Source: Escherichia phage Lidtsur. Taken from it: a DNA stretch of 42,291 bases. Of this stretch, positions 1 to 42,291 are shown piece after piece. How positions within the stretch are numbered: the stretch's first letter is position 1; each line of letters starts with the position of its first letter. The stretch is taken from sequence record NC_048177.1. One strand, 5' to 3'. The notes below the pieces were generated by a model that saw nothing but the letters and a program-made list of their open reading frames with translations, had not been told where the DNA came from and searched no databases. A program made the position numbers and the translations under genes.

Positions 1-393
1 ATGTACCGTATCTATGCAAGCGCATATCGTCAGGCAAACGCTGAGTGTGTTAATCTGGCGCTTCATTGCAAGGCACTGCGAACGGTGCAGGATATGTTCG
101 GAGTGATTCCGGTCACACTGACAGGCAAGTTTAACGATGCGTATGAGTTAAGCATGGTCTTCCCTGTCGATGGAATCTACGAAATCAGACAGGCTGTTAA
201 GCTGTTCTGTAAAGCCTTTGAACAGGACTGCATCATGGTAGTGACCGATGATGATGATGCAATCTTCATGGATTCACCATATCCGGGCAAGCCTGCTGGC
301 AAGTTTGTCAGCAAGACTGAGGCCGAAATGGAAGCCGGGCAATTCACTGCTTGGACTTACGATGGTGAGCAATTTTGGGTAGTGGAGGCATAA
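1..393 (+). CDS. hypothetical early protein (130 aa)
   Basis: ORF starts at ATG at position 1; a GGAG Shine-Dalgarno (CAACTGGAGAAATAACT) lies at the last bases of the window, so the gene is intact only if the contig is circularly permuted; acidic DDDD stretch; no recognisable domain. Confidence 0.5.
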   Translation: MYRIYASAYRQANAECVNLALHCKALRTVQDMFGVIPVTLTGKFNDAYELSMVFPVDGIYEIRQAVKLFCKAFEQDCIMVVTDDDDAIFMDSPYPGKPAGKFVSKTEAEMEAGQFTAWTYDGEQFWVVEA

Positions 394-394
394 A

Positions 395-469
395 ATGTTC
401 GCAGCACTGTGTGTACTGGCTGCGCTCTGCTGGGTAGTAGACCAGCGCCTGAGCAAACGCCGTGGCTGA
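395..469 (+). CDS. possible 24-aa hydrophobic peptide (MFAALCVLAALCWVVDQRLSKRRG)
   Basis: ATG 7 nt after GGAGG; short hydrophobic stretch then basic tail; below track cutoff, read directly from sequence. Confidence 0.2.
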   Translation: MFAALCVLAALCWVVDQRLSKRRG

Positions 470-529
470 TAGCCTATAGCGTCCTACGGGGCGCTATGTG
501 AAATCAACCAAACCGACAAGGGGTTTATC

Positions 530-1054
530 ATGCAATTCAAATACACTAGCTTCAAAAACGTTGTCCAGCTCGACAAGGCTATCGCTGAGTCAATCAGCAG
601 CGCTAAAACACTGCGTGAAGGTATTCAGGACGTGGCTGTAGGCATTCTGATGCACGCTTACAAGCACGGTGACTACACTCGTGCTGAGCATTACGTCAAC
701 GGGCTTGGAACAGGCGTTCGCCAGAAAGCTCTGGTTGACTGGTTCGTCCAGTTTGGTGGCCTGACCATCGGCACCCGCAGCAACGGCAACGTTGGTTTCG
801 TGGGCTGGAAAGGCGCTGAGCACATCAAAGCCAACTTTGACAAGGCCAAAGAGACTGGCTGGTGGACTTGCAAGCCTGAATCTGCGTTCGAAGGGTTCGA
901 CCTGCAAGCTGCGCTCGACAAGCTGATTGCCAAAGCTGAAAAGGCAATGAACAAGGCAAACGAGCTGCGCCATGAAGGGCGTGATGAGGATGCGAACAAG
1001 GTTGTCGTGCCTCAGAACGTGCTGGACGGCCTGCGCAAGCTGAAAGCTGCGTGA
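530..1054 (+). CDS. hypothetical early protein (174 aa)
   Basis: Track ORF; ATG preceded by AAGGGG; no recognisable motif. Confidence 0.6.
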   Translation: MQFKYTSFKNVVQLDKAIAESISSAKTLREGIQDVAVGILMHAYKHGDYTRAEHYVNGLGTGVRQKALVDWFVQFGGLTIGTRSNGNVGFVGWKGAEHIKANFDKAKETGWWTCKPESAFEGFDLQAALDKLIAKAEKAMNKANELRHEGRDEDANKVVVPQNVLDGLRKLKAA

Positions 1055-1061
1055 TTACTGA

Positions 1062-1084
1062 CAGCCCATTCACTGAGTGGGCTG
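1062..1084 (+). promoter_or_regulatory. intergenic stem-loop, type A (CAGCCCA-9nt-TGGGCTG)
   Basis: Perfect 7-bp inverted repeat with TTCACTGAG loop immediately after the stop of the upstream gene; near-identical copy at 1453-1475. Confidence 0.45.
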
Positions 1085-1095
1085 GATTGTAACCA

Positions 1096-1108
1096 CGGCA
1101 ATAATGCC
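1096..1108 (+). promoter_or_regulatory. conserved 5'-leader motif CGGCAATAATGCC
   Basis: One of four copies of GGCAAT(C/A)(A/C)TGCC located ~25 nt upstream of the start codons of the paralogous acidic genes. Confidence 0.4.
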
Positions 1109-1129
1109 ACAAACCAACTGGAGATTACC

Positions 1130-1435
1130 ATGTCCAAAATTACTGTAGTCCTGCTGCGTGACCTGCCTGCCTCCGCTTTCTCTGGCGGCCACGTTGAAGA
1201 AATGCAACAGCGTGAATACGTGGCGCTGACCGATGGCAGCCGCTATCTGATTGCAGGCATCAACAAAGACCACGATAGCAAAGAGACTATCGAGGCGCAC
1301 TTCCGGGCGAATGGCATCGACCCTGACCTGCCGCTGCCGCTCGTCGCCATGATGAACAGCGTGCCGCTGCTGGATGCCGCCGATGTGGAAGGTGCGACCA
1401 TTGACGAAGTGTTCAGCGTTGAATCCGCAGCCTAA
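1130..1435 (+). CDS. small acidic early protein, paralogue family member 1 (101 aa)
   Basis: ATG with GGAG SD; N-terminus MSKITVVLL resembles MTKLVLI / MTKVTVLL / MAKVTAYF of neighbours; acidic composition. Confidence 0.65.
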   Translation: MSKITVVLLRDLPASAFSGGHVEEMQQREYVALTDGSRYLIAGINKDHDSKETIEAHFRANGIDPDLPLPLVAMMNSVPLLDAADVEGATIDEVFSVESAA

Positions 1436-1452
1436 CGAGCTGGATTAACTGA

Positions 1453-1475
1453 CAGGCCATTCAATGAGTGGCCTG
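1453..1475 (+). promoter_or_regulatory. intergenic stem-loop, type A (CAGGCCA-9nt-TGGCCTG)
   Basis: 7-bp inverted repeat, loop TTCAATGAG; flanks (CTGGATT..ACTGACAG / ATTGT.AACC) also match the 1062 copy. Confidence 0.45.
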
Positions 1476-1512
1476 AATTGTTAACCCAACCAATAGTCTA
1501 AGGAGACTTAAA

Positions 1513-1785
1513 ATGGCAAATGCGTACATTGCTCGCGGCGTAGATTCTCAGAAGGTTCTGGCCTACGTCCTGCGTGACAGCGACACTGAATCCCTGATTG
1601 CTCACACTCGTAAAGAGGGCGAGCCGGAAGAGGCCGAGGCTGTGCTGGCTGAACTGAAAAAGGTAGGCGTACCGCCTGCTATCGCTTTCCTGATTCACGG
1701 CATCCCGGAAGACACACTACAAGAGGTTGCTGAGCCGTTGTGGGGTGAGCGTGTGGAGCTGGAACACGTAGGCGTTGTTGAATAA
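1513..1785 (+). CDS. small acidic early protein, paralogue family member 2 (90 aa)
   Basis: AAGGAG SD; shares KK(V/L)G..(A/I)(F/G)FLIHG motif with the 2585 gene. Confidence 0.65.
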   Translation: MANAYIARGVDSQKVLAYVLRDSDTESLIAHTRKEGEPEEAEAVLAELKKVGVPPAIAFLIHGIPEDTLQEVAEPLWGERVELEHVGVVE

Positions 1786-1790
1786 CAGCG

Positions 1791-1836
1791 GGCTTGACTC
1801 AAGCCATCTTGCGAGGTGGCTTTATGGCAATCCTGC
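1791..1836 (+). promoter_or_regulatory. type B leader element: two short hairpins (loop TTGCGA) plus TGGCAATCCTGCC motif
   Basis: GGCTTG-ACT-CAAGCC and GCCAUC-TTGCGA-GGUGGC stems followed by the conserved GGCAAT..TGCC motif; repeated at 2164 and 2524. Confidence 0.45.
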
Positions 1837-1860
1837 CTCTTAAATTCTGGAGTAATTATC

Positions 1861-2157
1861 ATGACTAAACTCGTACTGATTCGCGGCATCGCTGCTGAAA
1901 AATTTGAAGACGGCGTATCCGCTCCGGTGCTGGCTATCGAGGGTGAAGATACCTTCGCAATCCTGCAAGGTCTGTCGGACGGCTACAACATCGACGAAAT
2001 CAAAGCTGGTGCTCTCGAACAGCTTGGCGAGTCGGGCGATGAGCTGCCGCCTGAGTTCCTGTGGCCTATGCTGTTCAGCAACGGAGTGAACAAAGACAGT
2101 GACGACCTGAAAGGCACGGAAGTTGAAGTGCTGCATGTGTTCGGCGCTGCTGCGTGA
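1861..2157 (+). CDS. small acidic early protein, paralogue family member 3 (98 aa)
   Basis: Internal ATG of track ORF 1816-2157 chosen because GGAG SD lies 8 nt upstream and N-terminus MTKLVLI matches paralogues. Confidence 0.65.
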   Translation: MTKLVLIRGIAAEKFEDGVSAPVLAIEGEDTFAILQGLSDGYNIDEIKAGALEQLGESGDELPPEFLWPMLFSNGVNKDSDDLKGTEVEVLHVFGAAA

Positions 2158-2163
2158 TGCCCG

Positions 2164-2201
2164 GTTGCCTCCTTGCGAGGGGGCAACATGGCAATCATGC
2201 C
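2164..2201 (+). promoter_or_regulatory. type B leader element: 9-bp stem hairpin (loop TTGCGA) plus TGGCAATCATGCC
   Basis: GTTGCCTCC-TTGCGA-GGGGGCAAC stem-loop followed by conserved motif. Confidence 0.45.
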
Positions 2202-2222
2202 CCAACCTATCGAGGATTTATC

Positions 2223-2516
2223 ATGACCAAAGTAACCGTACTGCTGACCAGTGACAAAGTAACCCTCATCGCTCTGCTGGGTGATGCTGTAGAAGATACG
2301 CCGTCACTGGCTCTGGATATCAAGCCGGGTTCCGACCTGTCTGCTGCTATCGCTGAACTGGAAACGCAGTTGAAGAAACCGACTGCGCCTATCATGTTCA
2401 TCGTGAATGGTGGCGGGTACAGCCCGGAAGCGGCAGCGCAGTACAGCCCGGAGAAAGTGGCTGAGTTCACTGTCGATAACCCGGCGCTGGATGAGTTCGT
2501 CGCTGCTGTAGCGTGA
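2223..2516 (+). CDS. small acidic early protein, paralogue family member 4 (97 aa)
   Basis: Internal ATG of track ORF 2154-2516; GAGGA SD; N-terminus MTKVTVLL. Confidence 0.65.
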   Translation: MTKVTVLLTSDKVTLIALLGDAVEDTPSLALDIKPGSDLSAAIAELETQLKKPTAPIMFIVNGGGYSPEAAAQYSPEKVAEFTVDNPALDEFVAAVA

Positions 2517-2523
2517 TTTCTGT

Positions 2524-2562
2524 CTGCCCTTGCATAGTCGAGGGCAGTAGGGCAATCATGCC
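2524..2562 (+). promoter_or_regulatory. type B leader element: hairpin CTGCCCT-10nt-AGGGCAG plus GGGCAATCATGCC
   Basis: 7-bp inverted repeat followed by conserved motif. Confidence 0.45.
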
Positions 2563-2584
2563 ACAACTAACTGAGGGTTCAATC

Positions 2585-2875
2585 ATGGCTAAAGTAACTG
2601 CGTACTTCTCTGCATCCCAAAAAGATATCATCGCTGTGGTCGGCGACGGTCTGGCTCAGGGCAACATGGCACTGTGCACCAGCGGCACCGAGAGCGGCGA
2701 CACTTTCGACACCAAAGAAAGCGCCATCGCTGGGCTGCCGACTCTGTTCGACGATATCAAAAAGCTGGGGGCTATTGGCTTCCTGATTCACGGTGGCGCG
2801 TTGAATGATGACGCTGCTGAGCGTATGGTCGCCGATGGTTATGAAGAAATCGGCTCTATCGAAATCGAAGAGTAA
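2585..2875 (+). CDS. small acidic early protein, paralogue family member 5 (96 aa)
   Basis: Internal ATG of track ORF 2513-2875; GAGGG SD; strongly acidic C-terminus. Confidence 0.65.
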   Translation: MAKVTAYFSASQKDIIAVVGDGLAQGNMALCTSGTESGDTFDTKESAIAGLPTLFDDIKKLGAIGFLIHGGALNDDAAERMVADGYEEIGSIEIEE

Positions 2876-2897
2876 TGCCAGCGCTTGAAGTGTTGGC

Positions 2898-2937
2898 GAT
2901 GATTAGCTGCCATGTAGGTGTTGGCACGCTAATCATC
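2898..2937 (+). promoter_or_regulatory. long imperfect stem-loop (about 15 bp stem), candidate RNase III site or early terminator
   Basis: GATGATTAGC+TGCCA pairs with TGGCA+c+GCTAATCATC around a 9-nt loop; lies in the only sizeable gap of the early region; no downstream U-tract. Confidence 0.4.
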
Positions 2938-2985
2938 TACATCGTTCGCGCTGCCCATAAATCATACAAACGTTAGGAGTTTTGC

Positions 2986-3162
2986 ATGAAGATTGCGGTA
3001 ACACGGAGCGGTGCGAGCCACGTTGCGCACAAGATGCACTTCCTGTTTCACTCGCTGTATCTCACAGCGGCTGCGCTCGAAGGGCATCTGTTCTATAGCA
3101 TCATGGCAGGGGGCACCTTACTGTTCATGTTAGGCACGGCGGTGCTTGGCGATGAACACTAA
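2986..3162 (+). CDS. small hydrophobic membrane protein (58 aa)
   Basis: ATG 8 nt after TAGGAG; translation MKIAVTRSGASHVAHKMHFLFHSLYLTAAALEGHLFYSIMAGGTLLFMLGTAVLGDEH; below track cutoff. Confidence 0.4.
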   Translation: MKIAVTRSGASHVAHKMHFLFHSLYLTAAALEGHLFYSIMAGGTLLFMLGTAVLGDEH

Positions 3163-3325
3163 TCTGCTGGGCTGGGTGAAGAGGGTGGAGCGTCGCCACT
3201 GGGAGACAGCCATCATTCTCAAGGTGGGTATCAGCGCTGGACTGGCTGCTGCTTACTTCTTGCCTACCTCCGCAGCAATAGCCGTTGGCATCAGCATCAA
3301 CTTGCTATGGTTGTGGAAGCTGTAA
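3152..3325 (+). CDS. small hydrophobic membrane protein (57 aa)
   Basis: ATG overlaps the stop region of the preceding small ORF; translation MNTNLLGWVKRVERRHWETAIILKVGISAGLAAAYFLPTSAAIAVGISINLLWLWKL has one clear TMD. Confidence 0.35.
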   Translation: MNTNLLGWVKRVERRHWETAIILKVGISAGLAAAYFLPTSAAIAVGISINLLWLWKL

Positions 3326-3396
3326 GCAGTGGATTACTCAAGGCTGTCCAGCGGGTAGCCTTTATGAAATCCATTCCACAAACAGAGGGTATTAAC

Positions 3397-3663
3397 ATGA
3401 GCAAATTAAAATTAGGTCAGCGCGTTAAATCAACTTGGTTCAACGACGCTGTAGGTGTGGTTGTGTACCGTGGCGATACTGGTGAGAGCCTGCCTGCATT
3501 CGATGCGCACCCGGATGTAGATATGTACCGTGGTCTGGCGTCTGATGACGATGACTTCATCGTCCTGTTCGACGACACGCAGGCCGAAGGTGTTAGCGGC
3601 GAACTGGCTGGCGTGCTGGGTTACGGCTACGACAATGACGGCGACTTCGAAGCGTTGGAGTAA
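3397..3663 (+). CDS. acidic hypothetical protein (88 aa)
   Basis: Internal ATG of track ORF 3307-3663 preceded by AGAGGG; very acidic (DDDD, DNDGD). Confidence 0.55.
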   Translation: MSKLKLGQRVKSTWFNDAVGVVVYRGDTGESLPAFDAHPDVDMYRGLASDDDDFIVLFDDTQAEGVSGELAGVLGYGYDNDGDFEALE

Positions 3664-3665
3664 GC

Positions 3666-3998
3666 ATGGCATTCCACAAAGTGAAAGTGTATCGCGGCAA
3701 GGACTTCGAGGATGGTGAGCACGTTGTCGTGCTGACCTACCTGTTGCCCGACTACCGCGAGGGTCTGGTTGTGTTTAACCAGTTTGAAATCTTAGGTCAT
3801 CACATGACCGCAGAAGATGCAACAGACGAACAGATTATTGAGCGTGTCAAGGCGTACACTGGTGGCCGCCCGTTCATCATTGACCTGCTGAATGACCAGC
3901 ACTTCAATGCTGCCGACCGCACGATGCGGCAATGGGTCGCTACCATGACGCCTATCTTTCAGGGCGACATGTATCTGTTCGGCATAGCCGAGGGATAA
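3666..3998 (+). CDS. hypothetical protein (110 aa)
   Basis: Track ORF, tightly packed behind upstream gene. Confidence 0.55.
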   Translation: MAFHKVKVYRGKDFEDGEHVVVLTYLLPDYREGLVVFNQFEILGHHMTAEDATDEQIIERVKAYTGGRPFIIDLLNDQHFNAADRTMRQWVATMTPIFQGDMYLFGIAEG

Positions 3999-4000
3999 TC

Positions 4001-4315
4001 ATGAAAGTAAGCAGAGGTTTCCTGTTTGTCCTGCTGGTACTGGCTACTCTGTATGTCAGCACCTGCACAATGGCACTGGCTGCCACTATGGAGAAGGTGC
4101 ATTTGGATGCGTATGATGTACCGCTGGGCGCACCTGATGGACAGGTGTACTCTGCTTGCGTCATTGACCTGCATCAAGGCGGCACCATTAGCACGCTGGC
4201 CTACGTTGGCGAGTGCGAAGCGGTGCTGCCACACCTCAAAGAAAAACTGGAGGGCGATGGCACGACCACCATCGTCACTCTATCAATCAATGGTCACAAT
4301 ATTAATCTGACATGA
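4001..4315 (+). CDS. predicted secreted or membrane-anchored early protein (104 aa)
   Basis: Internal ATG of track ORF with GAGGG SD; N-terminus MKVSRGFLFVLLVLATLYVSTCTMALA looks like a signal peptide. Confidence 0.55.
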   Translation: MKVSRGFLFVLLVLATLYVSTCTMALAATMEKVHLDAYDVPLGAPDGQVYSACVIDLHQGGTISTLAYVGECEAVLPHLKEKLEGDGTTTIVTLSINGHNINLT

Positions 4316-4322
4316 GGTGACT

Positions 4323-4472
4323 ATGGGTGGCAGCACATACAATGCCCACGCCAATCAGATAACCTACGCAGGTTACTGCGCACTTGGTGGGGCAAGCAAT
4401 CCAAATCTGGTGAGCCGTGCCGTGTATCTCGGCAGCCACTTCATGCACTGGGAATATTATTTAGTGAGGTAA
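4323..4472 (+). CDS. possible small ORF (49 aa)
   Basis: ATG after GAGGTGA; fills the gap between 4315 and 4478; below track cutoff. Confidence 0.3.
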   Translation: MGGSTYNAHANQITYAGYCALGGASNPNLVSRAVYLGSHFMHWEYYLVR

Positions 4473-4477
4473 CTATC

Positions 4478-4765
4478 ATGTCACTGGCAAGCGAATCAAT
4501 CGTGGATGTTGCTGCACTCATTCATGATGAAGAAGAACAGCGCGGCGTCGCCGCAACCCGTGGCCACCTTGCAGGTAATGGTGGGCTGCGTGGTCATTCA
4601 GTCGGCGGCGTATTCCCCTGCGTAATCTACGCGACGGGCAACATCCACGCAGCACCACCAGTCTGGAACTTCAAGTCACCGGATGGGGTGGAGCACACTG
4701 GCTTCATCAGTTATGAAGATGCGGAAGCAGCCGCGCAAATCTGGCTGGAAGAAAGAGAGGTATGA
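4478..4765 (+). CDS. hypothetical protein (95 aa)
   Basis: Track ORF; GTGAGG SD. Confidence 0.5.
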   Translation: MSLASESIVDVAALIHDEEEQRGVAATRGHLAGNGGLRGHSVGGVFPCVIYATGNIHAAPPVWNFKSPDGVEHTGFISYEDAEAAAQIWLEEREV

Positions 4766-4766
4766 T

Positions 4767-5066
4767 ATGTCCAATCCAAAATGGGAAGCGCTGGTACAGT
4801 GGGTGAAGGATGCCTTTGGGCCTATGCCAACTGCCGTGGCTGACCCGGAGCCGTTCGAGTACATCACCAAGACCAGTGAGCAACTGGAAATCGGTGACTA
4901 CATCGTCGCTTACTCTGGCTATGTGCAGCGCCTCGGTGCCGTCGAGTATGATGGCAAGCGCTTGGTAGTAACCAAGTCCGGTCACTCTCCTGAGTATGAG
5001 TTCTATGCTTACGAGAATGACAAGTTCTCAATCCGTAAAGTAAAAGGTAAATCACATGGCTATTAA
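4767..5066 (+). CDS. hypothetical protein (99 aa)
   Basis: Internal ATG of track ORF 4683-5066 after AGAGAGG SD, 2 nt past the upstream stop. Confidence 0.5.
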   Translation: MSNPKWEALVQWVKDAFGPMPTAVADPEPFEYITKTSEQLEIGDYIVAYSGYVQRLGAVEYDGKRLVVTKSGHSPEYEFYAYENDKFSIRKVKGKSHGY

Positions 5067-5571
5067 TTTTGAAAAGTTTAACAAGCAGCAGCTTGCAGTT
5101 GTGTGCCAGCTCGGTAATGAAATCGACGCCACCCCTGATGTGCACGATATTATCGAGTTCCGTGGCGGGTTCATCCCGAAGGTAGTGTACGTCGCTGCGG
5201 TGCGTAACAACCGTGTTGACAGCATCGGCATCATTCAGCCTACCCGTACGGGTGCAGTCCTTGCCCGCAACGTGACCCTCATCGCCAGCCTGAGCGCCAA
5301 GCAAATGGAACTGGAAGGTGACAGAGAGGGCGTCGTTGCTATGCAGATGGCAGCCAGCTTAGCGGTACGCTTTGCATGTGAAGAGACTGTGCATGATTCG
5401 TATCATGAATGGTTCCTCGCCTGCGAGCATGTGCCGTCCGACCTGACAGAGACGCAGCTCAGCCTCCTGTTCGCTGGCGAAGTTCTCGACCAGATGCTGC
5501 ACCAATTACAGGGTGGCCTGTCTGAATTAATGGAAGCGGCGCGGGGTGTCAAACGTGCTACGCTCCACTAA
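5056..5571 (+). CDS. hypothetical protein (171 aa)
   Basis: Track ORF; start overlaps upstream gene end. Confidence 0.55.
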   Translation: MAINFEKFNKQQLAVVCQLGNEIDATPDVHDIIEFRGGFIPKVVYVAAVRNNRVDSIGIIQPTRTGAVLARNVTLIASLSAKQMELEGDREGVVAMQMAASLAVRFACEETVHDSYHEWFLACEHVPSDLTETQLSLLFAGEVLDQMLHQLQGGLSELMEAARGVKRATLH

Positions 5572-5737
5572 TCTGGTGGTTCGTAAATCACCCACTGGTA
5601 AACACTGGTGGGTGGTTTATGAAGACCTGCCGACATATCCGTTCGCAGTGCGCGAAACAAAATGGGAGGCCGAAGCTAAGCGCGACGACCTTCAACGTAT
5701 AGTAAATAGCATGGGGATAAGTGAATGCCACGCATAA
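5546..5737 (+). CDS. hypothetical protein (63 aa); start uncertain (GTG)
   Basis: Track ORF with GTG start overlapping upstream gene by 26 nt; true start may be a downstream GTG. Confidence 0.35.
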   Translation: MSNVLRSTNLVVRKSPTGKHWWVVYEDLPTYPFAVRETKWEAEAKRDDLQRIVNSMGISECHA

Positions 5738-5964
5738 CAAAAGTGGAAGACCTGAAAGAAGGTGATGTGTATCAACTGTCCGGCGGTATCTTCTGCGCGG
5801 TTGTGCTCGACACCAATAAGAGTGGGTTTAATTATGTTGGCCTCGATAAAGAAGACAGCAACACTCTTGTATTCGTTGGGGTAGATAATGGCCAGCCTCA
5901 GTATTTCCCGGAGGGTTTACTTGACGACCCGGATACTGAATACGGAATGGTATCAAAGGCTTAG
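5725..5964 (+). CDS. hypothetical protein (79 aa)
   Basis: Track ORF. Confidence 0.45.
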   Translation: MPRITKVEDLKEGDVYQLSGGIFCAVVLDTNKSGFNYVGLDKEDSNTLVFVGVDNGQPQYFPEGLLDDPDTEYGMVSKA

Positions 5965-6032
5965 ATATTTACTCATGGCATTCTTGATGGATGCCATTAT
6001 GAAAGTATCTGTTAAGCACAACCGGAGGAAAT

Positions 6033-6233
6033 ATGCTCAAAGTATTAGCGCTGTTTGTAGCTGTAGTTATTTTGTGGGGTGTTGCGTGGGTAGGTATCGC
6101 CTATCTTATTGCACCCTATATCGGGACGCAGCTTACTGGTGTGTTAGGCACACTGCTTGGCTTCGTCGTGGGCGCAGTTGGTATGACCAAGTGCATCGAC
6201 TATGGCTGGGGTAAAGGGTGGATTAAATGGTAG
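6033..6233 (+). CDS. small membrane protein, two predicted TMDs (66 aa)
   Basis: CGGAGGAA SD; sequence is almost entirely two hydrophobic helices. Confidence 0.5.
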   Translation: MLKVLALFVAVVILWGVAWVGIAYLIAPYIGTQLTGVLGTLLGFVVGAVGMTKCIDYGWGKGWIKW

Positions 6234-6679
6234 ACAAGACTTATGCGATGGGCGACCGCATCCGACAGGTAGGCTCCAACTGTGGCACACGCCGTGGCTC
6301 TGAGGGTATCGTAATATATGCGCGGCCTGATGCCCCGAAGGGTGAAACGAAATACCTCGTTCACTGGTACATGTCAGAGAACGGCTACCGCAGGACTGAG
6401 CCAGAGATAGGGCGCTACAAATCTGACTGGCTGACGTCCAACACCATACTCATAGGCGAGCCTGAACCTGCACCTGAGCAGGGCCGGGGCAGATTCATGT
6501 GCCTCGTTGAAGGTGGTACGACGCCGCCGCGACTCATCCACACTACCGAAGAGTCAGCTCGCCGTGAAGCTGAGCGTCTATCCAGAGTGCATGGTGTCAC
6601 AGCCCGCGTCTTGCGTGTCGTTGGTAGTGTCAACATGAAGCGCATAGTGCAGTACGAGCCGGAGTGGGACAACGAATGA
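6227..6679 (+). CDS. hypothetical protein (150 aa)
   Basis: Track ORF. Confidence 0.55.
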   Translation: MVDKTYAMGDRIRQVGSNCGTRRGSEGIVIYARPDAPKGETKYLVHWYMSENGYRRTEPEIGRYKSDWLTSNTILIGEPEPAPEQGRGRFMCLVEGGTTPPRLIHTTEESARREAERLSRVHGVTARVLRVVGSVNMKRIVQYEPEWDNE

Positions 6680-7389
6680 GAAAGACAGTGAGCAATGACG
6701 AATGGCCGGAGCTGGCGAGGCGTCTGCCGATAGGACAAAAGCGTCGGACGTTTCACGCTTGCTCGCGCTCATTCAGTAAGACCAACTTTGAGTATGGCCG
6801 GAACAGCGAGGGCGTATGGTGCAAGTGCCACCGCTGCGGCCACTCTGATTTTCAACCCCTCAACCATGCACCATACATACCGCCAGCCAAAGAGCAGGTG
6901 AAGGTGCCGACTGATGTTGTCCCTCTCATTGAGGTGATAGCCAAACAGCCGGGACTTCTGCTGCCAGCGCTGGAGAAGAATGAGCTGCTGCCACACCTCA
7001 GTGTGCTGACTGCCAGCCCAACGTATGGGCGTATCTATCTGCCGGATAATTCGGCCAGCTACTGTGGTCTGGATTATACCGGGCGGCAGTTCATACCGTG
7101 GCGCTCGCCACACAACCACCTAATGGCAGTGACTGTCACCAACCACGATGAGGATGAGACGCGAGGCATATGGATTTACGATGCCGCCGCCGACTATCTT
7201 GAGCATGTGCGTAGAGGTGACAGAGTGGATGGCAACGCCGCGTTCGTAGCCAATGCAGATGATGCCACCATACGCGCTCTGGTTAGCGTTGTGCTGGCCA
7301 ATCGCTATGAAGTGATATCAATACACCACCACCAAAGCGACAGGCTCAGACGCGAGCTGAGAGTGTGTGGCAGGGTGCGAACAATATAG
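6676..7389 (+). CDS. putative DNA primase (zinc-binding N-terminus)
   Basis: ATG overlapping upstream stop (ATGA); Cys/His cluster HAC...CKCHRC near N-terminus; sits directly upstream of the helicase as in phages with split primase and helicase. Confidence 0.5.
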   Translation: MRKTVSNDEWPELARRLPIGQKRRTFHACSRSFSKTNFEYGRNSEGVWCKCHRCGHSDFQPLNHAPYIPPAKEQVKVPTDVVPLIEVIAKQPGLLLPALEKNELLPHLSVLTASPTYGRIYLPDNSASYCGLDYTGRQFIPWRSPHNHLMAVTVTNHDEDETRGIWIYDAAADYLEHVRRGDRVDGNAAFVANADDATIRALVSVVLANRYEVISIHHHQSDRLRRELRVCGRVRTI

Positions 7390-7398
7390 GAGGGTAAT

Positions 7399-8664
7399 GT
7401 GCTTGATAAACTGTTGCTCTCTGTCATGCGCGAGCGGGGTAAATACAATACCCTGCGACACGCCATTCCAGAGGACATGATGAGCCAGACTACCAGCTAC
7501 ATGCTGCGTGCATATGGCTCATACTTCGAGGCGTTTCCAGATTCAGACTATGTGGATATGGATACGCTTGGCACACACGTCCGGCTCAAGACGGGTAGCA
7601 CGCCTGAACAGATGGCGGCGTTTGAGTCTTTGTGCCAGCAGCTCCGGGAGTATCAACCAACCAAGCCGCAGGTAGAAGGAATCATTGACCAGTTAGTCGA
7701 GCTGGATACAGCGGGCAAGGTTAACCTCCTTGCTCAGAGGTACGACAATGGTGAGGAAATTGATTTTATCTACGAGCTTGGGCGTCTTGCTGAGGGCGCA
7801 CGTCGCAGCCGGGGGCAGTCATCTATCACTGATTACGTGGACGATGATGTGGTTGATATTATTAATCGCACGGATGACGACCACGGTTTCAAGTTCGGTC
7901 TTATCTGCTTGCAAGACAGTGTGCGCGTGCTTCTCCCCGGCGACTCAGTTGCCATCGGCGCTCGACCCGACAGCGGGAAGACTTCCTTCCTCGCGTTTAA
8001 CCTTACGAGAATGGCGGCGCAGGCGCACAAGCTGCATCCGGGCAGGCCAATCCTGTGGTTCAACAACGAGGGGCAGGGCATCAATATCATCCCGCGCATC
8101 TACCAAGCGGCGTTGAAGTGCACGCTCCCTGAGTTGAAGGAGCTGGGTAAGGACAGAAAGAAACTCCACGAGAAGTATGCCAAGGCCATCGGTGCGCCAG
8201 CCAACATCATCCGCGTCAAGGATATGCACGGCGCTACTCTGGCCAAGGCTGAGCAAGTCATTGAAGCAATGAATCCCTGCATCGTGGTATGGGATATGCT
8301 GGCCAACTTCAAGCTGTCCGTGGCTGACGCGAACAGTAACAAAGCCAGCCAAGTCGAGCAACTCTGGCAGGAGGTACGTGAGCTGGCGGTGCGGCATAAC
8401 TTCGTATCAATAGCTACGGTTCAAGTATCCGCAGATGGTGCCGACGATATGTTCCCTGCGCTGGATGCACTCAAGGATTCCAAGACTGGTATCCAAGGTG
8501 CGACCGATGTGATTGTCATGCTCGGTTCGGTTGACGACCCGGCGCTGGCAGCACGGCGCGGTGTGAGCACTCCGAAGAACAAGCGGCAGGTGGCTGGGCG
8601 TCCATCCAACATCCGGTCGCAGGTTCATTTCTATGCAGACAAATGCCAATTCGAGGATATGTAA
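7399..8664 (+). CDS. DnaB-like replicative DNA helicase
   Basis: GTG start after AGGAGGG; Walker A GARPDSGKTSFL (DnaB-type) and Walker B-like IVVWDML. Confidence 0.85.
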   Translation: MLDKLLLSVMRERGKYNTLRHAIPEDMMSQTTSYMLRAYGSYFEAFPDSDYVDMDTLGTHVRLKTGSTPEQMAAFESLCQQLREYQPTKPQVEGIIDQLVELDTAGKVNLLAQRYDNGEEIDFIYELGRLAEGARRSRGQSSITDYVDDDVVDIINRTDDDHGFKFGLICLQDSVRVLLPGDSVAIGARPDSGKTSFLAFNLTRMAAQAHKLHPGRPILWFNNEGQGINIIPRIYQAALKCTLPELKELGKDRKKLHEKYAKAIGAPANIIRVKDMHGATLAKAEQVIEAMNPCIVVWDMLANFKLSVADANSNKASQVEQLWQEVRELAVRHNFVSIATVQVSADGADDMFPALDALKDSKTGIQGATDVIVMLGSVDDPALAARRGVSTPKNKRQVAGRPSNIRSQVHFYADKCQFEDM

Positions 8665-9008
8665 TGAGCACAATCAAAGTAGGCGACCGCGTTCGTAACT
8701 GTGATACCAAGAGCGTGCACTACGGCGCGACTGGTACTGTCGTTGACATTGATGCCAAGTGCATCAGCATCAAGCGTGATGATGGCGCTCGCGGCTCCGG
8801 CATCTACGGCTCGTGGACTGCACGACCTGAATGCTGGGAGCTGCTGGTAGAGGCCGCAGAGCCTGTACCCCAGCCGGAAGACTGGAGCTATGGTGAGGCT
8901 GAGCGTCTCTATCAGGAAGCGTGCACTGCCATTGAGACGTACAATCAGTACGTTCTGCGCAAGCCGACGACCAGCTACATGACTGCTGGCCTGCCGAGCA
9001 AATGGTAA
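8664..9008 (+). CDS. hypothetical protein (114 aa)
   Basis: Internal ATG of track ORF overlapping the helicase stop by 1 nt; GAGGA SD. Confidence 0.5.
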   Translation: MSTIKVGDRVRNCDTKSVHYGATGTVVDIDAKCISIKRDDGARGSGIYGSWTARPECWELLVEAAEPVPQPEDWSYGEAERLYQEACTAIETYNQYVLRKPTTSYMTAGLPSKW

Positions 9009-9172
9009 AGGGGCGCAGCTACCGCCGTTGCTCTTGCGGCGGATGCCTGCTGGTCGAGCAGGTCAAGGGCAAGGCCACTGGCAAGACGCTGGTGATTTAT
9101 GAATGTGAGAAGTGTGGGGAGAAGCAGTATGGAAGAACGCACGTATCGAGCAGTACCTTTAAGCCTGCGTGA
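9002..9172 (+). CDS. possible small zinc-ribbon protein (56 aa)
   Basis: Read from sequence: MVKGRSYRRCSCGGCLLVEQVKGKATGKTLVIYECEKCGEK...; two Cys pairs (CSCGGC, CEKC); overlaps neighbours. Confidence 0.3.
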   Translation: MVKGRSYRRCSCGGCLLVEQVKGKATGKTLVIYECEKCGEKQYGRTHVSSSTFKPA

Positions 9173-9320
9173 GCAAGAGATAATCCGAGCGCAGTACCGC
9201 AAGGGTGACTCGTTCCGTGGCGCTGAGGCGCTGGCCGAGCGTTTCAATGTACCGCCTGCCGACGTAGTGGCAGTGGTTAACTACACCTACCGCAAGGGGA
9301 AAAAGAAAAATGTTCAGTAA
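9129..9320 (+). CDS. hypothetical protein (63 aa)
   Basis: Internal ATG of track ORF 9099-9320 after GGGGAG; overlaps the candidate zinc-ribbon ORF in another frame. Confidence 0.35.
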   Translation: MEERTYRAVPLSLREQEIIRAQYRKGDSFRGAEALAERFNVPPADVVAVVNYTYRKGKKKNVQ

Positions 9321-9981
9321 TGCAGAAGCAAAGCGTGCATGGGCGCGTGAGATTTGTCATGTGTTGCAGGGCGAAGGGTTGAGCTTTGTTGTCGCAGGGG
9401 GTGGGGCAAGGGACACTGCGCTTGGCATCGAGCCTAAAGACTTCGACGTTGTGGTGTATGGCTGGGGCAGCAACGTTGATGAGATAGCTCGTAAGCTGGA
9501 CTGGCTTGATAGTCTGCTTGAGCGGTATGCCCGCGAGCAGGAAATCAACTACGAGTACATGCCAAGCTATCATGATGCAGCAGAGGGTGGCGACTTCGGC
9601 TCCCGGCTGTACGGCGTGTACAAGGTTGGCCCGGTCGATGTAATCATAAGCAAGTGCGGCGCGTGGTCGCAGGTGCTGGCTGAGTTCGACTTAAACCTGA
9701 ACCAGTTCTACTTCCCGTCCAGCATCCCGCGTTACTCTGGTCAGTACAGCCGTGACCCCGGAGACTTCATGGCGTACCCGTACCATCCAGACCTGACGGC
9801 TGCGGATGTTGAATGGTATCCGGCTGTTGCCAATCAAGCTCAGTCGTATGATGAGCTGCTTACTCTGCGAGTCGTACGTCCTGATACCAGCCTCAGCCGC
9901 AGGGTGTACATCGAGCAGAAGCACCACGACAACTACGAAGCACTGGTCGCGTTTGTTAAGCGCAAGTCCGGTGCATCATGA
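9310..9981 (+). CDS. nucleotidyltransferase with CCA-adding enzyme / poly(A) polymerase-type head domain
   Basis: VVAGGGARDTALGIEPKDFDVVV closely matches the class II tRNA-NT/PAP signature (cf. E. coli PcnB [20 protein letters not shown]); only 223 aa, so head-domain-sized. Confidence 0.6.
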   Translation: MFSNAEAKRAWAREICHVLQGEGLSFVVAGGGARDTALGIEPKDFDVVVYGWGSNVDEIARKLDWLDSLLERYAREQEINYEYMPSYHDAAEGGDFGSRLYGVYKVGPVDVIISKCGAWSQVLAEFDLNLNQFYFPSSIPRYSGQYSRDPGDFMAYPYHPDLTAADVEWYPAVANQAQSYDELLTLRVVRPDTSLSRRVYIEQKHHDNYEALVAFVKRKSGAS

Positions 9982-10029
9982 TTACCTTCGTGGGGTTGTG
10001 TGCAGTTTTCCTGTTAGTGGAGTGGTACT

Positions 10030-12489
10030 GTGAGAGTGCAGATAATCGACGTCGAGACAGAGAACAATGATTGGTTCGGTGAGCTGGCATCGCCACGCTG
10101 CCCGGACAATTATGTTGTCATGCAAGGCCAACGAGACTGCGAACTGACCAAGGATGGCTGGGAGTTCTATGAGCGCGAAGAGTATCGGTACTCGTCTAAG
10201 GAAGACTGGGCAGAGAACAAGTCTCTGCACCTGCATCCTGATACGAAGATGCTGGTAGCCCATAACGCGCCGTACGAATTAAGCTGGTGGTTCATGCACT
10301 ATGGGGATGAGTTCATTGACTTCCTCAAACGTGGTGGCCGTGTGTTCTGTACAGCGTACGCCGAGTACCTGCTGACACACCAGCAATCCCAGTACCCATC
10401 CTTGAACGAGACTGCCCCGAAGTATGGCGGTACTCACAAGGTTGATGCAGTCAAAGCAATGTGGGAGGCAGGTTATCTCACAAGCCAGATTGACCCTGAG
10501 CTGTTGAGTGAATACTTATCAGGGCCGAGCGGCGATATCGAGAACACCACGAAGGTGTTCGTCGGGCAATGGAAGGAACTTGAAAAGCAAGGGATGTTGA
10601 AGATGGCGCTCACTCGCATGGAAGGTATGCTGATGTGGGCGTACATGATGCACTCCGGTCTGCACGTAGACCGCGAGGTTGCCGAGCGCAATCGCCAAGA
10701 GCTGATGACGCAAATCAATGAGCTGACTGATAAGCTGCTGGACTACCTGCCGGACGACATGCCGCAGGAAGCCCGCGAGCAATTCAAGTTCACGTCTGCT
10801 TATCACATGAGCGCATTCGTATTCGGCGGCGTGTTCAAATACAAAGCCCGTGTACCGCGCACGGACGACGGTGGCAATCCTATCTATGTGAAGGTTGACG
10901 CACCGCTGTTCAAGCGCGGCAAGGAGAAGTGGTTGAAGCACAAGGATGAGTGCGTGTTCGATGAAGAGTCCGGGCTATGGTATGACCCGGTAGAGAAGGT
11001 GCACCAGTGTCTTTACACGGCTGGCAAGTTCAAGGGTGAACCCAAGTACGAGCGGCTGGCCACCGATGAGGTGGACATGAAGTGGGGCGAGCTGACCTGT
11101 AAGCTGCCCGGTCTGCTGCGCGACAAAGATAGGCGAGCGCGTGAGATTGCAGACAACCTTCTGTGGGAAGACCCGAAGCGTCCGGGCGAATATCTGCGGC
11201 GCACTGGTGATTGGGTAGGTAAGCGTAAGCTGGCTGATGGCACCCCGGTGTTCAGTACAGCAGGCGAGGTGCTGGACATTCTGGCAGCGCGTAAGATTCC
11301 CGGCGTCGTTGAGATTGCCGACCGCGCTAAAGCACAGAAAGACCTTGGCACCTACTACCTGAGCGAGACGTTCGATGAGGAAGGTAATGTTACTGGTCAG
11401 TCTGGTATGATGCAGTTCATCCAGCCGGACGGTATCGTACACCACACCATCAACATGACCGCCACCGAAACTACTCGACTCTCATCGGCTCGACCAAATA
11501 GCCAGAACCTTCCACGCAAAGGCACGAGTAAAGTTAAGCAGATGTTCACCTCCCGGTTTGGGCCGGACGGTCGCATCGTTGAGGCTGACTACTCAGCGCT
11601 GGAAGTAGTAGGGCTGGCGGGATTCAGTAAGGACAGGAACCTCGTCAAAGCTCTGATGGATAACATCGACATGCACTGTATGCGTCTTGCCGCGCAGCTC
11701 AATGAGGACTACGAAGAGGTCAAGCGTAAGGCTAAGGATGAGTCACATCCTGAGCACGAGCGCTATAGCCAGATGCGTACAGACATTAAGCCCAAGGCAT
11801 TCTCGTATCAGTATGGTGCGACGGCGCGAGGTATCGCGTACTCCACTGGCTGCACTGAGGAAGAGGCGCAGGCATTCATCGACAACGAGAAAGCCCTGTT
11901 CCCGGAAGTGGAATCATGGTTTGAATCGGTTATCTTCCCGGCTGTGGAGCGCAGCGGTCAGAGCAATATCTTCAAGGAGCAGGATGAGAATGGACGGTGG
12001 TGCGTCTACCGCCGTGGCTTCTTCAAGTCTCCGGGTGGTACGTGTTACTCATTCCGTCAGTATGAGAAATGGGATAGCGCAGCCCGCAGTTACTTGATGA
12101 TGTACAAGCCAACCCAAATGCGTAACTATCCGATTCAGGGTGAGACAGCGTTTTGGGTGCAGGGTATCGGTGGCCTGTTGTTCCGCTGGCTGCTGGCCAA
12201 TGACTTCTTTGGTGGGCGCGTGGTTCCCATCAACCAAGTGCATGACGCATTCTATTTCGACATAGCGCCTGACTGCCCGCATGAGTTCTTCGTTGGACTC
12301 AAGGCAATCATGGAGTGCATCCCGGAATACTTCAACCACGTATGGCCTGAGTATGACCTGAGAGTTCCGTTCCCGGCAGAGGTGGAAGCAGGCCCAAGCA
12401 TGTATGAGAAGCACCACGTAGAGACGACAGCCGAAGAAGTGCTGGAGTTCAAATGTAATTTCCTGAAATCTAAGGGTATCAAGATATGA
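10030..12489 (+). CDS. family A DNA polymerase with 3'-5' exonuclease domain
   Basis: GTG start after GGAG; Exo I IIDVETE; Pol motif A DYSALEVV, motif B KAFSYQYGA, motif C QVHDAFYFD; 819 aa. Confidence 0.9.
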   Translation: MRVQIIDVETENNDWFGELASPRCPDNYVVMQGQRDCELTKDGWEFYEREEYRYSSKEDWAENKSLHLHPDTKMLVAHNAPYELSWWFMHYGDEFIDFLKRGGRVFCTAYAEYLLTHQQSQYPSLNETAPKYGGTHKVDAVKAMWEAGYLTSQIDPELLSEYLSGPSGDIENTTKVFVGQWKELEKQGMLKMALTRMEGMLMWAYMMHSGLHVDREVAERNRQELMTQINELTDKLLDYLPDDMPQEAREQFKFTSAYHMSAFVFGGVFKYKARVPRTDDGGNPIYVKVDAPLFKRGKEKWLKHKDECVFDEESGLWYDPVEKVHQCLYTAGKFKGEPKYERLATDEVDMKWGELTCKLPGLLRDKDRRAREIADNLLWEDPKRPGEYLRRTGDWVGKRKLADGTPVFSTAGEVLDILAARKIPGVVEIADRAKAQKDLGTYYLSETFDEEGNVTGQSGMMQFIQPDGIVHHTINMTATETTRLSSARPNSQNLPRKGTSKVKQMFTSRFGPDGRIVEADYSALEVVGLAGFSKDRNLVKALMDNIDMHCMRLAAQLNEDYEEVKRKAKDESHPEHERYSQMRTDIKPKAFSYQYGATARGIAYSTGCTEEEAQAFIDNEKALFPEVESWFESVIFPAVERSGQSNIFKEQDENGRWCVYRRGFFKSPGGTCYSFRQYEKWDSAARSYLMMYKPTQMRNYPIQGETAFWVQGIGGLLFRWLLANDFFGGRVVPINQVHDAFYFDIAPDCPHEFFVGLKAIMECIPEYFNHVWPEYDLRVPFPAEVEAGPSMYEKHHVETTAEEVLEFKCNFLKSKGIKI

Positions 12490-13418
12490 CCAAGCCGAGT
12501 GTATTGAATCGCTTTAATGCTACCGTAGAGCAGTTCGTTGAAGAAGAAGGTGTGGACTTTAACGAAGCCGTCGCTGGTGGTGGTGGTAAGCTGATGCCGG
12601 AAGGTAAGGCACTGGCACGCCTGATTCAGTATGTTGAAGTTGGGCCGCAGCCCATCAAGCAGGATGCAAGCAAGCCGCCTGTCAATAAGTTCTTCCTCAA
12701 GTTCGCAGTGTGGGGTAAGGGCAAAGACAAGCAATCCACCTTCCATGAAGTTGTGGATGGTAAGATGGTTCCCGGCGTAATCCGCACTCAGATGATTGCT
12801 GTGAAGAAAGACCTGAACAGTAAGTCAGGGGCATACAAGCTGTTCAAACGTATGAACCCGGACAAGACTGCTAAGCATTTCGCTCAGCTCATCAACGGCA
12901 CATTCATCCTGCCTATCGTCCACAACGAAAGCGGTGAGGGCGAGAACAAGAAAGTCTACGCTAACATTGACTTAGAGAATATCAGCCTCGCGGTCAACCC
13001 GGTAACTGACGAACCGTTTGACGTGCCGGAAGTGGAAGACGAATCTCTGTTCAAGCTGTTCCTGTGGAACCGTCCGAGCAAAGAGGACTGGGAATCCCTG
13101 TACATCGAAGGTAAGAACGATGAAGGGAAATCGAAGAACTGGATTCAGGATACCCTGCTGTCCAGCCCTGAGTTCCCCGGCTCTCCGCTCGACCTGCTGC
13201 TGAATGGCGGTGGCGCTGGTTCGGCTATCTCTGAACTGCCTGAGCTTGACGAGCCTGAGCAGGAAGAAGTCAAAGAGGTAACGCCGCCGCCGGAAGAGCT
13301 GCCAGTCAAAGGCAAGGGTGGTGCCAAGGGTGCCAAGGGTGCGAAGAAAGGTAGCGAAGAAGCCAAGCCTGAGCCAGACGTAACTGGTGAAGCTGACTTC
13401 GGACTGCCATCCCTGTAA
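12486..13418 (+). CDS. hypothetical protein with K/G-rich repeat and acidic C-terminal region (310 aa)
   Basis: ATG overlaps polymerase stop (ATGA); low-complexity GKGGAKGAKGAKKG followed by acidic tail; function unknown. Confidence 0.6.
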   Translation: MTKPSVLNRFNATVEQFVEEEGVDFNEAVAGGGGKLMPEGKALARLIQYVEVGPQPIKQDASKPPVNKFFLKFAVWGKGKDKQSTFHEVVDGKMVPGVIRTQMIAVKKDLNSKSGAYKLFKRMNPDKTAKHFAQLINGTFILPIVHNESGEGENKKVYANIDLENISLAVNPVTDEPFDVPEVEDESLFKLFLWNRPSKEDWESLYIEGKNDEGKSKNWIQDTLLSSPEFPGSPLDLLLNGGGAGSAISELPELDEPEQEEVKEVTPPPEELPVKGKGGAKGAKGAKKGSEEAKPEPDVTGEADFGLPSL

Positions 13419-13453
13419 TCGGTGTAGGCACAAGGATGTGCCGTGGAGGTTCC

Positions 13454-13651
13454 ATGCGTGAACTTGAAGAGGGCGAGGTCATCTACTACGACGACCCGCG
13501 CAGCATGTCAATAGTAATCAAAAGCCGAAACGAGAGAGTAGAGATGAGCTATGAGATGTTCTTCACGCTCAAGCGAATGTTTGAACAACAGGTAATGGAG
13601 AGAGTCGATGAGCAAATTAAGTCGCTTGTTGTCGGCGGCGGGGGCTATTGA
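13454..13651 (+). CDS. hypothetical protein (65 aa)
   Basis: Internal ATG of track ORF 13436-13651 preceded by GGAGG. Confidence 0.4.
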   Translation: MRELEEGEVIYYDDPRSMSIVIKSRNERVEMSYEMFFTLKRMFEQQVMERVDEQIKSLVVGGGGY

Positions 13652-14585
13652 TGAAGACCAATTCGACGGCTACGTCTCAGGGCGCATACTTCTTTGCGAC
13701 GCAGACTCAACAGTGTATGTGGCCGCAGCCACCACGAAGAGTATTGAGACGGCGAAGACGCGCTTCTGCTCCGGCGTGCTGACTGCTAAGTTCCTTGCCA
13801 ATGCACAATCGGTGCGTATCGAGCTGACTGCTGCGGAGTGCAAGAAAGCTGGCCGCTACAAGCTGCGGGGTGTCAAGCTGTATCAGGGCAACCGGGACAA
13901 AGAGAAGAAGCCGGGACTGGTTGAGCCATTGCGCAAAGCGATTGGCCGCAACATGTTCAACGTACCTGATGGTGAGGATTGGTACGTCCACCTGAACTTT
14001 GAGTTCGAGGCTGACGACACCTTAATCATGGACGCTTGGACTATCGGTATTGACGACGCTGTTATCTATAGCGCTGACAAAGACCTGCGTTGCTGGCCGG
14101 GTAGATTCCTTGACCCGTACGACAACAAAGTGCTGGAGCCATGCAAAGGTATCGGCACCTTGTGGTGGCATGAGACGAAGAGTGACAAGTCTCTGGTCGG
14201 CCACGGCCCCCTGTTCTTTTGGGCGCAGATGCTGATGGGCGATTCCGCCGACAACATCTCAGGCGTCAAGGGCATTGGCAAGCAGACAGCTTACGACATG
14301 CTTGAGCAATATTGCGAGAGCGATGATGAGTCTGCTGTTGCTGAGTTCGTGCTTCGTGAGTACATGAGGCGTGACCAAAATCCGTGGCCGGAAGCCGTAG
14401 CATTATGGCTGTACCGTACGCCGACCTACTCATTCGCAGCCCACTTAAACACGCTGACCTTGAGCAAGGAGCTGCGTGTCTGGCTGCATAAGAAACTGGG
14501 TGAGGAATGGTATGCAGAAAGTGACTGGCGCGACTCTATTGCAGCTTCGGAAGAATGCGATGGGTTGCAGTTGCCCGCTCTGTAA
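13608..14585 (+). CDS. 5'-3' exonuclease (FEN / RNase H-like flap endonuclease family)
   Basis: GDSADNISGVKGIGKQTA matches the helix-hairpin-helix signature of 5'-3' exonucleases; acidic EADD and SADKD clusters. Confidence 0.8.
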   Translation: MSKLSRLLSAAGAIDEDQFDGYVSGRILLCDADSTVYVAAATTKSIETAKTRFCSGVLTAKFLANAQSVRIELTAAECKKAGRYKLRGVKLYQGNRDKEKKPGLVEPLRKAIGRNMFNVPDGEDWYVHLNFEFEADDTLIMDAWTIGIDDAVIYSADKDLRCWPGRFLDPYDNKVLEPCKGIGTLWWHETKSDKSLVGHGPLFFWAQMLMGDSADNISGVKGIGKQTAYDMLEQYCESDDESAVAEFVLREYMRRDQNPWPEAVALWLYRTPTYSFAAHLNTLTLSKELRVWLHKKLGEEWYAESDWRDSIAASEECDGLQLPAL

Positions 14586-14892
14586 TCAGCCAATGACAGA
14601 CCTCAAGCTGATGGTTGTTGACCACGACCACAAGACTGGGGAAATCAGGGGTGTCATTTGCAGGTGGTGCAATGCGCAGCTTGGCAAGATGGAGAACGCC
14701 GCGAACAGAGCCAAGCGGGAACTGACCGTCGAAGAGTGGTTGGCCAATGCCATGACGTGGCGGCTGACCGCTCGCAGTGGTTTGATGTATCCGACCCACA
14801 AGTCGGAAGCAGAGAAGAAAGAGGCCGCCGCGCTTAAACGTAAGAAAGCGGCAGCGACAAAGGCACGCGCTGTAATCACGAAGGGGAAATAA
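14512..14892 (+). CDS. endonuclease VII-like Holliday junction resolvase
   Basis: CPLCN...VVDHDHKTGEIRGVICRWCNAQLG matches the endonuclease VII zinc-binding His-Me finger pattern; internal ATG with GAGGA SD preferred over the track GTG at 14476. Confidence 0.75.
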   Translation: MQKVTGATLLQLRKNAMGCSCPLCNQPMTDLKLMVVDHDHKTGEIRGVICRWCNAQLGKMENAANRAKRELTVEEWLANAMTWRLTARSGLMYPTHKSEAEKKEAAALKRKKAAATKARAVITKGK

Positions 14893-16013
14893 TGAAGCTG
14901 TCCGATGAGCAGTTGAAAGAAGATATGCTGGCAGGTCTTGGCACCAAGGCCATCGCCGACAAGCACGACATGACAGAAAGCGCTATCCGCTACCGTAAGC
15001 GCCAGCTTGCAAAGGGTGGTTGGAGTCCTGACCACGACATGACCAAGCAGGTGCCTGAGCCGTACATGGTTAAGGGTACGTCAACGCTGTATGACAAAGA
15101 CGGCAACGTCGCACTCCAGTGGGTTAAGACGGCGATAGACCATGAGCGTGAGCTGGCTCTGTTGCAGGAAGCAGTCGATGCTATCTGTGAAGAGATTAAG
15201 CCGGAGCAACCACGCCAGTACCGTGGCGGGCCAGCACCGAAAGAGTTGCTCGACCTGTTCATCCTGACAGACTACCACCTCGGTATGCTGTCTTGGGCGG
15301 AAGAGACTGGCGCTGACTGGGATATGAAGATTGCGGAAGACCTGCTGGTCAAGTGGTTCGCTGCTGCAATCGAAGCCGCGCCCCCGGCGCAAGTGGCCAT
15401 CCTCGGTCAGCTCGGCGACTTCCTGCACTGGGATGGTCTGGACGCAGTGACCCCATCGAGTGGTCATGTGCTGGATGCAGACACCCGGTTCCAGAAGCTG
15501 GTGCGTGTAGCCATTCGTGCGCAGCGCCGCATCATCGCAATGCTGCTGGACAAGTTCCCGCAGGTTCATGTGGTGTGTGCTGAGGGCAACCACGATATGG
15601 CCAGCTCTATCTGGTTACGTGAGATGCTGTACACGCTGTACGCTGATGAGCCTCGCGTCACTGTTGACCGTAGCCCTGACCCGTACTACTGCTATGAGCA
15701 CGGCGAGACTGCGCTGTTCTTCCACCACGGCCACAAGCGCAAAGCTGAGCAGCTTGAGACTGTGCTGGTGGCGAAGTTCCGCGAAGTGTATGGCAGAACC
15801 AAACATGCTTACGCTCACGTCGGGCACCTCCACCATAAGAAAGTGTTGGAGACTCCGGTGATGATTATCGAGCAGCACCAGACGCTGGCAGCTAAGGATG
15901 CTTATGCCTCGCGTGGCGGCTGGTTGAGTGAGCGTAGCGCCAGCGTTATTACTTATCACACACGATATGGTGAGGTTGCTCGCTTCACTATCAGCCCGGA
16001 GATGTTAAGTTGA
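14892..16013 (+). CDS. metallophosphoesterase-type DNA exonuclease with N-terminal HTH-like segment
   Basis: GNHD and FFHHGH motifs typical of calcineurin-like phosphoesterases; N-terminal LGTKAIADKHDMTESAIRYRKRQL resembles a helix-turn-helix. Confidence 0.6.
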   Translation: MKLSDEQLKEDMLAGLGTKAIADKHDMTESAIRYRKRQLAKGGWSPDHDMTKQVPEPYMVKGTSTLYDKDGNVALQWVKTAIDHERELALLQEAVDAICEEIKPEQPRQYRGGPAPKELLDLFILTDYHLGMLSWAEETGADWDMKIAEDLLVKWFAAAIEAAPPAQVAILGQLGDFLHWDGLDAVTPSSGHVLDADTRFQKLVRVAIRAQRRIIAMLLDKFPQVHVVCAEGNHDMASSIWLREMLYTLYADEPRVTVDRSPDPYYCYEHGETALFFHHGHKRKAEQLETVLVAKFREVYGRTKHAYAHVGHLHHKKVLETPVMIIEQHQTLAAKDAYASRGGWLSERSASVITYHTRYGEVARFTISPEMLS

Positions 16014-16228
16014 GCAGGACACTGTACTCAGATAGTGTGGTGCAGCTCAAAGAGGACGGCCTCTCGATTGACTGGGAGGCTCGTACTCAGGTTGACCTGT
16101 ATCCCGATGGCACCGTCTGCATCTCGCAGGACGGAGAAGAAGTATGGCTCCCTTGGGCCTACGTCAAAGATATCATCTTTGCTTTAGAGGAAGCTCACGA
16201 TGCAACTGAAAGACACCGTGGTTGTTGA
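16010..16228 (+). CDS. hypothetical protein (72 aa), TTG start, doubtful
   Basis: Track ORF with non-ATG start overlapping both neighbours. Confidence 0.25.
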   Translation: MSRTLYSDSVVQLKEDGLSIDWEARTQVDLYPDGTVCISQDGEEVWLPWAYVKDIIFALEEAHDATERHRGC

Positions 16229-16715
16229 CCTTGATGGTACGCTGGCCGATGGCCGCTGGCGATTACACCTGATGCCGCCGCCTGAACGCCGCCACTTAGA
16301 CGAGGCTTGGGCTGAGTTCAATCTGGCTGGTATTGATGACCCGCCGTTTCAGGACACCATTGATATTGTGAACGCACTGGCCCTAACGTATCGCATTATC
16401 ATCCTGACCGGGCGCGGGGCTATTGCTCGTGAAGTAACTGAGCAGTGGCTTGAAGACAACGGCGTCGTTTATGACAAGCTCATCATGCGTGAGATTGGCG
16501 ATTGCCGTCAGGACACCGAGGTCAAGCGTACCGCGCTGGAAGACATTGGCCTCGACAACATCGTATGCGCATTCGACGACCTACCGCACATCGTTGACTT
16601 CATGCGCAGCCTTGGCCTGACCGTGTACGAGGTTACTCGCTATGAGGATGGCCACGATTATGTGCGTGCAAATGCCAAGTACAAAGATGGGGAGTATCAG
16701 GATGAGCAAGCGTAA
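16200..16715 (+). CDS. HAD-superfamily phosphatase
   Basis: HAD motif I VVVDLDGTL, motif II IIILTGR, C-terminal FDD; GAGGAA SD. Confidence 0.6.
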   Translation: MQLKDTVVVDLDGTLADGRWRLHLMPPPERRHLDEAWAEFNLAGIDDPPFQDTIDIVNALALTYRIIILTGRGAIAREVTEQWLEDNGVVYDKLIMREIGDCRQDTEVKRTALEDIGLDNIVCAFDDLPHIVDFMRSLGLTVYEVTRYEDGHDYVRANAKYKDGEYQDEQA

Positions 16716-17067
16716 TGAGGCAGCACCTGAAAACAAAGTAGCAGGTGGCCCCGGTGGTATGAAGTATGATGGCGGCAAGCCTCGCATGGCGCTGGTGTTC
16801 GACGGTATGCCACGAGCGCTGGAAGCTGTCGGGCAGGTGCTGACCTTCGGTGCTCAGAAGTATGCAGCTCATTCGTGGCAGACCGTGCCGGAAGGTGAGG
16901 AACGCTACAAGTCTGCGCTGCTGCGCCACCTGACGGCGGTTGGCCGGGGTGAGGAACTGGACAGTGAATCTGGCCTGCACCACCTCGCACATGCAGCGTG
17001 CAACGCGCTGTTCATTCTGGAACTGGAACTGAGGAAACGTGATGAGTCGTTATCAAAAAGCAATTGA
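16702..17067 (+). CDS. hypothetical protein, possibly nucleotide diphosphohydrolase-like N-terminal domain
   Basis: Internal ATG after GGGGAG; MKYDGGKPRMALVF...VLTFGAQKYAAHSWQ matches from memory a phage domain annotated as dATP/dGTP diphosphohydrolase N-terminal; unverified. Confidence 0.4.
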   Translation: MSKRNEAAPENKVAGGPGGMKYDGGKPRMALVFDGMPRALEAVGQVLTFGAQKYAAHSWQTVPEGEERYKSALLRHLTAVGRGEELDSESGLHHLAHAACNALFILELELRKRDESLSKSN

Positions 17068-17308
17068 AGACACAGTGTTAGACCAGAAAGAGTGCGCTGC
17101 CTGCCACGGCAGTGGCACCTTCACGGGCATGACTATCCGGCATGAAATCGTGCAGATGGAGTGTGAAGCCTGTGGTGGTACTGGTACGTGTGACTCCCTG
17201 CTGCAACTCTCTGTGCTGCGCGATTTAGGTATGCGCAAACGTGTTGAGCCGGGTTACGCCGAACCAACATTCATTGATGTGCCGAACAACAAAGACGATT
17301 ACGAGTAA
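17042..17308 (+). CDS. small zinc-ribbon protein (88 aa)
   Basis: Two CxxC pairs (CAACHGSG, CEACGG); GAGGA SD. Confidence 0.45.
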   Translation: MSRYQKAIEDTVLDQKECAACHGSGTFTGMTIRHEIVQMECEACGGTGTCDSLLQLSVLRDLGMRKRVEPGYAEPTFIDVPNNKDDYE

Positions 17309-17314
17309 GGGGAT

Positions 17315-19747
17315 ATGATGGATTTGCTGGCAGAACAGATTCGACTGGAAGAAGAAGCCCGCGCACGCCATCGCGCGGGGTGGTTAGACAACATCAAAGC
17401 AGCGATGGATGAAGGGCGGGCATCGGCTGTGCCGCTGTTGCAGCGTGCAATGGTTAAGGCTTATCCGACTGTCGAAGCAGCTATGCAGGAAATCCTGAAT
17501 GAGAATACTCGCGGCTTTGGTGCGCAGTACCGGACGCACATGCGGGAGATTGGGGTGAAGACCTGCGCTACTCTGGCGCTCAGCATGGCAATGTCAGGGG
17601 CGGTAGAGAAGGTCGCTGTTACGCAGCACCTACGCAGCATGGGGCAGGCTCTAATGGCTGAGGTGGTGTACCACAAAGCCTCAGCCAGAGGTGCGCGTGA
17701 AGCGGCTTACATGCAGCGTGTGGGGCAAGACGTTAAGCGCTCCAAGTCGAAGTCTCCCAATCACATCTACAACAAGGCCCGCGCATCGGCGGCTAACGTT
17801 GGGGTGCACATGGATGTGTTGCCTCAGCGTGCGCTCATCACAATCGGTAAGATGATGATGCGTGCAGTCGAACCAACAGGTCTGGTCAAGACTATCCGTA
17901 TCGGTGGCAGCGCCAGACAGCGTGGCACTGCACACTTCGCTCTGCATGATGATGTGATTATCATGCTCAACGACTGGATTAAGCTGCCCGATATGACAGT
18001 AGGCTGCTACCCAGTGATGATTATCCCGCCTGCGGAAATTAATCCCAATGGGCTTGGTGGTATGTGGCACTCTCCGGGGCAGGCGGCGACGTATCAGGCA
18101 ATCAGCCGACTGCGCCACAAAGAGTACCGCGCTCAGAAGGTAGACCCGCTACCCATTATCGAGCCGTGTATGATGCTCAGTGGCACGCCGTTCCGTATCA
18201 ATAAGATGGTGCTGGAGTTCCTACAAAACAACCACACTGGCGTTATGGGCCTGCCTGCTGCGCCAGTGGAACCTAAGCTGCCATTCACAATCCCGGAAGG
18301 TGTGAGCTTTGCTCAGTACATCAGCAGGTTCCCGCCTGAAATGCAGCAGAGGATGGACGCTGAGGCGCATGAATTTAAGGTTAAAACCCGCATGTACCAT
18401 AATGAGTACCGCAGGTTTACAACCAAGGTGCAGGCGCTCGGAAGTGCGCTGGCTGAGGCTAAGCGCTACTGTGCATACGAGCGTATCTACCTGCCGACAT
18501 ACGCCGACACTCGTGGCCGAATCTACTACGCATCGTCTCTGAATCCTCAAGGTATCGACGCAATAAGGGCGCTGCTAGAATTAGCCGACGCTGTGCCGCT
18601 TGGCAGTGAAGGGTTGTTCTGGCTGAAAGTGCATGTGGCCAACTGCTTCGGCTATGACGCCACTGACTTTGAAGACCGGGCGGCTTGGACTGACAAGACC
18701 CTGCCAAGACTTCGTGAAGCCTGCCGACTGCCGGAGGCTTACGACTCATTCTGGTCTGAGGCCGATAGTCCTCTGTGTGCATGGGCAGCTTCTGTAGAGC
18801 TGGTGCGTGCGCTGGATAGCGGCAACCCGGAAGAGTACCCGTGCCGCGTTGTTACGCAGTGGGATGCAACTTGCTCAGGTCTACAGCACCTGTCGGCTAT
18901 GCTCCGTGATGAGGTGGGCGGTGCTGCCGTCAACCTGATTAACTCGCCGGGGCGCAAAGCCGATATCTACCTCAAGACTGCTGACGCAGCAATGGCAGCA
19001 CTGCGCGAGTCTGAGGCATCCTGCAAGACTGAGCTGGGGCAGTGGCTGTTGAAGATTGGCATCCAGCGTGCGATGGCCAAGAAGCCTGTAATGACCTACG
19101 TTTACGGGGCAACCCGCCACGGTATGGTTGATTACTATGCCCTGTACCTGCGCGAGAACAACATCCCATTGCCTCCCGGACACAGCCTGTTCGAGTGTGC
19201 GATGTTCATTGCCGGGATTATGTGGGACGCTATACCGCGAGTGGTTCCTAAAGCGGCAGAGCTTATGGCTTGGTTGCAATCTCTGGCGACTATGGTGGCA
19301 GAGAAAGGAGAGTACGTTGAGGTGATAGCTCCGTCAGGCTTACGGATGGTTAATCTGTATCAGGCTTCGAAAGAGGCAGCTATGGGCCTGAACCTAATGG
19401 GTGTGCACGGCATTAAGATTAGGGAATGGCTGGATAAGCCGGACTCCCGTAAGTGTGCAGCAGCTATCTCACCCAACTTTGTGCACGCTATGGATGCCAG
19501 CCACATGATGAAAGTGCTGTGGGAAATGTGGAATAACGGGGTTTACATGGTGTCTATCCATGACTCCTTCGGCGTTGCGGCAGCACACGCTGGGCTGTTG
19601 CACAGAGTCATCCGTGAAAAATTCGTGCAGATGTACGAGGAACATGACCCTATTCAGCAACTTGCTGAAAGATATGGTGTTGAGCCTCCGGCTAAAGGCC
19701 AGTTGGATATCAAAGAGGTGCTGAAATCTACCAAGTTTTTCTGCTGA
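17315..19747 (+). CDS. single-subunit DNA-dependent RNA polymerase (T7-like)
   Basis: WDATCSGLQH (motif A), AKKPVMTYVYGATRHG (motif B) and VSIHDSFGV (motif C) parallel T7 RNAP catalytic motifs; 810 aa. Confidence 0.9.
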   Translation: MMDLLAEQIRLEEEARARHRAGWLDNIKAAMDEGRASAVPLLQRAMVKAYPTVEAAMQEILNENTRGFGAQYRTHMREIGVKTCATLALSMAMSGAVEKVAVTQHLRSMGQALMAEVVYHKASARGAREAAYMQRVGQDVKRSKSKSPNHIYNKARASAANVGVHMDVLPQRALITIGKMMMRAVEPTGLVKTIRIGGSARQRGTAHFALHDDVIIMLNDWIKLPDMTVGCYPVMIIPPAEINPNGLGGMWHSPGQAATYQAISRLRHKEYRAQKVDPLPIIEPCMMLSGTPFRINKMVLEFLQNNHTGVMGLPAAPVEPKLPFTIPEGVSFAQYISRFPPEMQQRMDAEAHEFKVKTRMYHNEYRRFTTKVQALGSALAEAKRYCAYERIYLPTYADTRGRIYYASSLNPQGIDAIRALLELADAVPLGSEGLFWLKVHVANCFGYDATDFEDRAAWTDKTLPRLREACRLPEAYDSFWSEADSPLCAWAASVELVRALDSGNPEEYPCRVVTQWDATCSGLQHLSAMLRDEVGGAAVNLINSPGRKADIYLKTADAAMAALRESEASCKTELGQWLLKIGIQRAMAKKPVMTYVYGATRHGMVDYYALYLRENNIPLPPGHSLFECAMFIAGIMWDAIPRVVPKAAELMAWLQSLATMVAEKGEYVEVIAPSGLRMVNLYQASKEAAMGLNLMGVHGIKIREWLDKPDSRKCAAAISPNFVHAMDASHMMKVLWEMWNNGVYMVSIHDSFGVAAAHAGLLHRVIREKFVQMYEEHDPIQQLAERYGVEPPAKGQLDIKEVLKSTKFFC

Positions 19748-19832
19748 AAAAAGTGTTATATTCTATTGACTTAAATGAAAGTAACTGAAAGTGGTATACC
19801 CTGTATGATTATCATCATTGAGAGAGTGACTC
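19748..19832 (+). promoter_or_regulatory. intergenic region between RNAP and late genes; candidate phage-RNAP late promoter
   Basis: One of only two non-coding gaps in the late half; AT-rich with TTGACT and GGTATACC elements; promoter consensus not determinable from one genome. Confidence 0.3.
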
Positions 19833-20015
19833 ATGAAAGAATCTCCAGTTGATAGAGTAACCTTCAACAAAGCTCAGTTAGCTTACCTTGAGAAACGGTT
19901 CGGTACGTGGTCTGATGTAGGTAAGACGATAGTACCAGAGACAAACCTGACTCAGCTCAATAGGGAAGCAGGTAAGCAAGAGGTGCTGGACTGTATCCGT
20001 GAGAGGACAGTGTAA
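19833..20015 (+). CDS. hypothetical protein (60 aa)
   Basis: Track ORF; GAGAGAG SD. Confidence 0.4.
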   Translation: MKESPVDRVTFNKAQLAYLEKRFGTWSDVGKTIVPETNLTQLNREAGKQEVLDCIRERTV

Positions 20016-20434
20016 TGAGAGTGACTGCTAAGGATAACCTACAACACACAACGATGCCTCTCGATATTAGGGAGGCTGTAGCTCAAGGTATTCAGCATGA
20101 GAGAACATGGTCTGACTTGCCTTGCGATGTGATTGTGGAAGAGATGTACAAAGCAACAGCCAACGGTTGCACAGATGTGTATGTCACAGATGATGACGAT
20201 TCACTGATGGGTGTAGCTCACATCGGTCAACTGTTCGATATCCATGTCGGCGATATGGCTGTAGTGATGGCCTCCTATGTGTGGCCTCAGTATCGTAATC
20301 GCGGAGTGATGCGTGCCATTCTCCGCGAGTTGAAGAAAGCTGCCCGCAGAGCCGGGTTGCGCTGGTGCGGTTACTCCCACATGGTACGTCCTTATGTTCA
20401 GGAGTACCGCTTTATTGATTTGGAGAAACCGTAA
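20015..20434 (+). CDS. hypothetical protein with weak GNAT acetyltransferase-like motif
   Basis: VWPQYRNRGVMRAILREL resembles the acetyl-CoA-binding motif A of GNAT enzymes; weak. Confidence 0.35.
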   Translation: MRVTAKDNLQHTTMPLDIREAVAQGIQHERTWSDLPCDVIVEEMYKATANGCTDVYVTDDDDSLMGVAHIGQLFDIHVGDMAVVMASYVWPQYRNRGVMRAILRELKKAARRAGLRWCGYSHMVRPYVQEYRFIDLEKP

Positions 20435-20694
20435 TGGGCGCAGTTAAAAGCGTATTCAAGGGCATTGGCTCCGTCTTCGGACTGGGTAGCCAAGCGCCGA
20501 AGTACACCATCAAGACAGACCCGCAGCAGGTAGCAGCGCAGACTATGCAAGCTAACTTGGCTGCCGACCTGTCTAACCAGAACACCCCCACGATTGAGTC
20601 TGGCGGTCAGGTCAGCTCTGCTTCTGATACGCTGTCTGCACGCCGCCGCCGTACAGGTACAGGTGTTGCAAGCAATCTTGGAATCGGGAGCTAA
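20434..20694 (+). CDS. hypothetical, possibly virion-associated protein (86 aa)
   Basis: Gly-rich N-terminus; immediately upstream of portal gene. Confidence 0.45.
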   Translation: MGAVKSVFKGIGSVFGLGSQAPKYTIKTDPQQVAAQTMQANLAADLSNQNTPTIESGGQVSSASDTLSARRRRTGTGVASNLGIGS

Positions 20695-20696
20695 GC

Positions 20697-22262
20697 ATGG
20701 TTCAAGACGCGCAGAACGTCAGCTATGAGTCTCTGTGGCAGAAGTACCGGGATAGCAACGTTGTCACCAAAGCGCGAGAGTACAGCCGATACACGCTGGC
20801 CAAACTGGTTAGCGAGTACGACCGCTCTGACGTTGACGATGTAAACCGCCAGCAGGTCACTCGTGACTACCAATCTGTGGGCGCTCTGCTCGTCAACAAC
20901 CTTGTCGCTCGACTCGGTGAGTTTCTGTTCCCGGCATCTGCCCGGTTCGTAAAGCTGAAATTAAACAAAGTCACTGATGCCATGCGGCAGAAAATGTCGC
21001 AGGTCAATCAGGCTTTAATCACTATTGAGAAAGCCATCGTCGATAAAGCTAAAGAGAACGGTGGCTATGCAGACCTACTGCAAACACTAGCCCAGCAAGC
21101 AGTCACTGGTAACGCCGCGCTGTACCGCGATATGGAAACTGGTTCGTACCGAGTGTACGGATTGGAATCCTTCGTGGTGCAGCGCGACGGTCGTGGCGTT
21201 GTTACGGACGCGATTATCAAAGAGCGCCTGCAATGGGACTCCCTGCCAAAAGACTTTCAGAACATGCTGAACGCCAAGGGATTCCGTTGTGGTGGCAACA
21301 AGCGTGTGTGGCTTTATACCCGCGTGCTCCGCGTCCAGAAGGAAAGTGGCAAGTACGGTTATGAGATTACCCAGCAGATTGGTAACTACCAAGGCTGCGT
21401 CTATACCCCCGGTAAAGATTACTACCCTGAAAAAGTATGCCCTTGGTTATTCCCAGTGTGGTCTTTGAAGTCTGGCGAGCATTATGGTCGCGGGATTGTC
21501 GAAGACCACGCTGGGGATTTCGCACGTCTGTCGCTTCTGTCTGAGCACAGCGCACTGTACATGCAAGAAGCCTTGCGCGTGCTGTGGCTGATGACTGGCT
21601 CTGGCGGCAACGCTGACGATATCGAGAACGCTGAGACAGGGCAGGTGGTTCCACTCCAGAGCGGCACAACGCTGGCTGGCTTGGAGGTCGGGGATTACAA
21701 CAAAGTTCAGCAGGCTCGTGACGAAATCAACCAGATTGTGCAGCGACTCGCGCAAGCGTTCATGTACACTGGCGAGTTCCGTGATTCCGAGCGTACCACC
21801 GCAACCGAAGTGCAGCAGGTAGCAACCAGCGCCGAGCGCGGGTTAGGTGGGCCATACTCCATGCAGGCTAAGACGCTCCAGATTCCTCTGGCATACGTCC
21901 TGCTCGCCGAACTGGATGAGGCAAACGTACCTGACATTGTGGGCGACGTACTTTCGCTTCAAGTTGAAGCAGGCTTAGACGCCCTCGGTCGCAGTATCGA
22001 GGCAGAGACGCTCATTCGTGCGTTGACTGACTCGCAGGCAGCAATGGTTGCTGTCCAAAATATCAACACGGTAGCGAACGTGATTGACCCTCAGCAGGTG
22101 CTGGAGACAATCTTCGCTTCTAATGGCGTTGCGCTGGATGACTATCGTAAATCCGCACAAGACTTGGCCAATGAAGGTCAGGCAATCGACAATGCAGCAG
22201 CCGCTGCCGCTGGCGTACAGCCCGGTGTAGTCGATACCGCGCCCAACGTCTCACAGATTTAA
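20697..22262 (+). CDS. head-tail connector (portal) protein
   Basis: 521 aa ORF immediately upstream of scaffold and capsid, matching T7 gp8 in size and position; GGGAG SD. Confidence 0.75.
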   Translation: MVQDAQNVSYESLWQKYRDSNVVTKAREYSRYTLAKLVSEYDRSDVDDVNRQQVTRDYQSVGALLVNNLVARLGEFLFPASARFVKLKLNKVTDAMRQKMSQVNQALITIEKAIVDKAKENGGYADLLQTLAQQAVTGNAALYRDMETGSYRVYGLESFVVQRDGRGVVTDAIIKERLQWDSLPKDFQNMLNAKGFRCGGNKRVWLYTRVLRVQKESGKYGYEITQQIGNYQGCVYTPGKDYYPEKVCPWLFPVWSLKSGEHYGRGIVEDHAGDFARLSLLSEHSALYMQEALRVLWLMTGSGGNADDIENAETGQVVPLQSGTTLAGLEVGDYNKVQQARDEINQIVQRLAQAFMYTGEFRDSERTTATEVQQVATSAERGLGGPYSMQAKTLQIPLAYVLLAELDEANVPDIVGDVLSLQVEAGLDALGRSIEAETLIRALTDSQAAMVAVQNINTVANVIDPQQVLETIFASNGVALDDYRKSAQDLANEGQAIDNAAAAAAGVQPGVVDTAPNVSQI

Positions 22263-22274
22263 TTTGGAGATTAC

Positions 22275-23510
22275 ATGACTGGTGAATACCAACCTACTGC
22301 CGCACACGCTCCCCAAAACGTACCCGCTGGCCCGACCTATACTCCCTCTGGTCACGGCGGTGCTGATTATGCTGGCGGCGGCCAAGTGGTACAGAACCCA
22401 GCGCTCGGACGCTTAGGCACTCCGATTGAACTTCCTCGCGGCGGCGCTACTCCGCAGCCGCAGGTTCCGTTCGCGCAACCGGGCCTGCTCCCGAATCAGG
22501 AGTACAACCCGTATGCACCACAACCACAGGGCAATCCATCTCCATACGCGCCTAGCCAGCAAGCCAACCCTTATGGCCCAGCGCAGATGCAAAGCCCTTA
22601 TGCGGCTCCGCCTATTCCGGTTAATGGGTATCCGCAACCGGGCGTCACGCCTCCGGGCCAAGTCGCTCCGGCGCAGCAGTTCCAGCAGCCGCAGGTAGCT
22701 CCGCAGCCTTACGCTTTCGACCCATATGGTCGCCAGCCACAGCCGCAGCAGCAACAGCAGCCGCAACCATTCCAGCAGCTACAGCAGCCTCAGCAGCAGC
22801 CACAGCAGCAGAAGCCTCAGATTCAGCCAGTGCTGGCTAATCAGAACCTGACGGCTGATAAGTTGGCACAGCAGGAGGGTGGCCTGACGCCGGAGCAGGT
22901 TGCACAGATTTTCCCTGACCAAACCAGTCAGGCAGTATTCCAAGGGATGGACACAATCGCTCGCGGTCATAACATCGACCTGCTGGCAGCGTTCGGTAGT
23001 GCGTACGAACGTCGTGACCCTACCCTCGTGAATGAGCGTTATCTTGCCCAGTTCGACCCGCAGACTGTTCAGATTTTGAAAGGCCAGTTCAGCGCGTTAG
23101 TAGCGGCAGGTGAGGCTCGTGATGCTCAGATTGAGCAGCAAGTCTACCAGATGGCTGGTGGTGAGCAGCGTTGGAATCTCGCGGTACAGGCATTCAATAC
23201 CGCAGCCGACAAGTCCACCATTGAGGCCGTCATCGCCGCCGTAAACTCCGGCGACCCGAATCAGGTTCATCTTGCCGTGAACACTATCCTCCAGTTCGTC
23301 GGCAAGCAAGGCAACATGATTCAGCGTAGTGGTCAAAGTTTGACTCCCGGTGGTGGAGGCCAAGCACCTCAAGAGGTGATGACCAACGAGGCGTTTCGCC
23401 AACACTTAACGTGGCTTGAGCAGGCATTCCCTGTTGGCTCTCCGCAGTACAACCAGCATTACAACGTACTGGTAGAGCAACGGAAGCAGGCTAAGGCATT
23501 GGGTTACTAA
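22275..23510 (+). CDS. scaffolding protein with extended Pro/Gln-rich low-complexity N-terminal half
   Basis: Between portal and capsid; residues ~50-185 are P/Q/Y-rich (QPQPQQQQQPQPFQQLQQPQQQPQQQ). Confidence 0.6.
   Translation: MTGEYQPTAAHAPQNVPAGPTYTPSGHGGADYAGGGQVVQNPALGRLGTPIELPRGGATPQPQVPFAQPGLLPNQEYNPYAPQPQGNPSPYAPSQQANPYGPAQMQSPYAAPPIPVNGYPQPGVTPPGQVAPAQQFQQPQVAPQPYAFDPYGRQPQPQQQQQPQPFQQLQQPQQQPQQQKPQIQPVLANQNLTADKLAQQEGGLTPEQVAQIFPDQTSQAVFQGMDTIARGHNIDLLAAFGSAYERRDPTLVNERYLAQFDPQTVQILKGQFSALVAAGEARDAQIEQQVYQMAGGEQRWNLAVQAFNTAADKSTIEAVIAAVNSGDPNQVHLAVNTILQFVGKQGNMIQRSGQSLTPGGGGQAPQEVMTNEAFRQHLTWLEQAFPVGSPQYNQHYNVLVEQRKQAKALGY
22735..22822 (+). repeat. CAG/CCG-rich simple-sequence tract inside scaffolding gene
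   Basis: cagcagcaacagcagccgcaacc...cagcagcctcagcagcagccacagcagcag encodes the poly-Q/P segment. Confidence 0.7.
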
Positions 23511-23530
23511 TTTCTTCGTAAGGATTTCAC

Positions 23531-24523
23531 ATGGCCGACAACTACTATCAGCCGAATCAGTTCCGTCCACACTGGGGTGGCGCGAACTCTGATAACGACA
23601 TTCACCTTGAGGTGTATGACCGTGATGTTCAGACCCAGTTCATCTACAACTCCATCTTCCGTTCCGGCCTGACCAACTTCAAGTCTGTGGCTAACCAGTC
23701 CAACACTTGGCGTGGCGACCGCCTCGGCTCCGTGACCGTCAAAGGTCGTAAGTCTGGTCAGTCTCTGGAGAACCAGCCAGTTCGCTCCGAGAAGCTGATT
23801 GTCACTGTTGATACGGTGTCTTATATCCGTATCCCGATTGACTATCAGGACGACTGGACTGCGCCGGACTTCCGTGCTGAGCTGACCCGTAACATGGGTA
23901 CATCTCAGGCGAAAGCGTTCGACCAAGCGCACGTCATCCAGCTCCAGAAGTCTGCTGACTTCGTACCGCCTGCATCTCTGGCTGGTGCGTTCAACGCAGG
24001 CATCAAGGAGAAAGTGACGCTGACTGGTACTGTAGCTTCTGAGGAAGACGACGCCAGCGCACTGGTTCACGGTCACAAGAAAGTGATTGAGGCATTCATC
24101 CGCCGCGACGCAGACCTTGGCCGTCTGGTTACGCTGATTGACCCGGCGTGGTTCAGCATTCTGCTGGAGCACAAGAAACTGATGAACGTTGAGTTCACTG
24201 GTGGCCGTGGCGTCAACGACTTCGCTATGCGCCGCGTAGCTTACGTCAACGGCGTACGCCTGATTGAGAGCAACGCTTTCCCGCAGGCTGCAATCACTGA
24301 CCACATTCTCGGCCCTGACTTCAACGTCACCGCTGAGGAAGTGAAGCGTAAGATGATTATCTTCGACCCGTCTCTGGCGCTGGTCACTGTCGAAGCCCAA
24401 CCGCTGTTCAACCGCGTGTGGGATGACGAACGTGAGATGACCAACGTACTGGACAGCTTCCACATGTACACCGTGGGTCAGAAGCGTCCTGACGTGGTTG
24501 GTGTAGTCACCACCGAAGCCTAA
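23531..24523 (+). CDS. major capsid protein
   Basis: 330 aa ORF following scaffold gene, T7 gp10-like size and position; followed by a hairpin. Confidence 0.8.
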   Translation: MADNYYQPNQFRPHWGGANSDNDIHLEVYDRDVQTQFIYNSIFRSGLTNFKSVANQSNTWRGDRLGSVTVKGRKSGQSLENQPVRSEKLIVTVDTVSYIRIPIDYQDDWTAPDFRAELTRNMGTSQAKAFDQAHVIQLQKSADFVPPASLAGAFNAGIKEKVTLTGTVASEEDDASALVHGHKKVIEAFIRRDADLGRLVTLIDPAWFSILLEHKKLMNVEFTGGRGVNDFAMRRVAYVNGVRLIESNAFPQAAITDHILGPDFNVTAEEVKRKMIIFDPSLALVTVEAQPLFNRVWDDEREMTNVLDSFHMYTVGQKRPDVVGVVTTEA

Positions 24524-24533
24524 TGGCAAACTC

Positions 24534-24557
24534 GAAGCCCTTCGCAAGAGGGGCTTC
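24534..24557 (+). terminator. stem-loop downstream of capsid gene (GAAGCCC-10nt-GGGCTTC)
   Basis: 7-bp GC-rich inverted repeat 11 nt after the capsid stop; position parallels the T7 post-capsid terminator; no strong U-tract. Confidence 0.35.
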
Positions 24558-24579
24558 TATGATTGTCACTGGAGGTTTT

Positions 24580-25128
24580 ATGACTTTACTCGAAGCAGTT
24601 AACATTGTTCTTCGGGCATTGTCGGAGCACACCGTATCCTCGACTGAGATTCGTAACCCGTCCGTAACCCTTGCACTTGACAAGATTAACGTAGCGACGG
24701 AGGAAGTTCTCACCGATGGGTGGTGGTTCAACAATATCCGAATCACCATCCCCCGCGAGGCAGATGGTAGAGTTAAATACCCCGCAGACGCACTGAGCTT
24801 CATCCCCGATGGGTTTGAGTGTATTGTGCGAGGCGGGTATCTTTACAACGCAACGTCGCAAACCTTTGTATTTACAGAGGATGTTAGCGGTGTTGTGACT
24901 TATGACCTTGAGTGGGATGACCTGCCAAGCCCGGTACAGCGCCTCATTGCGTACTCTGCCGCTGGCTCCGCATATGCCGACGACATGGGCGATAACTTGC
25001 CGCAGAGCGTGCAGGTTGGGTTCGCCACTGCGTTGCAGCAATGCCAGTCCATCCACATTCGTCAACGTCGATTTAATGCCCGCCAGCGCAAAGCGTGGTG
25101 GCGCTATGAGAGTGCTCGGAGAGGATAA
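24580..25128 (+). CDS. tail tubular protein A
   Basis: Internal ATG of track ORF after GGAGG; 182 aa; T7 gp11-like position. Confidence 0.7.
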   Translation: MTLLEAVNIVLRALSEHTVSSTEIRNPSVTLALDKINVATEEVLTDGWWFNNIRITIPREADGRVKYPADALSFIPDGFECIVRGGYLYNATSQTFVFTEDVSGVVTYDLEWDDLPSPVQRLIAYSAAGSAYADDMGDNLPQSVQVGFATALQQCQSIHIRQRRFNARQRKAWWRYESARRG

Positions 25129-27572
25129 TGCCAGTCTATCAAGGCTCTTACAAATCCATCCTCGGCGGCGTCAGCCAGCAGGTCTATACTGACCGTCAGC
25201 TATCGCAGGTTGAGGAACAGGTCAACATGACCTCTGATACCGTGCGTGGCCTCCGCAAACGCCCCGGCACCCGCCATAACCGCGACGTAAGCTCGACTAA
25301 CGTTAGCGTGTGGAGCCTTGGGAATTTTGGCCACCTCCGCTTTTACACAACCAACTTAGGCTGGGGCATCACCACGTTCGTAGTCAATACGCTGACTGGT
25401 TATGTCACTGCCATCGTAGAGACTGAAACAGTCCAGTTCATGGGCCAGTCCTCGTATCTTGTTACCTCCAACCCTGACGACATTGTGTTCACGACTGTCG
25501 GCAACACCATGTACGTTGCTAACTGTTCCAAGCTGCCTGTGCTGCTTGAGAACGAGACTCGAATGAATCCCGGTCGCCGGGGTTACTTTTTCGTCTTGGC
25601 TGGTGCATACGGCAAGACCTACTCCGTACGAATCCAGACCAGTGGCGGGGCTTACTCCGCCTCATACAAGACTCCAGAGGCCAACGCCACCAACGCCGCC
25701 ACAGAGTCCACCCCTGAGTACATCATTGGCCAGTTATCCTCTCAGCTTAACAGCCAGATTGGTGGGGCTACCGGGCTTGAGGTGGTGCAAACTGACGGCG
25801 CTTACATGTACCTGCAAATTGATGCAGCACATGGCGACCTCAACGTGTCTACTGGTACAGGCTCCACGTATGCAATAGCGTCGAATACCCACACAGTAGA
25901 CCTCACCACCAAGTTGCCTGCCCGTCTGCCATCTCAGGCTGGTGGATTCATCATGACAGTTGGTGACGCCAGTTTCGCCCAATACTTCCAGTGGAGTTAC
26001 GGAGACTCTCGCTGGATTGAGAAGAGTGCTTATGGCTCGCCGACAGGGATTAACCCAAGCGGTATGCCGCTCGTGTTCAAGACCACCACTACTCAGAACC
26101 AGCATTCGTTTGCACAGGGTACGTGGCCGGGGCGAACCGCTGGAGACGACAACAACAACCCAATCCCAGCATTCACTGATGCCAATGGCGTCGGGATTAC
26201 TGGGCTGGCGTCGTTCCAAGGCCGCCTGATTATCTTCTCCGGGCCGTACATCTGCATGGGTTCCAGCAATAAGGATGACCGTCAGAACTTCTTCCGCACC
26301 ACTGTTACGCAGGTGCTGGACGACGACCGTATTGAGTTCACTGCATCCAGCTTCGCCGGGGCATCGTTCCGGTATGGGGTGCCGTTCAACTCTGACCTGA
26401 TTCTGGCGAGTGAGGAACACCAAGCGGTAATCCCCGGACGCAACCAGATTCTGACGCCGAACAACGCCACCGCAGTGCTGACTTCGACGTATCAGATGGA
26501 CACTGGAGTAGCGCCTACTACCTCTGGCCGCAGCCTGTATTACTCGTACCCGCGCTCCAATAGCTCGTTCTCCGTGAAAGAGATGGTGCCGTCTGGCTAC
26601 ACCGACTTGCAGTATGTGAGTCAGGATGTGACAGACCACCTGCCGACCTATCTGGAGGGTGCGAACAGCTACATCTCTGCCAGCACCACGAACAACATTG
26701 TTGTGTTCGGCTCCAACTCTGAGCGGTCTACTCTGTACATCAACGAGTACCTGTGGTCTGGTGATGAGAAGGTGCTGTCTTCTTGGCATCGCTGGGAAGT
26801 GTATGGCACTATCCATGCTGCATGGTTCGTGCGCGAGGTGCTGGTGATGCTGGTCGAGCAGAATGGACACATGAACATGCTCACGCTGTCCATGCGAGAT
26901 TCCCCTGACCCGACCGACCCGGCGCGATTCCTGCCCGCTGTTGACTATGCTCAACTGATGACAGTAACCAACCCGGCCACTGATACCTCATACATCCAGT
27001 TCGCTGCTGATGGGGTGCAGAAAGCGCTGTGGGATATCATTGCCTCCCGGTACACGGCTGATGGAAATACTGATTTCCTCACAACTGTGGTGCCATCCGG
27101 CAGCTACATCGGTGCTGAGGTGGGCGTGCTGTCTGTGGACACTACCAATCGCCGACTGTACTTGCAGCCATCTTACGGCAGCACATCGCTGTATGTTGGG
27201 CTTCGGTTCACTGCGACGTTCAGCCCGACGCCACCACGAGTGTTCAACCAAGACGGCTCGTACATGGATGTGAACAAGATGATTATCATGGACTACAACT
27301 TCACGTTGCGGTACACCAGCTTGTTCAACATCACAGCCAGTGACCGGGGAGCGTACTCTGCGCTCAACATCATCTCCAGCCCGATTCGGTACACGAGTCA
27401 GGAGCTTGGCCTTGAGTCTGCTATGCTGGCGAAGCGTGCGCACCTGAAAGTCCGTATGGGCCTTGAGGTCGAGTCGAGCAGCATGGTTGTCACATCGAAC
27501 ACGGCAGGCGACCTGAACATTCAGGGTTTGGGTTACTACATCAAGTTCTACAATCGCACTCGGAGAATCTAA
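25128..27572 (+). CDS. tail tubular protein B
   Basis: 814 aa ORF overlapping upstream stop (TAATG); T7 gp12-like size and position. Confidence 0.75.
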   Translation: MPVYQGSYKSILGGVSQQVYTDRQLSQVEEQVNMTSDTVRGLRKRPGTRHNRDVSSTNVSVWSLGNFGHLRFYTTNLGWGITTFVVNTLTGYVTAIVETETVQFMGQSSYLVTSNPDDIVFTTVGNTMYVANCSKLPVLLENETRMNPGRRGYFFVLAGAYGKTYSVRIQTSGGAYSASYKTPEANATNAATESTPEYIIGQLSSQLNSQIGGATGLEVVQTDGAYMYLQIDAAHGDLNVSTGTGSTYAIASNTHTVDLTTKLPARLPSQAGGFIMTVGDASFAQYFQWSYGDSRWIEKSAYGSPTGINPSGMPLVFKTTTTQNQHSFAQGTWPGRTAGDDNNNPIPAFTDANGVGITGLASFQGRLIIFSGPYICMGSSNKDDRQNFFRTTVTQVLDDDRIEFTASSFAGASFRYGVPFNSDLILASEEHQAVIPGRNQILTPNNATAVLTSTYQMDTGVAPTTSGRSLYYSYPRSNSSFSVKEMVPSGYTDLQYVSQDVTDHLPTYLEGANSYISASTTNNIVVFGSNSERSTLYINEYLWSGDEKVLSSWHRWEVYGTIHAAWFVREVLVMLVEQNGHMNMLTLSMRDSPDPTDPARFLPAVDYAQLMTVTNPATDTSYIQFAADGVQKALWDIIASRYTADGNTDFLTTVVPSGSYIGAEVGVLSVDTTNRRLYLQPSYGSTSLYVGLRFTATFSPTPPRVFNQDGSYMDVNKMIIMDYNFTLRYTSLFNITASDRGAYSALNIISSPIRYTSQELGLESAMLAKRAHLKVRMGLEVESSSMVVTSNTAGDLNIQGLGYYIKFYNRTRRI

Positions 27573-27573
27573 T

Positions 27574-28302
27574 ATGGGTTGGGCAGTCTTCGCCAAAGCT
27601 GGCGCTGATGCGACTAACTCGTTCATTACCACGTATGCTCAGGGACGGGCTGAGCGTGCTCAGATGAAAGCTGTGCAAGCTGAGAATGAGCGCCTCAACA
27701 AGCAGACGTGGCAGGCAATGGGACAACGCATCAACACCGTCAATTTACAACGCGGCCTACTCCGGCAGCAGACTGGCACCGACCTGTATAACATTGGCAA
27801 GGAAGCCAACCGAGCCGCTGGCGCAAGCATCAACAACGCGGCAGCGGCAGGTATCGAGGGTGCGTCTGTGGACGAAGCCGTTCAGGATATCAGCCGTCAG
27901 AATCAGGAAAGCCAAGCAGCTACCCGCTTCAACGAGCAGATTCAGGAAATGAACCTCGACACCAGTATTCAGGATATCGTCAGCACTGCCGTGGCAGCTC
28001 AGCGGTACTCGCAGAAGCCAGCCAGCAATAGCCAGATTCTTGGCCGCGCTATTGGCGTATCCAGTATGCAGTTCCTGTCGAGCCTTGCTCAGACCAGCTT
28101 CGACTATATGCCGACTGAGGGAGCTAAGGGTACGGGTACTCAAGGCGGTTCCGGGGCTACAGCATCGACATTCTCCAATCTTGGTTCGAGCTATAGCACC
28201 ACCAATTGGATGCAGAAAGCTGGGGAGTTCGACCCGGTTCCTGCTCAGTACAGTTCTAATCGCTACACGGGCTACAGCTCCGGTAGCTTCTATGGGGGCT
28301 AA
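27574..28302 (+). CDS. internal virion protein A
   Basis: 242 aa; first of three consecutive ORFs between tail tubular B and tail fibre. Confidence 0.55.
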   Translation: MGWAVFAKAGADATNSFITTYAQGRAERAQMKAVQAENERLNKQTWQAMGQRINTVNLQRGLLRQQTGTDLYNIGKEANRAAGASINNAAAAGIEGASVDEAVQDISRQNQESQAATRFNEQIQEMNLDTSIQDIVSTAVAAQRYSQKPASNSQILGRAIGVSSMQFLSSLAQTSFDYMPTEGAKGTGTQGGSGATASTFSNLGSSYSTTNWMQKAGEFDPVPAQYSSNRYTGYSSGSFYGG

Positions 28303-28304
28303 TC

Positions 28305-31001
28305 ATGCCAATTATGCGTGACCAGCGTGGCGCTAACCTCAACGCTGCGCAACAGGGCGTACCGAATGTGCAGCAGGCTCAGACTCCGTTTAGTCTCGCA
28401 GGCCGCGACACAAGCATCGATACGTTCCCTACAGAATCCATCTCCCGCATCATGAACATGGCCAGCCAGTTGGCTGGTCGTGTCACTGAGCGTGCGGTGG
28501 AAGAAGAGTATTTGAAAGGTGCTAACGCGGCTGCTTCCGGCCAAGCAGTGGAGGATTTGGACTCCAACTGGTTGACAGCCGAGTTTCACAAGGCTGGTTA
28601 CAATGACCAGTACAAGCGTATGCAGATGGCCAACGTAGCCTCTGAAATCTCAGCCAACATGACTGAGTACGCTAAGATGAATCCGCAGGACTTCCTGAAA
28701 GTCATCGACCAGAAGACCACAGGGTTGTTCGACAATACTGATGGCATGACGCTCAAAGGGCGTCAGGCTCTGTTAGAGAACCAACTGACATTCAGCAATA
28801 CGCTGATTCGCACGCAGGCTGCACAGCACGGTAAGTACCTTGTCGAGCAGCGTGCATCAATGTACAACTCGCAGGGTAACACCCTCGTTACTCTGGCGGC
28901 TCAAGCCAAAGCATCCGGCGACGGTGGCGCGTACGCGAACGCTACGGCTGCTACGCTGGCATGGGCCAAGTCCATCATGGCTGACGACAAGCTGCCACTG
29001 GACGTGCGCCAGAAGCAGGTCACGTCGATGATGAGCAACATGCTCTCGCAAGACCTGCGCACCCCGGTAGAGACTGCTGTTAACTCCGGTCTGTTCAACG
29101 ATTTGCCTGCTGATGATTTGGCCAAATTACAGGGCCAGATTCGTGAGTCAAAGAACCGCACTGAGGTGCAGGACAACATGGGTCTGCTGGAGCAGTATGG
29201 CCAGCTCAATGCTCGTCAGGCTGTGTTCGGTGACGTTGACCCTAAGACTTACAGCAGCATCCTCCAGCAGCTCGCCGACAAGAAGCTAATCTCTGCATCT
29301 GGCTACAGCTCTGCTATCGAGGGTTATTACAAAGACTACGAGAAGCAAGCCAAGACCAGCCAGCTCGGTCAGGCTTATGCCACCGGGAACCAGACGTACA
29401 TGTTGCAGAAGGGCGCGAGCGAGCAAGACGGTGCCGACGCATTCATCAAAGCTCGAATGAAGCAGCCGGGGGCAACAGCAAGCTCCGTGGCGTTCGACCT
29501 GCTACAGATTGGTGCGCAGACTGGCTTCCCTACTGCGTACAAATCCGCAGCCAAACTGCTGGAGCCATCGCTGTCTAACTTCGGCACCGTCGAGCAGATG
29601 AACCCTGACGCAGCTCAGTCCATCACTGGTATGATTGACCGCATCACTGTGGCCGAGAATCAGGGTGACAAGACTGCGTGGACTAAACTGCTGTCTGGTC
29701 TGTCGGAAGAGAACCAAGAAAAGATGGTCTACATGCGCGAGCAGATTAAGGCTGGCAAGACCATTGACCAAGCAGGGCAGGGCTACATCAAGCAGCAGGA
29801 AGCGTATGCTGGGCTGACCCCTGCACAGAAGTCTCAGGTGCTGACTCAGCGCCAGAAAGACGTGAACAGCGCAGTCCAAGAGATGGACTCTATGGGCTGG
29901 TGGTCGCGCACAGGTCTGGCTATCGCTGGTATTTTCAGTGATGACGCACGCAACGAGTATATGGCTCGCGTGTCTGCCGGGGATGTGAGCGCACATGACC
30001 AGCTTGCAGAGGTGCAGGCTGCGTACAAAGAAGAGTTACAGGCTGTTCTGCTGAATAGCCCGAACCTCAGCGTGGAAGGTATGAAGAGCCGCGCCGCCGC
30101 TAACTTGGCGAACCGAGTTCTTCGTGTGGGTGAATCCACATTCAGCGCTGGACAAGTTCTGATTGCGCCGCGTGGTCGCACTGTACAGAGCATGTTGGGG
30201 CTTGACCCGAACGTTGCGCCTGACCGTGTGGGACGCGCCATCGCAGAGCTTGACCAGACGAAGCCACCAGAAGGGTACTCGCCAATCTACCAGTTCTATC
30301 CTGACGGTAGCTTGGGTGTTACCTTTTCCAATAAAGACGGCATTGCTACTGGCGAGATTCGTAAAATCTCTCCGCAGGTTATTCAGGAGCGCATCCGTGA
30401 GGATGACCGTGCTGCGGCTACAGCCAACAATGAAGTCTATGGCGATGGGAAACTCTTCGTAGACAGTTCGAGCAACATCGGTATTCGCGTTAACGGTATG
30501 AACACCGCTGGCGTTGAAGAAAGTTATATGCTGCAAGCTCGCGGCAAGCTCATTGAGTTCGAGGGTATCCGCAACCAGACGTATCGTGACAGCCATGGTG
30601 TAGAAACCAATGGCGTAGGCATCTCTAACCGTAGCCCGTACTTCGCAGAAGGTCAGGCTGCCGGGATGCGCGGCGGTACAGAATGGTCTGCGAGAACTAT
30701 CCACGATACGTTCGTGAACCATACCAACATGGTCGCCCGTCAAATGCCCGGTCAGGCATCTGCTTTGGGGTGGAGTCGTGATAACGACGCCCAGTTCCAA
30801 TTCATGATGCAGATGGGTTATCAGGCTGGCTCTGATTGGTATCGTTCTCCGGGCGCGTACAGTAAGCTCGCTGATGCCATCCGGCTCGGCGAACGTGAGC
30901 AAGCAGTGCAGGCACTGGCAGAGACGCCAGCGTTTAAGCTCTCTCAAGACGACCGTAAGCGGTACTACATCCAAACACTACTCGCAGGTATGCAGGAATG
31001 A
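28305..31001 (+). CDS. internal virion protein B
   Basis: 898 aa, same length as I recall for phiKMV gp36; position; no domain verified. Confidence 0.6.
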   Translation: MPIMRDQRGANLNAAQQGVPNVQQAQTPFSLAGRDTSIDTFPTESISRIMNMASQLAGRVTERAVEEEYLKGANAAASGQAVEDLDSNWLTAEFHKAGYNDQYKRMQMANVASEISANMTEYAKMNPQDFLKVIDQKTTGLFDNTDGMTLKGRQALLENQLTFSNTLIRTQAAQHGKYLVEQRASMYNSQGNTLVTLAAQAKASGDGGAYANATAATLAWAKSIMADDKLPLDVRQKQVTSMMSNMLSQDLRTPVETAVNSGLFNDLPADDLAKLQGQIRESKNRTEVQDNMGLLEQYGQLNARQAVFGDVDPKTYSSILQQLADKKLISASGYSSAIEGYYKDYEKQAKTSQLGQAYATGNQTYMLQKGASEQDGADAFIKARMKQPGATASSVAFDLLQIGAQTGFPTAYKSAAKLLEPSLSNFGTVEQMNPDAAQSITGMIDRITVAENQGDKTAWTKLLSGLSEENQEKMVYMREQIKAGKTIDQAGQGYIKQQEAYAGLTPAQKSQVLTQRQKDVNSAVQEMDSMGWWSRTGLAIAGIFSDDARNEYMARVSAGDVSAHDQLAEVQAAYKEELQAVLLNSPNLSVEGMKSRAAANLANRVLRVGESTFSAGQVLIAPRGRTVQSMLGLDPNVAPDRVGRAIAELDQTKPPEGYSPIYQFYPDGSLGVTFSNKDGIATGEIRKISPQVIQERIREDDRAAATANNEVYGDGKLFVDSSSNIGIRVNGMNTAGVEESYMLQARGKLIEFEGIRNQTYRDSHGVETNGVGISNRSPYFAEGQAAGMRGGTEWSARTIHDTFVNHTNMVARQMPGQASALGWSRDNDAQFQFMMQMGYQAGSDWYRSPGAYSKLADAIRLGEREQAVQALAETPAFKLSQDDRKRYYIQTLLAGMQE

Positions 31002-34000
31002 TTACTCAAGAATCGCTCGACAAGTTCATGGCTCCCAAGCAGGGGGCCAATGCCCCCACGCTGGTGATTCCGGCTCCGGTGCAGGCTGAGACTCTCAGCA
31101 CCCCACTGCAAGAGGCTACCCGTCAGGGGGCCATCGAGCAGTTTGAAAGAATGCAGGAACTGGAAGCGACGCCAATGTCAACGGCACTGAGCGCTTCTGT
31201 TAAGAACTGGGATACGACTCAGCTATTTGATGCTGCAATCAACAAGCCCACATTCCAAGTAGACCCGAACTTCAAGCCCAACGAGGCTTTACAGAATGTC
31301 CAGTTCCCAGTTACTGAGGATGACCGGACGTTCCTGTTCAAGTCCAAATCTATGGACGAGTTTAACTGGAGGACTCAGCAGTTGCAGGAGATGCGCGACC
31401 GCAGTGAGCTGGCTCGTACAGCTCCTGTCATGAACGCTGTCGTGCAATTCGCTGACCCTCTATATCTCGCCACTGACCTGCTCTCTATGGGAGCAGGCAC
31501 TGCCCTGAAACTTGGCCGAATCGGAACCGCAGCCATTGGCGCGGCCACCACTGCTGCGACTATGGCGACAGTGGGTAGCGAGGCTCGCCCGGTATCGGAC
31601 AACGAGATTATCTTCGCTGCTGCACTGCATGGTGCTGCTACTGCCGCTGTGTTCAAGCCAGCCAAAGCAGAGCGCTCACTGGCTGACATGTCGCCGGAAG
31701 AGTTCGCAGCAGAGATGCAGCGCCGCAACGGTATTGACCCTAACAACCCACCGCAGTTCGACCCGAACAATGCCATGTCTCCATTGGCAATGTCGCTCGG
31801 TGTCGGGCCTCGTGGAGCAGTGGTGACTGATGAAGTGCCAGCCGCTATCCGTGACGCTGCCCAGCGCGGCCTTGACCTTGCCCGCCGTGGTGAGCAGACG
31901 AACCCGAAACGTCCGTGGCTTGAGTGGTCACTGTACAAGACGTTCTCTGGTCACTCTGAGGACTCCAAAGCTCTGGCAGACCGACTGCTTGATGACCCGC
32001 TTAATCCTAACGCTACGTCTGCCGCAGCTATCCAGCGCGAGACTCAGGCTCGGTTCGGCGTGCTGCTCAACCAGTACGAAGACACCCTGCGTGTGTCACT
32101 CGCCAATCAGGGATGGGGCAACTTGCGTCGCTTCTATGACCCGGTGGGCTACCGCCGTGCTCAGCAGGAGTTCGAGTCTGCCGTTCGTATGGAACTCGAC
32201 AAGCGCATGATTGACCCTAACTTCCGTGGCGCTAACACTGACGTGGCCAACGCTGTTGACCGACTGGGTGAATACTCTCGTGCTGTCGGTAAAGAGCTGG
32301 AGCGCAAAGGTATGGTTGAACCGGGCTTCGTTGAGAAGAACCCGTATTACTATCCGCGCCGCATGAACGTAGCCAAAGTCGAGGAAGCTGAGCGCCTGCT
32401 CGGTAAGAAAGCGTTCATGAAGCAGATGACTACAGCAGTGCAGCGTGGCCTCAGCTCTGACCGCCCGACTGCCAACGTCATCGCCCATGCGATGGTTGAG
32501 CGTGCTCGGCGCAAAGGCTACGGTATCGACAACTCAGGTCACATCATCAACAAGGAGGGCCGTGATGAGCTGCTCGAAATTATCAACAACGCGAAGGGTT
32601 TCGATGAGGCTGCCAAGGCCCGTGCATCCGCATTGCTTCGTCCCGCTGGCGAGGACGCTGGCCGACCGTCGATGCTCAAGGCTCGTATCAACATTGACAT
32701 GATGCACCAGCTTGGCCCTAACTTGCAGGTGCGCGACCTGTTCGATGACAGCATCACCAGTATGATGGACAGCTACAACCGCCGCATTACCGGGCGACTG
32801 GCTCTGCATGAGGCTGGGTTGGGTACTGACGCTGAACGTGCGGCTGCTCGTGAGGCTCTGGCCAAATCTATTGCTGACGGCACTAAGCGCCGGGAAGCAT
32901 TACAGCAGTACGACAACATCGTCAACTATTACATGGGTGCGCCTGTTGGTGAAGAGATGCCGCAGTTCATGCGCCAGCTCTCTGCACTGACTCAGGCTAC
33001 TGGTCTGGCTGCATCCGGCCTGTGGCAGCTCGTGGAGTATGGTACGATGATGCAGAGGTTCGGTGCCATGAACACGTTCAAGGCCATGCTGCGTACGCTG
33101 CCGGAGGCTCGTGCACTTCTTAAACAGATGAAGGTATCTGCTAAGGATGGACGGCAATTGGCTCTGGACACAGAGGAAGCACTGACCGCTGCCGTGGCTG
33201 GTGATATCCGTATGCGCCCAATCTTGCAGCACTACGATGATATGTTCTCTGCTGACAAGTCTCCGTGGGTTATGCGCCTTGAGCACGCCCGTGACGCCAC
33301 CATGTTCATCAACATGCAGAAGTACATCCACTTCCACCAGACCCGCACCAATGCGGCGCTGGTAATGCAGACACTGCGCAAGGCTGCTGAGGGTGATGCC
33401 AAGGCTATCGCTGCCATGAAGACCTACGGTGCCAACGATGCACTGCTGGCTGATGTGCGCAAAGAGGTGGCCAAGTCCGGCACCAAGCCTGAGTCTTGGG
33501 ATGAGGGTGTATTCAACCGTACCCGTACTGTGATGATGAATGCTATGGACGATGCCATTGTACGCGCCCGCGTAGGCGAGCTGCCTGCATTCGCTGAGTT
33601 CAGTACACTCGGTAAGTTCCTGTTCACGTTCCGCCGCTTTGTGGCAGCGACGCATAACAAGACACTGGTTGGTACATGGAATCGTGATGGTGCTCGTGGT
33701 ATGGCCACACTTATGGCGTATCAGTTCCCACTGGCTATGATGGCTACGGCTGCGAATAACGTAATCTCTGGTAAGGCTTTCAAAGACCCTACCACGATGA
33801 CTCCGGGTAAACTGGCTGGCCAAGCCCTGAACTACATCGGTGCAATCGGCTTTGCATCCGAGTTCACTGGTGTCCTGACTGGGCAGCAGCGCAGCTTCGG
33901 TGCACCGGGCCTGTTGTTCCTTGACCGCATGTACGGCGTTGCTGGCGCAACCACTGGTGCTGCTGGTAATCTCCTGACCGGAGATACTGACCAAGCGGTT

Positions 34001-34102
34001 AACGATGCGCGTAGAGCGGCTGGTAACATCATTCAAGCACTTCCTCTCATCTCCATTGTGCCGGGTGTCCGTGCACTCAATGAAGCAGTTAAGGGCGAAT
34101 AA
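30998..34102 (+). CDS. internal virion protein C (ejectosome component)
   Basis: 1034 aa ORF overlapping upstream stop (ATGA); T7 gp16-like position. Confidence 0.6.
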   Translation: MITQESLDKFMAPKQGANAPTLVIPAPVQAETLSTPLQEATRQGAIEQFERMQELEATPMSTALSASVKNWDTTQLFDAAINKPTFQVDPNFKPNEALQNVQFPVTEDDRTFLFKSKSMDEFNWRTQQLQEMRDRSELARTAPVMNAVVQFADPLYLATDLLSMGAGTALKLGRIGTAAIGAATTAATMATVGSEARPVSDNEIIFAAALHGAATAAVFKPAKAERSLADMSPEEFAAEMQRRNGIDPNNPPQFDPNNAMSPLAMSLGVGPRGAVVTDEVPAAIRDAAQRGLDLARRGEQTNPKRPWLEWSLYKTFSGHSEDSKALADRLLDDPLNPNATSAAAIQRETQARFGVLLNQYEDTLRVSLANQGWGNLRRFYDPVGYRRAQQEFESAVRMELDKRMIDPNFRGANTDVANAVDRLGEYSRAVGKELERKGMVEPGFVEKNPYYYPRRMNVAKVEEAERLLGKKAFMKQMTTAVQRGLSSDRPTANVIAHAMVERARRKGYGIDNSGHIINKEGRDELLEIINNAKGFDEAAKARASALLRPAGEDAGRPSMLKARINIDMMHQLGPNLQVRDLFDDSITSMMDSYNRRITGRLALHEAGLGTDAERAAAREALAKSIADGTKRREALQQYDNIVNYYMGAPVGEEMPQFMRQLSALTQATGLAASGLWQLVEYGTMMQRFGAMNTFKAMLRTLPEARALLKQMKVSAKDGRQLALDTEEALTAAVAGDIRMRPILQHYDDMFSADKSPWVMRLEHARDATMFINMQKYIHFHQTRTNAALVMQTLRKAAEGDAKAIAAMKTYGANDALLADVRKEVAKSGTKPESWDEGVFNRTRTVMMNAMDDAIVRARVGELPAFAEFSTLGKFLFTFRRFVAATHNKTLVGTWNRDGARGMATLMAYQFPLAMMATAANNVISGKAFKDPTTMTPGKLAGQALNYIGAIGFASEFTGVLTGQQRSFGAPGLLFLDRMYGVAGATTGAAGNLLTGDTDQAVNDARRAAGNIIQALPLISIVPGVRALNEAVKGE

Positions 34103-36483
34103 TGGCGAACAGCTATAACACCTATGTGGCGAACGGGACGCAGACTGCGTTCCTCGTCACCTTTGAACAACGAGTGTTCACGCAGATTCAGGTGTACGTC
34201 AACTCTGAGCTACAGACTGGCGGCTACACCTACAACTCCGTGACCAAGCAAATCGTATTCACATATCCACCGACTGCTGGCGCTATTATCCGCTTGCAGC
34301 GGTACACTGACGAAACCCTGCTCAACAAGTTTGGGCAGGACGCCGCATTCACCGGGCAGAACCTTGATGAGAACTTTGAGCAGATTCTGTTCAAAGCAGA
34401 AGAGACTCAGGAGGCGTGGCAAGCTCCGTTAGACCGGGCGCTGCGCATCCCTAACTCTGAGGTGTCCATCAGTGCGCTGCCGACCGTGGCATTCCGTAAG
34501 AACAAGGCACTGGGCTTTGACGATAATGGTCAGCCCTTCATGATTCCTCTGGTGGATATTCCAGACTCCGCACTGGCTATCGCGCTGGCTATGCCGGACG
34601 GCGGCAAGTGGATTGGTACTCTGGCTGGTGGCACGTTCCTGAACCGTCAGGATACGGTGTGCCTGTCCGAGTTCACCAACAACTCTGCGTACGCTACTGT
34701 GTCTGCGGCGGTGCAGGCTTGCTTCGATTATGCAGCAGCCAACAACAAAGTCGTTGATGCTCGCGGCTGGGTAGGGACTCTCAATGCCAACGTTACCATG
34801 ACCAATATTGAGGTGGTAGGCGGTACGTGGAAAGGCACCTCTGACGTATTCATCGTCAACTCACTGTTCCGCAACTTCAAAATCAACAACCTTCGTCTGC
34901 GTCCATACGGCGGCGACACTCGTATCCGCAACGGTCTATTTGATGGTAAGCCTACGCTGAGCAAGGTAGCGAGTATTATGCTCCAAGCAATCCCTGCCAC
35001 TGGCACCATTGAGGTAACTGACTGTGAGTTCCGCAACGGTCTGTATGGTATCTTGCAGCAGGGTACTGGTTCAGTTATGACTCGTGGGCTGTTCCGCAAC
35101 CTGTCGTTCTATGACATGGGCGGTGACGGTATTGAGCTTAACGTTGTCCAGAACCACTATGACGACGGCTGCTTGATTGAGAACATCGTGCTTGAGAATA
35201 TCGACAGCACTGGTCAGGCTCCGATTAACAACTCCAACTGGGGTATTGGTATCGGCGTGGCTGGTAGCTCTCCGTATGGCCTCGACACGCCAGACAGCTA
35301 TTACGCCAAGAACATCACTATCCGCAACGTCAAAGCGCGGCGCTGCCGTCAGGTTGTGCACTTCGAGCAGGTTCGTGACTCTCTGATTGAGAACATCGAC
35401 GGCGACCCTGACCAGAACGTATCGAACGGCTCTGGCCTTACTATGGCTACTGTGCTGTGCTATGGTGCGCGTCGCGTAACCATCAATGGTGTGCGCGGTG
35501 AGCCTGTAGTCACGTCAGGTACTGACCCGCACAGCATCCGTATTGTGATGCTGGAGTGGGGTACTAACGCAGGTGTTGGTGCTCGCGGGCCATGTCAGCA
35601 CATGACTGTGCGTAACGTGTCCTCGCGCAACGGGCGCTTCTATGCTGGCGTTGGCTGTCAGGACGTTGGGCTGGATAACACAGCTACGTTCGAGAACATC
35701 GACTGCTACAACTTCCGGCTGTTCGGTGTTGCTCGTGAGCTGAATCTGGCAAACATTACCTGCACAGTGTTCGACTGCATTGGCGATGACTCTGCTGGCG
35801 GTACGTCCTCTAACGGTTATCTGGCCGTAGGCCGCACCACACTCAACATGACCAACGTTAATGCGTTGTCTGAGGACTTGGTTGCTAACCAAGGATGGAG
35901 CCGCTGTGCGTACTCGTACGTGTCCAGCATTGCATCCAACGTGTATGCCCGTCCATATCCCCGTCAAGGTATTGACGGTGGTATCGGCGTACCCGTGTGG
36001 CCGAGCAACCGAGTGTACGTGATGCCTGATGCCACTGACGTAAACATCACTAACTGGGACGGTACTCAATTCCCTGCTGGACGCGAGTTCGTAGAGGGCG
36101 ATTTGATTATCCGTACGGACGGTAAGTTCTTCACAGTAACCCGTAGCGGTGCTTATATCCCAGCTATTGCTGAGTATCAGGTTAAGGCTGCTGCTGTTGG
36201 ACAGACTTATCTGGCAAGTAACTACCCAATGGACGGTAACAAAGGCACGATGGTCTGGATTTACAGGTACATGTTGACTCCGGGCACCCACATCAACATT
36301 CCGGGTGCTGGTGCTGGCGGTAGCGTATTGCAGACCACCATCGCTCGCGGGCCGTACCGTACGGATGTGAACAACCCAACCAGTGAGATTCGTGTCGGTA
36401 TCTCTGACCCAATCCAGACGGCGATTCCGGCAGGTACGCAGCTCTCTGCGACTTACCCAATCTCGTTCCGTTCACCAGCATAA
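34102..36483 (+). CDS. tail fibre / tailspike with T7-type N-terminal anchor and beta-helix C-terminal region
   Basis: N-terminal ~150 aa (MANSYNTYVANGTQTAFLVTFEQRVF...) resembles the T7 gp17 anchor; remainder shows periodic ENI/NIT/RNV motifs typical of a right-handed beta-helix. Confidence 0.8.
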   Translation: MANSYNTYVANGTQTAFLVTFEQRVFTQIQVYVNSELQTGGYTYNSVTKQIVFTYPPTAGAIIRLQRYTDETLLNKFGQDAAFTGQNLDENFEQILFKAEETQEAWQAPLDRALRIPNSEVSISALPTVAFRKNKALGFDDNGQPFMIPLVDIPDSALAIALAMPDGGKWIGTLAGGTFLNRQDTVCLSEFTNNSAYATVSAAVQACFDYAAANNKVVDARGWVGTLNANVTMTNIEVVGGTWKGTSDVFIVNSLFRNFKINNLRLRPYGGDTRIRNGLFDGKPTLSKVASIMLQAIPATGTIEVTDCEFRNGLYGILQQGTGSVMTRGLFRNLSFYDMGGDGIELNVVQNHYDDGCLIENIVLENIDSTGQAPINNSNWGIGIGVAGSSPYGLDTPDSYYAKNITIRNVKARRCRQVVHFEQVRDSLIENIDGDPDQNVSNGSGLTMATVLCYGARRVTINGVRGEPVVTSGTDPHSIRIVMLEWGTNAGVGARGPCQHMTVRNVSSRNGRFYAGVGCQDVGLDNTATFENIDCYNFRLFGVARELNLANITCTVFDCIGDDSAGGTSSNGYLAVGRTTLNMTNVNALSEDLVANQGWSRCAYSYVSSIASNVYARPYPRQGIDGGIGVPVWPSNRVYVMPDATDVNITNWDGTQFPAGREFVEGDLIIRTDGKFFTVTRSGAYIPAIAEYQVKAAAVGQTYLASNYPMDGNKGTMVWIYRYMLTPGTHINIPGAGAGGSVLQTTIARGPYRTDVNNPTSEIRVGISDPIQTAIPAGTQLSATYPISFRSPA

Positions 36484-36492
36484 GGAGTAATC

Positions 36493-36798
36493 ATGGCATC
36501 CGCTAACAAGCAGCTCGACGCGCTGCATCGGATGCTGGTTGAGTACCTTACTGACCGCTTGGTTGAGGCCCGGAAGAAAGATGAGGATGGCAACATCCTC
36601 GCTCCGATGGCCGCAGCCGAGCTGTCGGTACTTCGCCAGTTCCTCAAAGACAATGGCATCGCTGCTGATGCTGACCACGCCGACGACCTGCTGGCTCTCC
36701 AAGAGCAGCTCAAGCAGGAGAAATCGGATACTGCACGAAAGTCCATTATGGACGCTGCGATCACTTCAATCGCAGAAGATAGCGGGATGATGCACTAA
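36493..36798 (+). CDS. terminase small subunit (DNA maturase A)
   Basis: 101 aa helical protein directly upstream of the large terminase; AAGGAG SD. Confidence 0.55.
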   Translation: MASANKQLDALHRMLVEYLTDRLVEARKKDEDGNILAPMAAAELSVLRQFLKDNGIAADADHADDLLALQEQLKQEKSDTARKSIMDAAITSIAEDSGMMH

Positions 36799-38558
36799 TG
36801 GATTTACAACGCCGCATGGTGATGGCAGGAATCGTTCGCGCTCACTACGAGAACAACTTCCCGCTGTTCCTGCATGACTACTTCGCATGGCTGGGCTTTG
36901 ACCTCACTGAAATGCAGCTCGACATTGGCCGCTACATGGCCGACCGGACGCTCAAGAACAAGTGCGTCATGGCTCAGCGCGGTGAGGCTAAGTCCACCAT
37001 CGGTATTGCTCGCGCCCTGTATGAGTTCGTCCAGATGCCAAACGCCACTGTGCTGCTGGTATCTGGTTCGGACGATTACGCAGGTACGCTCTCGCACGCT
37101 ATCGTGTCTGCCATTATGCAGTGGGAGCGCCTTGAGTGGCTGCGCCCTGAGACTCGCGCTGGCGCACGTACGTCCTATACGGACGGCTTCGACGTGCACC
37201 ACGCATTCCGTATCCCTGACAAACAGCCCTCTGTCAAAGCGGTCGGTATCTTCGGCCAGTTGCAGGGGAACCACGTATCATTGCTGATTGCGGATGACGT
37301 GGAGACTACCAGTAACGGTAGCTCTCCTGCCAACCGCGCCCGTATCGCTACCCTGACCAAAGAGTTCGCCGCTATCGCCAACGACGGTGCAGAGATTCTA
37401 TACCTCGGCACGCCTCAGACTCAGGATTCCATCTATAACTCGCTGCCACAGCGTGGCTTTGACGTACGCATCTGGCCCGGTCGCTTCCCTACGCCGGAAG
37501 AAGAAGAGCGGTACGGAGGCTGTCTGGCCCCGTGGATTAAGCAGAAGATGGATGGCCACCCTGAGCTGCGCACTGGATACGGCATTCTTGGTAATCGCGG
37601 TGCTCAGACTGACCCGCAGCGCTACTCAGAAGAGAAGCAGTTGCAGAACGAACGTGACTATCAGCAGGCAGGCTTCCAGCTCCAGTTCATGCTGGACACG
37701 TCGCTGTCTGACGCGCTCAAACAGACACTGCAACTTCGTGACTTAATCCTGTTCCACGGCTCTCCGCAGTCGGCACCGGAGTATTTGCACTGGTCTAATC
37801 ATCCGCGTCATCTGGCAGAGCTGCCTATGGACTTCCCGCTCGCCCGCGCCCAGCTTTATCTGGCCGCTGATTTCTCGGAGACTTATGTACCATTCACGAA
37901 TACCAAGGCGTTTCTTGACCCTGCTGGTGGTGGGACGGACGAATCAGTTATCTTTGCCACAGCTTCTATCGGCCCGTTTATCCATGTCCTCGGTATGCAC
38001 GTCTACCACGGAGGGCAGACGGAAGAGAACATCAAGACGGCGGTAGAATGGCTGCATAAGATGGGCGTTCTGCACATCACCATTGAAGACAACATGGGCC
38101 ACGGTGCAGTAACCAACATGTATCGTGGTGAAATTAAGCGGCAGGGATTGGCCATCGGCTGCGAGGGTACTTACTCCAGCGGCCAGAAAGAAGTGCGTGT
38201 GATTAGCCGACTCAGCCCAATCCTCCAGCGCCACCGCGTGGTGATGCACTGGTCTGTGCTTGAGGAAGACTTGCGCCTATGCCGCAACATGCACAATGGC
38301 GGGCGGGAATACAGCTTGTTCTGGCAGATGCAGAACATCACGCAGGACAAGAACGCAATACCGCACGATGACCGAATTGAAACCCTATCCGCTGCCGTGT
38401 ACCTCCATGCTGAGGTGCTCCAGCAAGACGAACATGAAGAGGCCCAGCGCCGTGAGGCTAAGGCTGCCAAAGAGTTCTTGGCTAACCCAATGGGTTACGA
38501 TGACTCTAAATGGCGCAGCCACAAACCCGTGCGCGGAACTCGTCGGAGAATTAGATAA
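36798..38558 (+). CDS. terminase large subunit (DNA maturase B)
   Basis: 586 aa, same length as T7 gp19; Walker A-like QRGEAKST and Walker B-like LLIADDVE. Confidence 0.85.
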   Translation: MDLQRRMVMAGIVRAHYENNFPLFLHDYFAWLGFDLTEMQLDIGRYMADRTLKNKCVMAQRGEAKSTIGIARALYEFVQMPNATVLLVSGSDDYAGTLSHAIVSAIMQWERLEWLRPETRAGARTSYTDGFDVHHAFRIPDKQPSVKAVGIFGQLQGNHVSLLIADDVETTSNGSSPANRARIATLTKEFAAIANDGAEILYLGTPQTQDSIYNSLPQRGFDVRIWPGRFPTPEEEERYGGCLAPWIKQKMDGHPELRTGYGILGNRGAQTDPQRYSEEKQLQNERDYQQAGFQLQFMLDTSLSDALKQTLQLRDLILFHGSPQSAPEYLHWSNHPRHLAELPMDFPLARAQLYLAADFSETYVPFTNTKAFLDPAGGGTDESVIFATASIGPFIHVLGMHVYHGGQTEENIKTAVEWLHKMGVLHITIEDNMGHGAVTNMYRGEIKRQGLAIGCEGTYSSGQKEVRVISRLSPILQRHRVVMHWSVLEEDLRLCRNMHNGGREYSLFWQMQNITQDKNAIPHDDRIETLSAAVYLHAEVLQQDEHEEAQRREAKAAKEFLANPMGYDDSKWRSHKPVRGTRRRIR

Positions 38559-39238
38559 TGTCCCTCGCTTCCATCACAAACGCCCAACGCTACAACGTGG
38601 GTAATGCAGTGAACATCGCGGCGCATAATACTCAGCGCTTCATCAACAACACCAAGGCACCAACAGCGGCTCAGGAAGCTCTGATTGCTGACAGTATGCA
38701 GGACGCAGCAGATGCCCTTGCCGTTGCCGGGTACTTCGCACTGCCCGCTGGCACTGTCACCGTAAGCGACGGCGCAGCCACTGCCGTGCTCAACTCTGCT
38801 GGTGCAGACAGTCACCCAGCCACTGCCGTTGTTACTGGCGGTGCACTGACTGGTGTGAAGATTACGGCAGACACCACGGCTATCGTTGACCTGAACGATA
38901 CGGTCGAGATTCGTCGGGCTGACGGCTCCGTGACTGGTATCACTACTGGCTCTACCCGTGTAGCCGCTGGAGTGCTGGCCAACGTCCGGCTGCCTATCAC
39001 TGCTGATGCGGTGGTCAACAACGGTACTGTGTCTGTGCGCAACTCTGCCGCAGCAGACCCGCACAACGCCACCGTCGTAGTCAACAACCAAGGTGTCCTG
39101 CAAGGTGTGAACCTCGCGGCCACTGCTGCTATCGTCGATAACGGCGATGCACTCACTGTGCCTGTAACTGGCACGTACACAACCACTGCCACCATCTCCG
39201 TTGCTAACGGTGTGGTTACTGGCATCGTACTGTCCTAA
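38558..39238 (+). CDS. Ala/Thr/Val/Gly-rich repeat protein of unknown function (226 aa)
   Basis: GGAGA SD; internally repetitive (ATAVLNSAGAD / ATAVVTGGALTGV / VTGITTGS / ANGVVTGIVLS); N-terminus shares a motif with the next ORF. Confidence 0.5.
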   Translation: MSLASITNAQRYNVGNAVNIAAHNTQRFINNTKAPTAAQEALIADSMQDAADALAVAGYFALPAGTVTVSDGAATAVLNSAGADSHPATAVVTGGALTGVKITADTTAIVDLNDTVEIRRADGSVTGITTGSTRVAAGVLANVRLPITADAVVNNGTVSVRNSAAADPHNATVVVNNQGVLQGVNLAATAAIVDNGDALTVPVTGTYTTTATISVANGVVTGIVLS

Positions 39239-39250
39239 TGGAGAATACTC

Positions 39251-39442
39251 ATGGCTCTTTCTGCATCCACGCCAGCTCAGCGCTACGAGCTGATTAACGC
39301 CTGCAACAACCTGACCAAAGTGTGCCACAAGTTTGAAGAAGACGGCTATCTGGCCACTGGCAACACTGCGCTCATGACTAAGCTGCAAGCAGCTATCACC
39401 CGCGTGCAGACTGCACTGACGGCTATCGCTAACGCCGCATAA
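39251..39442 (+). CDS. small protein paralogous to the N-terminus of the preceding ORF (63 aa)
   Basis: MALSASTPAQRYELINACNNLTK vs MSLASITNAQRYNVGNAVNIAAH; GGAGA SD. Confidence 0.45.
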   Translation: MALSASTPAQRYELINACNNLTKVCHKFEEDGYLATGNTALMTKLQAAITRVQTALTAIANAA

Positions 39443-39453
39443 GAGGTACTCGC

Positions 39454-39942
39454 ATGAAACTGTCTCGGCTAATGGCCGGGGCAGTCCTCTCACTGTCACT
39501 GACATTGACGGGCTGCTCCGCGACAAGCGCACTCTCTGCCGCTGCCTCTGTTATCTCGCCTGACAAACCAGAGCTGACGGCTCAGGTCGGTGCTGAGAAT
39601 ACCAAGCAGGGTATCGGTGTCACTGCAAAGCAGTCCGACGATACCAAAGTCGGCGACGTATCTGGTAACGCGAAAGTGGATACCGCTAAACAAGGTAGCG
39701 ACTCGACAACTGTGAAGGACGTCACAGGAGGCTCTGTAAACGCTTCTAAGCAGGGTCAGCAGATGAGTAATGGAAACGTGCAGGCTCGCACTGTAAACGT
39801 CTCTCAGAGCGACCCACGCAGTCTCCTGTGGGCTTTTGCAATGGGCCTTGCAACTATTCTTGGTCTGGTAATGTGGTTCGTACCATCTCCGTGGAAAAGG
39901 AAGGTGAAAGATGACGGAGCAAAAGAAGGAGCCAACTCCTAA
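39454..39942 (+). CDS. candidate unimolecular spanin (lipoprotein with C-terminal TMD)
   Basis: Lipoprotein signal with lipobox LTGC; periplasmic K/Q/S/D repeat region; C-terminal TMD LLWAFAMGLATILGLVMWFV followed by basic KRKVK tail; adjacent to endolysin. Confidence 0.5.
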   Translation: MKLSRLMAGAVLSLSLTLTGCSATSALSAAASVISPDKPELTAQVGAENTKQGIGVTAKQSDDTKVGDVSGNAKVDTAKQGSDSTTVKDVTGGSVNASKQGQQMSNGNVQARTVNVSQSDPRSLLWAFAMGLATILGLVMWFVPSPWKRKVKDDGAKEGANS

Positions 39943-40294
39943 CAACCATTCGCGTATGGGCGCGGTGGAGGCTCGTATGCAATCCGTAGAAACTCGCCTC
40001 GACAAACACGAGATTCAAATTGCCAACCTCGAAAAAGGTGACGCTGCCATGATTGCTAAGCTGGCGGAGAACGACTCCCGCTGGGTTGAGATTCAGCAGC
40101 AATTGCGCGTTGTCGAGCAAATTCAGGATATCCAAAAGACAATGAGCCATATCGGTAAACTGTTCACGTACACGGCTCATGCCGTCAAGTGGTGCCTGCT
40201 AACCGCATCCCTTGTTAGCGGTATCTACCTCGCTATCAAAGCTGGCGACTTAGCATCGTTGCTGGCATTCATTCAAGCTCTAATGGGGATGTAA
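39911..40294 (+). CDS. membrane-anchored coiled-coil protein, candidate holin or lysis regulator
   Basis: AGGAAGG SD; N-terminal heptad-like region then C-terminal hydrophobic segments (WCLLTASLVSGIYLAI, LASLLAFIQALMGM); immediately upstream of endolysin. Confidence 0.4.
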   Translation: MTEQKKEPTPNNHSRMGAVEARMQSVETRLDKHEIQIANLEKGDAAMIAKLAENDSRWVEIQQQLRVVEQIQDIQKTMSHIGKLFTYTAHAVKWCLLTASLVSGIYLAIKAGDLASLLAFIQALMGM

Positions 40295-40830
40295 TGACTA
40301 ACTTTGAAATCTGTATGAAGTTCACCGGGCTGGCTGAGGGTGGCTATACCAAGCTGCCCGGTGACACTGGAGGGGAAACCAATCATGGAATTAGTGACGC
40401 TCGTGATGGAAAGCTGGATGGTCGAGCTTGCGGTGTCCCTACTGGGCTTGGCGGGACTATTTGTGTTCCTATCAAGCAGCTCACCAAAGAGCAAGCCGAA
40501 GCTATCTATCGCCGGGACTACTTCACCCCAATCCGTGGTGACGAGTTACACCCTGCGATTGCATGTGCCGTGTTCGACTTCGGTGTCAACTCCGGCGTCG
40601 CCCGCGCAGCTAAAGCTCTACAGCGGGTATGCGGTGTTGCACAGGACGGTGTTATCGGTGCTGCAACCGTGGCAGCGGCCAAGCGTCTGGAACCTCACTC
40701 CGCAGCAGCATCCATCTGTGACATTCGTATTGAGTTCCTAAAGGCTTCTACAGCCCCGACAATCGTTCGGTATAGGGATGCCTTGGTTGCTCGTGCAAAA
40801 CGCTGTAGCGCTTACTGTGCGACGTTATAG
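40294..40830 (+). CDS. endolysin, GH108-type N-terminal domain
   Basis: FTGLAEGGYTKLPGDTGGETNHGIS matches the EGGY...GG.T..GI signature of GH108 muramidases; last gene before the terminal non-coding region; no N-terminal TMD. Confidence 0.75.
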   Translation: MTNFEICMKFTGLAEGGYTKLPGDTGGETNHGISDARDGKLDGRACGVPTGLGGTICVPIKQLTKEQAEAIYRRDYFTPIRGDELHPAIACAVFDFGVNSGVARAAKALQRVCGVAQDGVIGAATVAAAKRLEPHSAAASICDIRIEFLKASTAPTIVRYRDALVARAKRCSAYCATL

Positions 40831-40899
40831 GGGCATTGAAAGCTGGGACATTGAACAGGCGTAATACCCCGGCTTGAAAATTGACTATTTGTGCGTGGG

Positions 40900-41410
40900 C
40901 CTCCCTCGACTCGAAGGAGCGCCTGCGCCCCCGTACGCCTGTGCGCGTGCGCGTGCATGACGTGTGCGCATTATGCGCGTGTGCCTGCGCGTGCGGTATT
41001 GCTCGCGTGCGTGCGGTAACAGCTCGCGCGTGCCCGTTTCCATTGTCGCGGTGTGGCGTGCTGTGCTCTGCGCGGTGCTGTGCCACTGCTGGCTGTGCCA
41101 CTGCTACCACTGGACGCGCCTGCGCTGGCCTGCGCTGGTATCGGCTCCGGTCGTGGCGGGTATCTATCTCTTTTGCCTGCGTGCTGCGCCTGCGTCCTGT
41201 CACTGCCTGCTAGCGCCTGCTATCTGCCTGCGCTCGCCTGCCTCCAGCTACTCCAGCTAATCGCGTCACTGCTACTAGCCGTTGCTAGCCGTGATACTTG
41301 CTATCCGTTCGCGTTCTCTCGCTATCCACTGCGTGTCCAGCTCGCTCCGCTCCGCGCTCCGCTACCGCACTGCGTGCTGCGTCGCTTACGCTGCGTATCG
41401 CTTACAGCTT
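40900..41410 (+). repeat. A-depleted GC-rich short-repeat tract, probable terminal-repeat / packaging region
   Basis: About 500 bp almost free of A on the + strand, built from reiterated TGCGCG, CCTGCGC, GCTGCG, GCTCCGC units; non-coding; sits between last and first gene. Confidence 0.5.
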
Positions 41411-41570
41411 ATACTGTAACAGTTACTTTCATTTACTCACTGATTTATAAAGAGTTTTAGACGGTTATTAGCTACTGATTGAGCTATTCAAGTATCTATC
41501 CAATCAAATATTTAATCCTATTGAATACATACACTTACCTACATTTTGAGCTATTCAGTGAAAATAATTC

Positions 41571-41599
41571 TTGCAATGCTGTTTGTGATTTGCTGTAAT
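41571..41599 (+). promoter_or_regulatory. sigma70-type early promoter candidate P1
   Basis: -35 TTGCAA (41571-41576), 17-bp spacer, -10 TGTAAT (41594-41599). Confidence 0.55.
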
Positions 41600-41675
41600 T
41601 CATCTCGCCGGGTAGCAATGCAGCGCTACACGGTGGGCTAGATGGTTAGCCAGCTCTTTAACAATCTGGAGTGTA

Positions 41676-41704
41676 TTGACAAGCGAGTCTCACTATGCTG
41701 TAAT
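41676..41704 (+). promoter_or_regulatory. sigma70-type early promoter candidate P2
   Basis: -35 TTGACA (41676-41681), 17-bp spacer, -10 TGTAAT (41699-41704). Confidence 0.65.
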
Positions 41705-41756
41705 ACGCTCCAGATTGACAGGGCAAGCAAGCCTGACAGTCAGTAGTAAAAAGTGG

Positions 41757-41786
41757 TTGACAAGCCGATTCAAGATGTGATGTAAT
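41757..41786 (+). promoter_or_regulatory. sigma70-type early promoter candidate P3
   Basis: -35 TTGACA (41757-41762), 18-bp spacer, -10 TGTAAT (41781-41786); P2 and P3 share the TTGACAAGC core. Confidence 0.6.
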
Positions 41787-42291
41787 CGGCACCGAGTTGA
41801 AAGGATGAAAAGCATCCTGCTCTGAGTGAACGCAAACTGGCCGCGTAGTGTCACGGCTCACTGGGTATCCGCCGCAGGTTGGAACTGGGTGAGGCATCGC
41901 CGAAAGGCAACGGTATCGCAACATTGCTAACGCCGTAGGGGTAGCGCCCGATGCAGGGAACAGAGAAGCGCGATAGACGCAGCGCAGTATCAGTACAATC
42001 CCAAACGTCTTATAAGCATTGTAGACAGTAGGGGACGTAGCAAAACACACTCGACTTTGAGCTGGCGCGTAGCAGGTTGCGCAGGGTATGACTGAGTGTT
42101 GAGCGGAGTCGCTGAAAGATACTTGAATCCGATGATAAATGCCGGATTATGCGAAATGGGCGGGGCGATTTTTCAGGGTAGTGAATCCGACAAGCCATTC
42201 CATGCCGAACAAACCTAGTACGCTACTGGTACGGCGCGTCACAATGGGTTCACTATCCACCTGAAAATAGCCAACAACTGGAGAAATAACT

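Follow-up and report, generated by a model that had tools for sequence, protein, structure and literature searches.

Between the first two early genes of Escherichia phage Lidtsur there very probably lies, as judged from its conservation, a real protein-coding gene of 24 codons (positions 395 to 469) that has been overlooked through its length. Comparison of the sequences of related phages shows protein-level purifying selection on this frame, together with a maintained ribosome-binding site. The best overall explanation, which we consider likely, is that 395-469 is a genuine translated early gene with a membrane-inserted product that modulates a host inner-membrane protein.

The early regions of T7-like phages hold host-takeover and anti-defense functions, and standard gene callers do not see genes shorter than about 30 codons. 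Our analysis adds a well-supported 24-residue gene beside an anti-restriction enzyme and finds hydrophobic micro-ORFs of unrelated sequence in the corresponding place in other genera. Incidentally, it also offers a structural explanation for a sequence that was once predicted as a KP34-type promoter and then found inactive. The practical gain is modest, namely, better annotation of Bonnellvirus and related therapeutic phages and a candidate for small-protein functional screens. The side findings, that is, the recurrent micro-ORFs in the same slot and the RNase III-like hairpin, may be as useful as the gene itself.

Genomic setting of the micro-ORF

The window, by which we mean the whole stretch of DNA that was analyzed (42,291 nt), is the entire genome of Lidtsur, a phiKMV-like member of the Autographiviridae in the genus Bonnellvirus. 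Its relatives in this genus include Kc261, RZ4, BHUENT7, J8-65, and the Danish "sur" phages, among others. The ATG of gene 1 is position 1 of the window, while its Shine-Dalgarno (SD) sequence (GGAG) is found at the other end, in 42281-42291, as are two host-type promoters of the form TTGACA-17/18 nt-TGTAAT (41676-41704 and 41757-41786), both of which had been missed by a strict consensus scan. The window is therefore a circular permutation of the whole genome. The + strand carries all 54 large ORFs of the window and also holds every recognized gene of the Bonnellvirus relatives. Gene 1, whose homologues are labeled anti-restriction SAMase in the records of J8-65 and the sur phages, ends with a TAA at 391-393, and gene 2 is "hypothetical" in the annotation of all relatives. 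The features of the region are listed in Table 1.

Table 1. Features around the micro-ORF, with the location of the Eracentumvirus ORF described in the text; positions are those of the window unless another locus is named
Feature	Position	Strand	Basis or remark
Gene 1, S-adenosylmethionine (SAM) lyase ("anti-restriction SAMase")	1..393	+	Pfam PF23780 (E 1.3e-26), phrog_2226
SD GGAGG of the micro-ORF	384..388	+	Direct reading; inside the last codons of gene 1
Micro-ORF, 24 codons + TGA, MFAALCVLAALCWVVDQRLSKRRG	395..469	+	ORF list; in-frame conservation
Bipartite RNA hairpin	463..510	+	Fold and covariation
SD AAGGGG of gene 2	518..523	+	Direct reading; 6 nt 5' of ATG 530
Gene 2, conserved early protein	530..1054	+	phrog_1448, E 5.9e-49; first cistron 3' of the hairpin
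Eracentumvirus ORF	L022 1308-1391 (Era103); L024 1000-1083; L025 and L026 999-1082		

A preliminary description of this DNA had proposed a gene for a hydrophobic peptide of 24 amino acids between genes 1 and 2, with its ATG 7 nt downstream of a GGAGG, and the sequence bears this out. The ORF runs on the + strand from an ATG at 395, 1 nt past the stop of gene 1, to a TGA at 467-469. The spacer between GGAGG and ATG comprises 6 nt (389-394), which makes the A of the ATG the seventh base past the last G. The peptide had been described as a single hydrophobic helix with a basic tail, and its composition agrees: residues 1 to 15 have a mean Kyte-Doolittle hydropathy of 2.67, the N terminus has no charge, and for the tail, DQRLSKRRG, the net charge is +3. 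The hydrophobic stretch, at 15 residues, is short for a full membrane span. The charge layout of the peptide is compatible with an N-out, C-in topology.

As a sighting in a single sequence, the ORF carries no statistical significance for a genome of 42 kb. The 156-nt stretch in which it lies was simulated 20,000 times with a first-order Markov model; an ATG-initiated ORF of at least 24 codons arose by chance in 18% of the simulations, and one that also had an SD-like 4-mer 5 to 15 nt upstream arose in 2.7%. It is the comparative evidence that sets the ORF above chance. The codon-usage log-likelihood is positive in frame 0 alone (+2.2 versus -9.6 and -2.9), which is weak support, and the score is low, with 8.6% of true in-frame 24-codon windows scoring equal or lower. 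Apart from the downstream hairpin, the body of the ORF has no significant RNA structure (region z score of -0.57).

Conservation of the frame and of its ribosome-binding site

The check that had been proposed for the ORF, its conservation in related phages together with its SD sequence, gave a positive result. Fifteen of the 16 distinct Bonnellvirus genomes (17 of the 18 GenBank records) have an open frame, with the SD sequence kept and a pN/pS of 0.27. There are no indels over the 22 shared codons at a mean pairwise nucleotide identity of 0.82. Variable columns number 9, 5, and 15 at the first, second, and third codon positions, and the minimum numbers of state changes are 11, 5, and 22, respectively (binomial P = 0.0016). 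The other two sense frames, +1 and +2, have pN/pS values of 1.17 and 2.06, and most relatives have stop codons in them. For the SAM lyase gene of the same genomes, pN/pS is 0.17. The mean amino acid identity is 0.844, versus 0.658 ± 0.034 after shuffling of alignment columns in a manner that preserves the phylogeny and the per-site variability of the alignment, and none of the 20,000 shuffles reached the observed value.

The replacements themselves follow the same pattern. Most genomes encode Ser20 by AGC and the forsur group by TCT, so that all three bases differ and the amino acid is unchanged, and the other replacements are conservative (V/I/L, A/T/L, and K/R). Thirteen residues are invariant, namely, M1, A4, L5, C6, A9, A10, C12, W13, D16, Q17, R18, L19, and R22. 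In the forsur clade the peptide has 23 amino acids and ends one residue sooner, with SKRA.

The SD sequence occurs in two contexts. In one, GGAGG lies within the final codons of the SAM lyase gene, 6 nt from the ATG. In the other, which is that of the J8-65 clade, the conserved ATG has AAGGAG, AAGGGG, or AGGGGG 7 nt upstream of it; here the junction is rearranged, with the SAM lyase stopping one codon earlier and a new SD sequence after the shifted stop. A frameshift or readthrough extension of the SAM lyase was considered for 395-469 and rejected, as the micro-ORF is offset by +1 in the window and by +2 in J8-65. An antisense gene (274..456, - strand) was likewise rejected, as its starts and stops differ among the relatives and an SD sequence is absent.

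The one genome without the frame is that of Escherichia phage HHU8, in which a 63-nt deletion (L007, about 1190-1215) has taken out 19 codons of the micro-ORF together with its start. As a result of the deletion, the SAM lyase gene ends at a new TAG, whereas the hairpin is intact, including the exact lower stem. HHU8 is viable without the ORF, and the micro-ORF is therefore dispensable for plaque formation in at least that phage.

Nothing is annotated between the SAM lyase gene and gene 2 in the 18 related GenBank records. The preliminary description had held that such micro-proteins are missed by length cutoffs, and this fits the lack of annotation in all 18 records despite the conserved frame, which we attribute to such cutoffs. 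The peptide had no significant match in Pfam, PHROG, NCBIfam, or PDB, and none of nine variants of it occurs in a collection of about 15 billion predicted proteins. A BLASTN search of E. coli genomes and plasmids gave no homologue of the micro-ORF. With the peptide as the query, TBLASTN gave no match among 50,697 phage records and missed the known relatives too, probably through the low-complexity filter. An IMG/VR scan with a back-translated pattern returned two Bonnellvirus contigs only, one of which is J8-65 itself. The family is thus confined to one genus, with 18 GenBank records and 1 further IMG/VR contig, and its phylogenetic depth is modest.

We also scanned metagenomes with a very degenerate pattern. 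Among the matches listed (120 loci), none lies in a short frame that resembles the peptide or has the GCCT...GTGAA element after it, and the loci were taken as chance matches. A literature search found no functional, transcriptomic, or proteomic study of any Bonnellvirus phage. As far as sequence comparison can tell, the peptide is a new family among small hydrophobic phage early proteins.

The downstream hairpin and other micro-ORFs in the same slot

The micro-ORF runs into a bipartite hairpin. A lower stem (463-470 paired with 503-510) is followed by an internal loop and an upper stem (475-484 paired with 489-498), which is capped by a UACG tetraloop (485-488). Within the lower stem, 464-469 are the final sense codon of the micro-ORF and its UGA. 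The fold of 458-514 has a free energy of -24 kcal/mol and a z score of -3.7. In an alignment of 12 distinct copies from Bonnellvirus, Drulisvirus, and Eracentumvirus, 95.2% of the pair cells are paired, versus 26 to 55% with slid partners. At 12 of the 19 pairs, including 6 of the 8 in the lower stem, both sides have changed, and none of 500 shuffles matched the observed covariation. The element at 463-510 is therefore an RNA structure.

The hairpin core, AGCCTATAGCGTCCTACGGGGCGCTATGTGAA, is also found in Klebsiella phages, with 97.6% identity over 41 nt in the closest of 161 matching records. The same core sequence was predicted to be a phage promoter of KP34-like phages (Eriksson et al. 2015, PMC4411677) and does not direct transcription by the KP34 RNA polymerase in vitro (Lu et al. 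2019, PMC6834552). The window holds one copy only, allowing up to 3 mismatches. We rejected the reading as a promoter for a phage RNA polymerase on account of this single copy and of the in vitro inactivity (PMC6834552). By analogy with known processing sites, a covarying, RNase III-like hairpin is our explanation for the failed KP34 "promoter."

Several features of the hairpin fit an RNase III site of the T7/T3 type, namely, the lower stem of 8 positions, the internal loop, the 10-bp upper stem, and the location between early cistrons. The element at 463-510 is a probable mRNA processing or stabilizing site by this analogy, and RNase III cleavage is suggested by the resemblance alone. A search of the hairpin against Rfam matched no family, and a literature search for RNase III sites and transcriptomes of KP34-like and Bonnellvirus phages returned nothing relevant and no transcript-end data. 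The T3 record has an annotated RNase III site, R0.5, directly 3' of the SAMase gene, 0.3. In both T3 and the window, the early genes begin with that of a SAM lyase, and a hairpin with lower stem, internal loop, and upper stem comes after it, set against the last stop codon. However, T3 has no micro-ORF between the SAMase gene and the hairpin, and the SAM lyase of the window has no detectable similarity to that of T3 (TBLASTN at E ≤ 1e-5 found Bonnellvirus and Eracentumvirus only).

A second family of intergenic hairpins, CTGACAGSCCATTCAMTGAGTGGSCTGRATTGT, follows genes 2 and 3 (1058-1090 and 1449-1481). This family shows a compensatory change from CC/GG to GC/GC and has the same layout of lower stem, loop, and upper stem as 463-510. 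By analogy, the early operon appears to be punctuated by processing or stabilizing hairpins in the fashion of T7 and T3.

The space between the SAM lyase gene and the hairpin holds other micro-ORFs in some relatives. In forsur, usur, glasur, ROV85, and LF82-23, a second hydrophobic micro-ORF of 27 amino acids, MWDLLVALFWFVFAGLWIYWLTRPKLW, lies between the first micro-ORF and the hairpin. This extra ORF (L008 1268-1351 in forsur) is unannotated and joins the first through a TGAtATG junction. Its three variants differ synonymously only. In Eracentumvirus phages Era103, Nifs112, Tapenade, and S2, an unannotated ORF for a hydrophobic peptide of 27 amino acids, MIKNTGFAWAIAFSGSFW[LMV]AVVYY[GS]FN, is found directly 5' of the hairpin. 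It adjoins a distantly related SAM lyase gene in Era103, and an ORF of 32 amino acids intervenes in the other three. The pN/pS of the Eracentumvirus ORF is 0.06, with 2, 0, and 12 variable columns at the three codon positions.

The peptides of the window, the forsur group, and Eracentumvirus have no detectable similarity to one another. Like the ORF of the window, the forsur-group and Eracentumvirus ORFs are hydrophobic, downstream of a SAM lyase gene, unannotated, and subject to mostly synonymous change; unlike it, they encode no basic tail of the DQRLSKRRG kind. Klebsiella phage Putnam carries three copies of the hairpin element, and between two of them there is a 7-codon ORF, MVGYGEG, with a GGGAGG SD sequence (L014 1479-1502). 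The stop codon occupies the same register in the lower stem, NNN-stop-N-(A/U)GCCU, in four unrelated ORFs, namely, those of 24 amino acids in Bonnellvirus, 27 in the forsur group, 27 in Eracentumvirus, and 7 in Putnam.

Possible roles of the peptide

Accessory early genes of T7-like phages typically serve host takeover or defense evasion. In the mechanism that we propose, the host RNA polymerase would transcribe the region from the promoters 5' of gene 1, and the micro-ORF would be the second and last cistron of a first early mRNA that ends at the hairpin or is processed in it. The evolutionary pattern argues for translation of the micro-ORF. Translational coupling to the SAM lyase gene is probable, because the ATG lies 1 nt past the SAM lyase stop and the SD sequence lies inside the last codons of that gene. 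The 24-residue product would be released while still within the ribosomal tunnel; being too short to emerge before release, it would therefore reach the membrane posttranslationally. Proteins below about 45 to 50 amino acids are not targeted cotranslationally by SRP and are inserted after translation (reviewed in PMC12648545). The N-terminal helix of 15 residues would then sit in the bilayer of the inner membrane, probably with the basic tail (+3) in the cytoplasm. Action on the membrane, as the preliminary description had envisaged, is plausible from the composition of the peptide and from what is known of how hydrophobic proteins of this small size behave. An invariant patch at the interface, C12-W13-x-x-D16-Q17-R18-L19, points to binding of a specific partner more than to nonspecific damage of the membrane. 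A modulating action on a host inner-membrane protein is therefore favored over a toxin-like or cis-acting role, and our best guess is that the peptide would modulate or inhibit such a protein in host takeover or defense evasion.

Small single-helix proteins of the enterobacterial inner membrane, such as YohP (27 amino acids) and YkgR (reviewed in PMC12648545), are among the closest classes for comparison. Like the peptide of the window, they have fewer than 50 amino acids, one hydrophobic helix, and a very short charged tail and are routinely left unannotated. They are inserted posttranslationally, as is predicted for the peptide, and many members bind a larger membrane protein. The peptide of the window differs from them in that it has no sequence similarity to the class in NCBIfam, Pfam, and PDB searches, belongs to the early lytic operon of a phage, is absent from E. 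coli chromosomes and plasmids, and has a membrane location that is predicted.

Among the alternatives, it is highly improbable that the open frame is no gene and arose as a by-product of a constraint on RNA or DNA structure or as the shadow of an antisense gene. The rate at which frames of this length arise by chance would allow it, the ORF was never called by any annotator or gene caller, and two antisense frames are open in all 10 distinct sequences, one of them at a pN/pS of 0.44. However, the wobble positions of that antisense frame coincide with those of the sense frame, as a shadow would have it; the frame has no SD sequence, and its starts and stops are not conserved. The recognized genes are all on the + strand; length cutoffs account for the missing annotation. 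The shuffles of alignment columns, the enrichment of variation at third codon positions, and the lack of significant structure in the ORF body also speak for a gene. The micro-ORF might be a cis-acting translated leader, in which termination at the UGA in the lower stem gates hairpin folding and processing, SAM lyase mRNA stability, or gene 2 expression, and the peptide is incidental or matters as a nascent chain only. The shared stop register of the four unrelated ORFs and the exact retention of the lower stem in HHU8, which lost the ORF, would fit this, as would a superficial likeness to TnaC (24 amino acids, invariant W13 and D16, and a UGA stop). We nevertheless hold it to be decidedly unlikely. 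Mere translation would not need the selection on amino acid identity that is seen along the entire peptide in the V/I/L, K/R, and AGC/TCT substitutions; W13 is at a variable distance from both the stop and the hairpin, with the forsur group ending the peptide earlier and a second ORF intervening; the peptide ends in Gly or Ala rather than in Pro; and it is nothing unusual in T3 for a processing hairpin to abut the stop codon before it.

A toxin-like peptide, which depolarizes or permeabilizes the inner membrane early, as type I toxins (IbsC and TisB) or pinholins do, and thereby serves host shutoff or competitor exclusion, is unlikely in our view. The architecture, one short hydrophobic helix and a short charged tail in fewer than 30 amino acids, is that of type I toxins (PMC12648545), and the high hydropathy of the first 15 residues agrees with it. 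The presence of two unrelated hydrophobic micro-ORFs in the same slot of relatives suggests that hydrophobicity itself is selected. IbsC (19 amino acids), TisB (29 amino acids), and the Hok family are, like the peptide, very short and mostly a hydrophobic helix with few charges at the end. In contrast to these toxins, the peptide is neither chromosomal nor plasmid-borne, without homologues in E. coli chromosomes or plasmids, and no locus for an antisense RNA antitoxin is evident: a consensus scan of both strands of 1-3000, a weak negative, found no sigma-70-like promoter, and the antisense frames have no conserved start or SD sequence. The strongest conservation is moreover in the polar juxtamembrane motif (D16, Q17, R18, L19, and R22) and not in the helix, which specific recognition fits better. 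An early collapse of the membrane potential would presumably hurt the phage's own energy-dependent replication, and the phage has a separate lysis cassette at 39.2-40.8 kb. Broader, and rather unlikely as a whole, is the reading that the gap between SAM lyase and hairpin is a dedicated slot, independently filled by unrelated hydrophobic micro-proteins in different Autographiviridae. The peptides would then either aid the SAM lyase in defense evasion, for example by disabling a membrane-associated defense or abortive-infection sensor, or their translation termination in the lower stem would time the processing and thereby set the dosage of the first early mRNA.

Two short peptides invite comparison with the predicted modulator of an inner-membrane protein. 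T4 Stp is an early peptide of 26 residues that inhibits the EcoprrI restriction enzyme; to our knowledge, it is not a membrane peptide. The peptide of the window is likewise a phage early peptide of about 25 residues, and its gene adjoins an anti-restriction gene, an adjacency by which alone an anti-restriction link might be suggested. The TnaC leader peptide has 24 amino acids, with W12, D16, and P24, and a UGA stop. The peptide of the window has the same length, its invariant Trp and Asp are likewise separated by a few residues, and its UGA closely precedes an RNA region with a regulatory role. A TnaC-like arrest peptide was rejected as a family, however, as the spacing is W13-x2-D16 and not W12-x3-D16, the last residue is Gly or Ala and not Pro, and the length and the stop distance vary by clade.

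Two further kinds of membrane-associated product were also considered and set aside. A lipoprotein precursor, for which we took the lipobox [LVI][ASTVI][GAS]-C preceded by a basic n-region, was rejected, as both cysteines stand in A-A-L-C, with Leu at -1, and no Lys or Arg precedes the hydrophobic core; the lipobox fits only some relatives (IAAAC). A holin or pinholin was rejected from the location in the early operon, away from the spanin (phrog_1804) and endolysin (phrog_315) genes at 39.4-40.8 kb. Elsewhere in the window, a 162-nt gap between larger ORFs holds an ATG-initiated ORF of 49 amino acids with a GAGG SD sequence (4323-4472), which may be a further small gene.

Follow-up and report, generated by a model that had tools for sequence, protein, structure and literature searches.

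The window analysed here, which is the whole 42,291-nucleotide stretch of sequence record NC_048177.1 from Escherichia phage Lidtsur, carries all genes of the genome on the + strand, and its early region contains five intergenic stem-loop elements on that same strand. The type A core is found at 1062-1084 (CAGCCCA-TTCACTGAG-TGGGCTG; site A1) and at 1453-1475 (CAGGCCA-TTCAATGAG-TGGCCTG; site A2). Type B comprises upper hairpins at 1803-1820, 2164-2187, and 2524-2547 (sites B1, B2, and B3), followed by a box that reads GGCAATCCTGCC at 1826-1837 after B1 and GGCAATCATGCC at 2190-2201 and 2551-2562 after B2 and B3. Direct reading of the sequence places all five elements where the original prediction had them, including the type B coordinates, except for the end of B1, which had been set one base short at 1836 instead of 1837. 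The elements are non-random and have been kept in about 15 related phages (Bonnellvirus, LIMEzero, KP34). The pattern GGCAATNNTGCC has four copies in 42 kb compared to 0.11 expected, exclusively in the intergenic regions of these elements, and one of them, at 1097-1108 downstream of A1, had been overlooked; the type A core has two copies against 0.34 expected, and the intergenic regions have folding z-scores of -2.2 to -5.2. The distance to the next start codon, previously put at 25-40 nt, measures 21-45 nt. The genes between the sites are distant paralogues, and a PHROGs search with the proteins of this array assigned no function.

Types A and B, described originally as two families, are sub-variants of one larger family, to which at least 3326-3377, 5961-6012, and 24520-24572 also belong, with 461-512 as a candidate. 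All nine sites occupy + strand intergenic gaps starting 0-7 nt from a stop codon. Three sigma-70-like promoters can be read from the sequence at 41571-41599, 41676-41704, and 41757-41786 on the + strand (TTGCAA or TTGACA, 17-18 nt, then TGTAAT); because the window is circularly permuted, these lie upstream of gene 1, and they were missed by a promoter scan whose -10 hexamer must have A as its second base. The elements themselves were also considered as promoters. A sigma-70 promoter was rejected, as 1000-2600 contains no promoter-like site and neither TTGCGA nor CTGACA, taken as a -35 hexamer, has a properly spaced -10 partner, and a sigma-54 reading of TGGCA...TGC was rejected by eye, since the GG-to-GC spacing is 9 nt and not 12.

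Folding reveals that each element is larger than originally described, with a second, lower helix present in all of them. In the minimum free energy folds of the nine sites, an internal loop separates an upper stem of 9-10 bp from a lower stem of 7-11 bp, giving a total of 18-21 bp. The type A stem, which had been drawn with 7 bp and a 9-nt loop, folds instead as 10 bp with a 3-nt loop, and the idea that the hairpins were only 7 bp long and too small for RNase III was dropped once the lower stems had come to light. The upstream stop codon often lies inside the lower stem, whose 3' strand in type B is the GGCAAUNNUGCC box, and extra-stable UNCG-type loops (UGCG, UACG) occur among the hairpins. 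Each site has 1-4 G:U pairs, and in seven of the nine the sense strand folds more stably than the antisense strand; both features point to RNA on the sense strand. A mini-hairpin formed between GGCA and UGCC was judged less likely than the lower stem as the conserved structure of the precursor, because CGCC and UACGCC variants break the mini-hairpin while they keep or improve lower-stem pairing, and because the NN positions of the box follow the stop codon.

A covariance model was trained on seven T7 RNase III sites only (R0.3, R0.5, R1, R1.1, R1.3, R4.7, and R18.5). These share one common architecture and the same type of fold and are cut at CCUUUAU^GA, with cut coordinates that we take to be those of Dunn and Studier from 1983, checked for internal consistency only. 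The model was run against both strands of the whole window with filters off, and matches up to E 10 were considered, with E-values that come from a shortened calibration. It recovers six sites on the + strand, all on the sense strand and all adjoining a stop codon. The most canonical T7-like site of the window, 3326..3377, is located beyond the stretch described originally, between genes 3146-3325 and 3397-3663, and reads ACUCAAGG...CCUUUAU^GAA; it scores 44.7 bits (E 1.3e-8), compared to 42-47 bits for the orthologous sites of forsur, usur, and glasur, and the predicted cut falls between 3365 and 3366. The T7-like site 24520..24572 (37.3 bits, E 9.6e-7) has a GCAA loop, would be cut between 24560 and 24561, and is situated directly after a 330-aa ORF at 23531-24523, which from its place in the late-gene block is probably the major capsid gene, and before an ATG at 24580. 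B1 (1787..1837; 30.0 bits, E 6.8e-5) combines a T7-like 5' half and cut region with a 3' half consisting of the GGCAAU box, and would be cut between 1825 and 1826, as in GCGGGCUUGACUCAAGCC...GGCUUUAU^GGCAAUCCUGCC. The T7-like site 5961..6012 follows gene 5725-5964 and has the stop codon UAG in its lower stem (26.9 bits, E 4e-4; predicted cut between 6000 and 6001). A2 (1441..1490), with lower stem UGG.AUUAAC/GUUAA.CCA and upper stem 1453-1475, resembles T7 R1; its fold has a free energy of -23 kcal/mol, its intergenic region a z-score of -5.2, and it matches at 25.9 bits (E 7.5e-4), with cleavage predicted between 1478 and 1479. A1 (1049..1108) matches weakly (14.8 bits, E 0.5); its lower stem GUGAUUAC/GUAACCAC encloses the stop codon UGA at 1052-1054, its upper stem spans 1062-1084, GGCAAUAAUGCC follows at 1097-1108, and the putative cut lies between 1087 and 1088. 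The other matches in the window are the antisense strand of A2, which is near-palindromic (18.7 bits, E 0.051), and a chance-level match on the - strand at 4067-4089 (E 6.1). The recovery of B1, A2, and, weakly, A1 by a model that knows only T7 sites supports the RNase III processing suggested from the outset.

The same homology bears on the possibility that the elements are transcription attenuators, as was also suggested originally, or terminators grading expression along the operon. Strong hairpins between genes of one operon would suit such a role, and Rho-independent terminators, too, are GC-rich hairpins located after a stop codon. However, none of the elements is followed by a U-tract (the tails read GGAUUGUAACC, AAUUGUUAACC, or GGCAAUC...), and a scan found none terminator-like on the + strand. 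Unlike terminators, the elements have a conserved lower helix and internal loop and are directly followed by genes of the same operon, which run on for many kilobases without new promoter-like sites in between. The homologous T7 elements, moreover, are processing sites and not terminators. We consider attenuation or termination extremely unlikely.

B2 and B3 gave no direct match to the T7 model in the window at E up to 10. B2 (2152..2201) has a lower stem GCGUGAUGCC/GGCAAUCAUGC that includes the stop codon UGA at 2155-2157, a 2x2 internal loop, and a 10-bp upper stem with a UGCG loop; it folds into 20 bp at -32.2 kcal/mol and would be cut between 2189 and 2190. B3 (2511..2562), whose lower stem GCGUGAUU.../...AAUCAUGC contains the stop codon UGA at 2514-2516 and pairs GCGUGAUU with GGCAAUCAUGCC, has a 9-bp upper stem and likewise folds into 20 bp, at -28.9 kcal/mol, with a predicted cut between 2550 and 2551. 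A second covariance model, trained on B2/B3-like sites with B1 and A1 left out, picks up both B1 (31.1 bits, E 1.5e-11) and A1 (29.5 bits, E 8e-11), so that B1 is recognized by two models and absent from both training sets. In KP34, the T7 model finds a site with a GGCAAU box at 2266-2318 (22 bits, E 0.0075), which is of the same class as B3, and otherwise only the antisense strand of that site (14.9 bits, E 0.48). B2 and B3 thus appear to be linked to the T7-type sites indirectly, through the B-type model and the KP34 site; in the reciprocal search, the B-type model yields noise-level matches only on T7 (R1.1, R1, and R18.5). Across the relatives, the T7 model gave 20 further matches, the window's own counted. 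No match was obtained from Rfam for the whole window at gathering thresholds.

Folding and covariation across related phages, which had been proposed as a check, show that the structures are conserved, with compensatory changes in both helices. In the alignment of T7-type sites, which was fitted to the model's structure, 92.4% of cells are paired and 15 of 21 pairs have changed on both sides (slid controls, 35-46%). The type B alignment, comprising 22 distinct sequences and covering B2 and B3, is 92.2% paired with covariation at 10 of 17 pairs (slid controls, 34-50%); all nine upper-stem pairs covary, and the lower stem is 96% paired. At pair 5:47 of this alignment (GC in 18, AU in 3, GU in 1), a change of the stop codon from UGA to UAA is matched by a change from GGCAAUC to GGCAAUU. 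In J8-65, smaasur, and LIMEzero, the upper stem of the A1 orthologue is fully compensated. A pattern scan of IMG/VR returned 119 matches, mostly due to chance, from which about 20 with a real hairpin were retained. Most relatives resemble the window at the nucleotide level within 1100-2900 only in the intergenic sites (76-88%), and the flanking proteins are mostly 23-60% identical to their counterparts in the same relatives, with values reaching about 70% in J8-65 and smaasur; the sites are better conserved than the genes they separate.

Part of this conservation could be read differently. In three phage genera, GGCAAU and UGCC hardly change even though their pairing partners vary, and the box lies 21-23 nt upstream of start codons, as might be expected of operators for a sequence-specific protein, be it a phage or host translational regulator acting on RNA or a dimeric DNA-binder on the palindrome GGCA-N4-TGCC. 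The box and the ribosome-binding site do not overlap, however, and no candidate binding protein was found. A site in duplex DNA is disfavored by the G:U pairs and by the strand asymmetry, and variants from LIMEzero and IMG/VR (GGCAAUCACGCC, GGCAAUUACGCC) break the palindrome while improving lower-stem pairing. The protein-binding alternative put forward earlier accordingly fares badly, and we regard it as quite unlikely. Nevertheless, pairing with variable partners would not require the degree of invariance seen in GGCAAU..UGCC, which may carry an extra sequence-specific role.

We also compared the sites with known requirements for cleavage by RNase III, assigning recognition boxes through hand alignment to the T7 register. 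In a study of minimal R1.1 substrates, the proximal box consists of G:C, A:U or U:A, and A:U pairs followed by a non-Watson-Crick pair, a G:C pair at position 4 of this box reduces cleavage 7- to 14-fold, and the shortest reactive helix from the proximal box to the loop is 11 bp (PMC1540722). In Lidtsur, the proximal box is canonical in B1, 3326-3377, and 5961-6012 and resembles that of T7 R1 in A1, A2, and B3, and B2 has a G:C pair at position 4 in the predicted register. A UA/UG distal box is present only in A1, A2, and 24520-24572, and the B sites are without it. Several sites have 10 bp between the proximal box and the loop, one short of the 11-bp minimum of the minimal substrate, and this, like the G:C pair in B2 and the missing distal box of the B sites, counts against the RNase III reading.

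The candidate site at 461..512 on the + strand belongs to a further, KP34 type. Its lower stem GGCUGAU/AUCAACC includes the stop codon UGA at 467-469, and above it lie an internal loop AGCC/UGAA and a 10-bp upper stem with a C(UACG)G loop. Among the matches listed, Klebsiella phage records share a stretch of 41 nt at 97% identity or more, and Klebsiella phages make up 161 of the 184 matching records. KP34-like Klebsiella phages have a conserved motif of 32 nt, AGCCTATAGCGTCCTACGGGGCGCTATGTGAA, which is found almost unchanged at 471-502 of the window, and in KP34 as in the window it is early, intergenic, and positioned straight after a stop codon. This motif has been called a putative promoter or nick site (PMC4411677), but no product was obtained when KP34 RNA polymerase was given a KP34 template with this motif (PMC6834552). 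Its two-tier fold is 95.5% paired and six of seven lower-stem pairs covary, which is the architecture of the RNase III sites; a link through covariance models is lacking, as 461-512 is matched by neither the T7 model nor the B-type model.

That B2, B3, and 461-512 escape the T7 model is compatible with the hairpins being stabilizers acting independently of RNase III, blocking 3' exonucleases or punctuating RNase E decay and thereby setting the half-life of each cistron without a specific cut in the hairpin. The hairpins are also stable, GC-rich, located right after stop codons, and furnished with UNCG-type loops. Three observations would be left unexplained, namely the conserved lower stem and internal loop, the compensatory change that ties the stop codon to the GGCAAU box, and the preservation, in B1, 3326-3377, and 5961-6012, of exactly the context of the T7 cut site, CUCAAGG...CCUUUAUGA. 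We consider it improbable that stabilization of this kind is all there is to the elements.

The sites also leave traces of recombination. In mellemsur, recombination between two sites has removed 1.7 kb and left a hybrid A/B site, and site (i) has different flanking genes in different phages. Being repeated and alike, the sites act as recombination points at which early gene cassettes are deleted or swapped. Such events, together with the distant paralogy of the genes in between, could suggest that the elements are leftover linkers from tandem duplication of small genes, without an RNA function of their own and kept alike by recombination or gene conversion. Yet the stems differ between copies and still always pair, which is the opposite of homogenization, and the same signals occur beside unrelated genes (the late ORF at 23531-24523; T7 genes). 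This origin is thus very unlikely to account for the elements; most likely they serve primarily in RNA processing, with recombination as an apparent by-product.

Taken together, the hairpins match the T7 RNase III hairpins closely in sequence and fold, which makes them most likely ordinary mRNA-processing signals. On the basis of homology, architecture, and covariation, the elements are probably intercistronic processing signals of the T7 type, from which we infer that they are cut, where they are cut, and that cutting affects mRNA stability and translation. The mechanism has been known from phage T7 for decades, and its signals were previously unrecognized in this phage group. RNase III sites are not annotated in the Bonnellvirus, LIMEzero, and KP34 records examined, nor listed in the feature tables returned for GenBank T7 records, and a literature search combining RNase III with LIMEzero, KP34, or Bonnellvirus turned up nothing relevant. 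In the model we propose, host RNA polymerase would start at the sigma-70-like promoters at 41571-41786 and produce one long early transcript, in which each intergenic region would fold into a two-tier hairpin of 18-21 bp. Host RNase III would bind this helix of about two turns and cut the internal loop on its 3' side alone, as in T7. The upstream message would thereby keep the upper hairpin as its 3' end, and the downstream message would begin 20-45 nt ahead of its start codon. In type B, the new 5' end would be pGGCAAUNNUGCC, which could refold into a 4-bp mini-hairpin (-3.5 kcal/mol) followed by an A/C-rich leader and the Shine-Dalgarno sequence.

More tentatively, the GGCAAU-box and KP34-type hairpins may represent two specialized RNase III sub-families common to enterobacterial phages with phiKMV-like gene order (Bonnellvirus, Waewaevirus, and Drulisvirus), with cutting gated by translation, a 5' mini-hairpin as a shield, and the elements as portable cassette junctions. 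Since the lower stem is built from the last codon, the stop codon, and the 5' end of the next mRNA, cutting could be gated by upstream translation termination. If this is true, the flush 5' mini-hairpin (GGCA-AUNN-UGCC) would shield the downstream mRNA from 5'-end-dependent decay, the elements would be portable junctions at which early anti-host cassettes are swapped or lost between phages, and the KP34-like "orphan promoter" motif would be explained as well.

The covariance models built here could be used to annotate RNase III sites in these phages, and the eight cut sites are predicted to single-nucleotide resolution. The analysis offers a concrete alternative function for the KP34 motif, which was once predicted to be a promoter and experimentally shown otherwise. 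Conserved sites that recombine with each other help to explain the mosaics of small, fast-evolving genes in the early region, and they are worth keeping intact when genes are inserted or removed in phage engineering.

A parallel to the recombination can be found in the PeSL elements of T4-type phages, which, as reportedly described by Arbiol et al. in 2010, consist of an early promoter plus a stem-loop between early genes and were proposed to mediate modular gene shuffling. In both systems, early genes that are small and evolve fast lie between intergenic elements that are repeated and conserved, and recombination removes or exchanges cassettes. The Lidtsur elements differ in having no promoter, and they are PeSL-like only in their recombination. 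The elements can also be compared with those of T7. Its early region carries five RNase III signals in a polycistronic precursor of about 7000 nt, with the 3' hairpins serving as stability determinants (PMC3867540). Unlike T7, Lidtsur arranges its genes in the phiKMV-like order and is part of a different lineage (Bonnellvirus), in which the sites are unannotated; the lower-stem 3' strand of B1-B3 is a nearly invariant GGCAAUNNUGCC box that T7 is without, and the CUCAAGG/UUUAUGA blocks have been lost in B2 and B3. Like the T7 sites, however, the elements are intercistronic and located at or adjoining the upstream stop codon, with UGA inside the lower stem also in T7 R0.5 and R18.5, and they consist of a lower stem, an internal loop, and an upper stem of about 10 bp. 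The likeness extends to the ACUCAAGG...CCUUUAUGA blocks in B1, 3326-3377, and 5961-6012 and, in A1 and A2, to the ACAGG..AUUC/GAGU..CCUGAAU of T7 R1.

The window (42,291 bases) is a complete phage genome, and its + strand carries all genes. Its nearest relatives are Escherichia phage J8-65, the Danish 'sur' phages, Kosakonia Kc261 and Cronobacter RZ4 (genus Bonnellvirus), none of which covers the query region well. The sequence is permuted, with base 1 at the start of gene 1, a SAM-hydrolase-like anti-restriction gene. Upstream of this gene, across the junction, lie three sigma-70-like promoters (41571-41599, 41676-41704 and 41757-41786; TTGACA or TTGCAA, 17-18 nt, TGTAAT). All three have the unusual -10 hexamer TGTAAT, and were missed by a consensus promoter scan that demands A at position 2 of the -10 element. 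Because they sit just upstream of gene 1, the region 1-6000 is most likely an early operon transcribed by the host RNA polymerase. Judging by size and position, ORF 10030-12489 presumably encodes the DNA polymerase and ORF 17315-19747 the RNA polymerase, and the ORFs that follow are presumably structural genes. A non-coding, GC-rich stretch with many short repeats (40900-41400; CTGCGC, GCGTGC, CTGCC) follows the last gene and precedes the early promoters; it probably holds the physical genome ends or a terminal repeat. Two small ORFs, 395-469 (24 aa, hydrophobic) and 4317-4472 (51 aa, GTG start), have close counterparts within 'intergenic' stretches of annotated relatives (e.g., L001 1858-2004 and L004 6599-6809), and are probably real, unannotated genes.

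The five stem-loop elements of the early operon, here given with their full extents as A1 (1049-1108) and A2 (1441-1490) of type A and B1 (1787-1837), B2 (2152-2201) and B3 (2511-2562) of type B, were confirmed in the sequence at the positions of the original prediction. The motif GGCAATNNTGCC occurs four times in the window compared to 0.11 expected, in all four cases in the intergenic regions of interest; the fourth copy (1097-1108, 3' of A1) had been overlooked. The type A core occurs twice compared to 0.34 expected, and the intergenic regions fold better than their shuffled versions (z -2.2 to -5.2). The type A stem, originally put at 7 bp, extends to 10 bp upon folding, which also reveals in every element a second, lower helix that had gone unseen; a small internal loop lies between the two helices, which total 18-21 bp. 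In type B, the 3' strand of the lower helix is the GGCAAUNNUGCC box, and the 5' strand consists of the last sense codon of the upstream gene, the stop codon and a few further bases (GCG-UGA-UU/AAUCAUGC). G:U pairs number 1-4 per site, and in 7 of 9 sites the sense strand folds more stably than the antisense strand, in keeping with a role at the RNA level, in the sense transcript.

RNase III cuts phage T7 transcripts at sites that we take, from Dunn & Studier 1983, to be 890, 1468, 3138, 5887, 6450, 13892 and 36856, in agreement with the T7 gene coordinates. All seven fold into a lower stem, an internal loop and an upper stem, with the cut within ...CCUUUAU^GA... on the 3' side of the loop. A covariance model built from these seven sites only (the T7 model) was run on both strands of the window with filters off, and matched six places on the sense (+) strand: 3326-3377 (44.7 bits, E 1.3e-8), 24520-24572 (37.3 bits, E 9.6e-7), B1 at 1787-1837 (30.0 bits, E 6.8e-5), 5961-6012 (26.9 bits, E 4e-4), A2 at 1441-1490 (25.9 bits, E 7.5e-4) and A1 at 1050-1099 (14.8 bits, E 0.5). 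All six lie in an intergenic gap at or beside a stop codon, and the only other match in the window at E <=1 (18.7 bits, E 0.051) is a weaker one, antisense to A2, which is nearly palindromic. The matches at 3326, 5961 and 24520, outside the range originally considered, are the most T7-like sites of all. In the whole genome of phage KP34, used as a specificity control, the T7 model found one site only, a GGCAAU-box element at 2266-2318 (22 bits, E 0.0075), with a weaker antisense match there. This element occupies the early intergenic gap between genes 3 and 4 and starts two bases before the upstream stop codon, which falls within the lower stem.

B2 and B3 are not matched by the T7 model on either strand of the window. 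A further model was trained on 22 distinct sequences of the B2/B3 kind, with B1 and A1 left out. It matches both of these, B1 at 31.1 bits (E 1.5e-11) and A1 at 29.5 bits (E 8e-11), so that B1 is recognized by both models independently. The KP34 site matched by the T7 model belongs to the B3 class (GCGUGAUUUCU...GGGCAAUCAUGCC). Since the T7 model misses B2 and B3, and the reciprocal search of T7 with the B-type model gave only noise-level scores (on R1.1, R1 and R18.5), their membership is transitive rather than direct.

Across related phages, the stems pair with compensatory changes. The T7-type alignment, which covers window and relatives, has 92.4% of its cells paired, a figure favored by fitting the alignment to the model's structure, and 15 of 21 pairs change on both sides; sliding the structures by 1-3 columns leaves 35-46% paired. 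For type B, a MAFFT alignment gives 92.2% paired cells, with covariation at each of the nine upper-stem pairs and 96% pairing in the lower stem. Most telling is the lower-stem pair between the box and the stop codon's middle base: 18 sequences combine UGA with GGCAAUCAUGCC, and three combine UAA with GGCAAUUAUGCC or GGCAAUUACGCC. Box variants with CGCC turn a lower-stem G:U into G:C and break the alternative GGCA/UGCC mini-hairpin. Given this covariation and these variants, the lower stem and not the mini-hairpin is the conserved precursor structure.

All 15 related early regions examined carry these elements at matching positions. The copies comprise type A variants and four sub-types of type B, and their stems differ in sequence while pairing is always kept. 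Against most relatives, only the intergenic elements of 1100-2900 align by blastn (1787-1865, 2150-2225 and 2511-2578; 76-88% identity), and the proteins encoded in between mostly share 23-60% identity with their counterparts; the elements are therefore more constrained than the genes they separate. For J8-65 and smaasur, these proteins are ~70% identical at most, and the gene regions align at the nucleotide level too. In a blastn search of the phage database, such elements were found only in Bonnellvirus and Pantoea phage LIMEzero, and a pattern scan of IMG/VR gave, among chance matches, ~20 real copies with many new upper stems. In metagenomic phage contigs of IMG/VR (L044, L062, L085, L110, L111, L120, L128, L131 and others), GCGUGAU...GGCAAUCAUGCC sites show at least 10 other upper stems of unrelated sequence, each with perfect pairing; of the three sites in L128, two combine stop UAA with box GGCAAUUA. 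Another hairpin family in relatives (CAGCCUCUGCUUGCGGGGGCUG or CUGCCCCUGCGUGCCGGGGGCAG, then UGUCAYUAUCAAA) lies 3' of later early genes (forsur 6373-6442 and 6677-6745; L004 6590-6650; L006 4036-4105); no copy was seen among the window intergenic regions listed. Rfam has no family for the elements, and the relatives' public records and the papers on those phages make no mention of RNase III sites or hairpins.

The sites also mark genome rearrangements. Mellemsur carries after gene 2 a hybrid hairpin (4998-5062), with a type A 5' half, a type B-iv 3' half and a G-G mismatch in its stem, when compared with aldrigsur 3885-3935 and 5614-5680. By blastn, mellemsur 4301-5027 corresponds to aldrigsur 3193-3911 and 4998-5487 to 5610-6100, the alignments overlapping inside the site; 1.7 kb with five early genes is missing, a deletion that arose by recombination between two sites. 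Among phages, the genes flanking site (i) vary, with no fewer than four on the upstream side and no fewer than four on the downstream side, and several similarity blocks between window and relatives stop inside sites. Taken together, these observations indicate that the sites are also crossover points, which in our view is a consequence of their repetition and not their function. In forsur, an unannotated gap (3805-4023) has two sites 150 nt apart and a 26-codon in-frame remnant (ATGTCTACACTG...TCTGCGTGA) of a gene intact in glasur (2561-2899); this is an internal deletion, not a crossover between sites.

Minimal R1.1 substrates require an 11-bp helix from cut site to loop, a UA/UG distal box and a proximal box of GC, then AU or UA, AU, and AU or UA, where GC at position 4 suppresses catalysis (PMC1540722). 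Compared by hand with these rules, B1, 3326 and 5961 have a canonical proximal box, A1, A2 and B3 one of the T7 R1 kind, and A1, A2 and 24520 the UA/UG distal box; several helices are 10 bp, and the B sites lack UA/UG. B2 has G:C at proximal-box position 4 in the predicted register, and may be cut less well or one base off. Alignment to the T7 sites predicts cuts at 1087/1088 (A1), 1478/1479 (A2), 1825/1826 (B1), 2189/2190 (B2), 2550/2551 (B3), 3365/3366, 6000/6001 and 24560/24561 (the sites at 3326-3377, 5961-6012 and 24520-24572). The upper hairpin would then form the 3' end of the upstream RNA, and 3' hairpins of this kind are known stability determinants (PMC3867540). In type B, the first bases of the downstream RNA would be exactly GGCAAUNNUGCC, which, released from its partner, could form a 4-bp hairpin flush with the 5' end (-3.5 kcal/mol by folding). 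E. coli mRNAs are reportedly protected by 5'-terminal hairpins (Emory et al. 1992), and we speculate that such protection might account for a degree of invariance in the box beyond what pairing by itself would demand.

Attenuators, one alternative raised in the original prediction, and terminators are disfavored by the lack of U-tracts. The elements gave no match in a sigma-70 promoter scan and none as sigma-54 promoters, with spacing judged by eye. A duplex-DNA operator at the GGCA-N4-TGCC palindrome is at odds with the variants that break it and with the G:U pairs. Phage promoters likewise gave no match; a 32-nt motif was predicted to be a phage promoter of KP34 type (PMC4411677), and a template with this motif gave no transcript from KP34 RNA polymerase (PMC6834552).

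Hairpins with the 32-nt motif occur at 1487-1538 and 2508-2559 in KP34 and at 461-512 in the window, where 41 bases are >=97% identical in Klebsiella phage records among the matches listed (161 of 184 matching records are Klebsiella phages). An alignment of 13 copies (KP34-like phages, the window and Bonnellviruses) shows the motif as a two-tier hairpin. Its upper stem pairs at 100% and its lower stem at 89%, the latter with both sides changing in 6 of 7 pairs and four versions (UAAUUAC/GUAAUUA, AGUAGCA/UGCAACU, GGCUGAU/AUCAACC and UGGUGAC/GUAACCA). The lower stem includes the upstream stop codon in both KP34 and the window. Neither covariance model ties this hairpin to the RNase III sites; its architecture is theirs, which makes it a candidate RNase III site of KP34 type.

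The RNase III reading favored in the original prediction thus draws support from homology to mapped T7 sites, shared architecture and covariation, and the elements are most likely new T7-type processing signals with a distinct GGCAAU-box variant, the kind of signal being long known. The sequence resemblance to T7 is direct: R1 reads CUUACAGGUCAUCUGCGGGUGGCCUGAAUAGG and A2 CUGACAGGCCAUUCAAUGAGUGGCCUGAAUUGU, while R0.5 and R18.5, which hold the upstream stop UGA within the lower stem, read GACUCAAGG...CCUUUAUG(A/G) and B1 GACUCAAGCC...GGCUUUAUGG.

Follow-up and report, generated by a model that had tools for sequence, protein, structure and literature searches.

Introduction

To our knowledge very few inhibitors of Avs systems have been described, and how they act is unsettled. 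EVADES and reviews list Lidtsur-6 and Forsur-7 as anti-Avs (AVAST) proteins and attribute them to Gao et al. 2022 (Science 377:eabm4096). The EVADES preprint presents 'Lidtsur 6' and 'Forsur 7' as a BLAST-significant pair of less than 25% identity (FATCAT p 4.65e-12), and gives an AlphaFold 3 ipTM of 0.72 for Forsur_7 with Avs3B; this model, in which Forsur_7 would bind Avs3B, is the only suggestion of a mechanism for the family.

Two described genetic elements also bear on the locus considered here. In T4-type phages, the mobile regulatory cassettes called PeSLs pair an early sigma-70 promoter with a stem-loop resembling a terminator (PMC2839356, PMC4122927). In KP34-like Klebsiella phages, a conserved early-region hairpin (AGCCTATAGCGTCCTACGGGGCGCTATGTGAA) counts among the predicted phage promoters (PMC4411677), and in vitro the KP34 RNA polymerase yielded no transcript from a DNA fragment bearing it (PMC6834552).

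Here we analyse Escherichia phage Lidtsur (Bonnellvirus); the window is its complete genome of 42,291 bp. Near one end is a run of five genes, gp03 to gp07. Like Lidtsur-6 and Forsur-7, all five products are small early-region Bonnellvirus proteins, and we infer that gp06 is Lidtsur-6 itself, with gp07 as its paralogue; gp03, gp04 and gp05, in contrast, are not demonstrably members of that family. Taken as a joint explanation, with gp06 as Lidtsur-6, it is reasonably probable that the locus is a partly known counter-defence cassette array in the Lidtsur early region.

Results

Five small acidic genes in the early region

The array consists of five consecutive open reading frames on the + strand, all near the genome start: gp03 (1130-1435; QBZ71507.1; 101 aa, pI 4.4), gp04 (1513-1785; QBZ71508.1; 90 aa), gp05 (1861-2157; QBZ71509.1; 98 aa, pI 4.06), gp06 (2223-2516; QBZ71510.1; 97 aa, the protein starting MTKVTVLLTSDK) and gp07 (2585-2875; 96 aa). 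A ribosome-binding site (GGAG/GAGG) is situated 6-9 nt 5' of each gene. The start of gp07 in GenBank is the ATG at 2558, within the box of its leader (described below), and QBZ71511.1 is the gene as read from there; the start used here is 2585. Accessions QBZ71505-QBZ71522 correspond to Lidtsur genes of this genome, and the gp04 product matches a Lidtsur protein at 100% identity.

With pI values of 4.06-4.61 the five products rank among the genome's most acidic proteins, and their net charge density is about -0.08 to -0.13, compared with a genome mean of -0.015 (sd 0.056). Reading frames, ribosome-binding sites, pI and charge together bear out the initial annotation, which had described five consecutive small acidic genes starting at 1130, 1513, 1861, 2223 and 2585. 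The SAM lyase and gp2 genes precede the array, which is followed by the replication genes and, further on, by the ORF for RNA polymerase (17315-19747); in this Autographiviridae phage it thus belongs to the early region. Beyond these coordinates there is a sixth cassette (3326-3663, + strand), in which a degenerate leader with a hairpin at 3340-3362 precedes gp11 (3397-3663; 88 aa, pI 4.05); in other Bonnellviruses the gp11 protein family sits within the array.

Searches of Pfam, PHROGs and NCBIfam with gp03-gp07 returned nothing informative, the sole match being phrog_32287 (unknown function) for gp07. Sequence-profile searches of the PDB returned just designed or repeat proteins, with E above 1e-3.

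Relatedness of the five proteins

By sequence comparison the five proteins fall into three families: C (gp03 and gp05), B (gp04) and A (gp06 and gp07, together with forsur_34 and glasur_7). Homology of gp06 and gp07 is clear (hhalign E 1e-12, shuffle z 7.1, 28% identity). The products of gp03 and gp05 are distant paralogues (hhalign E 5e-6), and both match Kc261_1819. For gp04 and gp07 the shuffle z is 6.0, the BLAST E is 1e-3 in a tiny database and the family profiles reach E 0.01-0.14 only; gp04 is probably a distant relative of gp07.

Between gp03 and gp05 on the one hand, and gp04, gp06 and gp07 on the other, no significant link was detected (hhalign P 0.01-0.06, profile E 0.1-0.3), and iterative profile searches left families A, B and C unmerged. 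The two predicted structures, one from each group, nevertheless have an identical order of strands and helices. The AF2 model of gp03 is confident (pLDDT 86.6), with the order strand-strand-strand-helix-helix-strand; that of gp07 (pLDDT 72) derives from an alignment in which A and B were merged, and the homology of these two is not fully proven.

It is thus conceivable that the five have no common origin. Family C would then be unrelated to A and B, and the shared N-terminal M-[ST]-K-[LIV]-T-V would stem from the conserved junction, translation-favouring codons and similar amino-acid composition. The non-significant comparisons between groups speak for this; in addition, an unrelated control, gp12, scores within the range of the cross-family matches in profile comparison, Foldseek aligns the gp03 model to the BFVD model of gp04 with a TM of only 0.41-0.44, and the first codons of the genes are alike in DNA and adjoin the conserved leader. 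On this evidence separate origins are a serious possibility, falling somewhat short of probable.

The initial annotation had treated all five as paralogues. Alignment upholds the pairs gp03/gp05 and gp06/gp07, and probably the relationship of gp04 to gp07, but not a single five-member family. The related N-termini that it quoted are present, as is the motif KK(V/L)G...FLIHG, found in gp04 and gp07 with different internal spacing (6 versus 3 residues).

Probable correspondence of gp06 to Lidtsur-6

In all likelihood the product of gp06 is Lidtsur-6, the anti-Avs protein of the literature. Its RefSeq tag is HOV34_gp06, and its match to forsur_34 (22.6% identity, E 9e-7) is the only Lidtsur-forsur pair that fits the EVADES description. 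When a 26-aa deletion remnant is counted, forsur_34 is the seventh ORF, and on this identification Forsur-7 would be QHR71835.1; the locus tag forsur_7 denotes the RNA polymerase, from which it follows that the published gene numbers are not locus tags. Because no sequence or accession for Lidtsur-6 was found in the supplements of EVADES, dbAPIS and AntiDefenseFinder, the identification rests on gene number and one homology fingerprint. For the published names usur-3, smaasur-6, mellemsur-6 and penshu1-7 no mapping to genes was obtained.

Homology to Lidtsur-6 and Forsur-7 is evident for gp06 and gp07, and not for gp03 and gp05. If the Avs screen covered all early genes, as it reportedly did, the other four (gp03, gp04, gp05 and gp07) presumably scored negative with the Avs proteins included in it.

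Variation among related phages

The array is hypervariable and mosaic relative to its neighbours. Identity to orthologues is 89-97% for the SAM lyase and 64-99% for gp2; array genes have 23-69% identity or are absent, and identity falls abruptly beside near-identical flanking genes. Both content and order of cassettes vary between related phages, which carry from one to six, and whole families are missing from phages that are viable, ROV85, mellemsur and usur among them. Duplication of the whole cassette, proposed at the outset from the Lidtsur leaders, is directly visible in contig L051 as a tandem pair in which gene and leader are copied together (60% identical); a tandem pair is seen in L024 too. 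Among related phages there are also two gene fusions and one deletion remnant, with breakpoints within coding sequence. The variation in copy number looked for in related phages is apparent in the cassette counts, the tandem pairs and the remnant. Among close orthologues, omega values of 0.05-0.28 (dS below 0.5) indicate purifying selection.

Families A and B are narrowly distributed: their joint profile recovered just 11 cluster representatives out of 1.84 billion. A tblastn search of 50,697 phage genomes with gp06 gave no match at E up to 1e-3; with E up to 10 it gave Bonnellvirus relatives and chance Listeria-phage matches only.

A conserved hairpin and box at the cassette junctions

The leaders have a common architecture: a 10-bp hairpin is followed by a GGCAAT-NN-TGCC box, present in four of the five, and then by the ribosome-binding site. 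Exact GGCAATNNTGCC boxes start at 1097, 1826, 2190 and 2551 and occur nowhere else in the 42 kb, in agreement with the four stem-loop-and-box leaders of the initial annotation. In the gp03 leader (1055-1129, + strand as are all the others) the hairpin spans 1062-1084, with flanking outer pairs 1055-1058/1089-1092, and the GGCAATAATGCC box at 1097-1108 is followed by GGAG and the ATG. The gp05 leader (1786-1860) has its hairpin at 1801-1822 and a GGCAATCCTGCC box at 1826-1837. A GGCAATCATGCC box is found in the gp06 leader (2158-2222; hairpin 2164-2187, box 2190-2201) and again in the gp07 leader (2517-2584; hairpin 2524-2547, box 2551-2562). The gp04 leader (1436-1512) had been considered distinct, and it does lack the box; it has a hairpin all the same (1453-1475, followed by AATTGTTAACC and AGGAG), which is a compensated copy of that of gp03.

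Hairpins and genes are combined in different ways. A single hairpin type is found ahead of three different families of genes, and in glasur and Kc261 family B genes are preceded by hairpins of the gp05 type. In ten phages the leader occurs in about 35 copies, in the array only; on the Lidtsur + strand all four copies are in the array. A scan of IMG/VR for the box gave 55 loci, which by our own estimate is roughly what chance would yield for 16 specified bases, and real arrays were found only in L054, L024/L019 and L051.

In the hairpin alignment 96.6% of cells are paired, with compensatory changes at every pair of the 10-bp stem. The covariation score is 0.80 as against 0.21 in shuffles, none of 500 of which reach 0.80, and 0.08-0.18 in shifted controls. 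The many G-U pairs imply sense-strand RNA. Minimum-energy folds have an inner stem of 9-10 bp, for which the covariation was computed, and 3-8 flanking outer pairs; the RNase III processing sites between early genes of the T7 type are, by comparison, long irregular hairpins, some 20 bp in length and interrupted by an internal loop. Rfam gave no match across 1-8000.

Signals for transcription were also sought. No sigma-70 promoter-like site occurs in 1055-2585; the region 1-7000 contains three, compared with 5.2 expected, none of them in leaders. A scan for intrinsic terminators found nothing in the leaders, and nowhere in the window is there a copy of the strong KP34 promoter T(A/G)ATGTTACAGGAGTA. 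We rejected a reading of the leaders as phage promoters because the box is confined to the array. A sigma-54 reading was set aside on inspection, the spacing being wrong.

As in PeSL cassettes, then, a conserved stem-loop motif flanks small variable early ORFs, and it may likewise coincide with boundaries of insertion, deletion, duplication and exchange; in Bonnellviruses cassette order differs, yet the breakpoints of the fusions and of the remnant are intragenic. Unlike PeSL cassettes, the Lidtsur leaders contain no sigma-70 promoter-like or terminator-like site, and the partner of the hairpin is the GGCA-N4-TGCC dyad box. The hairpin of KP34-like phages is present at 469-509 (97.6% identity). 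The array leaders have the same layout, a GC-rich hairpin and TATG... before the gene start, whereas the KP34 element is without the GGCAAT box.

Discussion

On the explanation we favour, gp03-gp07 would be small, soluble, acidic proteins with a mixed strand/helix fold. To judge by position, they are most likely translated from the early transcript of the host polymerase, within the first minutes after infection, and they would most likely bind host immune proteins one-to-one. The target of gp06 would be an Avs STAND NTPase system, its anti-Avs activity being taken from the literature; gp03, gp04, gp05 and gp07 are putative binders of immune proteins. Each copy may, as was suggested at the outset, have a target of its own. 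Junctions kept across cassettes and phages would mark the points at which cassettes are duplicated, deleted, fused and reordered. The suggestion first made for this locus, that it encodes inhibitors of host defence and is the site of an arms race, fits well with the match of gp06 to Lidtsur-6, listed as anti-Avs, and with a hypervariable array the content of which differs between phages.

Acidic early proteins next to an anti-restriction SAM lyase call to mind Ocr (gp0.3) of T7, and Ocr-type DNA mimicry had indeed been put forward: the array proteins would carry the charge pattern of B-form DNA and so block restriction, BREX or other DNA-binding defences. They are, like Ocr, early, small and encoded at the genome end that enters first, and no other cluster in the genome is as acidic. 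Their net charge density of -0.08 to -0.13 is, however, only about one half of the Ocr value, their folds are predicted to be mixtures of strand and helix, known mimics (Ocr, ArdA) give no match in sequence or fold, and in Lidtsur it is the SAM lyase that has the anti-restriction role at the position of Ocr. DNA mimicry is accordingly very improbable. A less remote alternative is that all but gp06 are general host-takeover factors, which like T7 gp0.4, gp2 or gp5.7 would inhibit transcription, replication, division or metabolism of the host. In position and size the genes resemble class I genes of T7-like phages, the sequences exclude no host housekeeping target, and purifying selection acts on close orthologues. 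Takeover factors against conserved host machinery are, though, usually conserved within a genus; here viable phages lack whole families, cassette number ranges from one to six, identity drops sharply next to near-identical flanking genes, and two members of family A are listed as immune inhibitors. We consider general takeover unlikely for these genes, and retain the counter-defence array as the preferred account.

A more speculative extension concerns the junction, and we advance it as an unlikely idea. The hairpin and GGCA-N4-TGCC box might together form a dedicated module for the control and shuffling of counter-defence cassettes. At the level of RNA the module could set processing, stability or translation cassette by cassette, or else it could serve as operator to a regulator encoded by the phage, for example the conserved basic gp2, in the manner in which Aca proteins control anti-CRISPR genes; at the level of DNA it could supply homology for cassette exchange. 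Families A, B and C would, under the same proposal, be one ancient strand/helix scaffold that radiated against different immune sensors.

While the anti-Avs listing of Lidtsur-6 was already known, the four other members, as candidates, and the junction element are new. The analysis sets Lidtsur-6 beside its paralogue gp07 in a tandem array that also includes gp04, probably a distant relative, and the second family, gp03/gp05. The array leaders provide a new comparison set for the unexplained early-region hairpin of KP34, and the hairpin-and-box junction may serve as a handle in searches for such cassettes in related phages. The array itself supplies a short list of candidates against other defence systems, together with natural variants for the mapping of specificity.

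The array and its genomic setting

The window covers the whole genome of Escherichia phage Lidtsur, a Bonnellvirus (Autographiviridae), and its gp04 matches a Lidtsur protein at 100% identity. Exact-sequence look-ups matched the open reading frames (ORFs) of the Lidtsur window to QBZ71505-QBZ71522 and to RefSeq tags HOV34_gp01 to gp18; the + strand carries all large ORFs of the genome. A SAM lyase gene opens the record (1-393, +; PF23780, E = 1e-26) and is followed by the gene for a conserved basic protein, gp2 (530-1054, +). The five array genes lie beyond it, likewise on the + strand: gp03 (1130-1435), gp04 (1513-1785), gp05 (1861-2157), gp06 (2223-2516) and gp07 (2585-2875). Judged from its position, the array would belong to the first-entering early region. 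The ORF at 17315-19747 is taken to be the RNA polymerase by size and by synteny with phage forsur.

The genes and their leaders are genuine. All five ORFs were recovered, each with a GGAG or GAGG ribosome-binding site, as were the N-termini and the KK(V/L)G...FLIHG motif that had been reported for them. Their products are acidic, as claimed, with pI values of 4.06-4.61 and a net charge density of approximately -0.08 to -0.13; the mean for the genome is -0.015 (sd 0.056). The five proteins and gp11 make up the genome's most acidic cluster. The gp11 gene, which has a degenerate hairpin leader (3326-3663, +, leader included), encodes a sixth early protein that is small and very acidic (88 aa, pI 4.05) and shares a 90%-identity cluster with smaasur_33; in other Bonnellviruses members of its family (X) sit between the two family A genes (families are defined below). 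GenBank begins gp07 (QBZ71511.1, 105 aa) at the ATG at 2558, within the GGCAATCATGCC box. Three points lead us to favour a start at 2585: the ribosome-binding site, the 96-aa length of homologues, and the box of the gp06 leader, which is not in frame.

Between the array and gp11 (2875-3325) are three tiny ORFs of 33, 58 and 59 aa, two of which look hydrophobic by eye. Phage glasur has counterparts 86% identical to the 58-aa and 59-aa ORFs, the 58-aa one also corresponds to forsur_36, and a related ORF is present in the IMG/VR contig L024.

Three families of array proteins

The initial annotation described the five proteins as paralogues. Smith-Waterman scores were compared with those from 2000 shuffles, giving z values of 7.1 for gp06/gp07, 6.0 for gp04/gp07 and 3.7 for gp03/gp04, the last a value also reached by one unrelated control pair; all other array pairs were without significance. 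Profile-profile comparison, using orthologues from nine related phages, linked gp06 to gp07 (E = 1e-12) and gp03 to gp05 (E = 5e-6), and both gp03 and gp05 matched Kc261_1819. When the three resulting groups were compared through deeper alignments from a large protein database, no link was significant (P = 0.01, 0.01 and 0.06), and profile searches, single or iterated, never joined them. The top out-of-family match of each profile is a member of another array family (E = 0.06-0.2), a range in which the unrelated neighbour gp12 also scores. Where the groups do align, their C-terminal halves are colinear. Because the groups compare without significance and profiles never join them, we sort the array into families A (gp06, gp07), B (gp04) and C (gp03, gp05), with B probably allied to A. 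Paralogy thus holds for gp06/gp07 and gp03/gp05; extended to all five proteins, it overstates what can be demonstrated.

Many C-termini of families A and C in related loci consist of an acidic run followed by D-F-x-A (alignments A6 and A7; for example DDVDFSA, HDFSAAA, LAAFADA and ASDFEA). This ending may represent a short binding motif that these proteins have in common.

Predicted structures

The array proteins have no match in Pfam, NCBIfam or PDB sequences. The gp03 model, for which the family C alignment was used (pLDDT 86.6, pTM 0.77), comprises E3-10, H22-26, E30-34, E38-44, H51-61, H69-76, E80-82, H83-86 and E90-98, and agrees with the independent BFVD model of the same protein (TM 0.99). 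The gp07 model, built on the merged A+B alignment (pLDDT 72.4, pTM 0.67), comprises E2-9, E14-21, E29-31, H44-69, H77-83 and E87-94. In Foldseek the BFVD model of gp04 aligned to the gp03 model with a TM of only 0.41-0.44; a common fold is possible on these models. Neither the gp03 nor the gp07 model resembles a characterised inhibitor or DNA mimic, and the suggestion that the acidic products are DNA mimics is not supported.

gp06 and the anti-Avs proteins

Three papers, all citing Gao et al. 2022, name Lidtsur-6, Lidtsur-17 and Forsur-7 as anti-Avs/AVAST proteins. The supplement of the EVADES preprint sets all three against Salmonella enterica Avs3, and gives an AlphaFold 3 ipTM of 0.72 for Forsur_7 with Avs3B. 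EVADES further describes Lidtsur 6 and Forsur 7 as BLAST-significant at less than 25% identity and structurally similar (FATCAT p = 4.65e-12). When Lidtsur early proteins were compared with forsur proteins, the only pair to fit this description was gp06 and forsur_34 (22.6% identity, E = 9e-7). gp06 is HOV34_gp06, gene number 6 of the record; counting from the SAM lyase, and including a 26-aa deletion remnant, forsur_34 is ORF number 7. Since the tag forsur_7 belongs to the RNA polymerase, the published numbering does not follow locus tags. Gene numbering and homology to forsur_34 together argue strongly that gp06 is the published Lidtsur-6. By gene number, gp17 (QBZ71521.1, 171 aa, 5056-5571) is probably Lidtsur-17; it shows no relation to the array families.

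A covarying hairpin and box precede the genes

Exact copies of GGCAATNNTGCC occur four times in the window, every one within the array. A profile of the four leaders found approximately 35 copies in ten phages, and all four + strand copies in the window fall in the array. Across 29 aligned leaders, every one of the ten hairpin pairs shows compensatory changes and 96.6% of hairpin cells are paired (65% in shuffles); the covariation score of 0.80 compares with 0.21 in shuffles, none of 500 reaching it, and with 0.08-0.18 in shifted controls. G-U pairs are frequent, and for this reason the data point to a hairpin acting as sense-strand RNA. The box is unchanged throughout Bonnellviruses; one copy in L024 has GACAATCATGTC instead, its two changes being symmetric and leaving the dyad intact (n = 1). 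Hairpin type is mostly tied to gene family, although one type precedes B, X or C across phages, and a variant lacking the box stands both before gp04 and at the junction following gp2.

Searches of the leaders for a sigma-70 promoter, an intrinsic terminator or an Rfam family gave no match. The leaders might serve in RNA processing or stabilisation, control translation, bind a regulator, or provide homology along which cassettes are exchanged. This last role would be like that of the PeSLs of T4-type phages, which contain a promoter, whereas the Lidtsur leaders do not (PMC2839356, PMC4122927). [quoted passage not shown] A 2015 study predicted that the KP34 hairpin is a phage promoter (PMC4411677), and KP34 RNA polymerase produced no transcript in vitro from a fragment carrying it (PMC6834552).

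Turnover of cassettes among related phages

A profile of families A and B recovered 11 cluster representatives among 1.84 billion, so the families are narrow; among 50,697 phage genomes, tblastn matches were confined to Bonnellviruses. Set against nine relatives, the SAM lyase has identities of 89-97% and gp2 of 64-99%, while an array protein is either missing or 23-69% identical; in RZ4, gp2 is 99% and gp03 31% identical to that of Lidtsur. Cassette order is B-C-A-X-A in most of the phages compared, C-B-C-A-A in Lidtsur, with X further on, and C-B2-B-X in J8-65, B2 being a B-like but divergent gene. ROV85 has almost no array.

Deletion has generated two fusions: in J8-65 (L003, 4005-4418) a gp05-like N-terminus precedes a gp15-like C-terminus, and in ROV85 (L008, 3620-4150) a family A C-terminus follows the N-terminus of gp2, the two meeting at a short KPEA stretch that they share. 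In forsur (L010, approximately 3066-3146) an unannotated 26-aa ORF, MSTLKLVLISNIAADAFDADDVDFSA, is the remnant of an in-frame internal deletion in a family C gene, its leader kept. Tandem copies occur in IMG/VR contigs: in L051 two family C genes, 60% identical, each have a leader of their own and precede an orthologue of Lidtsur-6, and L024 carries a tandem pair from family A. L051 also has two adjoining genes of 80-82 aa (10270-10822) in the interval from gp2 to its family C pair; each has a hairpin before it, and they look like one more tandem pair, belonging to an unrelated small family. Among close orthologues (dS < 0.5) omega is 0.05-0.28; the array proteins are therefore functional, and exist as discrete types swapped by recombination.

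The reading of the array as an anti-defence, arms-race locus is supported, and for one member the anti-defence role was already established in the literature. What is new is the family structure surrounding Lidtsur-6, four further candidate proteins, plus gp11, and the covarying hairpin-and-box junction.

Follow-up and report, generated by a model that had tools for sequence, protein, structure and literature searches.

What does a stand-alone protein of 223 aa, resembling the catalytic head of tRNA nucleotidyltransferases and poly(A) polymerase I, do among the replication genes of a phage? The question arises from a gene, hereafter NTase, in an Autographiviridae-type genome of phiKMV-like layout with nearly all genes on the plus strand. 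The stretch of 42,291 nucleotides analysed here is referred to as the window. Among all deposited genomes the nearest share only about 80% nucleotide identity with this phage; they comprise Bonnellvirus J8-65, Kosakonia Kc261, Cronobacter RZ4 and the E. coli “-sur” phages. A preliminary description made from the sequence had delimited the 223-aa reading frame exactly as it is given in Table 1 and had placed it between a helicase and a DNA polymerase, which agrees with the annotation of both neighbours.

Table 1. Position of the NTase gene, its motifs and other features of the window.
Feature	Position	Strand	Remarks
DnaB-like helicase	7399-8664		5' of NTase
p121	8643-9008	+	121-aa ORF overlapping the helicase stop
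p73	9099..9320	+	upstream basic ORF of 73 aa, pI 10.3; phrog_31596, E 2e-35
Shine-Dalgarno-like AAGGGG	9294..9299	+	10 nt 5' of the NTase ATG; read directly from the sequence
NTase gene	9310..9981	+	mini class II-type nucleotidyltransferase, 223 aa; end coordinate includes the stop codon
Motif A GGGARDTALGIEPKDFD	9397..9447	+	aa 30-46; start of the triphosphate-binding helix and metal-binding carboxylates D44 and D46
D110	9637..9639	+	candidate third catalytic carboxylate, strand beta5 (VDVII)
Family signature FDLNLNQ	9685..9705	+	aa 126-132; aligns with class II motif B “RRDxTINA”
C-terminal helix motif RRVYIEQK	9898..9921	+	R197...K204; probable remnant of the first neck helix
Family A DNA polymerase	10030-12489		3' of NTase
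phrog_862 protein	12486-13418	+	acidic, 310 aa, directly after the DNA polymerase; E 6e-77
HAD/PNKP-type phosphatase	16200..16715	+	171 aa; Pfam HAD_PNKP E 3.8e-16; phrog_415 E 3.8e-53
CxxC zinc-finger-like protein	17039-17308	+	89 aa, directly 5' of the phage RNA polymerase
RNA polymerase	17315-19747

The NTase reading frame starts at an ATG and is overlapped at its start by the stop of the p73 reading frame (11 nt). Neither a sigma-70-like promoter nor a terminator was found near the NTase gene, which is therefore probably co-transcribed with its neighbours.

Several other features of the window were recorded alongside. p73 appears by eye to be a small helix-turn-helix protein. For p121, the N-terminal part gave weak SH3-like matches, with the Xrn1 SH3-like domain (E 0.0011) falling short of the cut-off; phrog_19629 is matched by the C-terminal part. 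The phrog_862 protein, whose start overlaps the polymerase stop and which ends in a low-complexity tail of the KGAKGAKGAKK type, is kept after the DNA polymerase in many related loci. The CxxC protein in front of the RNA polymerase showed weak matches to the DnaJ central domain and to Anti-TRAP and matches phrog_6060 “anti-termination protein Q-like” (E 1.5e-12). The GC skew is steadily positive (0.06-0.12) in positions 1-22000, the early and DNA-metabolism half, and about zero in the structural half (22000-42291), though the genes stay on the plus strand. No tRNA genes were found in the window.

The NTase is not a new protein but a member of a known and already annotated phage family. It belongs directly to phrog_1614 “nucleotidyltransferase” (E 8.6e-35, 121.7 bits, aa 8-207), a family found in hundreds of Autographiviridae records which includes J8-65 gp17, LIMEzero gp22, gh-1 gp13, phiPSA2 gp20 and gp22 of KP34-like phages. 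The homologues of J8-65 and Kc261 are 71-73% identical to it and occupy the same position between helicase and DNA polymerase. RefSeq annotates J8-65 gp17 as “nucleotidyltransferase”, and many homologues go by the name of nucleotidyltransferase or tRNA nucleotidyltransferase, or even of pcnB. Evseev et al. 2020 (PMC7693777) and Miroshnikov et al. 2021 (PMC8472413) described the gene as a putative CCA-adding enzyme on the basis of BLAST, HHpred and modelling only, and reported it from 37 out of 46 Autographiviridae of Pectobacterium and from about 60 among more than 500 others, so that about 97 of about 550 Autographiviridae keep it. The preliminary description had called such a gene unexpected at this place; it is in fact a known accessory gene of Autographiviridae replication modules.

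Its relationship to the class II enzymes becomes visible only with a deep family profile. The Pfam model PolyA_pol (PF01743) reached 18.7 bits in aa 28-61 only, which is below its gathering cut-off of 23, the NCBIfam model pcnB matched aa 12-56, and the phmmer match to the E. coli poly(A) polymerase in the PDB had an E-value of 0.043. These single-sequence searches cover only the segment of about 45 residues around motif A, and a profile of 20 sequences performed no better than the single sequence. A profile of 148 sequences was needed: aligned by hhalign, it matched E. coli PcnB with Prob 95.2% (E 2.8e-8, 162 columns) and E. coli Cca with Prob 88% (142 columns), the homology ending at residue 229 of 465 in PcnB and at residue 157 of 412 in Cca. 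Taken individually, 66 of the 148 members matched PolyA_pol at E<=0.01 (best 5.4e-7), and any other NTase family was matched by no more than 4.

The protein also shows the hallmarks of the Pol-beta fold, i.e. the pattern hG[GS]...[DE]h[DE]h...h[DE]h on a minimal alpha-beta-alpha-beta-alpha-beta core, and in the fold comparison its head domain was closest to class II enzymes. Its closest relatives by structure as well as by sequence are the CCA-, CC- and A-adding enzymes. Judged by profile and fold, the NTase is thus a catalytic head from the class II (CCA-adding/PAP-type) lineage without body or tail. This bears out the head-sized, tRNA nucleotidyltransferase- or PAP-type assignment made beforehand.

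An exhaustive profile search returned 403 clusters at 50% identity. Nearly all of them are stand-alone proteins of 145-230 aa sharing the profile positions of about 10-135, and the median length in the 148-sequence alignment is 187 aa. The clade of the present phage has an insert of about 50 aa (aa ~136-190) that is peculiar to this lineage and missing from most of the family. The family is almost exclusively phage-borne. Matches in bacterial genomes were rejected as bacterial genes, as they represent only an integrated T7-like Pseudomonas prophage. In Pseudomonas fontis (locus L048; NZ_JAMDGX010000046.1, 33534-49920) a T7-like Autographiviridae segment lies within a 120-kb bacterial contig, and therefore is such a prophage; it is 90.7% identical to the lysogenic phage vB_PaeM-G11 and encodes the NTase homologue directly upstream of the primase/helicase.

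No domain fusions informative on the function of the NTase were found. One long match (P0117, 1455 aa) was rejected as an NTase fusion, since it consists of four tandem full-length class II enzymes, each module combining a PolyA_pol head with an RNA-binding domain, both represented by four matched stretches; on inspection by eye, RRD is missing at its motif B positions as well (e.g. “KGFDLTINT”, “WRCDFTINA”). For several homologues (P0018, P0020-P0023, P0025-P0028) a precomputed Pfam accession, PF26128.2, was given. This family was not returned by our local Pfam scan of the same homologues, and it appeared in no paper found by the literature search.

The catalytic motif is well preserved. A single match to the pattern GG..RD.{4,12}D.D was obtained when the window was translated in six frames, compared with 0.007 expected occurrences (300 shuffles), and the motif A expression was found in 145 of 148 family members as well as in the controls E. 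coli Cca and PcnB, in line with the GGxxRDxxLG...DxD-type motif noticed at the outset. Residues G30, G31, R34, D44 and D46 are invariant (148/148). Position 110 is an aspartate in 146 of the 148 members; both AF2 models put it on a strand belonging to the central sheet, and it is equivalent to the h[DE]h pattern described for aa 114 in fHe-Kpn01 Gp22 (PMC7291057), from which we infer D110 to be the candidate third catalytic carboxylate. The near-invariance of D44, D46 and D110 suggests that the NTase is probably catalytically competent.

Class II enzymes consist of four domains; their motif B (DxxRRD) serves ribose recognition, and poly(A) polymerases bear an additional PAP signature (PMC2910056). 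Motif D (EDxxR) is the amino-acid template for CTP and ATP (PMC11784652, PMC3925840), and its D and R proved irreplaceable in selection experiments (PMC11784652). We searched the 148 family members for these features by regular expressions, with Cca and PcnB of E. coli serving as positive controls. The RRD-type motif B ([RK][RK]D[hydrophobic][TS][IVL]N), present in both controls, was found in none of the members. EDxxR, again present in both controls, was detected in 4 of 148 members and not in the NTase. The PAP signature ([LIV][LIV]G[RK][RK]Fx[LIV]h[HQL][LIV]), found in PcnB as LVGRRFRLAHV, was absent from all 148.

At the aligned motif B position the NTase has AEFD in the hhalign alignments to both Cca and PcnB. 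The family signature FDxNxNQ is thereby set onto RRDxTINA, which means that both arginines are replaced (by E125 and F126 in the NTase). The signature as a whole (FD.N.NQ) was found in 113 of 148 members; its single positions are kept in 139 (F126), 147 (D127), 137 (N129), 145 (N131) and 128 (Q132) of them. Concerning motif C, G144 aligns with the conserved glycine and P140 stands at the position of the aspartate, in a region of low alignment confidence, and no motif E was recognisable in the NTase. With 223 aa as against about 400 aa it also lacks the tRNA-binding body and tail.

Towards the C-terminus, R197 is conserved in 147 of 148 members and the pattern R...[MILVF]..K in 103. The segment RRVYIEQK forms a helix with pLDDT above 95 in AF2 model 2. 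Both hhalign alignments set this helix on the motif D helix EDxxRxxRxxRF; its role is uncertain because the alignments to Cca and PcnB differ in register. The near-invariant R197, together with D192, may represent a remnant of motif D.

Based on these sequence features the NTase is neither a canonical CCA-adding enzyme nor a PAP I; it is a conserved and probably active class II-type head whose nucleotide pocket is a version of its own. From the class II CCA-, CC- and A-adding enzymes (PF01743; e.g. 1miv, 3h37, 4wby, 1ou5) it differs by the missing RRD, EDxxR, body and tail, and from E. coli PAP I (PcnB; 3aql) by the missing PAP signature and RNA-binding C-terminal region as well as by its charge (pI 5.0 compared with 9.7). 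The acidity of the family (median pI 4.9) was considered as evidence against an RNA substrate and rejected, since residues 1-157 of E. coli Cca are equally acidic.

The genomic context was compared across 43 related viral loci, almost all of them contigs of about 40-43 kb. The NTase gene is always located in the DNA-metabolism module, while its neighbours vary. The present phage and LIMEzero-like phages share the order helicase, p121, p73, NTase, DNA polymerase. In the Ghunavirus phiPSA2 and most T7-like loci the gene lies between lysozyme and primase/helicase, and stop and start codons often overlap; in Drulisvirus it follows the DNA polymerase, and in the remaining loci it is found upstream of the primase. 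A conserved small basic partner of the NTase was considered and rejected, as the flanking reading frames vary between lineages. p73 is kept beside the NTase only in the Bonnellvirus/LIMEzero clade, and the 73-aa reading frame overlapping the NTase end in Drulisvirus is unrelated to it; p73 is therefore not a family-wide partner.

Experimental data were found for one member of the family. Spruit et al. 2020 (PMC7291057) noted that the 182-aa protein Gp22 of the Klebsiella Drulisvirus fHe-Kpn01 resembles tRNA nucleotidyltransferases and found that its induction from pBAD33 is toxic to E. coli; our literature search yielded no other experimental data on the family. BLASTP aligned Gp22 to the NTase with 32% identity (E 3e-14), and the hhalign comparison with the family profile (Prob 99.7%, E 2.5e-25), which extends over residues 10-176 and takes in the C-terminal R...M..K helix, verified Gp22 as a family member. 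Both proteins share the motif positions and both genes adjoin the DNA polymerase gene, Gp22 being encoded downstream of it and the NTase upstream. The toxicity was demonstrated for Gp22 itself.

As to the reaction, we tentatively favour the view that the NTase is an untethered, PAP-like enzyme tailing RNA 3' ends, with nucleotide and acceptor being putative. To our knowledge every characterised class II enzyme extends RNA 3'-OH ends. In these enzymes the N-terminal core carries the chemistry and the C-terminal domains impose the specificity for CCA (PMC2532741), so that RNA tailing appears to be the most economical reading. The NTase would act as a stand-alone catalytic head with one or two helices left from the neck and would transfer NMPs from NTPs, template-free, onto accessible RNA 3'-OH ends. 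Since tRNA-measuring domains and a CCA template are missing, such an enzyme would be expected to perform untethered tailing and not programmed CCA repair. Presumably made together with the DNA-metabolism (middle) genes, it probably interferes with host RNA or redirects it, for instance by tagging RNAs or the ends of tRNAs for degradation or inactivation. This would account for the toxic effect that a family member has on E. coli when expressed there by itself.

There are precedents for toxicity of this kind. Unregulated tailing of tRNA 3' ends by deregulated PAP I is lethal (PMC3561954), and the MenT and AbiEii toxins are small stand-alone Pol-beta nucleotidyltransferases that act by extending tRNA acceptor ends (PMC10435456, PMC11541572). 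The latter (DUF1814) offer a functional analogy to a toxic mini-nucleotidyltransferase; the NTase itself matched no PADLOC model, and neither these toxins nor other nucleotidyltransferases of defence systems are its closest fold. By analogy, the toxicity of Gp22 fits the lethal tRNA tailing by deregulated PAP I and MenT and fits a repair enzyme poorly. It therefore favours RNA tailing over tRNA repair, and a putative tailing of host RNAs, which the preliminary description had put forward as an alternative, fits better on the whole.

Several points count against this reading. The toxicity of Gp22 was observed upon overexpression in a heterologous host and for a protein only 32% identical to the NTase, and there are many phage proteins whose toxicity has unrelated causes. 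With the ribose-sensing arginines lost, the donor could be something other than a ribonucleotide, the affinity for RNA may be low without an RNA-binding body and tail, and the constant place among replication genes could point to a DNA-related role. Furthermore, a phage needs translation and would gain little from a broad block of tRNA charging.

The preliminary description had proposed, as one of several options, that the NTase could repair tRNA. Here it would be a genuine minimal tRNA nucleotidyltransferase rebuilding damaged 3'-CCA ends during infection, maybe together with a HAD/PNKP-type 3'-phosphatase. The nature of its closest structural and sequence relatives speaks for this role, as do the naming of the gene as tRNA nucleotidyltransferase on HHpred and modelling (PMC7693777, PMC8472413) and the full-length CCA-adding enzymes known from jumbo phages, for which a role in RNA repair was proposed (PMC7824862). 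The class II head on which the proposal was built has stood. However, RRD, EDxxR, body and tail are missing family-wide, and with EDxxR the irreplaceable D and R of the template are lost (PMC11784652). The proposal is further weakened by the lack of tRNA genes in the window and by the toxicity of a family member to E. coli, an effect one would not expect from a repair enzyme.

The phosphatase was examined with regard to the same proposal, since a downstream HAD phosphatase had been suggested to form an RNA end-healing pathway with the NTase. Such a gene does exist according to Pfam and PHROGs, and a PNKP-type 3'-phosphatase encoded by the same phage would suit a repair function. It is a stand-alone protein without a kinase domain and is encoded about 6.2 kb downstream of the NTase, with five or more genes in between, among them those for the DNA polymerase, the phrog_862 protein, a 5'-3' exonuclease and a DNA-repair exonuclease. 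This phage resembles the end-healing and sealing system of T4 (Pnkp and RNA ligase) in encoding a PNKP-type HAD 3'-phosphatase domain, but its protein is a phosphatase only, and neither an RNA ligase nor a kinase domain was found among the ORFs scanned. Homologues of the phosphatase are often annotated as “polynucleotide kinase” though the kinase part may be missing.

Across lineages the two genes are uncoupled. According to tblastn the phosphatase occurs within +-10 kb of the NTase in only 6 of the 43 loci, all belonging to one close clade (L004-L009). It was found in 1496 phage records of many families, compared with 182 for the NTase query, and the hosts are distributed very differently: in Pseudomonas phages 96 NTase records stand against at most 23 phosphatase records. 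As the phosphatase accompanies the NTase only in one clade and is far commoner alone, a dedicated end-healing pair is not supported; an occasional cooperation of the two within this clade is conceivable. Altogether, the proposal of repair and end healing is borne out only in part and several of its predictions fail; tRNA repair seems an unlikely function of the NTase.

Even less likely is a function at the phage replisome as a terminal (deoxy)nucleotidyl transferase, extending DNA 3' ends or RNA primers by untemplated nucleotides. A link between the loss of RRD and the use of dNTPs, reportedly seen in dCdCdA-adding mutants, is background here and not counted as evidence. The gene invariably lies within the replication cluster, whose arrangement takes at least three different forms, as would suit such an enzyme. 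The family-wide replacement of the RRD arginines, which recognise the ribose (PMC2910056), would be consistent with a role of this kind.

Improbable to the same degree is the nucleotidylylation of a host protein or small molecule, or the synthesis or consumption of a nucleotide signal, in host takeover or anti-defence. Motif A (GGxxRD) and the best fold and profile matches point specifically to class II enzymes acting on RNA ends, no PADLOC match was obtained, and no conserved partner or target gene was found nearby; the acidity of the family, shared by the head of Cca, is uninformative here as well. A catalytically dead remnant acting only as a binding or structural protein, to which the truncation relative to every characterised class II enzyme and the missing motifs B and D might point, is hardly credible given that D44 and D46 are invariant, D110 is kept in 146/148 across the 403 clusters and G30, G31 and R34 are retained, which is the pattern of an active enzyme.

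Returning to RNA tailing as the favoured activity, the conserved elements of the family may bear on its specificity. Possibly, though this is rather doubtful, the phage mini-nucleotidyltransferases form a distinct phage-restricted offshoot of class II in which RRD and EDxxR were swapped for FDxNxNQ and R197. As these own elements are nearly invariant replacements, a new donor or acceptor specificity might have arisen: the proteins may, for instance, be host-shutoff toxins that add tails of an unusual nucleotide to the 3' ends of host RNA or tRNA, or dNTP-using terminal transferases working with the phage replisome.

In the present phage the NTase is an ordinary member of a known family, and its significance lies with the family as a whole. 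Roughly one in six Autographiviridae carry the gene, among them many candidates for phage therapy directed at Klebsiella, Pseudomonas, Pectobacterium and Vibrio. Databases increasingly label the family “tRNA nucleotidyltransferase” or even “poly(A) polymerase I”; such labels exceed the evidence because the elements defining CCA addition and PAP I are missing. Taken with the toxicity published for one member, this makes the family a tractable candidate for a nucleotidyl transferase of a new kind, encoded by phages and acting on RNA ends (or otherwise) in host takeover, and the gene is worth watching when the safety and biology of therapeutic phages are judged.

Follow-up and report, generated by a model that had tools for sequence, protein, structure and literature searches.

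The three overlapping genes that precede the RNA polymerase gene of Escherichia phage Lidtsur (record NC_048177.1, the whole 42,291-nt stretch that we analysed and call the window) encode a PNKP-type phosphatase, a putative dNTP hydrolase and a zinc-knuckle protein, and we consider it on balance probable that they are the terminal accessory genes of a DNA-metabolism operon, with no shared pathway demonstrated. The trio is adjacent by lineage-specific synteny and is not demonstrably one biochemical pathway. The genes and their surroundings are as follows.

13608–14585, 5′ of endonuclease VII: 5′–3′ exonuclease (phrog_107, 2.2e-60; Pfam 5_3_exonuc)
14476–14892, 5′ of the Mre11-like gene: endonuclease VII (phrog_423, 3e-31; Pfam Endonuclease_7)
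14892–16013, plus strand: Mre11-like phosphoesterase ('DNA repair exonuclease'; phrog_704, 3.4e-146)
16010–16228, plus strand: 72-aa ORF, syntenic with J8-65 gp24 and aldrigsur_16
16200–16715, plus strand: gene 1, stand-alone PNKP-type HAD phosphatase of 171 aa without kinase domain (Pfam HAD_PNKP, phrog_415); start ATG 16200, Shine–Dalgarno site GAGGAAG at 16187–16193
16702–17067 (most likely), plus strand: gene 2, minimal DUF5664/PF18909 protein of 121 aa, putative dNTP pyrophosphohydrolase (PF18909, phrog_19680); start ATG 16702, Shine–Dalgarno site GGGGAG at 16689–16694, 7 nt 5′ of the ATG
17042–17308, plus strand: gene 3, small zinc-knuckle protein of 88 aa with two CxxCxGxG motifs (phrog_6060); start ATG 17042, Shine–Dalgarno site GAGGA at 17031–17035
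17315–19747, plus strand: single-subunit phage RNA polymerase of 810 aa (so annotated in relatives; PF00940 on a 99%-identical contig)

A first-pass annotation had described a three-gene cluster just 5′ of the RNA polymerase gene, and this description holds. The listed ORFs are present (16200–16715, 171 aa, with 'VVVDLDGTL'; 16642–17067, 141 aa, containing 'MKYDGGKPRMALVF...VLTFGAQKY...W'; and 17039–17308, 89 aa, with two CxxC pairs), and the polymerase gene starts 6 nt past the stop codon of the zinc-knuckle gene. Positions 16200–17308 thus hold three overlapping plus-strand genes, each with its own Shine–Dalgarno site; the start at ATG 16702 agrees with the 'MSKRG' start annotated for the DUF5664 proteins of relatives. 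Overlaps between adjacent genes are 14 nt and 26 nt, and because the stop and start of neighbouring genes overlap, the layout suggests translational coupling. The 72-aa ORF runs 29 nt into the HAD gene and has a sole, weak Pfam match (IN_DBD_C, 22.1 bits). A promoter and terminator scan of 12–21 kb gave no signal over shuffled expectation. In the proposed operon, the trio would be co-transcribed with the exonuclease, endonuclease VII and Mre11-like genes on its 5′ side and the RNA polymerase gene on its 3′ side. Given the Pfam (HAD and DUF5664) and PHROG matches, the conserved homologues and the synteny in relatives, all three ORFs are, as judged from sequence, real genes and not chance ORFs.

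The window represents a Bonnellvirus-like phage of the Autographiviridae (phiKMV-type, T7-like), approximately 82% identical to E. coli phage J8-65. The gene block is syntenic in J8-65 (gp25–gp27), smaasur (smaasur_12/11/10) and aldrigsur (aldrigsur_15/14/12), where it was noted as similar to its counterpart in LIMEzero (gp30–32). In the Bonnellvirus/LIMEzero-like blocks, gene order, overlaps and the place before the RNA polymerase gene are like those of the window, with protein identities of approximately 70–90%; the 99%-identical phage contig L085, unlike the window, has an HNH gene 5′ of the HAD gene. The block is ordinary, because relatives in a described genus already carry it and annotate it in part; both enzyme families are known.

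Gene 1 had been described in the first-pass annotation as a HAD enzyme resembling polynucleotide 3′-phosphatase and nucleotidase types, and profile HMM searches, which that annotation had proposed for this protein and the next, matched the HAD and DUF5664 families above their cut-offs. The HAD protein matched Pfam HAD_PNKP (PF25109) with E=3.8e-16 and 59.9 bits (cut-off, 27.6) over profile positions 2–139 of 143, and phrog_415 at 3.8e-53; its closest solved structures are Pnkp1 (4xrp; 1.6e-7) and the T4 PNK phosphatase domain (5uj0/1ltq). Motif I (DxDxT) is D10-L-D12-G-T14 in 'VVVDLDGTL' and is invariant across 122 homologues; D10, D12, G13, T14, R21, T70, G71, R72, R97, D105, K109, D126 and D127 are each constant in at least 95% of them. 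PDB alignment to T4 Pnkp pairs T70-G-R72 with S211-G-R213, R97 with R246, D105 with D254, K109 with K258 and D126-D127 with D277-D278, so that the Ser/Thr of motif II, the Lys of motif III, the two acidic residues of motif IV and the Arg residues specific to PNKP are all present. The roles of these T4 Pnkp residues are reportedly known from mutagenesis in the Shuman laboratory. By this homology, Asp10 of DxDxT would form an aspartyl-phosphate intermediate with Mg2+, followed by phosphate release; the most likely substrates would be DNA or RNA ends with a 3′-phosphate (or 2′,3′-cyclic phosphate), or 3′-dNMPs, and the product would be 3′-OH ends usable by polymerases, exonucleases and the host ligase.

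The HAD domain spans residues 5–146, and Pfam found no kinase domain in the 171-aa protein. The 120 homologues listed for it are 149–264 aa in length and carry Pfam families of HAD/phosphatase type only. Because these HAD proteins lack a kinase domain, the label 'polynucleotide kinase' in related records is, on domain content, an over-annotation, and 'PNKP-type phosphatase' fits.

The nearest solved relatives of the HAD protein are RNA-repair enzymes (Pnkp1, of the Pnkp1–Rnl–Hen1 system, and T4 Pnkp), which is consistent with a role in which it would heal the ends left when host anticodon nucleases or toxins cleave tRNA or mRNA, while a second enzyme of the window would rebuild the 3′ ends:

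9310–9981: nucleotidyltransferase (NTase) of 223 aa, head of a class-II CCA-adding/poly(A) polymerase (phrog_1614, 8.6e-35)

The first-pass annotation had joined this NTase to the HAD and DUF5664 genes. The NTase itself is real, with a GGxxRD..LG..PKDFD head motif in addition to its PHROG match, but the tie did not stand up: the gene lies 6 kb 5′ of the HAD gene, beyond the DNA polymerase gene, and encodes a protein approximately half as long as CCA-adding enzymes, with marginal PDB matches (E=0.04). By host genus of the records, the NTase family (272 records) is found chiefly in Pseudomonas (134) and Vibrio (43) phages, neither of which stands out among the 1,822 phage records with the HAD family, which are mostly from Klebsiella, Escherichia and actinophages. 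In a T4-like phage with a close stand-alone HAD homologue, the annotated nucleotidyltransferase (232 aa) and phosphatase (151 aa) are both unlike the window proteins; with the differing host-genus distributions, this led us to reject an NTase–HAD link. Pfam searches of the early and middle ORFs (20 further ORFs and the phrog_862 ORF at 12486–13418) and the J8-65 annotation yielded no kinase, ligase, Dut, thymidylate synthase or PurZ. With neither a 5′-kinase nor an RNA or DNA ligase in these ORFs or in this reference relative, the RNA repair that had been suggested at first finds no partner enzymes there, and we regard RNA-end repair as quite unlikely.

A second alternative is sequential dNTP degradation, in which the DUF5664 protein would convert dNTPs to dNMPs and PPi and the HAD protein, as a 5′-deoxynucleotidase like T5 Dmp, would convert these to deoxynucleosides; the depletion of particular (d)nucleotides would, for example, blunt nucleotide-based immune signalling such as Kongming (dAMP to dITP), or it would stop host DNA synthesis. 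T5 Dmp overcomes Kongming through dAMP removal (bioRxiv 10.1101/2024.12.20.629578). In the window, as in 13 related loci, the HAD and DUF5664 genes adjoin and overlap. Motif I of T5 Dmp is likewise 'DLDGT', and Dmp residues 17–69 aligned with the profile of the HAD family at 15.1 bits (E=1.4e-6 in a two-sequence search, a score too low to survive a search of database size). A close stand-alone HAD homologue also lies directly 3′ of nrdB in a T4-like phage; because of this homologue and the weak profile match to Dmp, a nucleotide-level substrate of the HAD protein is possible on sequence grounds. Pfam and PDB, however, group the HAD protein with PNKP 3′-phosphatases and not with 5′-nucleotidases, and BLASTP against T5 Dmp was not significant (E=0.31). 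T5 Dmp itself has no Pfam assignment. We therefore give homology of the window protein to Dmp a low probability, as the BLASTP result was non-significant and the profile match covered the N-terminal third only. Furthermore, the HAD–DUF5664 pair is kept in one lineage only, and degradation of dNTPs to nucleosides would be costly for a phage without recognisable salvage kinases. Taken together, sequential degradation is unlikely.

The pair was counted by tblastn and a HAD HMM over 80 viral-contig DUF5664 loci: a HAD gene stood beside DUF5664 in 13, each from a phiKMV-like phage related to the window. PF18909 proteins occur in 794 of 50,697 phage records, mostly from Vibrio and Pseudomonas, so that the host distributions of the HAD and DUF5664 families are largely different. 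As a general module, the pair was rejected because it is confined to these close relatives, and the nucleotide or RNA-end metabolism module of the first-pass annotation, taken as a dedicated, co-evolving unit, is weakly supported at best. We return to the favoured reading, a set of accessory genes adjacent by synteny, for the two remaining proteins.

The second ORF had been assigned to a domain associated with dATP/dGTP diphosphohydrolases, and the match to PF18909 (dGTP_diPhyd_N; E=1.2e-33, 115.5 bits, cut-off 27) confirms the assignment; the protein also matched phrog_19680 (1.2e-57). The Pfam name of PF18909 reads "dATP/dGTP diphosphohydrolase N-terminal". The family is very large, with 21,545 cluster representatives (50% identity) at E<=1e-3, and core-only DUF5664 proteins of 95–125 aa are common in nature. 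In unrelated phages, its neighbours are clamp loader, clamp and ThyX-like genes (replication/nucleotide metabolism), and some members are fused to a MazG-like domain (PRA-PH in P0196). Family-conserved residues are K21, D23, K26, G50, K53, Y54, W59, R68, Y69, R75, H76, E84, D87, E89, H94 and H97; K53, Y54, W59, R75, H76, E84, D87, E89 and H94 are common to the window protein, the Arthrobacter phage Wayne protein and at least 93% of 152 diverse members. A stand-alone DUF5664 protein, that of Wayne, hydrolyses dATP, dUTP and dGTP to dNMP and PPi (kcat 0.48 s−1 and Km 20 μM for dATP) but not rNTPs, and, apart from the Wayne protein, this reaction was demonstrated only for the DUF5664–DUF550 fusion of SH-Ab 15497, the source of the Pfam name (2026 paper, PMC12884076).

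By homology to the Wayne protein, the window protein would most likely convert dATP, dUTP and dGTP to dNMP and PPi with Mn2+/Mg2+, and the conserved E84/D87/E89/H94 cluster together with the basic K53/R75/H76 is its candidate active site. Domains of the Z-genome pathway (PurA-like, HD as in DatZ, and Dut) were absent both from the J8-65 annotation and from the Pfam matches to the early and middle ORFs. Given canonical phage DNA and the lack of a recognisable dUTPase, the most likely task of the enzyme would be to sanitise or tune the dNTP pool, for example, by removing dUTP, and not to make a modified base.

The protein could instead be a nucleotide-binding or regulatory/adaptor subunit and no hydrolase, the MazG-like DUF550 half of the fusion being the active part. 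That the Pfam name stems from the fusion is consistent with this, as are the low probability of hhalign against the MazG-like PRA-PH domain (0.2%), the fold comparison, in which the AlphaFold2 model (pLDDT 85, three long helices) matched no enzyme fold among solved structures, and the absence of the N-terminal region of the assayed Wayne protein. The Wayne protein, however, is active alone and has no other Pfam domain; core-only family members are common, and the strictly conserved charged residues of metal-binding type (K, D, R, H and E) lie within the DUF5664 core and are active-site-like. We see little likelihood in the adaptor interpretation and retain the putative hydrolase. No C-terminal DUF550/MazG-like domain is present in the window protein, as the DUF5664 domain ends 6 residues short of the stop codon.

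The small size of the window protein can be traced to one replacement:

16714–16740, plus strand: 27-bp stretch that stands in place of approximately 240 bp in contig L085

In blastn, window positions 16212–16713 correspond to L085 2511–3012 and positions 16741–20067 to L085 3253–6579, and the 27-bp stretch amounts to an in-frame removal of an N-terminal domain of approximately 71 aa. The DUF5664 protein of L085 has 192 aa, and those of J8-65 and aldrigsur likewise have the extra N-terminal domain, for which there was no Pfam match; across relatives, these longer proteins have 178–218 aa, compared with 121 aa in the window.

The third ORF had been taken for a zinc-ribbon protein, and a pair of CxxCxGxG knuckles supports zinc binding: C18-A-A-C21-H-G-S-G and C41-E-A-C44-G-G-T-G. 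In 10 homologues, the two GxG motifs and the four cysteines C18, C21, C41 and C44 do not vary; a homologue search with the protein returned 8 homologues only, a narrow family. It matched phrog_6060 ('anti-termination protein Q-like') at 1.5e-12. The score against DnaJ_CXXCXGXG (PF00684) was 22.6 bits, under the Pfam cut-off of 32.7, and PDB profile matches were marginal (UvrA, DnaJ and Q zinc fingers). The Q proteins in the PDB matched at E=0.5–0.7 over the 35-residue zinc knuckle only, with no Q antiterminator homology found outside the knuckle. We predict the gene 3 product to be a DnaJ-type zinc-knuckle protein.

In a more speculative arrangement, the HAD protein and the minimal DUF5664 protein would form a counter-defence device (dNTP to dNMP to nucleoside), with the zinc knuckle as a dedicated polymerase partner. 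This is very unlikely. Its basis is gene adjacency and the 15-bit resemblance to Dmp. If true, the targets of the pair would be particular deoxynucleotides, or immune signals derived from nucleotides, which it would degrade by analogy with T5 Dmp against Kongming.

DUF5664 is very abundant, yet one stand-alone protein has been assayed, from a Z-genome phage. The window offers a natural, core-only version of 121 aa that is suited to biochemistry and structure work. Kinase-less HAD proteins are widely mislabelled 'polynucleotide kinase', and a correction to 'PNKP-type phosphatase' would be of wider use. For the window itself the findings carry little weight, as its genes are orthologues of genes that a described phage genus is known to have and that in part bear names there.

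Among known systems, Wayne DUF5664-1 (ALY10775.1) shares the Pfam domain of the window protein (PF18909, 3.5e-32 versus 1.2e-33), with 43% identity over 77 aa and G50, K53, Y54, W59, Y69, A72, R75, H76, G83, E84, D87, E89 and H94 in common. Both proteins are stand-alone and lack a MazG/DUF550 partner domain. The Wayne protein has 198 aa, including an additional 97-aa N-terminal region that is absent from the window protein, and belongs to a divergent DUF5664 branch in which K21, D23, K26, R68 and H97 (including the K21-x-D23-x-x-K26 motif) are not kept in register. Because of this divergence, the extra region and the five residues, the substrate range, and even the activity, of the window protein may differ from those of the Wayne enzyme. 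The settings also differ: Wayne is a Z-genome (PurZ0) siphovirus whose DUF5664 gene adjoins purZ0, whereas the window comes from a podovirus with canonical DNA that lacks PurZ, DatZ and DutZ. MazZ, the DUF5664–DUF550 fusion with dATP/dGTP diphosphohydrolase activity of Acinetobacter phage SH-Ab 15497 and related PurZ phages, shares its N-terminal DUF5664 with the window protein, which lacks the DUF550/MazG-like C-terminal domain and is encoded in a genome without the Z-DNA pathway.

T5 Dmp, a deoxynucleoside-5′-monophosphatase, is of HAD type like the window phosphatase, with 'DLDGT' as motif I in both and a weak collinear match; unlike the window gene, it is a pre-early gene whose product has proven 5′-dNMPase activity. 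The phosphatase domains of T4 polynucleotide kinase-phosphatase (PseT/Pnkp, 1ltq) and Capnocytophaga Pnkp1 (4xrp) are homologous to the window protein. It retains equivalents of T4 D165, D167, R176, S211, R213, R246, D254, K258, D277 and D278; in contrast to these enzymes, it has no 5′-kinase (P-loop) domain and no partner RNA ligase.

The 42.3-kb window covers essentially the entire genome of an Autographiviridae phage of the phiKMV type, with every gene on the + strand and the RNA polymerase gene closing the DNA-metabolism region directly ahead of the portal gene. Megablast identified Escherichia phages smaasur and J8-65 (genus Bonnellvirus; ~82% identity over ~80% of the first 25 kb) and, as relatives of a similar kind, Kosakonia, Cronobacter, Enterobacter and Pantoea phages; the Logan contig L085 (SRR21707704), from a phage relative, is 99% identical to the window across the region. 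The ORF listing confirmed the three ORFs that the first-pass annotation had placed upstream of the polymerase gene, and direct reading of the DNA revealed a compact, overlapping arrangement in which each of the three has a ribosome-binding site of its own:

16200–16715, + strand, HAD phosphatase gene; ATG at 16200, GAGGAAG upstream
16702–17067, + strand, DUF5664 gene; ATG at 16702, GGGGAG upstream with a 7-nt spacer; 14-nt overlap with the HAD stop
17042–17308, + strand, zinc-knuckle gene; ATG at 17042, GAGGA upstream; 26-nt overlap with the DUF5664 gene
From 17315, + strand, RNA polymerase gene; ATG 6 nt past the zinc-knuckle stop

The DUF5664 ATG at 16702 is the counterpart of the annotated 'MSKRG' start in the related phages aldrigsur and smaasur, and translation probably does not begin at 16642, the mechanical ORF start. 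In a scan of 12–21 kb, predicted sigma-70 promoters and intrinsic terminators were less frequent than in a shuffled control, which fits a single long transcript. A GC-rich inverted repeat at 17358–17379 (8-bp stem, CCCGCGCG...CGCGCGGG), 43 nt into the RNA polymerase coding sequence, was listed by the terminator scan as a minus-strand terminator-like site; the polymerase transcript could fold into a hairpin there. Elsewhere in the window, the first ORF (1–393, +) encodes an S-adenosylmethionine lyase, a T3-type anti-restriction enzyme (PF23780, 1.3e-26); the RefSeq name of its J8-65 orthologue, 'SAM-dependent methyltransferase', looks like a mis-annotation. A GNAT acetyltransferase-like protein (20015–20434, +; PF00583, 1.7e-6; phrog_3986) is encoded downstream of the RNA polymerase gene, ahead of the structural genes.

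The HAD protein matched the Pfam family HAD_PNKP (PF25109) well over threshold (E = 3.8e-16), in agreement with the family originally assigned, and matched phrog_415 among PHROGs (3.8e-53). The only solved relatives that sequence searches found were Pnkp1 (4xrp, 1.6e-7) and the T4 polynucleotide kinase phosphatase domain (5uj0, 1ltq). Residue-numbered alignment with 1ltq paired window T70/R72 with T4 S211/R213, R97 with R246, D105 with D254, K109 with K258 and D126/D127 with D277/D278. Motif I reads D10-L-D12-G-T14, and R21 occupies the position of T4 R176. All of these catalytic-motif residues are at least 95% conserved among 122 homologues, and their T4 counterparts are the ones reported as essential in published mutagenesis. 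No kinase domain was found in the window protein or in any of 120 listed homologues (149–264 aa), so labelling such proteins 'polynucleotide kinase' or '5'-kinase/3'-phosphatase', as related records do, overstates their content. Of 50,697 phage records, 1822 contain a member of this family, and these come mainly from Klebsiella and Escherichia phages and from actinophages. In L085, a 145-aa HNH_3 homing-endonuclease gene (2075–2512) separates a small 72/82-aa ORF from the HAD gene; it is absent from the window (~16212–16219), indicating presence/absence polymorphism of a mobile endonuclease.

The DUF5664 protein matched PF18909 (dGTP_diPhyd_N; E = 1.2e-33), bearing out the diphosphohydrolase-associated domain named in the first-pass annotation. 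The Pfam name derives from MazZ, a DUF5664–DUF550 fusion of the Z-genome phage SH-Ab 15497, and dATP, dUTP and dGTP are hydrolysed to dNMPs by a stand-alone DUF5664 protein from Arthrobacter phage Wayne (kcat 0.48 s-1 and Km 20 uM on dATP), which is inactive on rNTPs (PMC12884076, NAR 2026). The Wayne protein (198 aa; contig L004, 37626–38222) carries the domain at residues 98–195, with no other Pfam domain, and shares 43% identity over 77 aa with the window protein. Across 152 diverse members, K21, D23, K26, G50, K53, Y54, W59, R68, Y69, A72, R75, H76, G83, E84, D87, E89, H94 and H97 (window numbering) are near-invariant, a charged pattern of the kind expected for a metal-dependent phosphohydrolase site. 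The Wayne protein retains the majority of them but lacks the K-x-D-x-x-K register, R68 and H97. The family is large, with 21,545 cluster representatives at E ≤ 1e-3 in a library of 1.84 billion proteins, and is present in 794 phage records.

An AlphaFold2 model (pLDDT 85) consists of a disordered leader followed by three long helices. No solved structure was found for the family, Foldseek returned no PDB match and a BFVD structure search recovered family members only. The DUF5664 proteins of J8-65, aldrigsur and L085 (192–218 aa) have an extra N-terminal domain of ~71–77 aa that matches no Pfam family. In the window, 27 bp (16714–16740) stand in frame for ~240 bp of L085 (3013–3252), which removes the ~71-aa domain while keeping the start codon and the entire conserved core, leaving a core-only protein of 121 aa. 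Core-only versions of 95–125 aa occur elsewhere, and the N-terminal domain is therefore accessory. A 370-aa metagenomic protein (P0196) has a MazG-like PRA-PH domain (27–108) N-terminal to DUF5664 (245–336), the opposite order to MazZ; hhalign of DUF5664 against that PRA-PH domain was negative. Several other DUF5664 proteins have 100–250-aa extensions without a Pfam match.

The 88-aa zinc-knuckle protein has two CxxCxGxG motifs, the four cysteines of which are invariant in 10 homologues; a word-indexed protein search found only 8. Its DnaJ zinc-finger match fell under the Pfam threshold and its PDB matches (Q antiterminators, UvrA and DnaJ; E 0.005–2) covered the knuckle region only, so membership in the PHROG 'anti-termination protein Q-like' is unsupported. 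That its gene directly precedes the RNA polymerase gene is no more than suggestive.

The first-pass annotation had suggested that the HAD and DUF5664 genes, with a nucleotidyltransferase at 9310, form a nucleotide or RNA-end metabolism module. We searched 80 viral-contig loci encoding a DUF5664 relative for the window's neighbour genes. The HAD gene adjoined DUF5664 in only 13, all phiKMV-like with DUF5664 at least 72% identical to the window's, and a HAD HMM added no cases across the 80 loci; the proposed module amounts at most to synteny within one lineage. In eight further phiKMV-like loci, DUF5664 precedes the RNA polymerase gene and the HAD gene is missing. In ~26 loci DUF5664 lies in a T4-type replication cluster, adjoining clamp loader-, sliding clamp- and RegA-like genes, and ThyX-like genes are nearby in some (identities read from sequence rather than profiles). 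These varied neighbourhoods indicate a general association of DUF5664 with replication and nucleotide metabolism rather than a specific one with the HAD enzyme. A conserved 310-aa protein encoded directly 3' of the DNA polymerase gene (12486–13418, +; phrog_862, 6e-77; no Pfam match) recurs in 20 of the 80 loci, all with an RNA polymerase gene. The nucleotidyltransferase (9310–9981, +; 223 aa; phrog_1614, 8.6e-35) does have a real class-II CCA-adding/poly(A)-polymerase head domain (motif 'GGGARDTALGIEPKDFDV') and is roughly half as long as a CCA-adding enzyme, but its proposed link to the module was rejected: it lies 6 kb upstream and differs in host distribution by record totals. It occurs in 272 phage records, is common in Autographiviridae and is found mostly in Pseudomonas and Vibrio phages, whereas HAD, compared by record totals, is found mainly in Klebsiella and Escherichia phages and actinophages.

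On the basis of homology, the HAD phosphatase would most plausibly remove 3'-phosphates from nucleic-acid ends, or from 3'-dNMPs, through an Asp10 phospho-intermediate; its gene shares a neighbourhood with phage 5'-3' exonuclease, endonuclease VII and Mre11-like phosphoesterase genes. A 158-aa stand-alone HAD_PNKP phosphatase of Escherichia phage Delraymugoa (Krischvirus, T4-like; L086, 1189–1665), very similar to the window family (149 bits to its profile), is encoded directly downstream of nrdB, a hint that kinase-less phosphatases of the PNKP type act in nucleotide metabolism. This nrdB adjacency, the adjacency of the HAD and DUF5664 genes, a 15-bit match of the HAD family profile to T5 Dmp residues 17–69 and the known anti-Kongming role of Dmp (bioRxiv 10.1101/2024.12.20.629578) lend limited support to a HAD enzyme acting instead as a Dmp-like 5'-deoxynucleotidase downstream of DUF5664. 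T5 Dmp (L087, 124–858), a 5'-deoxynucleotidase with HAD motif I 'WDLDGT' and no Pfam family, may be a remote relative of the window's HAD family. The DUF5664 enzyme would most plausibly cleave dNTPs to dNMP and PPi; its likeliest role here, where the DNA is ordinary and a dUTPase is lacking, is pool sanitation or tuning. Pfam searches of early and middle ORFs and the J8-65 annotation revealed no detectable gene for a kinase, ligase, dUTPase or thymidylate synthase and none resembling PurZ.

All three genes belong to known kinds and already occur in described relatives. Pnkp1 belongs to the bacterial Pnkp1–Rnl–Hen1 RNA-repair system and, in contrast to T4 polynucleotide kinase, the window's HAD protein is the phosphatase domain alone.

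Follow-up and report, generated by a model that had tools for sequence, protein, structure and literature searches.

The single tailspike of Escherichia phage Lidtsur is very probably a beta-helix colanidase that hydrolyses colanic acid and, anchored to the podophage tail, opens the slime for the virion. This reading is drawn by analogy with relatives whose activity has been shown. Colanic acid (M antigen) is a fucose-rich slime polysaccharide common to many Enterobacteriaceae. Lidtsur is a Bonnellvirus (Autographiviridae) podophage; the window analysed is the whole stretch of 42,291 nucleotides (NC_048177.1), in which the spike is encoded as follows.

34102-36483, + strand: tailspike gene, 793 aa plus stop (ORF list, exact-sequence look-up, PHROG 6117)

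The ORF and the three beta-strand motifs that the first-pass annotation had quoted from it are present. By exact-sequence look-up the protein is identical to QBZ71551.1 / YP_009821645.1, the 'putative tailspike colanidase' of Escherichia phage Lidtsur, and the Lidtsur genome table agrees with this identity (PMC7552041). The gene is already known, being annotated and discussed in the literature as a colanidase. The finding is correct but ordinary and holds nothing to surprise a specialist.

Family membership is evident from several comparisons. The match to PHROG 6117 ('colanic acid degradation') spans aa 89-790 with an E-value of 4.4e-225, and PDB 6e0v, the Phi92 gp150 colanidase, matches aa 163-789 (E 1.5e-72). 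Full-length identity to annotated tailspike colanidases is 58-60% (NST1, 59.8% over aa 1-789). A local Pfam scan left the body without any domain. This was an artefact of the age of the library; all 39 close homologues have a precomputed PF27800 ('WcaM') match. In a midpoint-rooted NJ tree NST1 and gp150, which share 30% identity, stand on opposite sides, and Lidtsur falls between the two. The NST1 CAE has been purified and is a hydrolase releasing the colanic-acid repeat unit (PMC9143390). For gp150, hydrolysis of the beta-1,4 Glc-Fuc bond is reported (Xu 2025, cited in PMC13450770), and J8-65 produces halos that expand and reduces high-MW colanic acid (PMC4179555). The proposed class of polysaccharide depolymerase is thus borne out at the level of the family, in which relatives have experimental depolymerase activity. 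A capsule or O-antigen depolymerase had been envisaged, and in this respect the proposal has to be changed: the target is almost certainly colanic acid, i.e. M-antigen slime, instead of a type-specific capsule or O-antigen. Sequence similarity to the O-antigen endoglycosidase tailspikes (P22, Sf6, HK620 and CBA120 TSPs) was not detected (8-11% identity), and their substrates are strain-specific O-antigens, whereas colanic acid is shared across genera.

Invariant residues suggest a putative active site within the following segments.

35005-35496, + strand: conserved core, putatively catalytic, that shares homology with bacterial WcaM (aa 302-465) (residue conservation, WcaM comparisons)
35050-35064, + strand: ILQQG, in the putative catalytic core
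35122-35145, + strand: GDGIELNV (D342, E345), in the putative catalytic core
35236-35265, + strand: NWGIGIGVAG (W380), in the putative catalytic core
35344-35367, + strand: CRQVVHFE (Q417, H420, E422), in the putative catalytic core

D342, E345, N347, W380, Q417, H420 and E422 do not vary among 40-43 family members, NST1 and Phi92 gp150 included, and are kept also in WcaM of the E. coli colanic-acid operon. Judged by this conservation, the likely catalytic candidates are acidic side chains on neighbouring rungs, D342/E345 together with E422, and H420, Q417 and W380 would line the site. We found no paper that defines the catalytic residues of the family or describes 6E0V.

WcaM (b2043; TIGR04004 / PF27800) is encoded by the last gene of the E. 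coli colanic-acid cluster and has a homologous beta-helix core. Comparison of the spike with the K-12 protein by hhalign gave a probability of 99.5% (E 1.5e-22, 278 columns), and BLASTP gave 36% identity (E 1e-19). The NCBIfam WcaM profile (TIGR04004 / NF007517) reached E 2e-20 and 72.9 bits with only aa 306-464 aligned. As this score is far below the equivalog cut-off of 794.6, the spike is a homologue of WcaM and not an orthologue. WcaM itself is a 464-aa bacterial protein, which in contrast to the spike has neither a virion anchor nor the phage C-terminal domain. The core common to the phage enzyme and host WcaM, which is of some biological interest, suggests that WcaM may be a colanic-acid glycosidase; our literature search found no characterised WcaM activity.

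A possible course of action can be outlined for the colanidase. Residues 1-160 would attach the spike, presumably a trimer, at the adaptor/nozzle of the tail, and the beta-helix of residues ~216-590 would bind colanic acid and hydrolyse it endolytically. The most likely site of the cut is the Glc-beta-1,4-Fuc bond that links one repeat to the next, and the products would be repeat-unit oligosaccharides. By this cutting the virion could bore its way through the slime and reach the outer membrane, and there a secondary trigger, perhaps a secondary receptor, would start DNA ejection. Released or free enzyme would give plaque halos. The isolation host of Lidtsur is E. coli K-12 MG1655 (PMC7552041), whose colanic-acid capsule is described as stress-induced; hence colanic acid may be a removable barrier and not an essential receptor. 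A large preprint on receptor screening holds no data on colanidase phages.

The spike consists of an anchor and a body that meet at a defined junction.

34102-34587, + strand: N-terminal virion-anchor module (aa 1-162), T7-tail-fibre-type, PF03906 marginal (Pfam, PHROGs, profile matches)
34570-34617, + strand: module junction (aa 157-172, ALAIALAMPDGGKWIG) (alignment starts in tblastn/phmmer)

Scanned alone, aa 1-162 matched PF03906 with 26.6 bits (E 5.6e-6), just as the N-termini of 5/5 genus members matched it when scanned in this way; the full-length tailspike scored 22.9 bits, and the Pfam gathering threshold of this family is 25.2 bits. PHROG tail-fibre N-terminal families match the anchor down to E 6e-19. 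Its profile also matches solved podophage tail-fibre N-termini (8vbx gp47, 8es4 Gp44, 23sh gp9) and the phiAB6 spike 5js4, with E-values of 2e-7 to 7e-3 for the solved podophage N-termini. A direct profile comparison with aa 1-200 of T7 gp17 was not significant (E 0.43). Of the conserved T7-type anchor that had been proposed, an Autographiviridae-type anchor therefore stands, and the term 'T7-type' holds at the level of the Pfam family only.

The N-terminal 245 residues are 80-94% identical to those of other bonnellviruses. Homology to differently anchored spikes (P22 head-binding type, myophage types) and to Phi92 gp150 starts at the junction, the tblastn and phmmer alignments beginning at aa 162-173. 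In one protein (P0005) the N-terminus is the same as in Lidtsur as far as about aa 170 and the body beyond is different, and another (P0001) shows the reverse pattern. The spike is a clear case of shuffling of anchor and body modules across unrelated phage groups, which is likewise of some biological interest.

Beyond the conserved N-terminal part the body departs from those of the congeners.

34840-36410, + strand: variable cassette diverging from other bonnellvirus colanidases (megablast, sliding DNA and protein identity)

In sliding comparison with J8-65 the cassette shows 46-67% nt identity to other bonnellvirus colanidases, compared with ~80% in the flanks. NST1 (HM214492) and the J8-65-type spikes resemble that of Lidtsur in genus, gene position and length (790-794 aa), but from about aa 247 to 770 the identity drops to 40-58%, and the Lidtsur body groups with other lineages. 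Megablast coverage in other phages was limited to nt 1-737 of the tailspike gene, which gave the impression of a novel body; by tblastn and PHROGs it is a diverged member of a large family with 261 phage records. Identity of the body is 62-63% to P0008/P0009, 51-54% to J8-65/NST1 and 33% to Phi92 gp150. The closest bodies are those of the Murrayviruses IME_EC2 (gp25) and C130_2 and of P0008/P0009, with 62-63% overall and 74-84% across aa 300-450. The anchor of these spikes is the P22 tailspike head-binding domain (PF09008), in contrast to PF03906 in Lidtsur, and the backbones are unrelated. By sequence, the body is a mosaic cassette, nearer to P22-type-anchored spikes than to other bonnellvirus colanidases. 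Phi92 gp150 (PDB 6E0V/6E0W), about 31-33% identical to the Lidtsur spike, belongs to a myophage baseplate, has a different N-terminal attachment and is one of several fibres, whereas the Lidtsur spike is the sole spike of a podophage.

The Lidtsur variant of the spike is also found, with 93% identity, on whole-phage contigs in Enterobacter kobei and Enterobacter asburiae assemblies. To these Enterobacter-associated relatives the body has 95% aa and 85-89% nt identity, which points to strong purifying selection. We considered whether Lidtsur had recently acquired the body by horizontal transfer and rejected this: the nt identity of the body to these relatives barely exceeds the ~80% of the flanks, which marks the cassette as old and subject to purifying selection.

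This distinct cassette (46-67% nt and 51-54% aa identity to other bonnellvirus colanidases) raises the question of whether colanidase family and mechanism are unchanged and the substrate has shifted, to a colanic-acid-like polysaccharide of another enterobacterium (Enterobacter EPS, a K108-like capsule) or to differently acetylated or pyruvylated colanic acid. The isolation paper terms the Lidtsur colanidase a 'unique version' (PMC7552041), and the copies in Enterobacter assemblies would fit such a shift. Moreover, a 'colanidase-like' class of Klebsiella phage depolymerases exists among the enzymes validated on Klebsiella capsule types, and the K108 capsule reportedly resembles colanic acid (PMC13385381); hence the substrate is not strictly fixed by family membership. 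Yet we consider a shifted substrate unlikely. Lidtsur was isolated on E. coli K-12, for which the only capsule-type polysaccharide described is stress-induced colanic acid, its spike is bracketed by verified colanic-acid hydrolases just 30% identical to each other, every invariant core residue is retained, and the phages with the closest bodies (IME_EC2, C130_2) are E. coli phages. Similarly doubtful is the more far-reaching idea that the Lidtsur-type body is a functionally distinct specificity cassette, which bonnellviruses would have exchanged with phages bearing P22-type-anchored spikes at the conserved ALAIALAMxDGGKWIG junction and which would recognise a chemically different colanic acid or a colanic-acid-like Enterobacter or Klebsiella capsule. 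If it were true, the host spectrum of this lineage would differ from that of the J8-65-type congeners, and the pair would provide a natural comparison by which the specificity determinants of the colanidase/WcaM fold could be mapped.

A spike that only binds is far less probable still. In that case the colanidase fold would recognise colanic acid, or LPS carrying the colanic-acid repeat, as the receptor and catalysis would be lost. Podophage POP72 can indeed use colanic acid as an essential receptor (PMC6390001), but in Lidtsur all invariant acidic and polar core residues are kept, and the excess of aa over nt identity in the comparison with the Enterobacter-associated relatives speaks for purifying selection on the body.

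Three structural parts were distinguished C-terminal to the junction.

aa 200-214: capping helix ahead of the beta-helix body
34747-35871, + strand: right-handed parallel beta-helix body (aa ~216-590)
35872-36480, + strand: C-terminal domain (aa 591-793), mixed beta, which aligns with the C-terminal part of Phi92 gp150

The predicted body has stacked three-strand rungs matching solved beta-helix proteins, as the first-pass annotation had expected. The monomer model shares the fold of 6E0V, i.e. a right-handed beta-helix plus C-terminal domain. For aa 70-181 its pLDDT is below 50, a value that would fit an intertwined oligomer but is no proof of one. In the structure comparison, similarity to the GH87, GH28 and GH110 hydrolases was equally high. 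The Glc-Fuc bond is without a uronic acid at the position needed for beta-elimination. A polysaccharide lyase, which the label 'pectate-lyase-fold' would imply, is scarcely credible in view of these points and because the characterised members of the family are hydrolases, NST1 having been described and assayed as a repeat-unit-releasing one (PMC9143390) and gp150 cutting between Glc and Fuc (Xu 2025, cited in PMC13450770); 'pectate-lyase-like' hence applies to the fold alone and not to the chemistry.

The view that the spike is the only large receptor-binding protein is upheld, as no other gene resembling a tail fibre or tailspike was recognised. The remaining + strand ORFs of at least 150 aa are all accounted for by PHROGs or as polymerase, portal, scaffold or capsid genes of annotated relatives, and no second receptor-binding protein is among them. 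A 226-aa ORF at 38558-39238 has a weak C-terminal match to 'virion structural protein' alone. Infection probably requires the spike, which by itself does not explain, however, which strains are infected. To say that it defines host range was thus an overstatement, since J8-65-type colanidase spikes with 91-98% identity are carried by phages whose isolation sources span four genera (E. coli, Enterobacter, Cronobacter and Kosakonia). Bonnellvirus Kc261, which has a colanidase spike of this type, lysed only 1/11 K. cowanii strains.

Colanidases are used for stripping colanic acid from plasmid preparations, for making colanic-acid oligosaccharides and for raising the yield of fermentations, and they act as 'donor' enzymes when phage cocktails are designed for synergy (PMC4179555, PMC13450770, PMC9143390). 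The practical value of the Lidtsur enzyme is modest: as a second, divergent bonnellvirus variant (about 52% body identity) it is an extra enzyme to compare.

Terminal direct repeats were looked for in the genome record as given and none were found. As in J8-65, the tailspike gene has the internal virion proteins on one side and the terminase on the other, and three further features of its surroundings bear on how the spike is made and mounted.

34100-34104, + strand: TAATG stop/start overlap (sequence read; ORF coordinates)
24523-25128, + strand: tail tubular protein A
25128-27572, + strand: tail tubular protein B/nozzle

The gene that overlaps the tailspike start is an internal virion protein gene (30998-34102), and the TAATG overlap suggests translational coupling of the two. 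The tail tubular proteins were assigned by PHROG 446/457 ('tail protein') and by PF17212 Tube/PF25675 Phage_nozzle on the orthologues in L002-L005. By analogy with T7-like tail architecture, these two proteins (24523-27572) are the likely docking platform for the N-terminal anchor of the spike.

The tailspike gene is already known: it is annotated in GenBank and RefSeq and was discussed in the isolation paper.

34102-36483, + strand: tailspike gene, ATG-to-stop ORF of 793 aa

A stop/start overlap (TAATG) joins it to the upstream gene for a 1034-aa internal virion protein, and a Shine-Dalgarno-like AAGGG can be read 5' of the start. By exact-sequence look-up the product is the same protein as QBZ71551.1 / YP_009821645.1, annotated as "putative tailspike colanidase [Escherichia phage Lidtsur]". 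Lidtsur (MK629528; 42,291 bp, 54.6% GC, genus Bonnellvirus) was isolated on E. coli K-12 MG1655, and its spike was termed a "unique version" in the isolation paper (PMC7552041).

PHROG 6117 ("colanic acid degradation") covers aa 89-790 of the spike (E 4.4e-225). A tblastn search with the spike returned 261 phage records; full-length identity to the annotated tailspike colanidases of J8-65, NST1 (both bonnellviruses) and the "-sur" phages is 58-60%. In the PDB sequence search, Phi92 gp150 (6e0v, "colanidase tailspike") matched aa 163-789 (E 1.5e-72). A large protein-database search gave 45 homologues, and the 39 with a full-body match (P0001-P0039) all carry PF27800 ("WcaM"). The full-protein Pfam scan of the spike itself found no body domain because PF27800 was absent from the Pfam copy scanned. 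The family-invariant residues D342, E345, N347, W380, Q417, H420 and E422, which fall within the motifs GDxIELNV, NWGIGIG and RQxxHxE, are all kept; from this conservation they are candidates for the catalytic residues.

What is known of the activity comes from relatives. The purified NST1 enzyme (CAE, HM214492) released the colanic-acid repeat unit and raised reducing ends (PMC9143390), gp150 reportedly hydrolyses the beta-1,4 bond between Glc and Fuc (Xu et al. 2025, as cited in PMC13450770), and on mucoid E. coli the halos of J8-65 expand, while the phage reduces high-molecular-weight colanic acid (PMC4179555). In a midpoint-rooted neighbour-joining tree built from the body region, the root separates gp150 from NST1 (only 30% identical to each other), and the Lidtsur body is nested between them. 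By phylogenetic bracketing, colanic-acid hydrolysis would be the expected activity of the spike. A substrate shifted away from colanic acid could be imagined, since some Klebsiella phage depolymerases contain a "colanidase-like" domain (PMC13385381), yet we consider this improbable. The first-pass annotation had predicted a beta-helix depolymerase from three short strand motifs, each of which is present in one copy (aa 359-368, 404-412 and 429-437). Fold and putative enzyme class hold up (the structure model is that of a monomer), and the class can probably be sharpened to colanic-acid hydrolase.

The core of the body is also related to a host protein. wcaM (b2043) is the last gene of the E. 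coli K-12 colanic-acid cluster (4506-5897 of the K-12 locus used for the comparison). NCBIfam WcaM models match aa 306-464 of the spike with E 2e-20, at a score far under the equivalog cut-off. Profile alignment found the spike core (35005-35496, aa 302-465) homologous to WcaM (hhalign probability 99.5% over 278 columns, E 1.5e-22); BLASTP aligned 154 residues of the two with 36% identity. WcaM keeps every acidic and polar residue that is invariant in the family. Phage enzyme and cluster-encoded host protein have one putative catalytic core in common. No activity was assigned to WcaM in any paper found in our literature search; the homologous core with all its invariant residues suggests that this uncharacterised protein is itself a colanic-acid glycosidase.

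The body is joined to the anchor, the N-terminal virion-attachment module (aa 1-162), by a conserved segment.

34570-34617: anchor/body junction, aa 157-172, conserved segment ALAIALAMxDGGKWIG

Scanned alone, the anchor matched PF03906 (T7 tail-fibre N-terminal domain) with 26.6 bits, above the cut-off of 25.2, whereas the full-length spike reached only 22.9 bits. The genus anchor profile matches tail-fibre N-termini of solved podophage tails; a direct comparison of the anchor with T7 gp17 was not significant. Homology to gp150 and to differently anchored spikes starts at aa 162-173, directly after the segment. The metagenomic homologue P0005 is identical to Lidtsur until about aa 170 and has a different body afterwards, and in P0001 a body 95% identical to that of Lidtsur follows an anchor that has diverged further; the segment marks the point at which anchors and bodies are swapped. 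Against J8-65, the tailspike DNA is about 80% identical until nt ~34750, drops to 46-67% as far as ~36400 and then reaches about 85% or higher; the remainder of the window is about 80-82% identical to J8-65-like bonnellviruses. The nearest bodies belong to spikes with a P22 head-binding anchor (PF09008), with 62-63% identity and 74-84% over aa 300-450; examples are those of Murrayvirus IME_EC2 and C130_2. From these alignments, the "unique version" is a mosaic cassette. Recent import of the cassette was ruled out, because the body differs from that of relatives in Enterobacter assemblies by 11-15% in DNA and only 5% in protein.

The spike had also been proposed as the only large receptor-binding protein, defining host range. 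The first part holds: among + strand ORFs of at least 150 aa there is no second tail-fibre- or tailspike-like gene. The others encode functions in replication and nucleotide metabolism, polymerases, head, tail tube and nozzle, internal virion proteins, terminase and lysis, or are hypotheticals with no tail-fibre match. The second part is overstated. The spikes of J8-65 (E. coli) and BHUENT7 (Enterobacter) are 96% identical, those of RZ4 (Cronobacter) and Kc261 (Kosakonia) 98%, and the two pairs 91-92%. Copies with 93% identity to the Lidtsur spike lie in Enterobacter kobei assemblies, on complete phage contigs of ~42 kb; members of its variant cluster are recorded from E. asburiae too. Kc261 lysed only 1 of 11 K. 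cowanii strains (PMC8402661). We therefore argue that the spike is not the sole determinant of host range. This fits a ligand common to Enterobacteriaceae, with productive infection decided by other factors. Even so, colanic acid can be an essential receptor, as it is for the podophage POP72 (PMC6390001); for Lidtsur it may be either receptor or barrier.

The contigs just mentioned (L002-L005; assemblies GCA_024451375.1 and GCA_027267635.1, Logan runs ERR10670868 and ERR10670872) are complete bonnellvirus genomes, each a single contig with about 81% nucleotide identity to the window. As this phage type is strictly lytic, its presence in bacterial isolate assemblies implies carrier-state infection or contamination. 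It also hints that Enterobacter is a natural host of the Lidtsur-type spike.

Three further genes were noted.

1-393, + strand: 130-aa ORF, its ATG at the exact window start
38558-39238, + strand: 226-aa ORF directly 3' of the large terminase gene
40294-40830: GH108-type endolysin gene

In L002, PF23780 (S-AdoMet lyase) is present on the counterpart of the 130-aa ORF; this is an anti-restriction function of the T3 type. The 226-aa ORF is conserved in the genus, resembles LIMEzero gp51, matches PHROG 9732 (unknown function) and has a weak C-terminal match to a "virion structural protein" family. Within it lies a diverged DNA repeat, its copies 249 nt apart. The approximately 1.4 kb 3' of the endolysin gene (40830-42291) contain no convincing ORF. 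Comparing the first 700 nt of the Lidtsur record with the last 700 revealed no direct terminal repeat, whereas a 259-bp terminal repeat region is annotated in J8-65. Although nearly all genes lie on the + strand, GC skew is clearly positive (0.06-0.12) only over the first ~22 kb; beyond that it is close to zero or slightly negative. The change falls where the structural module begins.

Follow-up and report, generated by a model that had tools for sequence, protein, structure and literature searches.

Two genes between the terminase and the lysis cassette

The window analysed here, 42,291 nucleotides of Escherichia phage Lidtsur (NC_048177.1), belongs to the Autographiviridae and is Bonnellvirus-like. 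Between TerL (36798–38558, plus strand) and the lysis cassette (39454–40830, plus strand), in which spanin, holin-like and GH108 endolysin genes follow one another (PHROGs and Pfam matches to phrog_1804 for the spanin and to GH108 for the endolysin), lie two further plus-strand open reading frames: one of 226 aa at 38558–39238, hereafter “paw”, and one of 63 aa at 39251–39442, hereafter “claw”, both with an ATG start and both exactly where the initial annotation had placed them. A GGAGA Shine–Dalgarno sequence precedes each ATG (38545–38549 for paw and 39240–39244 for claw), and the paw ATG shares bases with the TerL stop codon (TAATG). No terminator-like or promoter-like sites were found on the plus strand between TerL and the lysis genes. 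A 345-aa frame on the minus strand (38495–39532) was dismissed as an antisense artefact, since it lies opposite two genes whose conservation extends over several phage genera and since all identified genes of the window are on the plus strand.

The pair had initially been described as an insertion into the phiKMV layout. Where it lies is indeed at odds with the canonical phiKMV arrangement as described there, but synteny comparison shows the order to be standard elsewhere: TerL, large gene, small gene and lysis genes succeed each other in HRP29, in LIMEzero and in all of the Bonnellvirus genomes examined, and the HRP29 pair is annotated as similar to KP34 gp52/gp53. Because the same layout is found in HRP29, KP34-like phages and LIMEzero, and an equivalent pair in the phiKMV-like phage Ar-KM, the two genes are not a novel insertion.

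Lying directly upstream of the spanin, holin-like and endolysin genes, the pair could also be read as part of the lysis cassette, as a spanin, antiholin or membrane protein. Some GenBank labels of homologues point the same way (“putative Rz-like lysis protein” in PP16, “type VII integral membrane protein” in Peat1 and PPWS2), as does Stenotrophomonas phage Sonora, where the lysis cassette is closely downstream of a gene bearing the β-rich “forearm” described below. The proteins themselves argue otherwise: read directly, neither sequence has a signal peptide, a lipobox or a hydrophobic transmembrane stretch, the lysis set downstream is separate and complete, and the homologues in phage PhiM1 have been modelled on the capsid surface by cryo-EM (PMC11440229). 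PHROGs and Pfam gave no lysis-family match for either protein; Pfam gave no meaningful match at all, and the PHROGs hits were to families of unknown function only, except for a “virion structural protein” family matched by the C-terminal end of paw. Homology to a lysis or packaging protein, which the initial annotation had named as the finding that would speak against its own reading, was thus looked for and not found, and we regard a role in lysis as highly improbable.

Architecture of the large protein

The paw gene (38558..39238, plus strand) is of the alpha-paw capsid decoration type, with an N-terminal claw motif followed by a four-unit β “forearm”, and is homologous to gp43 of PhiM1. Its product is rich in alanine (19.5%), valine (13.7%), threonine (13.3%), glycine (8.4%) and asparagine (8.4%), in line with the Ala/Thr/Val/Gly bias initially noted, and its internal repeats are real. 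Aligned with each other, the halves of its C-terminal part are 40% identical (E 2e-7), and a unit HMM resolves four tandem units of ~41 residues: unit 1 at residues 67–107 (38756..38878, plus strand, E 1e-15), which carries a NSAGADSHPATA loop; unit 2 at residues 108–149 (38879..39004, plus strand, E 4e-10), the divergent unit (EIRRADGS...); unit 3 at residues 150–191 (39005..39130, plus strand, E 5e-16), with a NSAAADPHNATV loop; and the C-terminal cap unit, ALTVPVTGTYTTTATISVANGVVTGIVLS, at residues ~191–226 (39131..39235, plus strand, E 8e-7). The AF2 model (pLDDT 86.5) places helices at residues 8–26 and 37–56, forming the helix-turn-helix of the claw motif (residues 1–60, 38558..38737, plus strand, assigned from the AF2 helices and hhalign), and three strands in each of the first two forearm units (74–78, 85–93 and 96–102 in unit 1; 115–118, 129–136 and 139–144 in unit 2).

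At the DNA level, unit 3 is a copy of unit 1 at a spacing of 249 nt and with 72–74% identity, while Tandem Repeats Finder detected no DNA-level array. With only such old copies present, the forearm units are not recent duplications. Their number varies among relatives, from the cap only up to four units plus cap (1–5 in all). The cap is the most conserved part of the family: it matches phrog_10405, “virion structural protein” (E 3.5e-8), and is 83% identical to the last ~40 aa of 132-aa virion proteins of Pseudomonas siphophages. Furthermore, the forearm module occurs in siphophages on unrelated N-terminal domains, beside capsid genes.

The repeats had been taken to suggest Ig-like β-sandwich units, which would make the large protein a decoration of the Hoc/pb10 type at hexamer centres and the small protein an unrelated accessory. 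That interpretation is not supported: units of ~41 residues are too short for Ig domains (roughly 80–100 residues), no Ig-type Pfam match was obtained, the N-terminus of paw forms a helical hairpin related by homology to a dimeric motif that sits on 2-fold axes, and the small protein shares homology with this N-terminal domain of the large one. T4 Hoc, T5 pb10, N4 gp17 and phi29 gp8.5 are fibrous or Ig-like capsid decorations at hexamer centres. They resemble the Lidtsur pair in being non-essential capsid add-ons with a flexible outward domain for which weak adhesion has been proposed or shown, but their folds, their hexamer-centre sites and their oligomeric states are unrelated, and no sequence or fold match was found between them and the window pair. 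We consider a hexamer-centre decoration of this type very unlikely.

The small protein and its kinship with paw

The claw gene (39251..39442, plus strand) is of the alpha-claw capsid decoration type, as assigned from AF2, hhalign and Foldseek: its 63-aa product comprises the claw motif only, modelled as two helices at residues 8–31 and 39–62 (pLDDT 86). When this model was compared by Foldseek with 350,542 PDB chains, ranks 1 and 2 were taken by 8vb0_N, a 57-residue decoration chain of the PhiM1 capsid, and by HRP29 gp48 (8eld_H), with TM scores of 0.64–0.72 and, for this 63-residue hairpin, non-significant E values (0.23 and 0.98).

Both proteins share an S-x-T-x-A-Q-R-Y signature that is visible by eye. 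Direct BLASTP of paw against claw is not significant alone (E 0.24). A large word-indexed protein search returned only 3 relatives of claw, and its family was built from syntenic genes in phage records; compared by hhalign, this family and the N-terminal 60 residues of the paw family align over 57 columns with a probability of 96% (E 3.7e-9). The kinship that had initially been noted for the first ~30 residues of the large protein therefore extends over its whole 60-residue N-terminal domain. The small-protein family also aligns with the N-terminus of PhiM1 paw (85%, E 6.4e-6) and, over 24 columns only, with HRP29 gp48 (78%, E 1.7e-5; hmmsearch against chain 8eld_H, E 0.037), and hardly at all with the PhiM1 gp44 family (5.7%, E 0.0067, 17 columns). 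Lidtsur claw and PhiM1 gp44 are thus linked transitively, by way of HRP29 gp48 and of the N-terminal domains of the paw proteins.

Homology to the decorated capsid of PhiM1

In phmmer, paw matches PhiM1 gp43 (PDB 8vb0_J, alpha-paw) over residues 1–148 and 163–226 (E 2.5e-20), the paw family profile matches the same protein at E 1.9e-47, and the two N-terminal domains align in hhalign at 97% (E 5.6e-11). The gene for PhiM1 gp44 (PDB 8VB0 chain H, “alpha-claw”, 62 aa) adjoins that of gp43 between TerL and the spanin gene, so that in PhiM1, as in the window, a paralogous two-gene pair stands between TerL and the lysis genes, composed of a claw-only protein of ~62 aa and a helix-turn-helix protein whose β-rich forearm finishes with the same cap. 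Homology between the large proteins spans their full length, and the capsid proteins are of one lineage. The systems differ in gene order (the claw gene comes first in PhiM1 and other Corkvirinae, the paw gene in Lidtsur), in forearm length (three units against four), in their small proteins, which are barely similar directly, and in their major capsid proteins (MCPs), which are 44.6% identical. By cryo-EM, PhiM1 gp43 and gp44 were modelled on the capsid surface, where the claw motif binds 2-fold axes as a dimer; the same work describes the claw/paw binding mode, a 5:2 ratio and a forearm that was not resolved (Eruera et al., PNAS Nexus 2024; PMC11440229). Two earlier suggestions, namely that the large protein decorates the capsid and bears an outward and possibly adhesive extension, and that the small one is its truncated paralogue and partner, agree with the solved gp43 and gp44 (PDB 8VB0).

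The Lidtsur MCP (23531..24523, plus strand; identified by phmmer), the probable binding substrate of both decoration proteins, has matches among solved MCPs of decorated capsids in HRP29 (8eld_A, E 4.9e-92), 23sf_I (4.7e-89), PhiM1 (8vb0_A, 6.3e-82) and 9s9b_A (1.5e-70), and on these matches belongs to the same lineage as four solved decorated capsids (the KP34/HRP29/PhiM1 lineage). Of the PhiM1 MCP contact residues, Asp21 is kept, Asp86 is replaced by Glu and Val22 by Asn; on the paw side, the PhiM1 contact Arg15 is a glycine in Lidtsur (sequences read directly).

Other capsids of the same type

Shigella phage HRP29 (Buco), whose capsid (PDB 8ELD) was reportedly described by Subramanian et al. 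in Structure in 2024, has a layout identical to that of the window (TerL-gp47-gp48-spanin-holin-endolysin) and the closest solved relative of its MCP. HRP29 gp48 (~60 aa) resembles Lidtsur claw in the sequence of its N-terminal helix and in predicted fold. HRP29 gp47 (124 aa), unlike Lidtsur paw, has neither β forearm nor cap; judging by its sequence it is all-helical, and its resemblance to the claw motif is weak.

An equivalent pair with a claw core is found in the phiKMV-like Pseudomonas phage Ar-KM, in which four-helix-bundle dimers of gp55 staple capsomers, while in gp54 a near-identical helical core (residues 1–59) is joined through a linker to a small C-terminal barrel that points outward, the “spike”, whose sequence differs among strains (bioRxiv 10.64898/2026.05.18.726046). 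Gene numbering places this pair, presumably, outside the TerL–lysis interval. Like ROV85, gp54 has a cap-like barrel only, with none of the tandem units found in Lidtsur paw. The paw profile aligns the cap with the barrel of a 104-residue chain of PDB 9S9B (9s9b_m), weakly (E 0.022). The Ar-KM capsid is probably of the 9S9B capsid family, and we infer from matching length and a GGEGG linker that gp54 is 9s9b_m. A literature search for the PDB codes 9S9B and 23SF returned nothing relevant.

A probable capsid decoration pair

From the homology, domain architecture, synteny and capsid protein type observed for the window pair, we conclude that the products of the two genes very probably decorate the capsid of this phage as a pair. 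Both would be made late, in one transcription unit with the terminase and lysis genes. The 63-aa claw would fold as a helix-turn-helix and form an antiparallel homodimer, that is, a four-helix bundle, whose inter-helix “clip loop” would enter a pocket of the MCP. Residues 1–60 of paw are likely the dimerisation and capsid-binding domain; with this same claw motif, the 226-aa protein would take a subset of the claw-type sites, next to the pentons, and project a flexible fibre from the head, the forearm of four tandem three-stranded units of which the last is the conserved cap. Dimerisation, binding sites and a claw:paw stoichiometry of roughly 5:2 are carried over to Lidtsur by homology. Claw would mainly staple the DNA-filled shell, and paw would add about 60 dimeric surface fibres. 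Since pairs of this type have already been seen by cryo-EM in related phages, the finding is an ordinary one, and its gain is mainly one of annotation.

The fibres would most likely serve in weak, reversible adhesion to surface polymers, although the role of an adhesin is speculative. The same pair could carry a forearm that is no adhesin at all and serves instead as a passive spacer or shield against aggregation, as a capsid mask, or as an element of folding or dimer registration, its variation being neutral. In favour of this reading, conservation of the cap and of the NSAGADSHNAT loops extends to phages whose hosts are unrelated, unit number varies as described above, and paw is dispensable: PPWS1 lacks it, its gene carries an in-frame stop in HHU8, and only the cap is left of it in ROV85; in addition, the PhiM1 authors saw no obvious binding surface (PMC11440229). 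Against this, in the comparison with phage Kc261 no late genes have diverged further than the three for paw, claw and the tailspike, and such divergence is more usual for surface-exposed, interaction-driven proteins. We hold a non-adhesive forearm to be a serious possibility, if not the one we favour. Kosakonia, Cronobacter and E. coli phages share the same paw type, and the cap is 83% identical in Pseudomonas siphophages; both observations speak against host-specific recognition.

Divergence and possible origin

Relative to Kc261, paw is 56%, claw 49% and the tailspike 58% identical, as against 96% for the MCP. The paw/claw cassette may therefore be a hot spot of recombination or selection. 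Rather than being specific to PhiM1, the forearm may be a mobile cassette for display on capsids, variable in copy number and marked by NSAGADSHNAT loops and a C-terminal cap that hardly varies. Phages may have grafted it onto unrelated head anchors: Autographiviridae onto the claw motif, an SU10-like podophage onto DUF1737, and siphophages (Septimatrevirus, Mesyanzhinovviridae) onto a third domain. Partial duplication of paw could also have given rise to claw-only partners on more than one occasion, with the new gene placed upstream in Corkvirinae but downstream in Bonnellvirus, HRP29 and LIMEzero. Taken as a whole, this combination of a mobile display cassette, repeated claw origin and a hot spot is tentative, and we think it rather doubtful that all of it will stand. 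Phage 73 gp011/gp012 was considered as a second anchor-sharing pair and is not supported (BLASTP E 0.43).

Implications

All of the related records examined (Bonnellvirus, Waewaevirus and Corkvirinae) call these genes “hypothetical” or wrongly assign them to membrane or lysis proteins; by homology, capsid decoration proteins is the name they can now be given. The head-binding core, with ~60 residues and a tolerance of very different C-terminal cargo, also offers itself as an obvious scaffold for phage display or engineering on T7-like capsids. Finally, a near-invariant capsid protein held by highly divergent staples poses a small, testable evolutionary puzzle: the hot spot, if true, would imply that some agent exerts selection at the capsid surface, for example the targets of adhesion or the sensing of capsid-associated proteins by the host.

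Genomic setting

The Lidtsur window looks like an entire podophage genome; it is colinear with that of Kosakonia phage Kc261 (Autographiviridae, Bonnellvirus) and carries all of its late genes on the plus strand. The two genes studied here lie exactly where the initial annotation placed them and have the lengths it gave: the larger, encoding the 226-residue “paw”, at 38558-39238 (+), and the smaller, encoding the 63-residue “claw”, at 39251-39442 (+), each with a GGAGA ribosome-binding site. Upstream are TerS (36493-36798, +) and TerL (36798-38558, +), whose stop codon overlaps the paw start codon in TAATG. Three genes for lysis follow downstream: a spanin-like gene with a lipobox (39454-39942, +; phrog_1804 “Rz-like spanin”, E 3.4e-37), a gene (39911-40294, +; phrog_35530) whose coiled-coil product has a hydrophobic C-terminal helix and is probably the holin, and a GH108 endolysin (40294-40830, +). 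No promoter-like or terminator-like plus-strand sites were found between terminase, pair and lysis genes.

The product of the spanin-like gene carries an LTGC lipobox close to its N-terminus and a hydrophobic helix close to its C-terminus, a predicted layout that fits a unimolecular spanin and not an Rz/Rz1 pair. The gene shares 32 nt with the one that follows. A 345-aa minus-strand ORF (38495-39532) runs across both paw and claw in full; it is almost certainly not a real gene, because it is antisense to two conserved genes and all identified genes in the window are on the plus strand. At 40881-41460, 3′ of the endolysin, several long ORFs overlap in different frames on both strands with no clear gene, and this may be the non-coding right end or a terminal-repeat region.

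Repeats in the paw and its paralogy with the claw

The paw had been described as rich in Ala, Thr, Val and Gly and internally repetitive, and both descriptions hold: A, V, T, G and N together make up 63% of its residues, and residues 62-144 align to 145-226 with 40% identity (E 2e-7). A unit HMM resolves four tandem units of ~41 residues (67-107, 108-149, 150-191 and 191-226), which form the C-terminal “forearm”; the last is a conserved “cap”. The repeat copies in the gene are old (72-74% DNA identity at 249-nt spacing), and no tandem DNA array was found in it. An Ig-like β-sandwich, as first proposed for the repeats, is not supported, the units being only ~41 residues long.

Pairwise BLASTP between the claw and the paw N-terminus was not significant (E 0.24), so profiles were compared instead, built from syntenic genes gathered from 15 related phages. 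The claw family aligned to residues 1-60 of the paw family over 57 columns (profile-profile probability 96%, E 3.7e-9). The suspected paralogy is thus borne out, and it covers the whole N-terminal domain rather than the ~30 residues originally noticed.

A capsid decoration pair by homology

The idea that the two proteins decorate the virion was correctly sensed. A profile of paw relatives matched PDB 8VB0 chain J, the “Alpha-paw decoration protein (gp43)” of Pectobacterium phage PhiM1, with E 1.9e-47, and the window paw alone matched gp43 with E 2.5e-20 in an alignment taking in the repeats as well as the N-terminal domain; the 62-aa gene adjoining gp43 encodes 8VB0 chain H, “Alpha-claw decoration protein (gp44)”. 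In PhiM1 each is a homodimeric helix-turn-helix bundle: the claw fills most decoration sites and the paw those flanking the hexamer-penton interface, in a 5:2 ratio per asymmetric unit, while the paw's flexible forearm is not seen in the structure and has no assigned function (PMC11440229). The AF2 models of the window proteins, as predictions, agree with this description: helices at 8-26 and 37-56 followed by three-stranded β units in the paw (pLDDT 86.5), and helices at 8-31 and 39-62 in the claw (pLDDT 86). In a Foldseek search of 350,542 PDB chains with the claw model, the best two matches were a PhiM1 decoration chain and HRP29 gp48, whose E-values fall short of significance for a fold of this small size.

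The major capsid protein (MCP; 23531-24523, +) shares its lineage with the solved MCPs of HRP29, 23sf, PhiM1 and 9s9b (E 4.9e-92 to 1.5e-70), and all four PDB entries list decoration or minor structural chains. Of the PhiM1 contact residues, Asp21 is kept and Asp86 aligns with Glu. The pair belongs to a structurally characterised kind and will be no surprise to a specialist. Family searches gave no support to a lysis function. Paw homologues are labelled “type VII integral membrane protein” or “putative Rz-like lysis protein” in the Peat1, PPWS2 and PP16 records, which conflicts with the PhiM1 cryo-EM assignment.

The pair had also been taken for an insertion, which is correct only relative to a canonical phiKMV layout with the lysis cassette directly after TerL. 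HRP29 has the same order as the window (TerL, gp47 of 124 aa, gp48 of 60 aa, spanin, holin, endolysin), as do LIMEzero, with gp51/gp52, and all examined Bonnellvirus genomes. The annotations of HRP29 gp47/gp48 note similarity to KP34 gp52/gp53, and a gp48 fragment has homologues in 232 Klebsiella phage records. In Corkvirinae, unlike the window, the two genes occur in the opposite order. In phiKMV-like Ar-KM, gp55 is a four-helix-bundle staple and the gp54 “spike” combines a gp55-type core with a small C-terminal barrel (bioRxiv 10.64898/2026.05.18.726046); in the paw profile, the cap aligned weakly (E 0.022) to the barrel of a 104-residue chain of PDB 9s9b. With equivalents in all these groups, the decoration pair is common to this capsid lineage generally rather than newly acquired. 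Claw-only genes may have arisen independently, since the claw's sequence link to gp44 is only transitive and the gene order is reversed.

Divergent capsid-surface genes

Between the window and Kc261, MCP and TerL are 95.8% and 90.6% identical, while paw (56%), claw (49%) and tailspike (34102-36483, +; 58% to the Kc261 “tailspike colanidase”) are the three lowest among 23 genes compared. The claw is slightly nearer that of LIMEzero (56%), though the two MCPs are only 78% identical. This pattern suggests that the genes for capsid-surface proteins have either been exchanged as a cassette or diverged faster, 63 residues being too few to separate the two. Four of the 14 MCP differences from Kc261 lie in residues 69-80, which, by analogy with the Ar-KM gp37 E-loop at residues 52-89 (bioRxiv 10.64898/2026.05.18.726046), may lie in the E-loop, part of the claw “clip pocket” in PhiM1 (PMC11440229). 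Either co-variation with the divergent claw or chance could account for them.

The forearm and its possible role

The forearm is modular, and its unit count, with the cap counted as last unit, varies among relatives: one in ROV85 and phage 73 gp012 (cap only) and in LIMEzero (non-cap only, the cap region not being recognised), two in PP16, BF25/12, CX5 and PPWS2, three in PhiM1, four in the window, Kc261 and J8-65, and five in two metagenomic relatives. In some phages the paw is decaying or minimal. PPWS1 (record L016) has a claw gene only, the paw of Escherichia phage HHU8 (L014, 854-1189) is cut short by an in-frame stop after residue 54 and lacks repeat units, and that of ROV85 (L010, 3501-3809) is reduced to claw motif and cap (102 aa). 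All three keep the claw gene, as does every genome examined; the paw is dispensable in nature.

The claw motif is not the only N-terminal domain to which forearm and cap are joined. The last ~40 residues of the window paw are 83% identical to the group of Pseudomonas phage 73 gp012, “virion structural proteins” encoded just 3′ of the major head protein; in Stenotrophomonas phages A1432 and Sonora the module is directly 3′ of the MCP gene, in an SU10-like phage DUF1737-fused versions lie within the head module, and one metagenomic version adjoins a Gp13-like capsid gene. The family is small (176 clusters at E ≤ 1e-3 of 1.84 billion representatives), and in BFVD it matches only phage proteins that are uncharacterised.

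By eye, phage 73 gp011 and gp012 (L005, 5531-5935 and 6001-6372) look like another pair with a common N-terminal anchor domain, in which gp012 has the conserved cap and gp011 a tail of low-complexity Ala/Pro/Gln sequence; BLASTP gives this no support (E 0.43). In Sonora (L004, 6713-10116), the MCP gene, the forearm-bearing gene and two small genes are followed by spanins, holin and endolysin inside the head module, a decoration-then-lysis adjacency that echoes the window.

By homology with PhiM1, claw homodimers would staple most inter-capsomer interfaces, and paw homodimers at penton-proximal sites would extend ~60 fibres per head. An adhesive or otherwise interactive surface element fits the divergence of the fibre and the copy-number variation of its units. 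A structural role agrees better with the fact that phages whose hosts are unrelated conserve the cap and the NSAGADSHNAT loops, and that a single paw type is shared by phages infecting Kosakonia, Cronobacter and E. coli. The assignment is of moderate annotation value and offers a few testable extensions.
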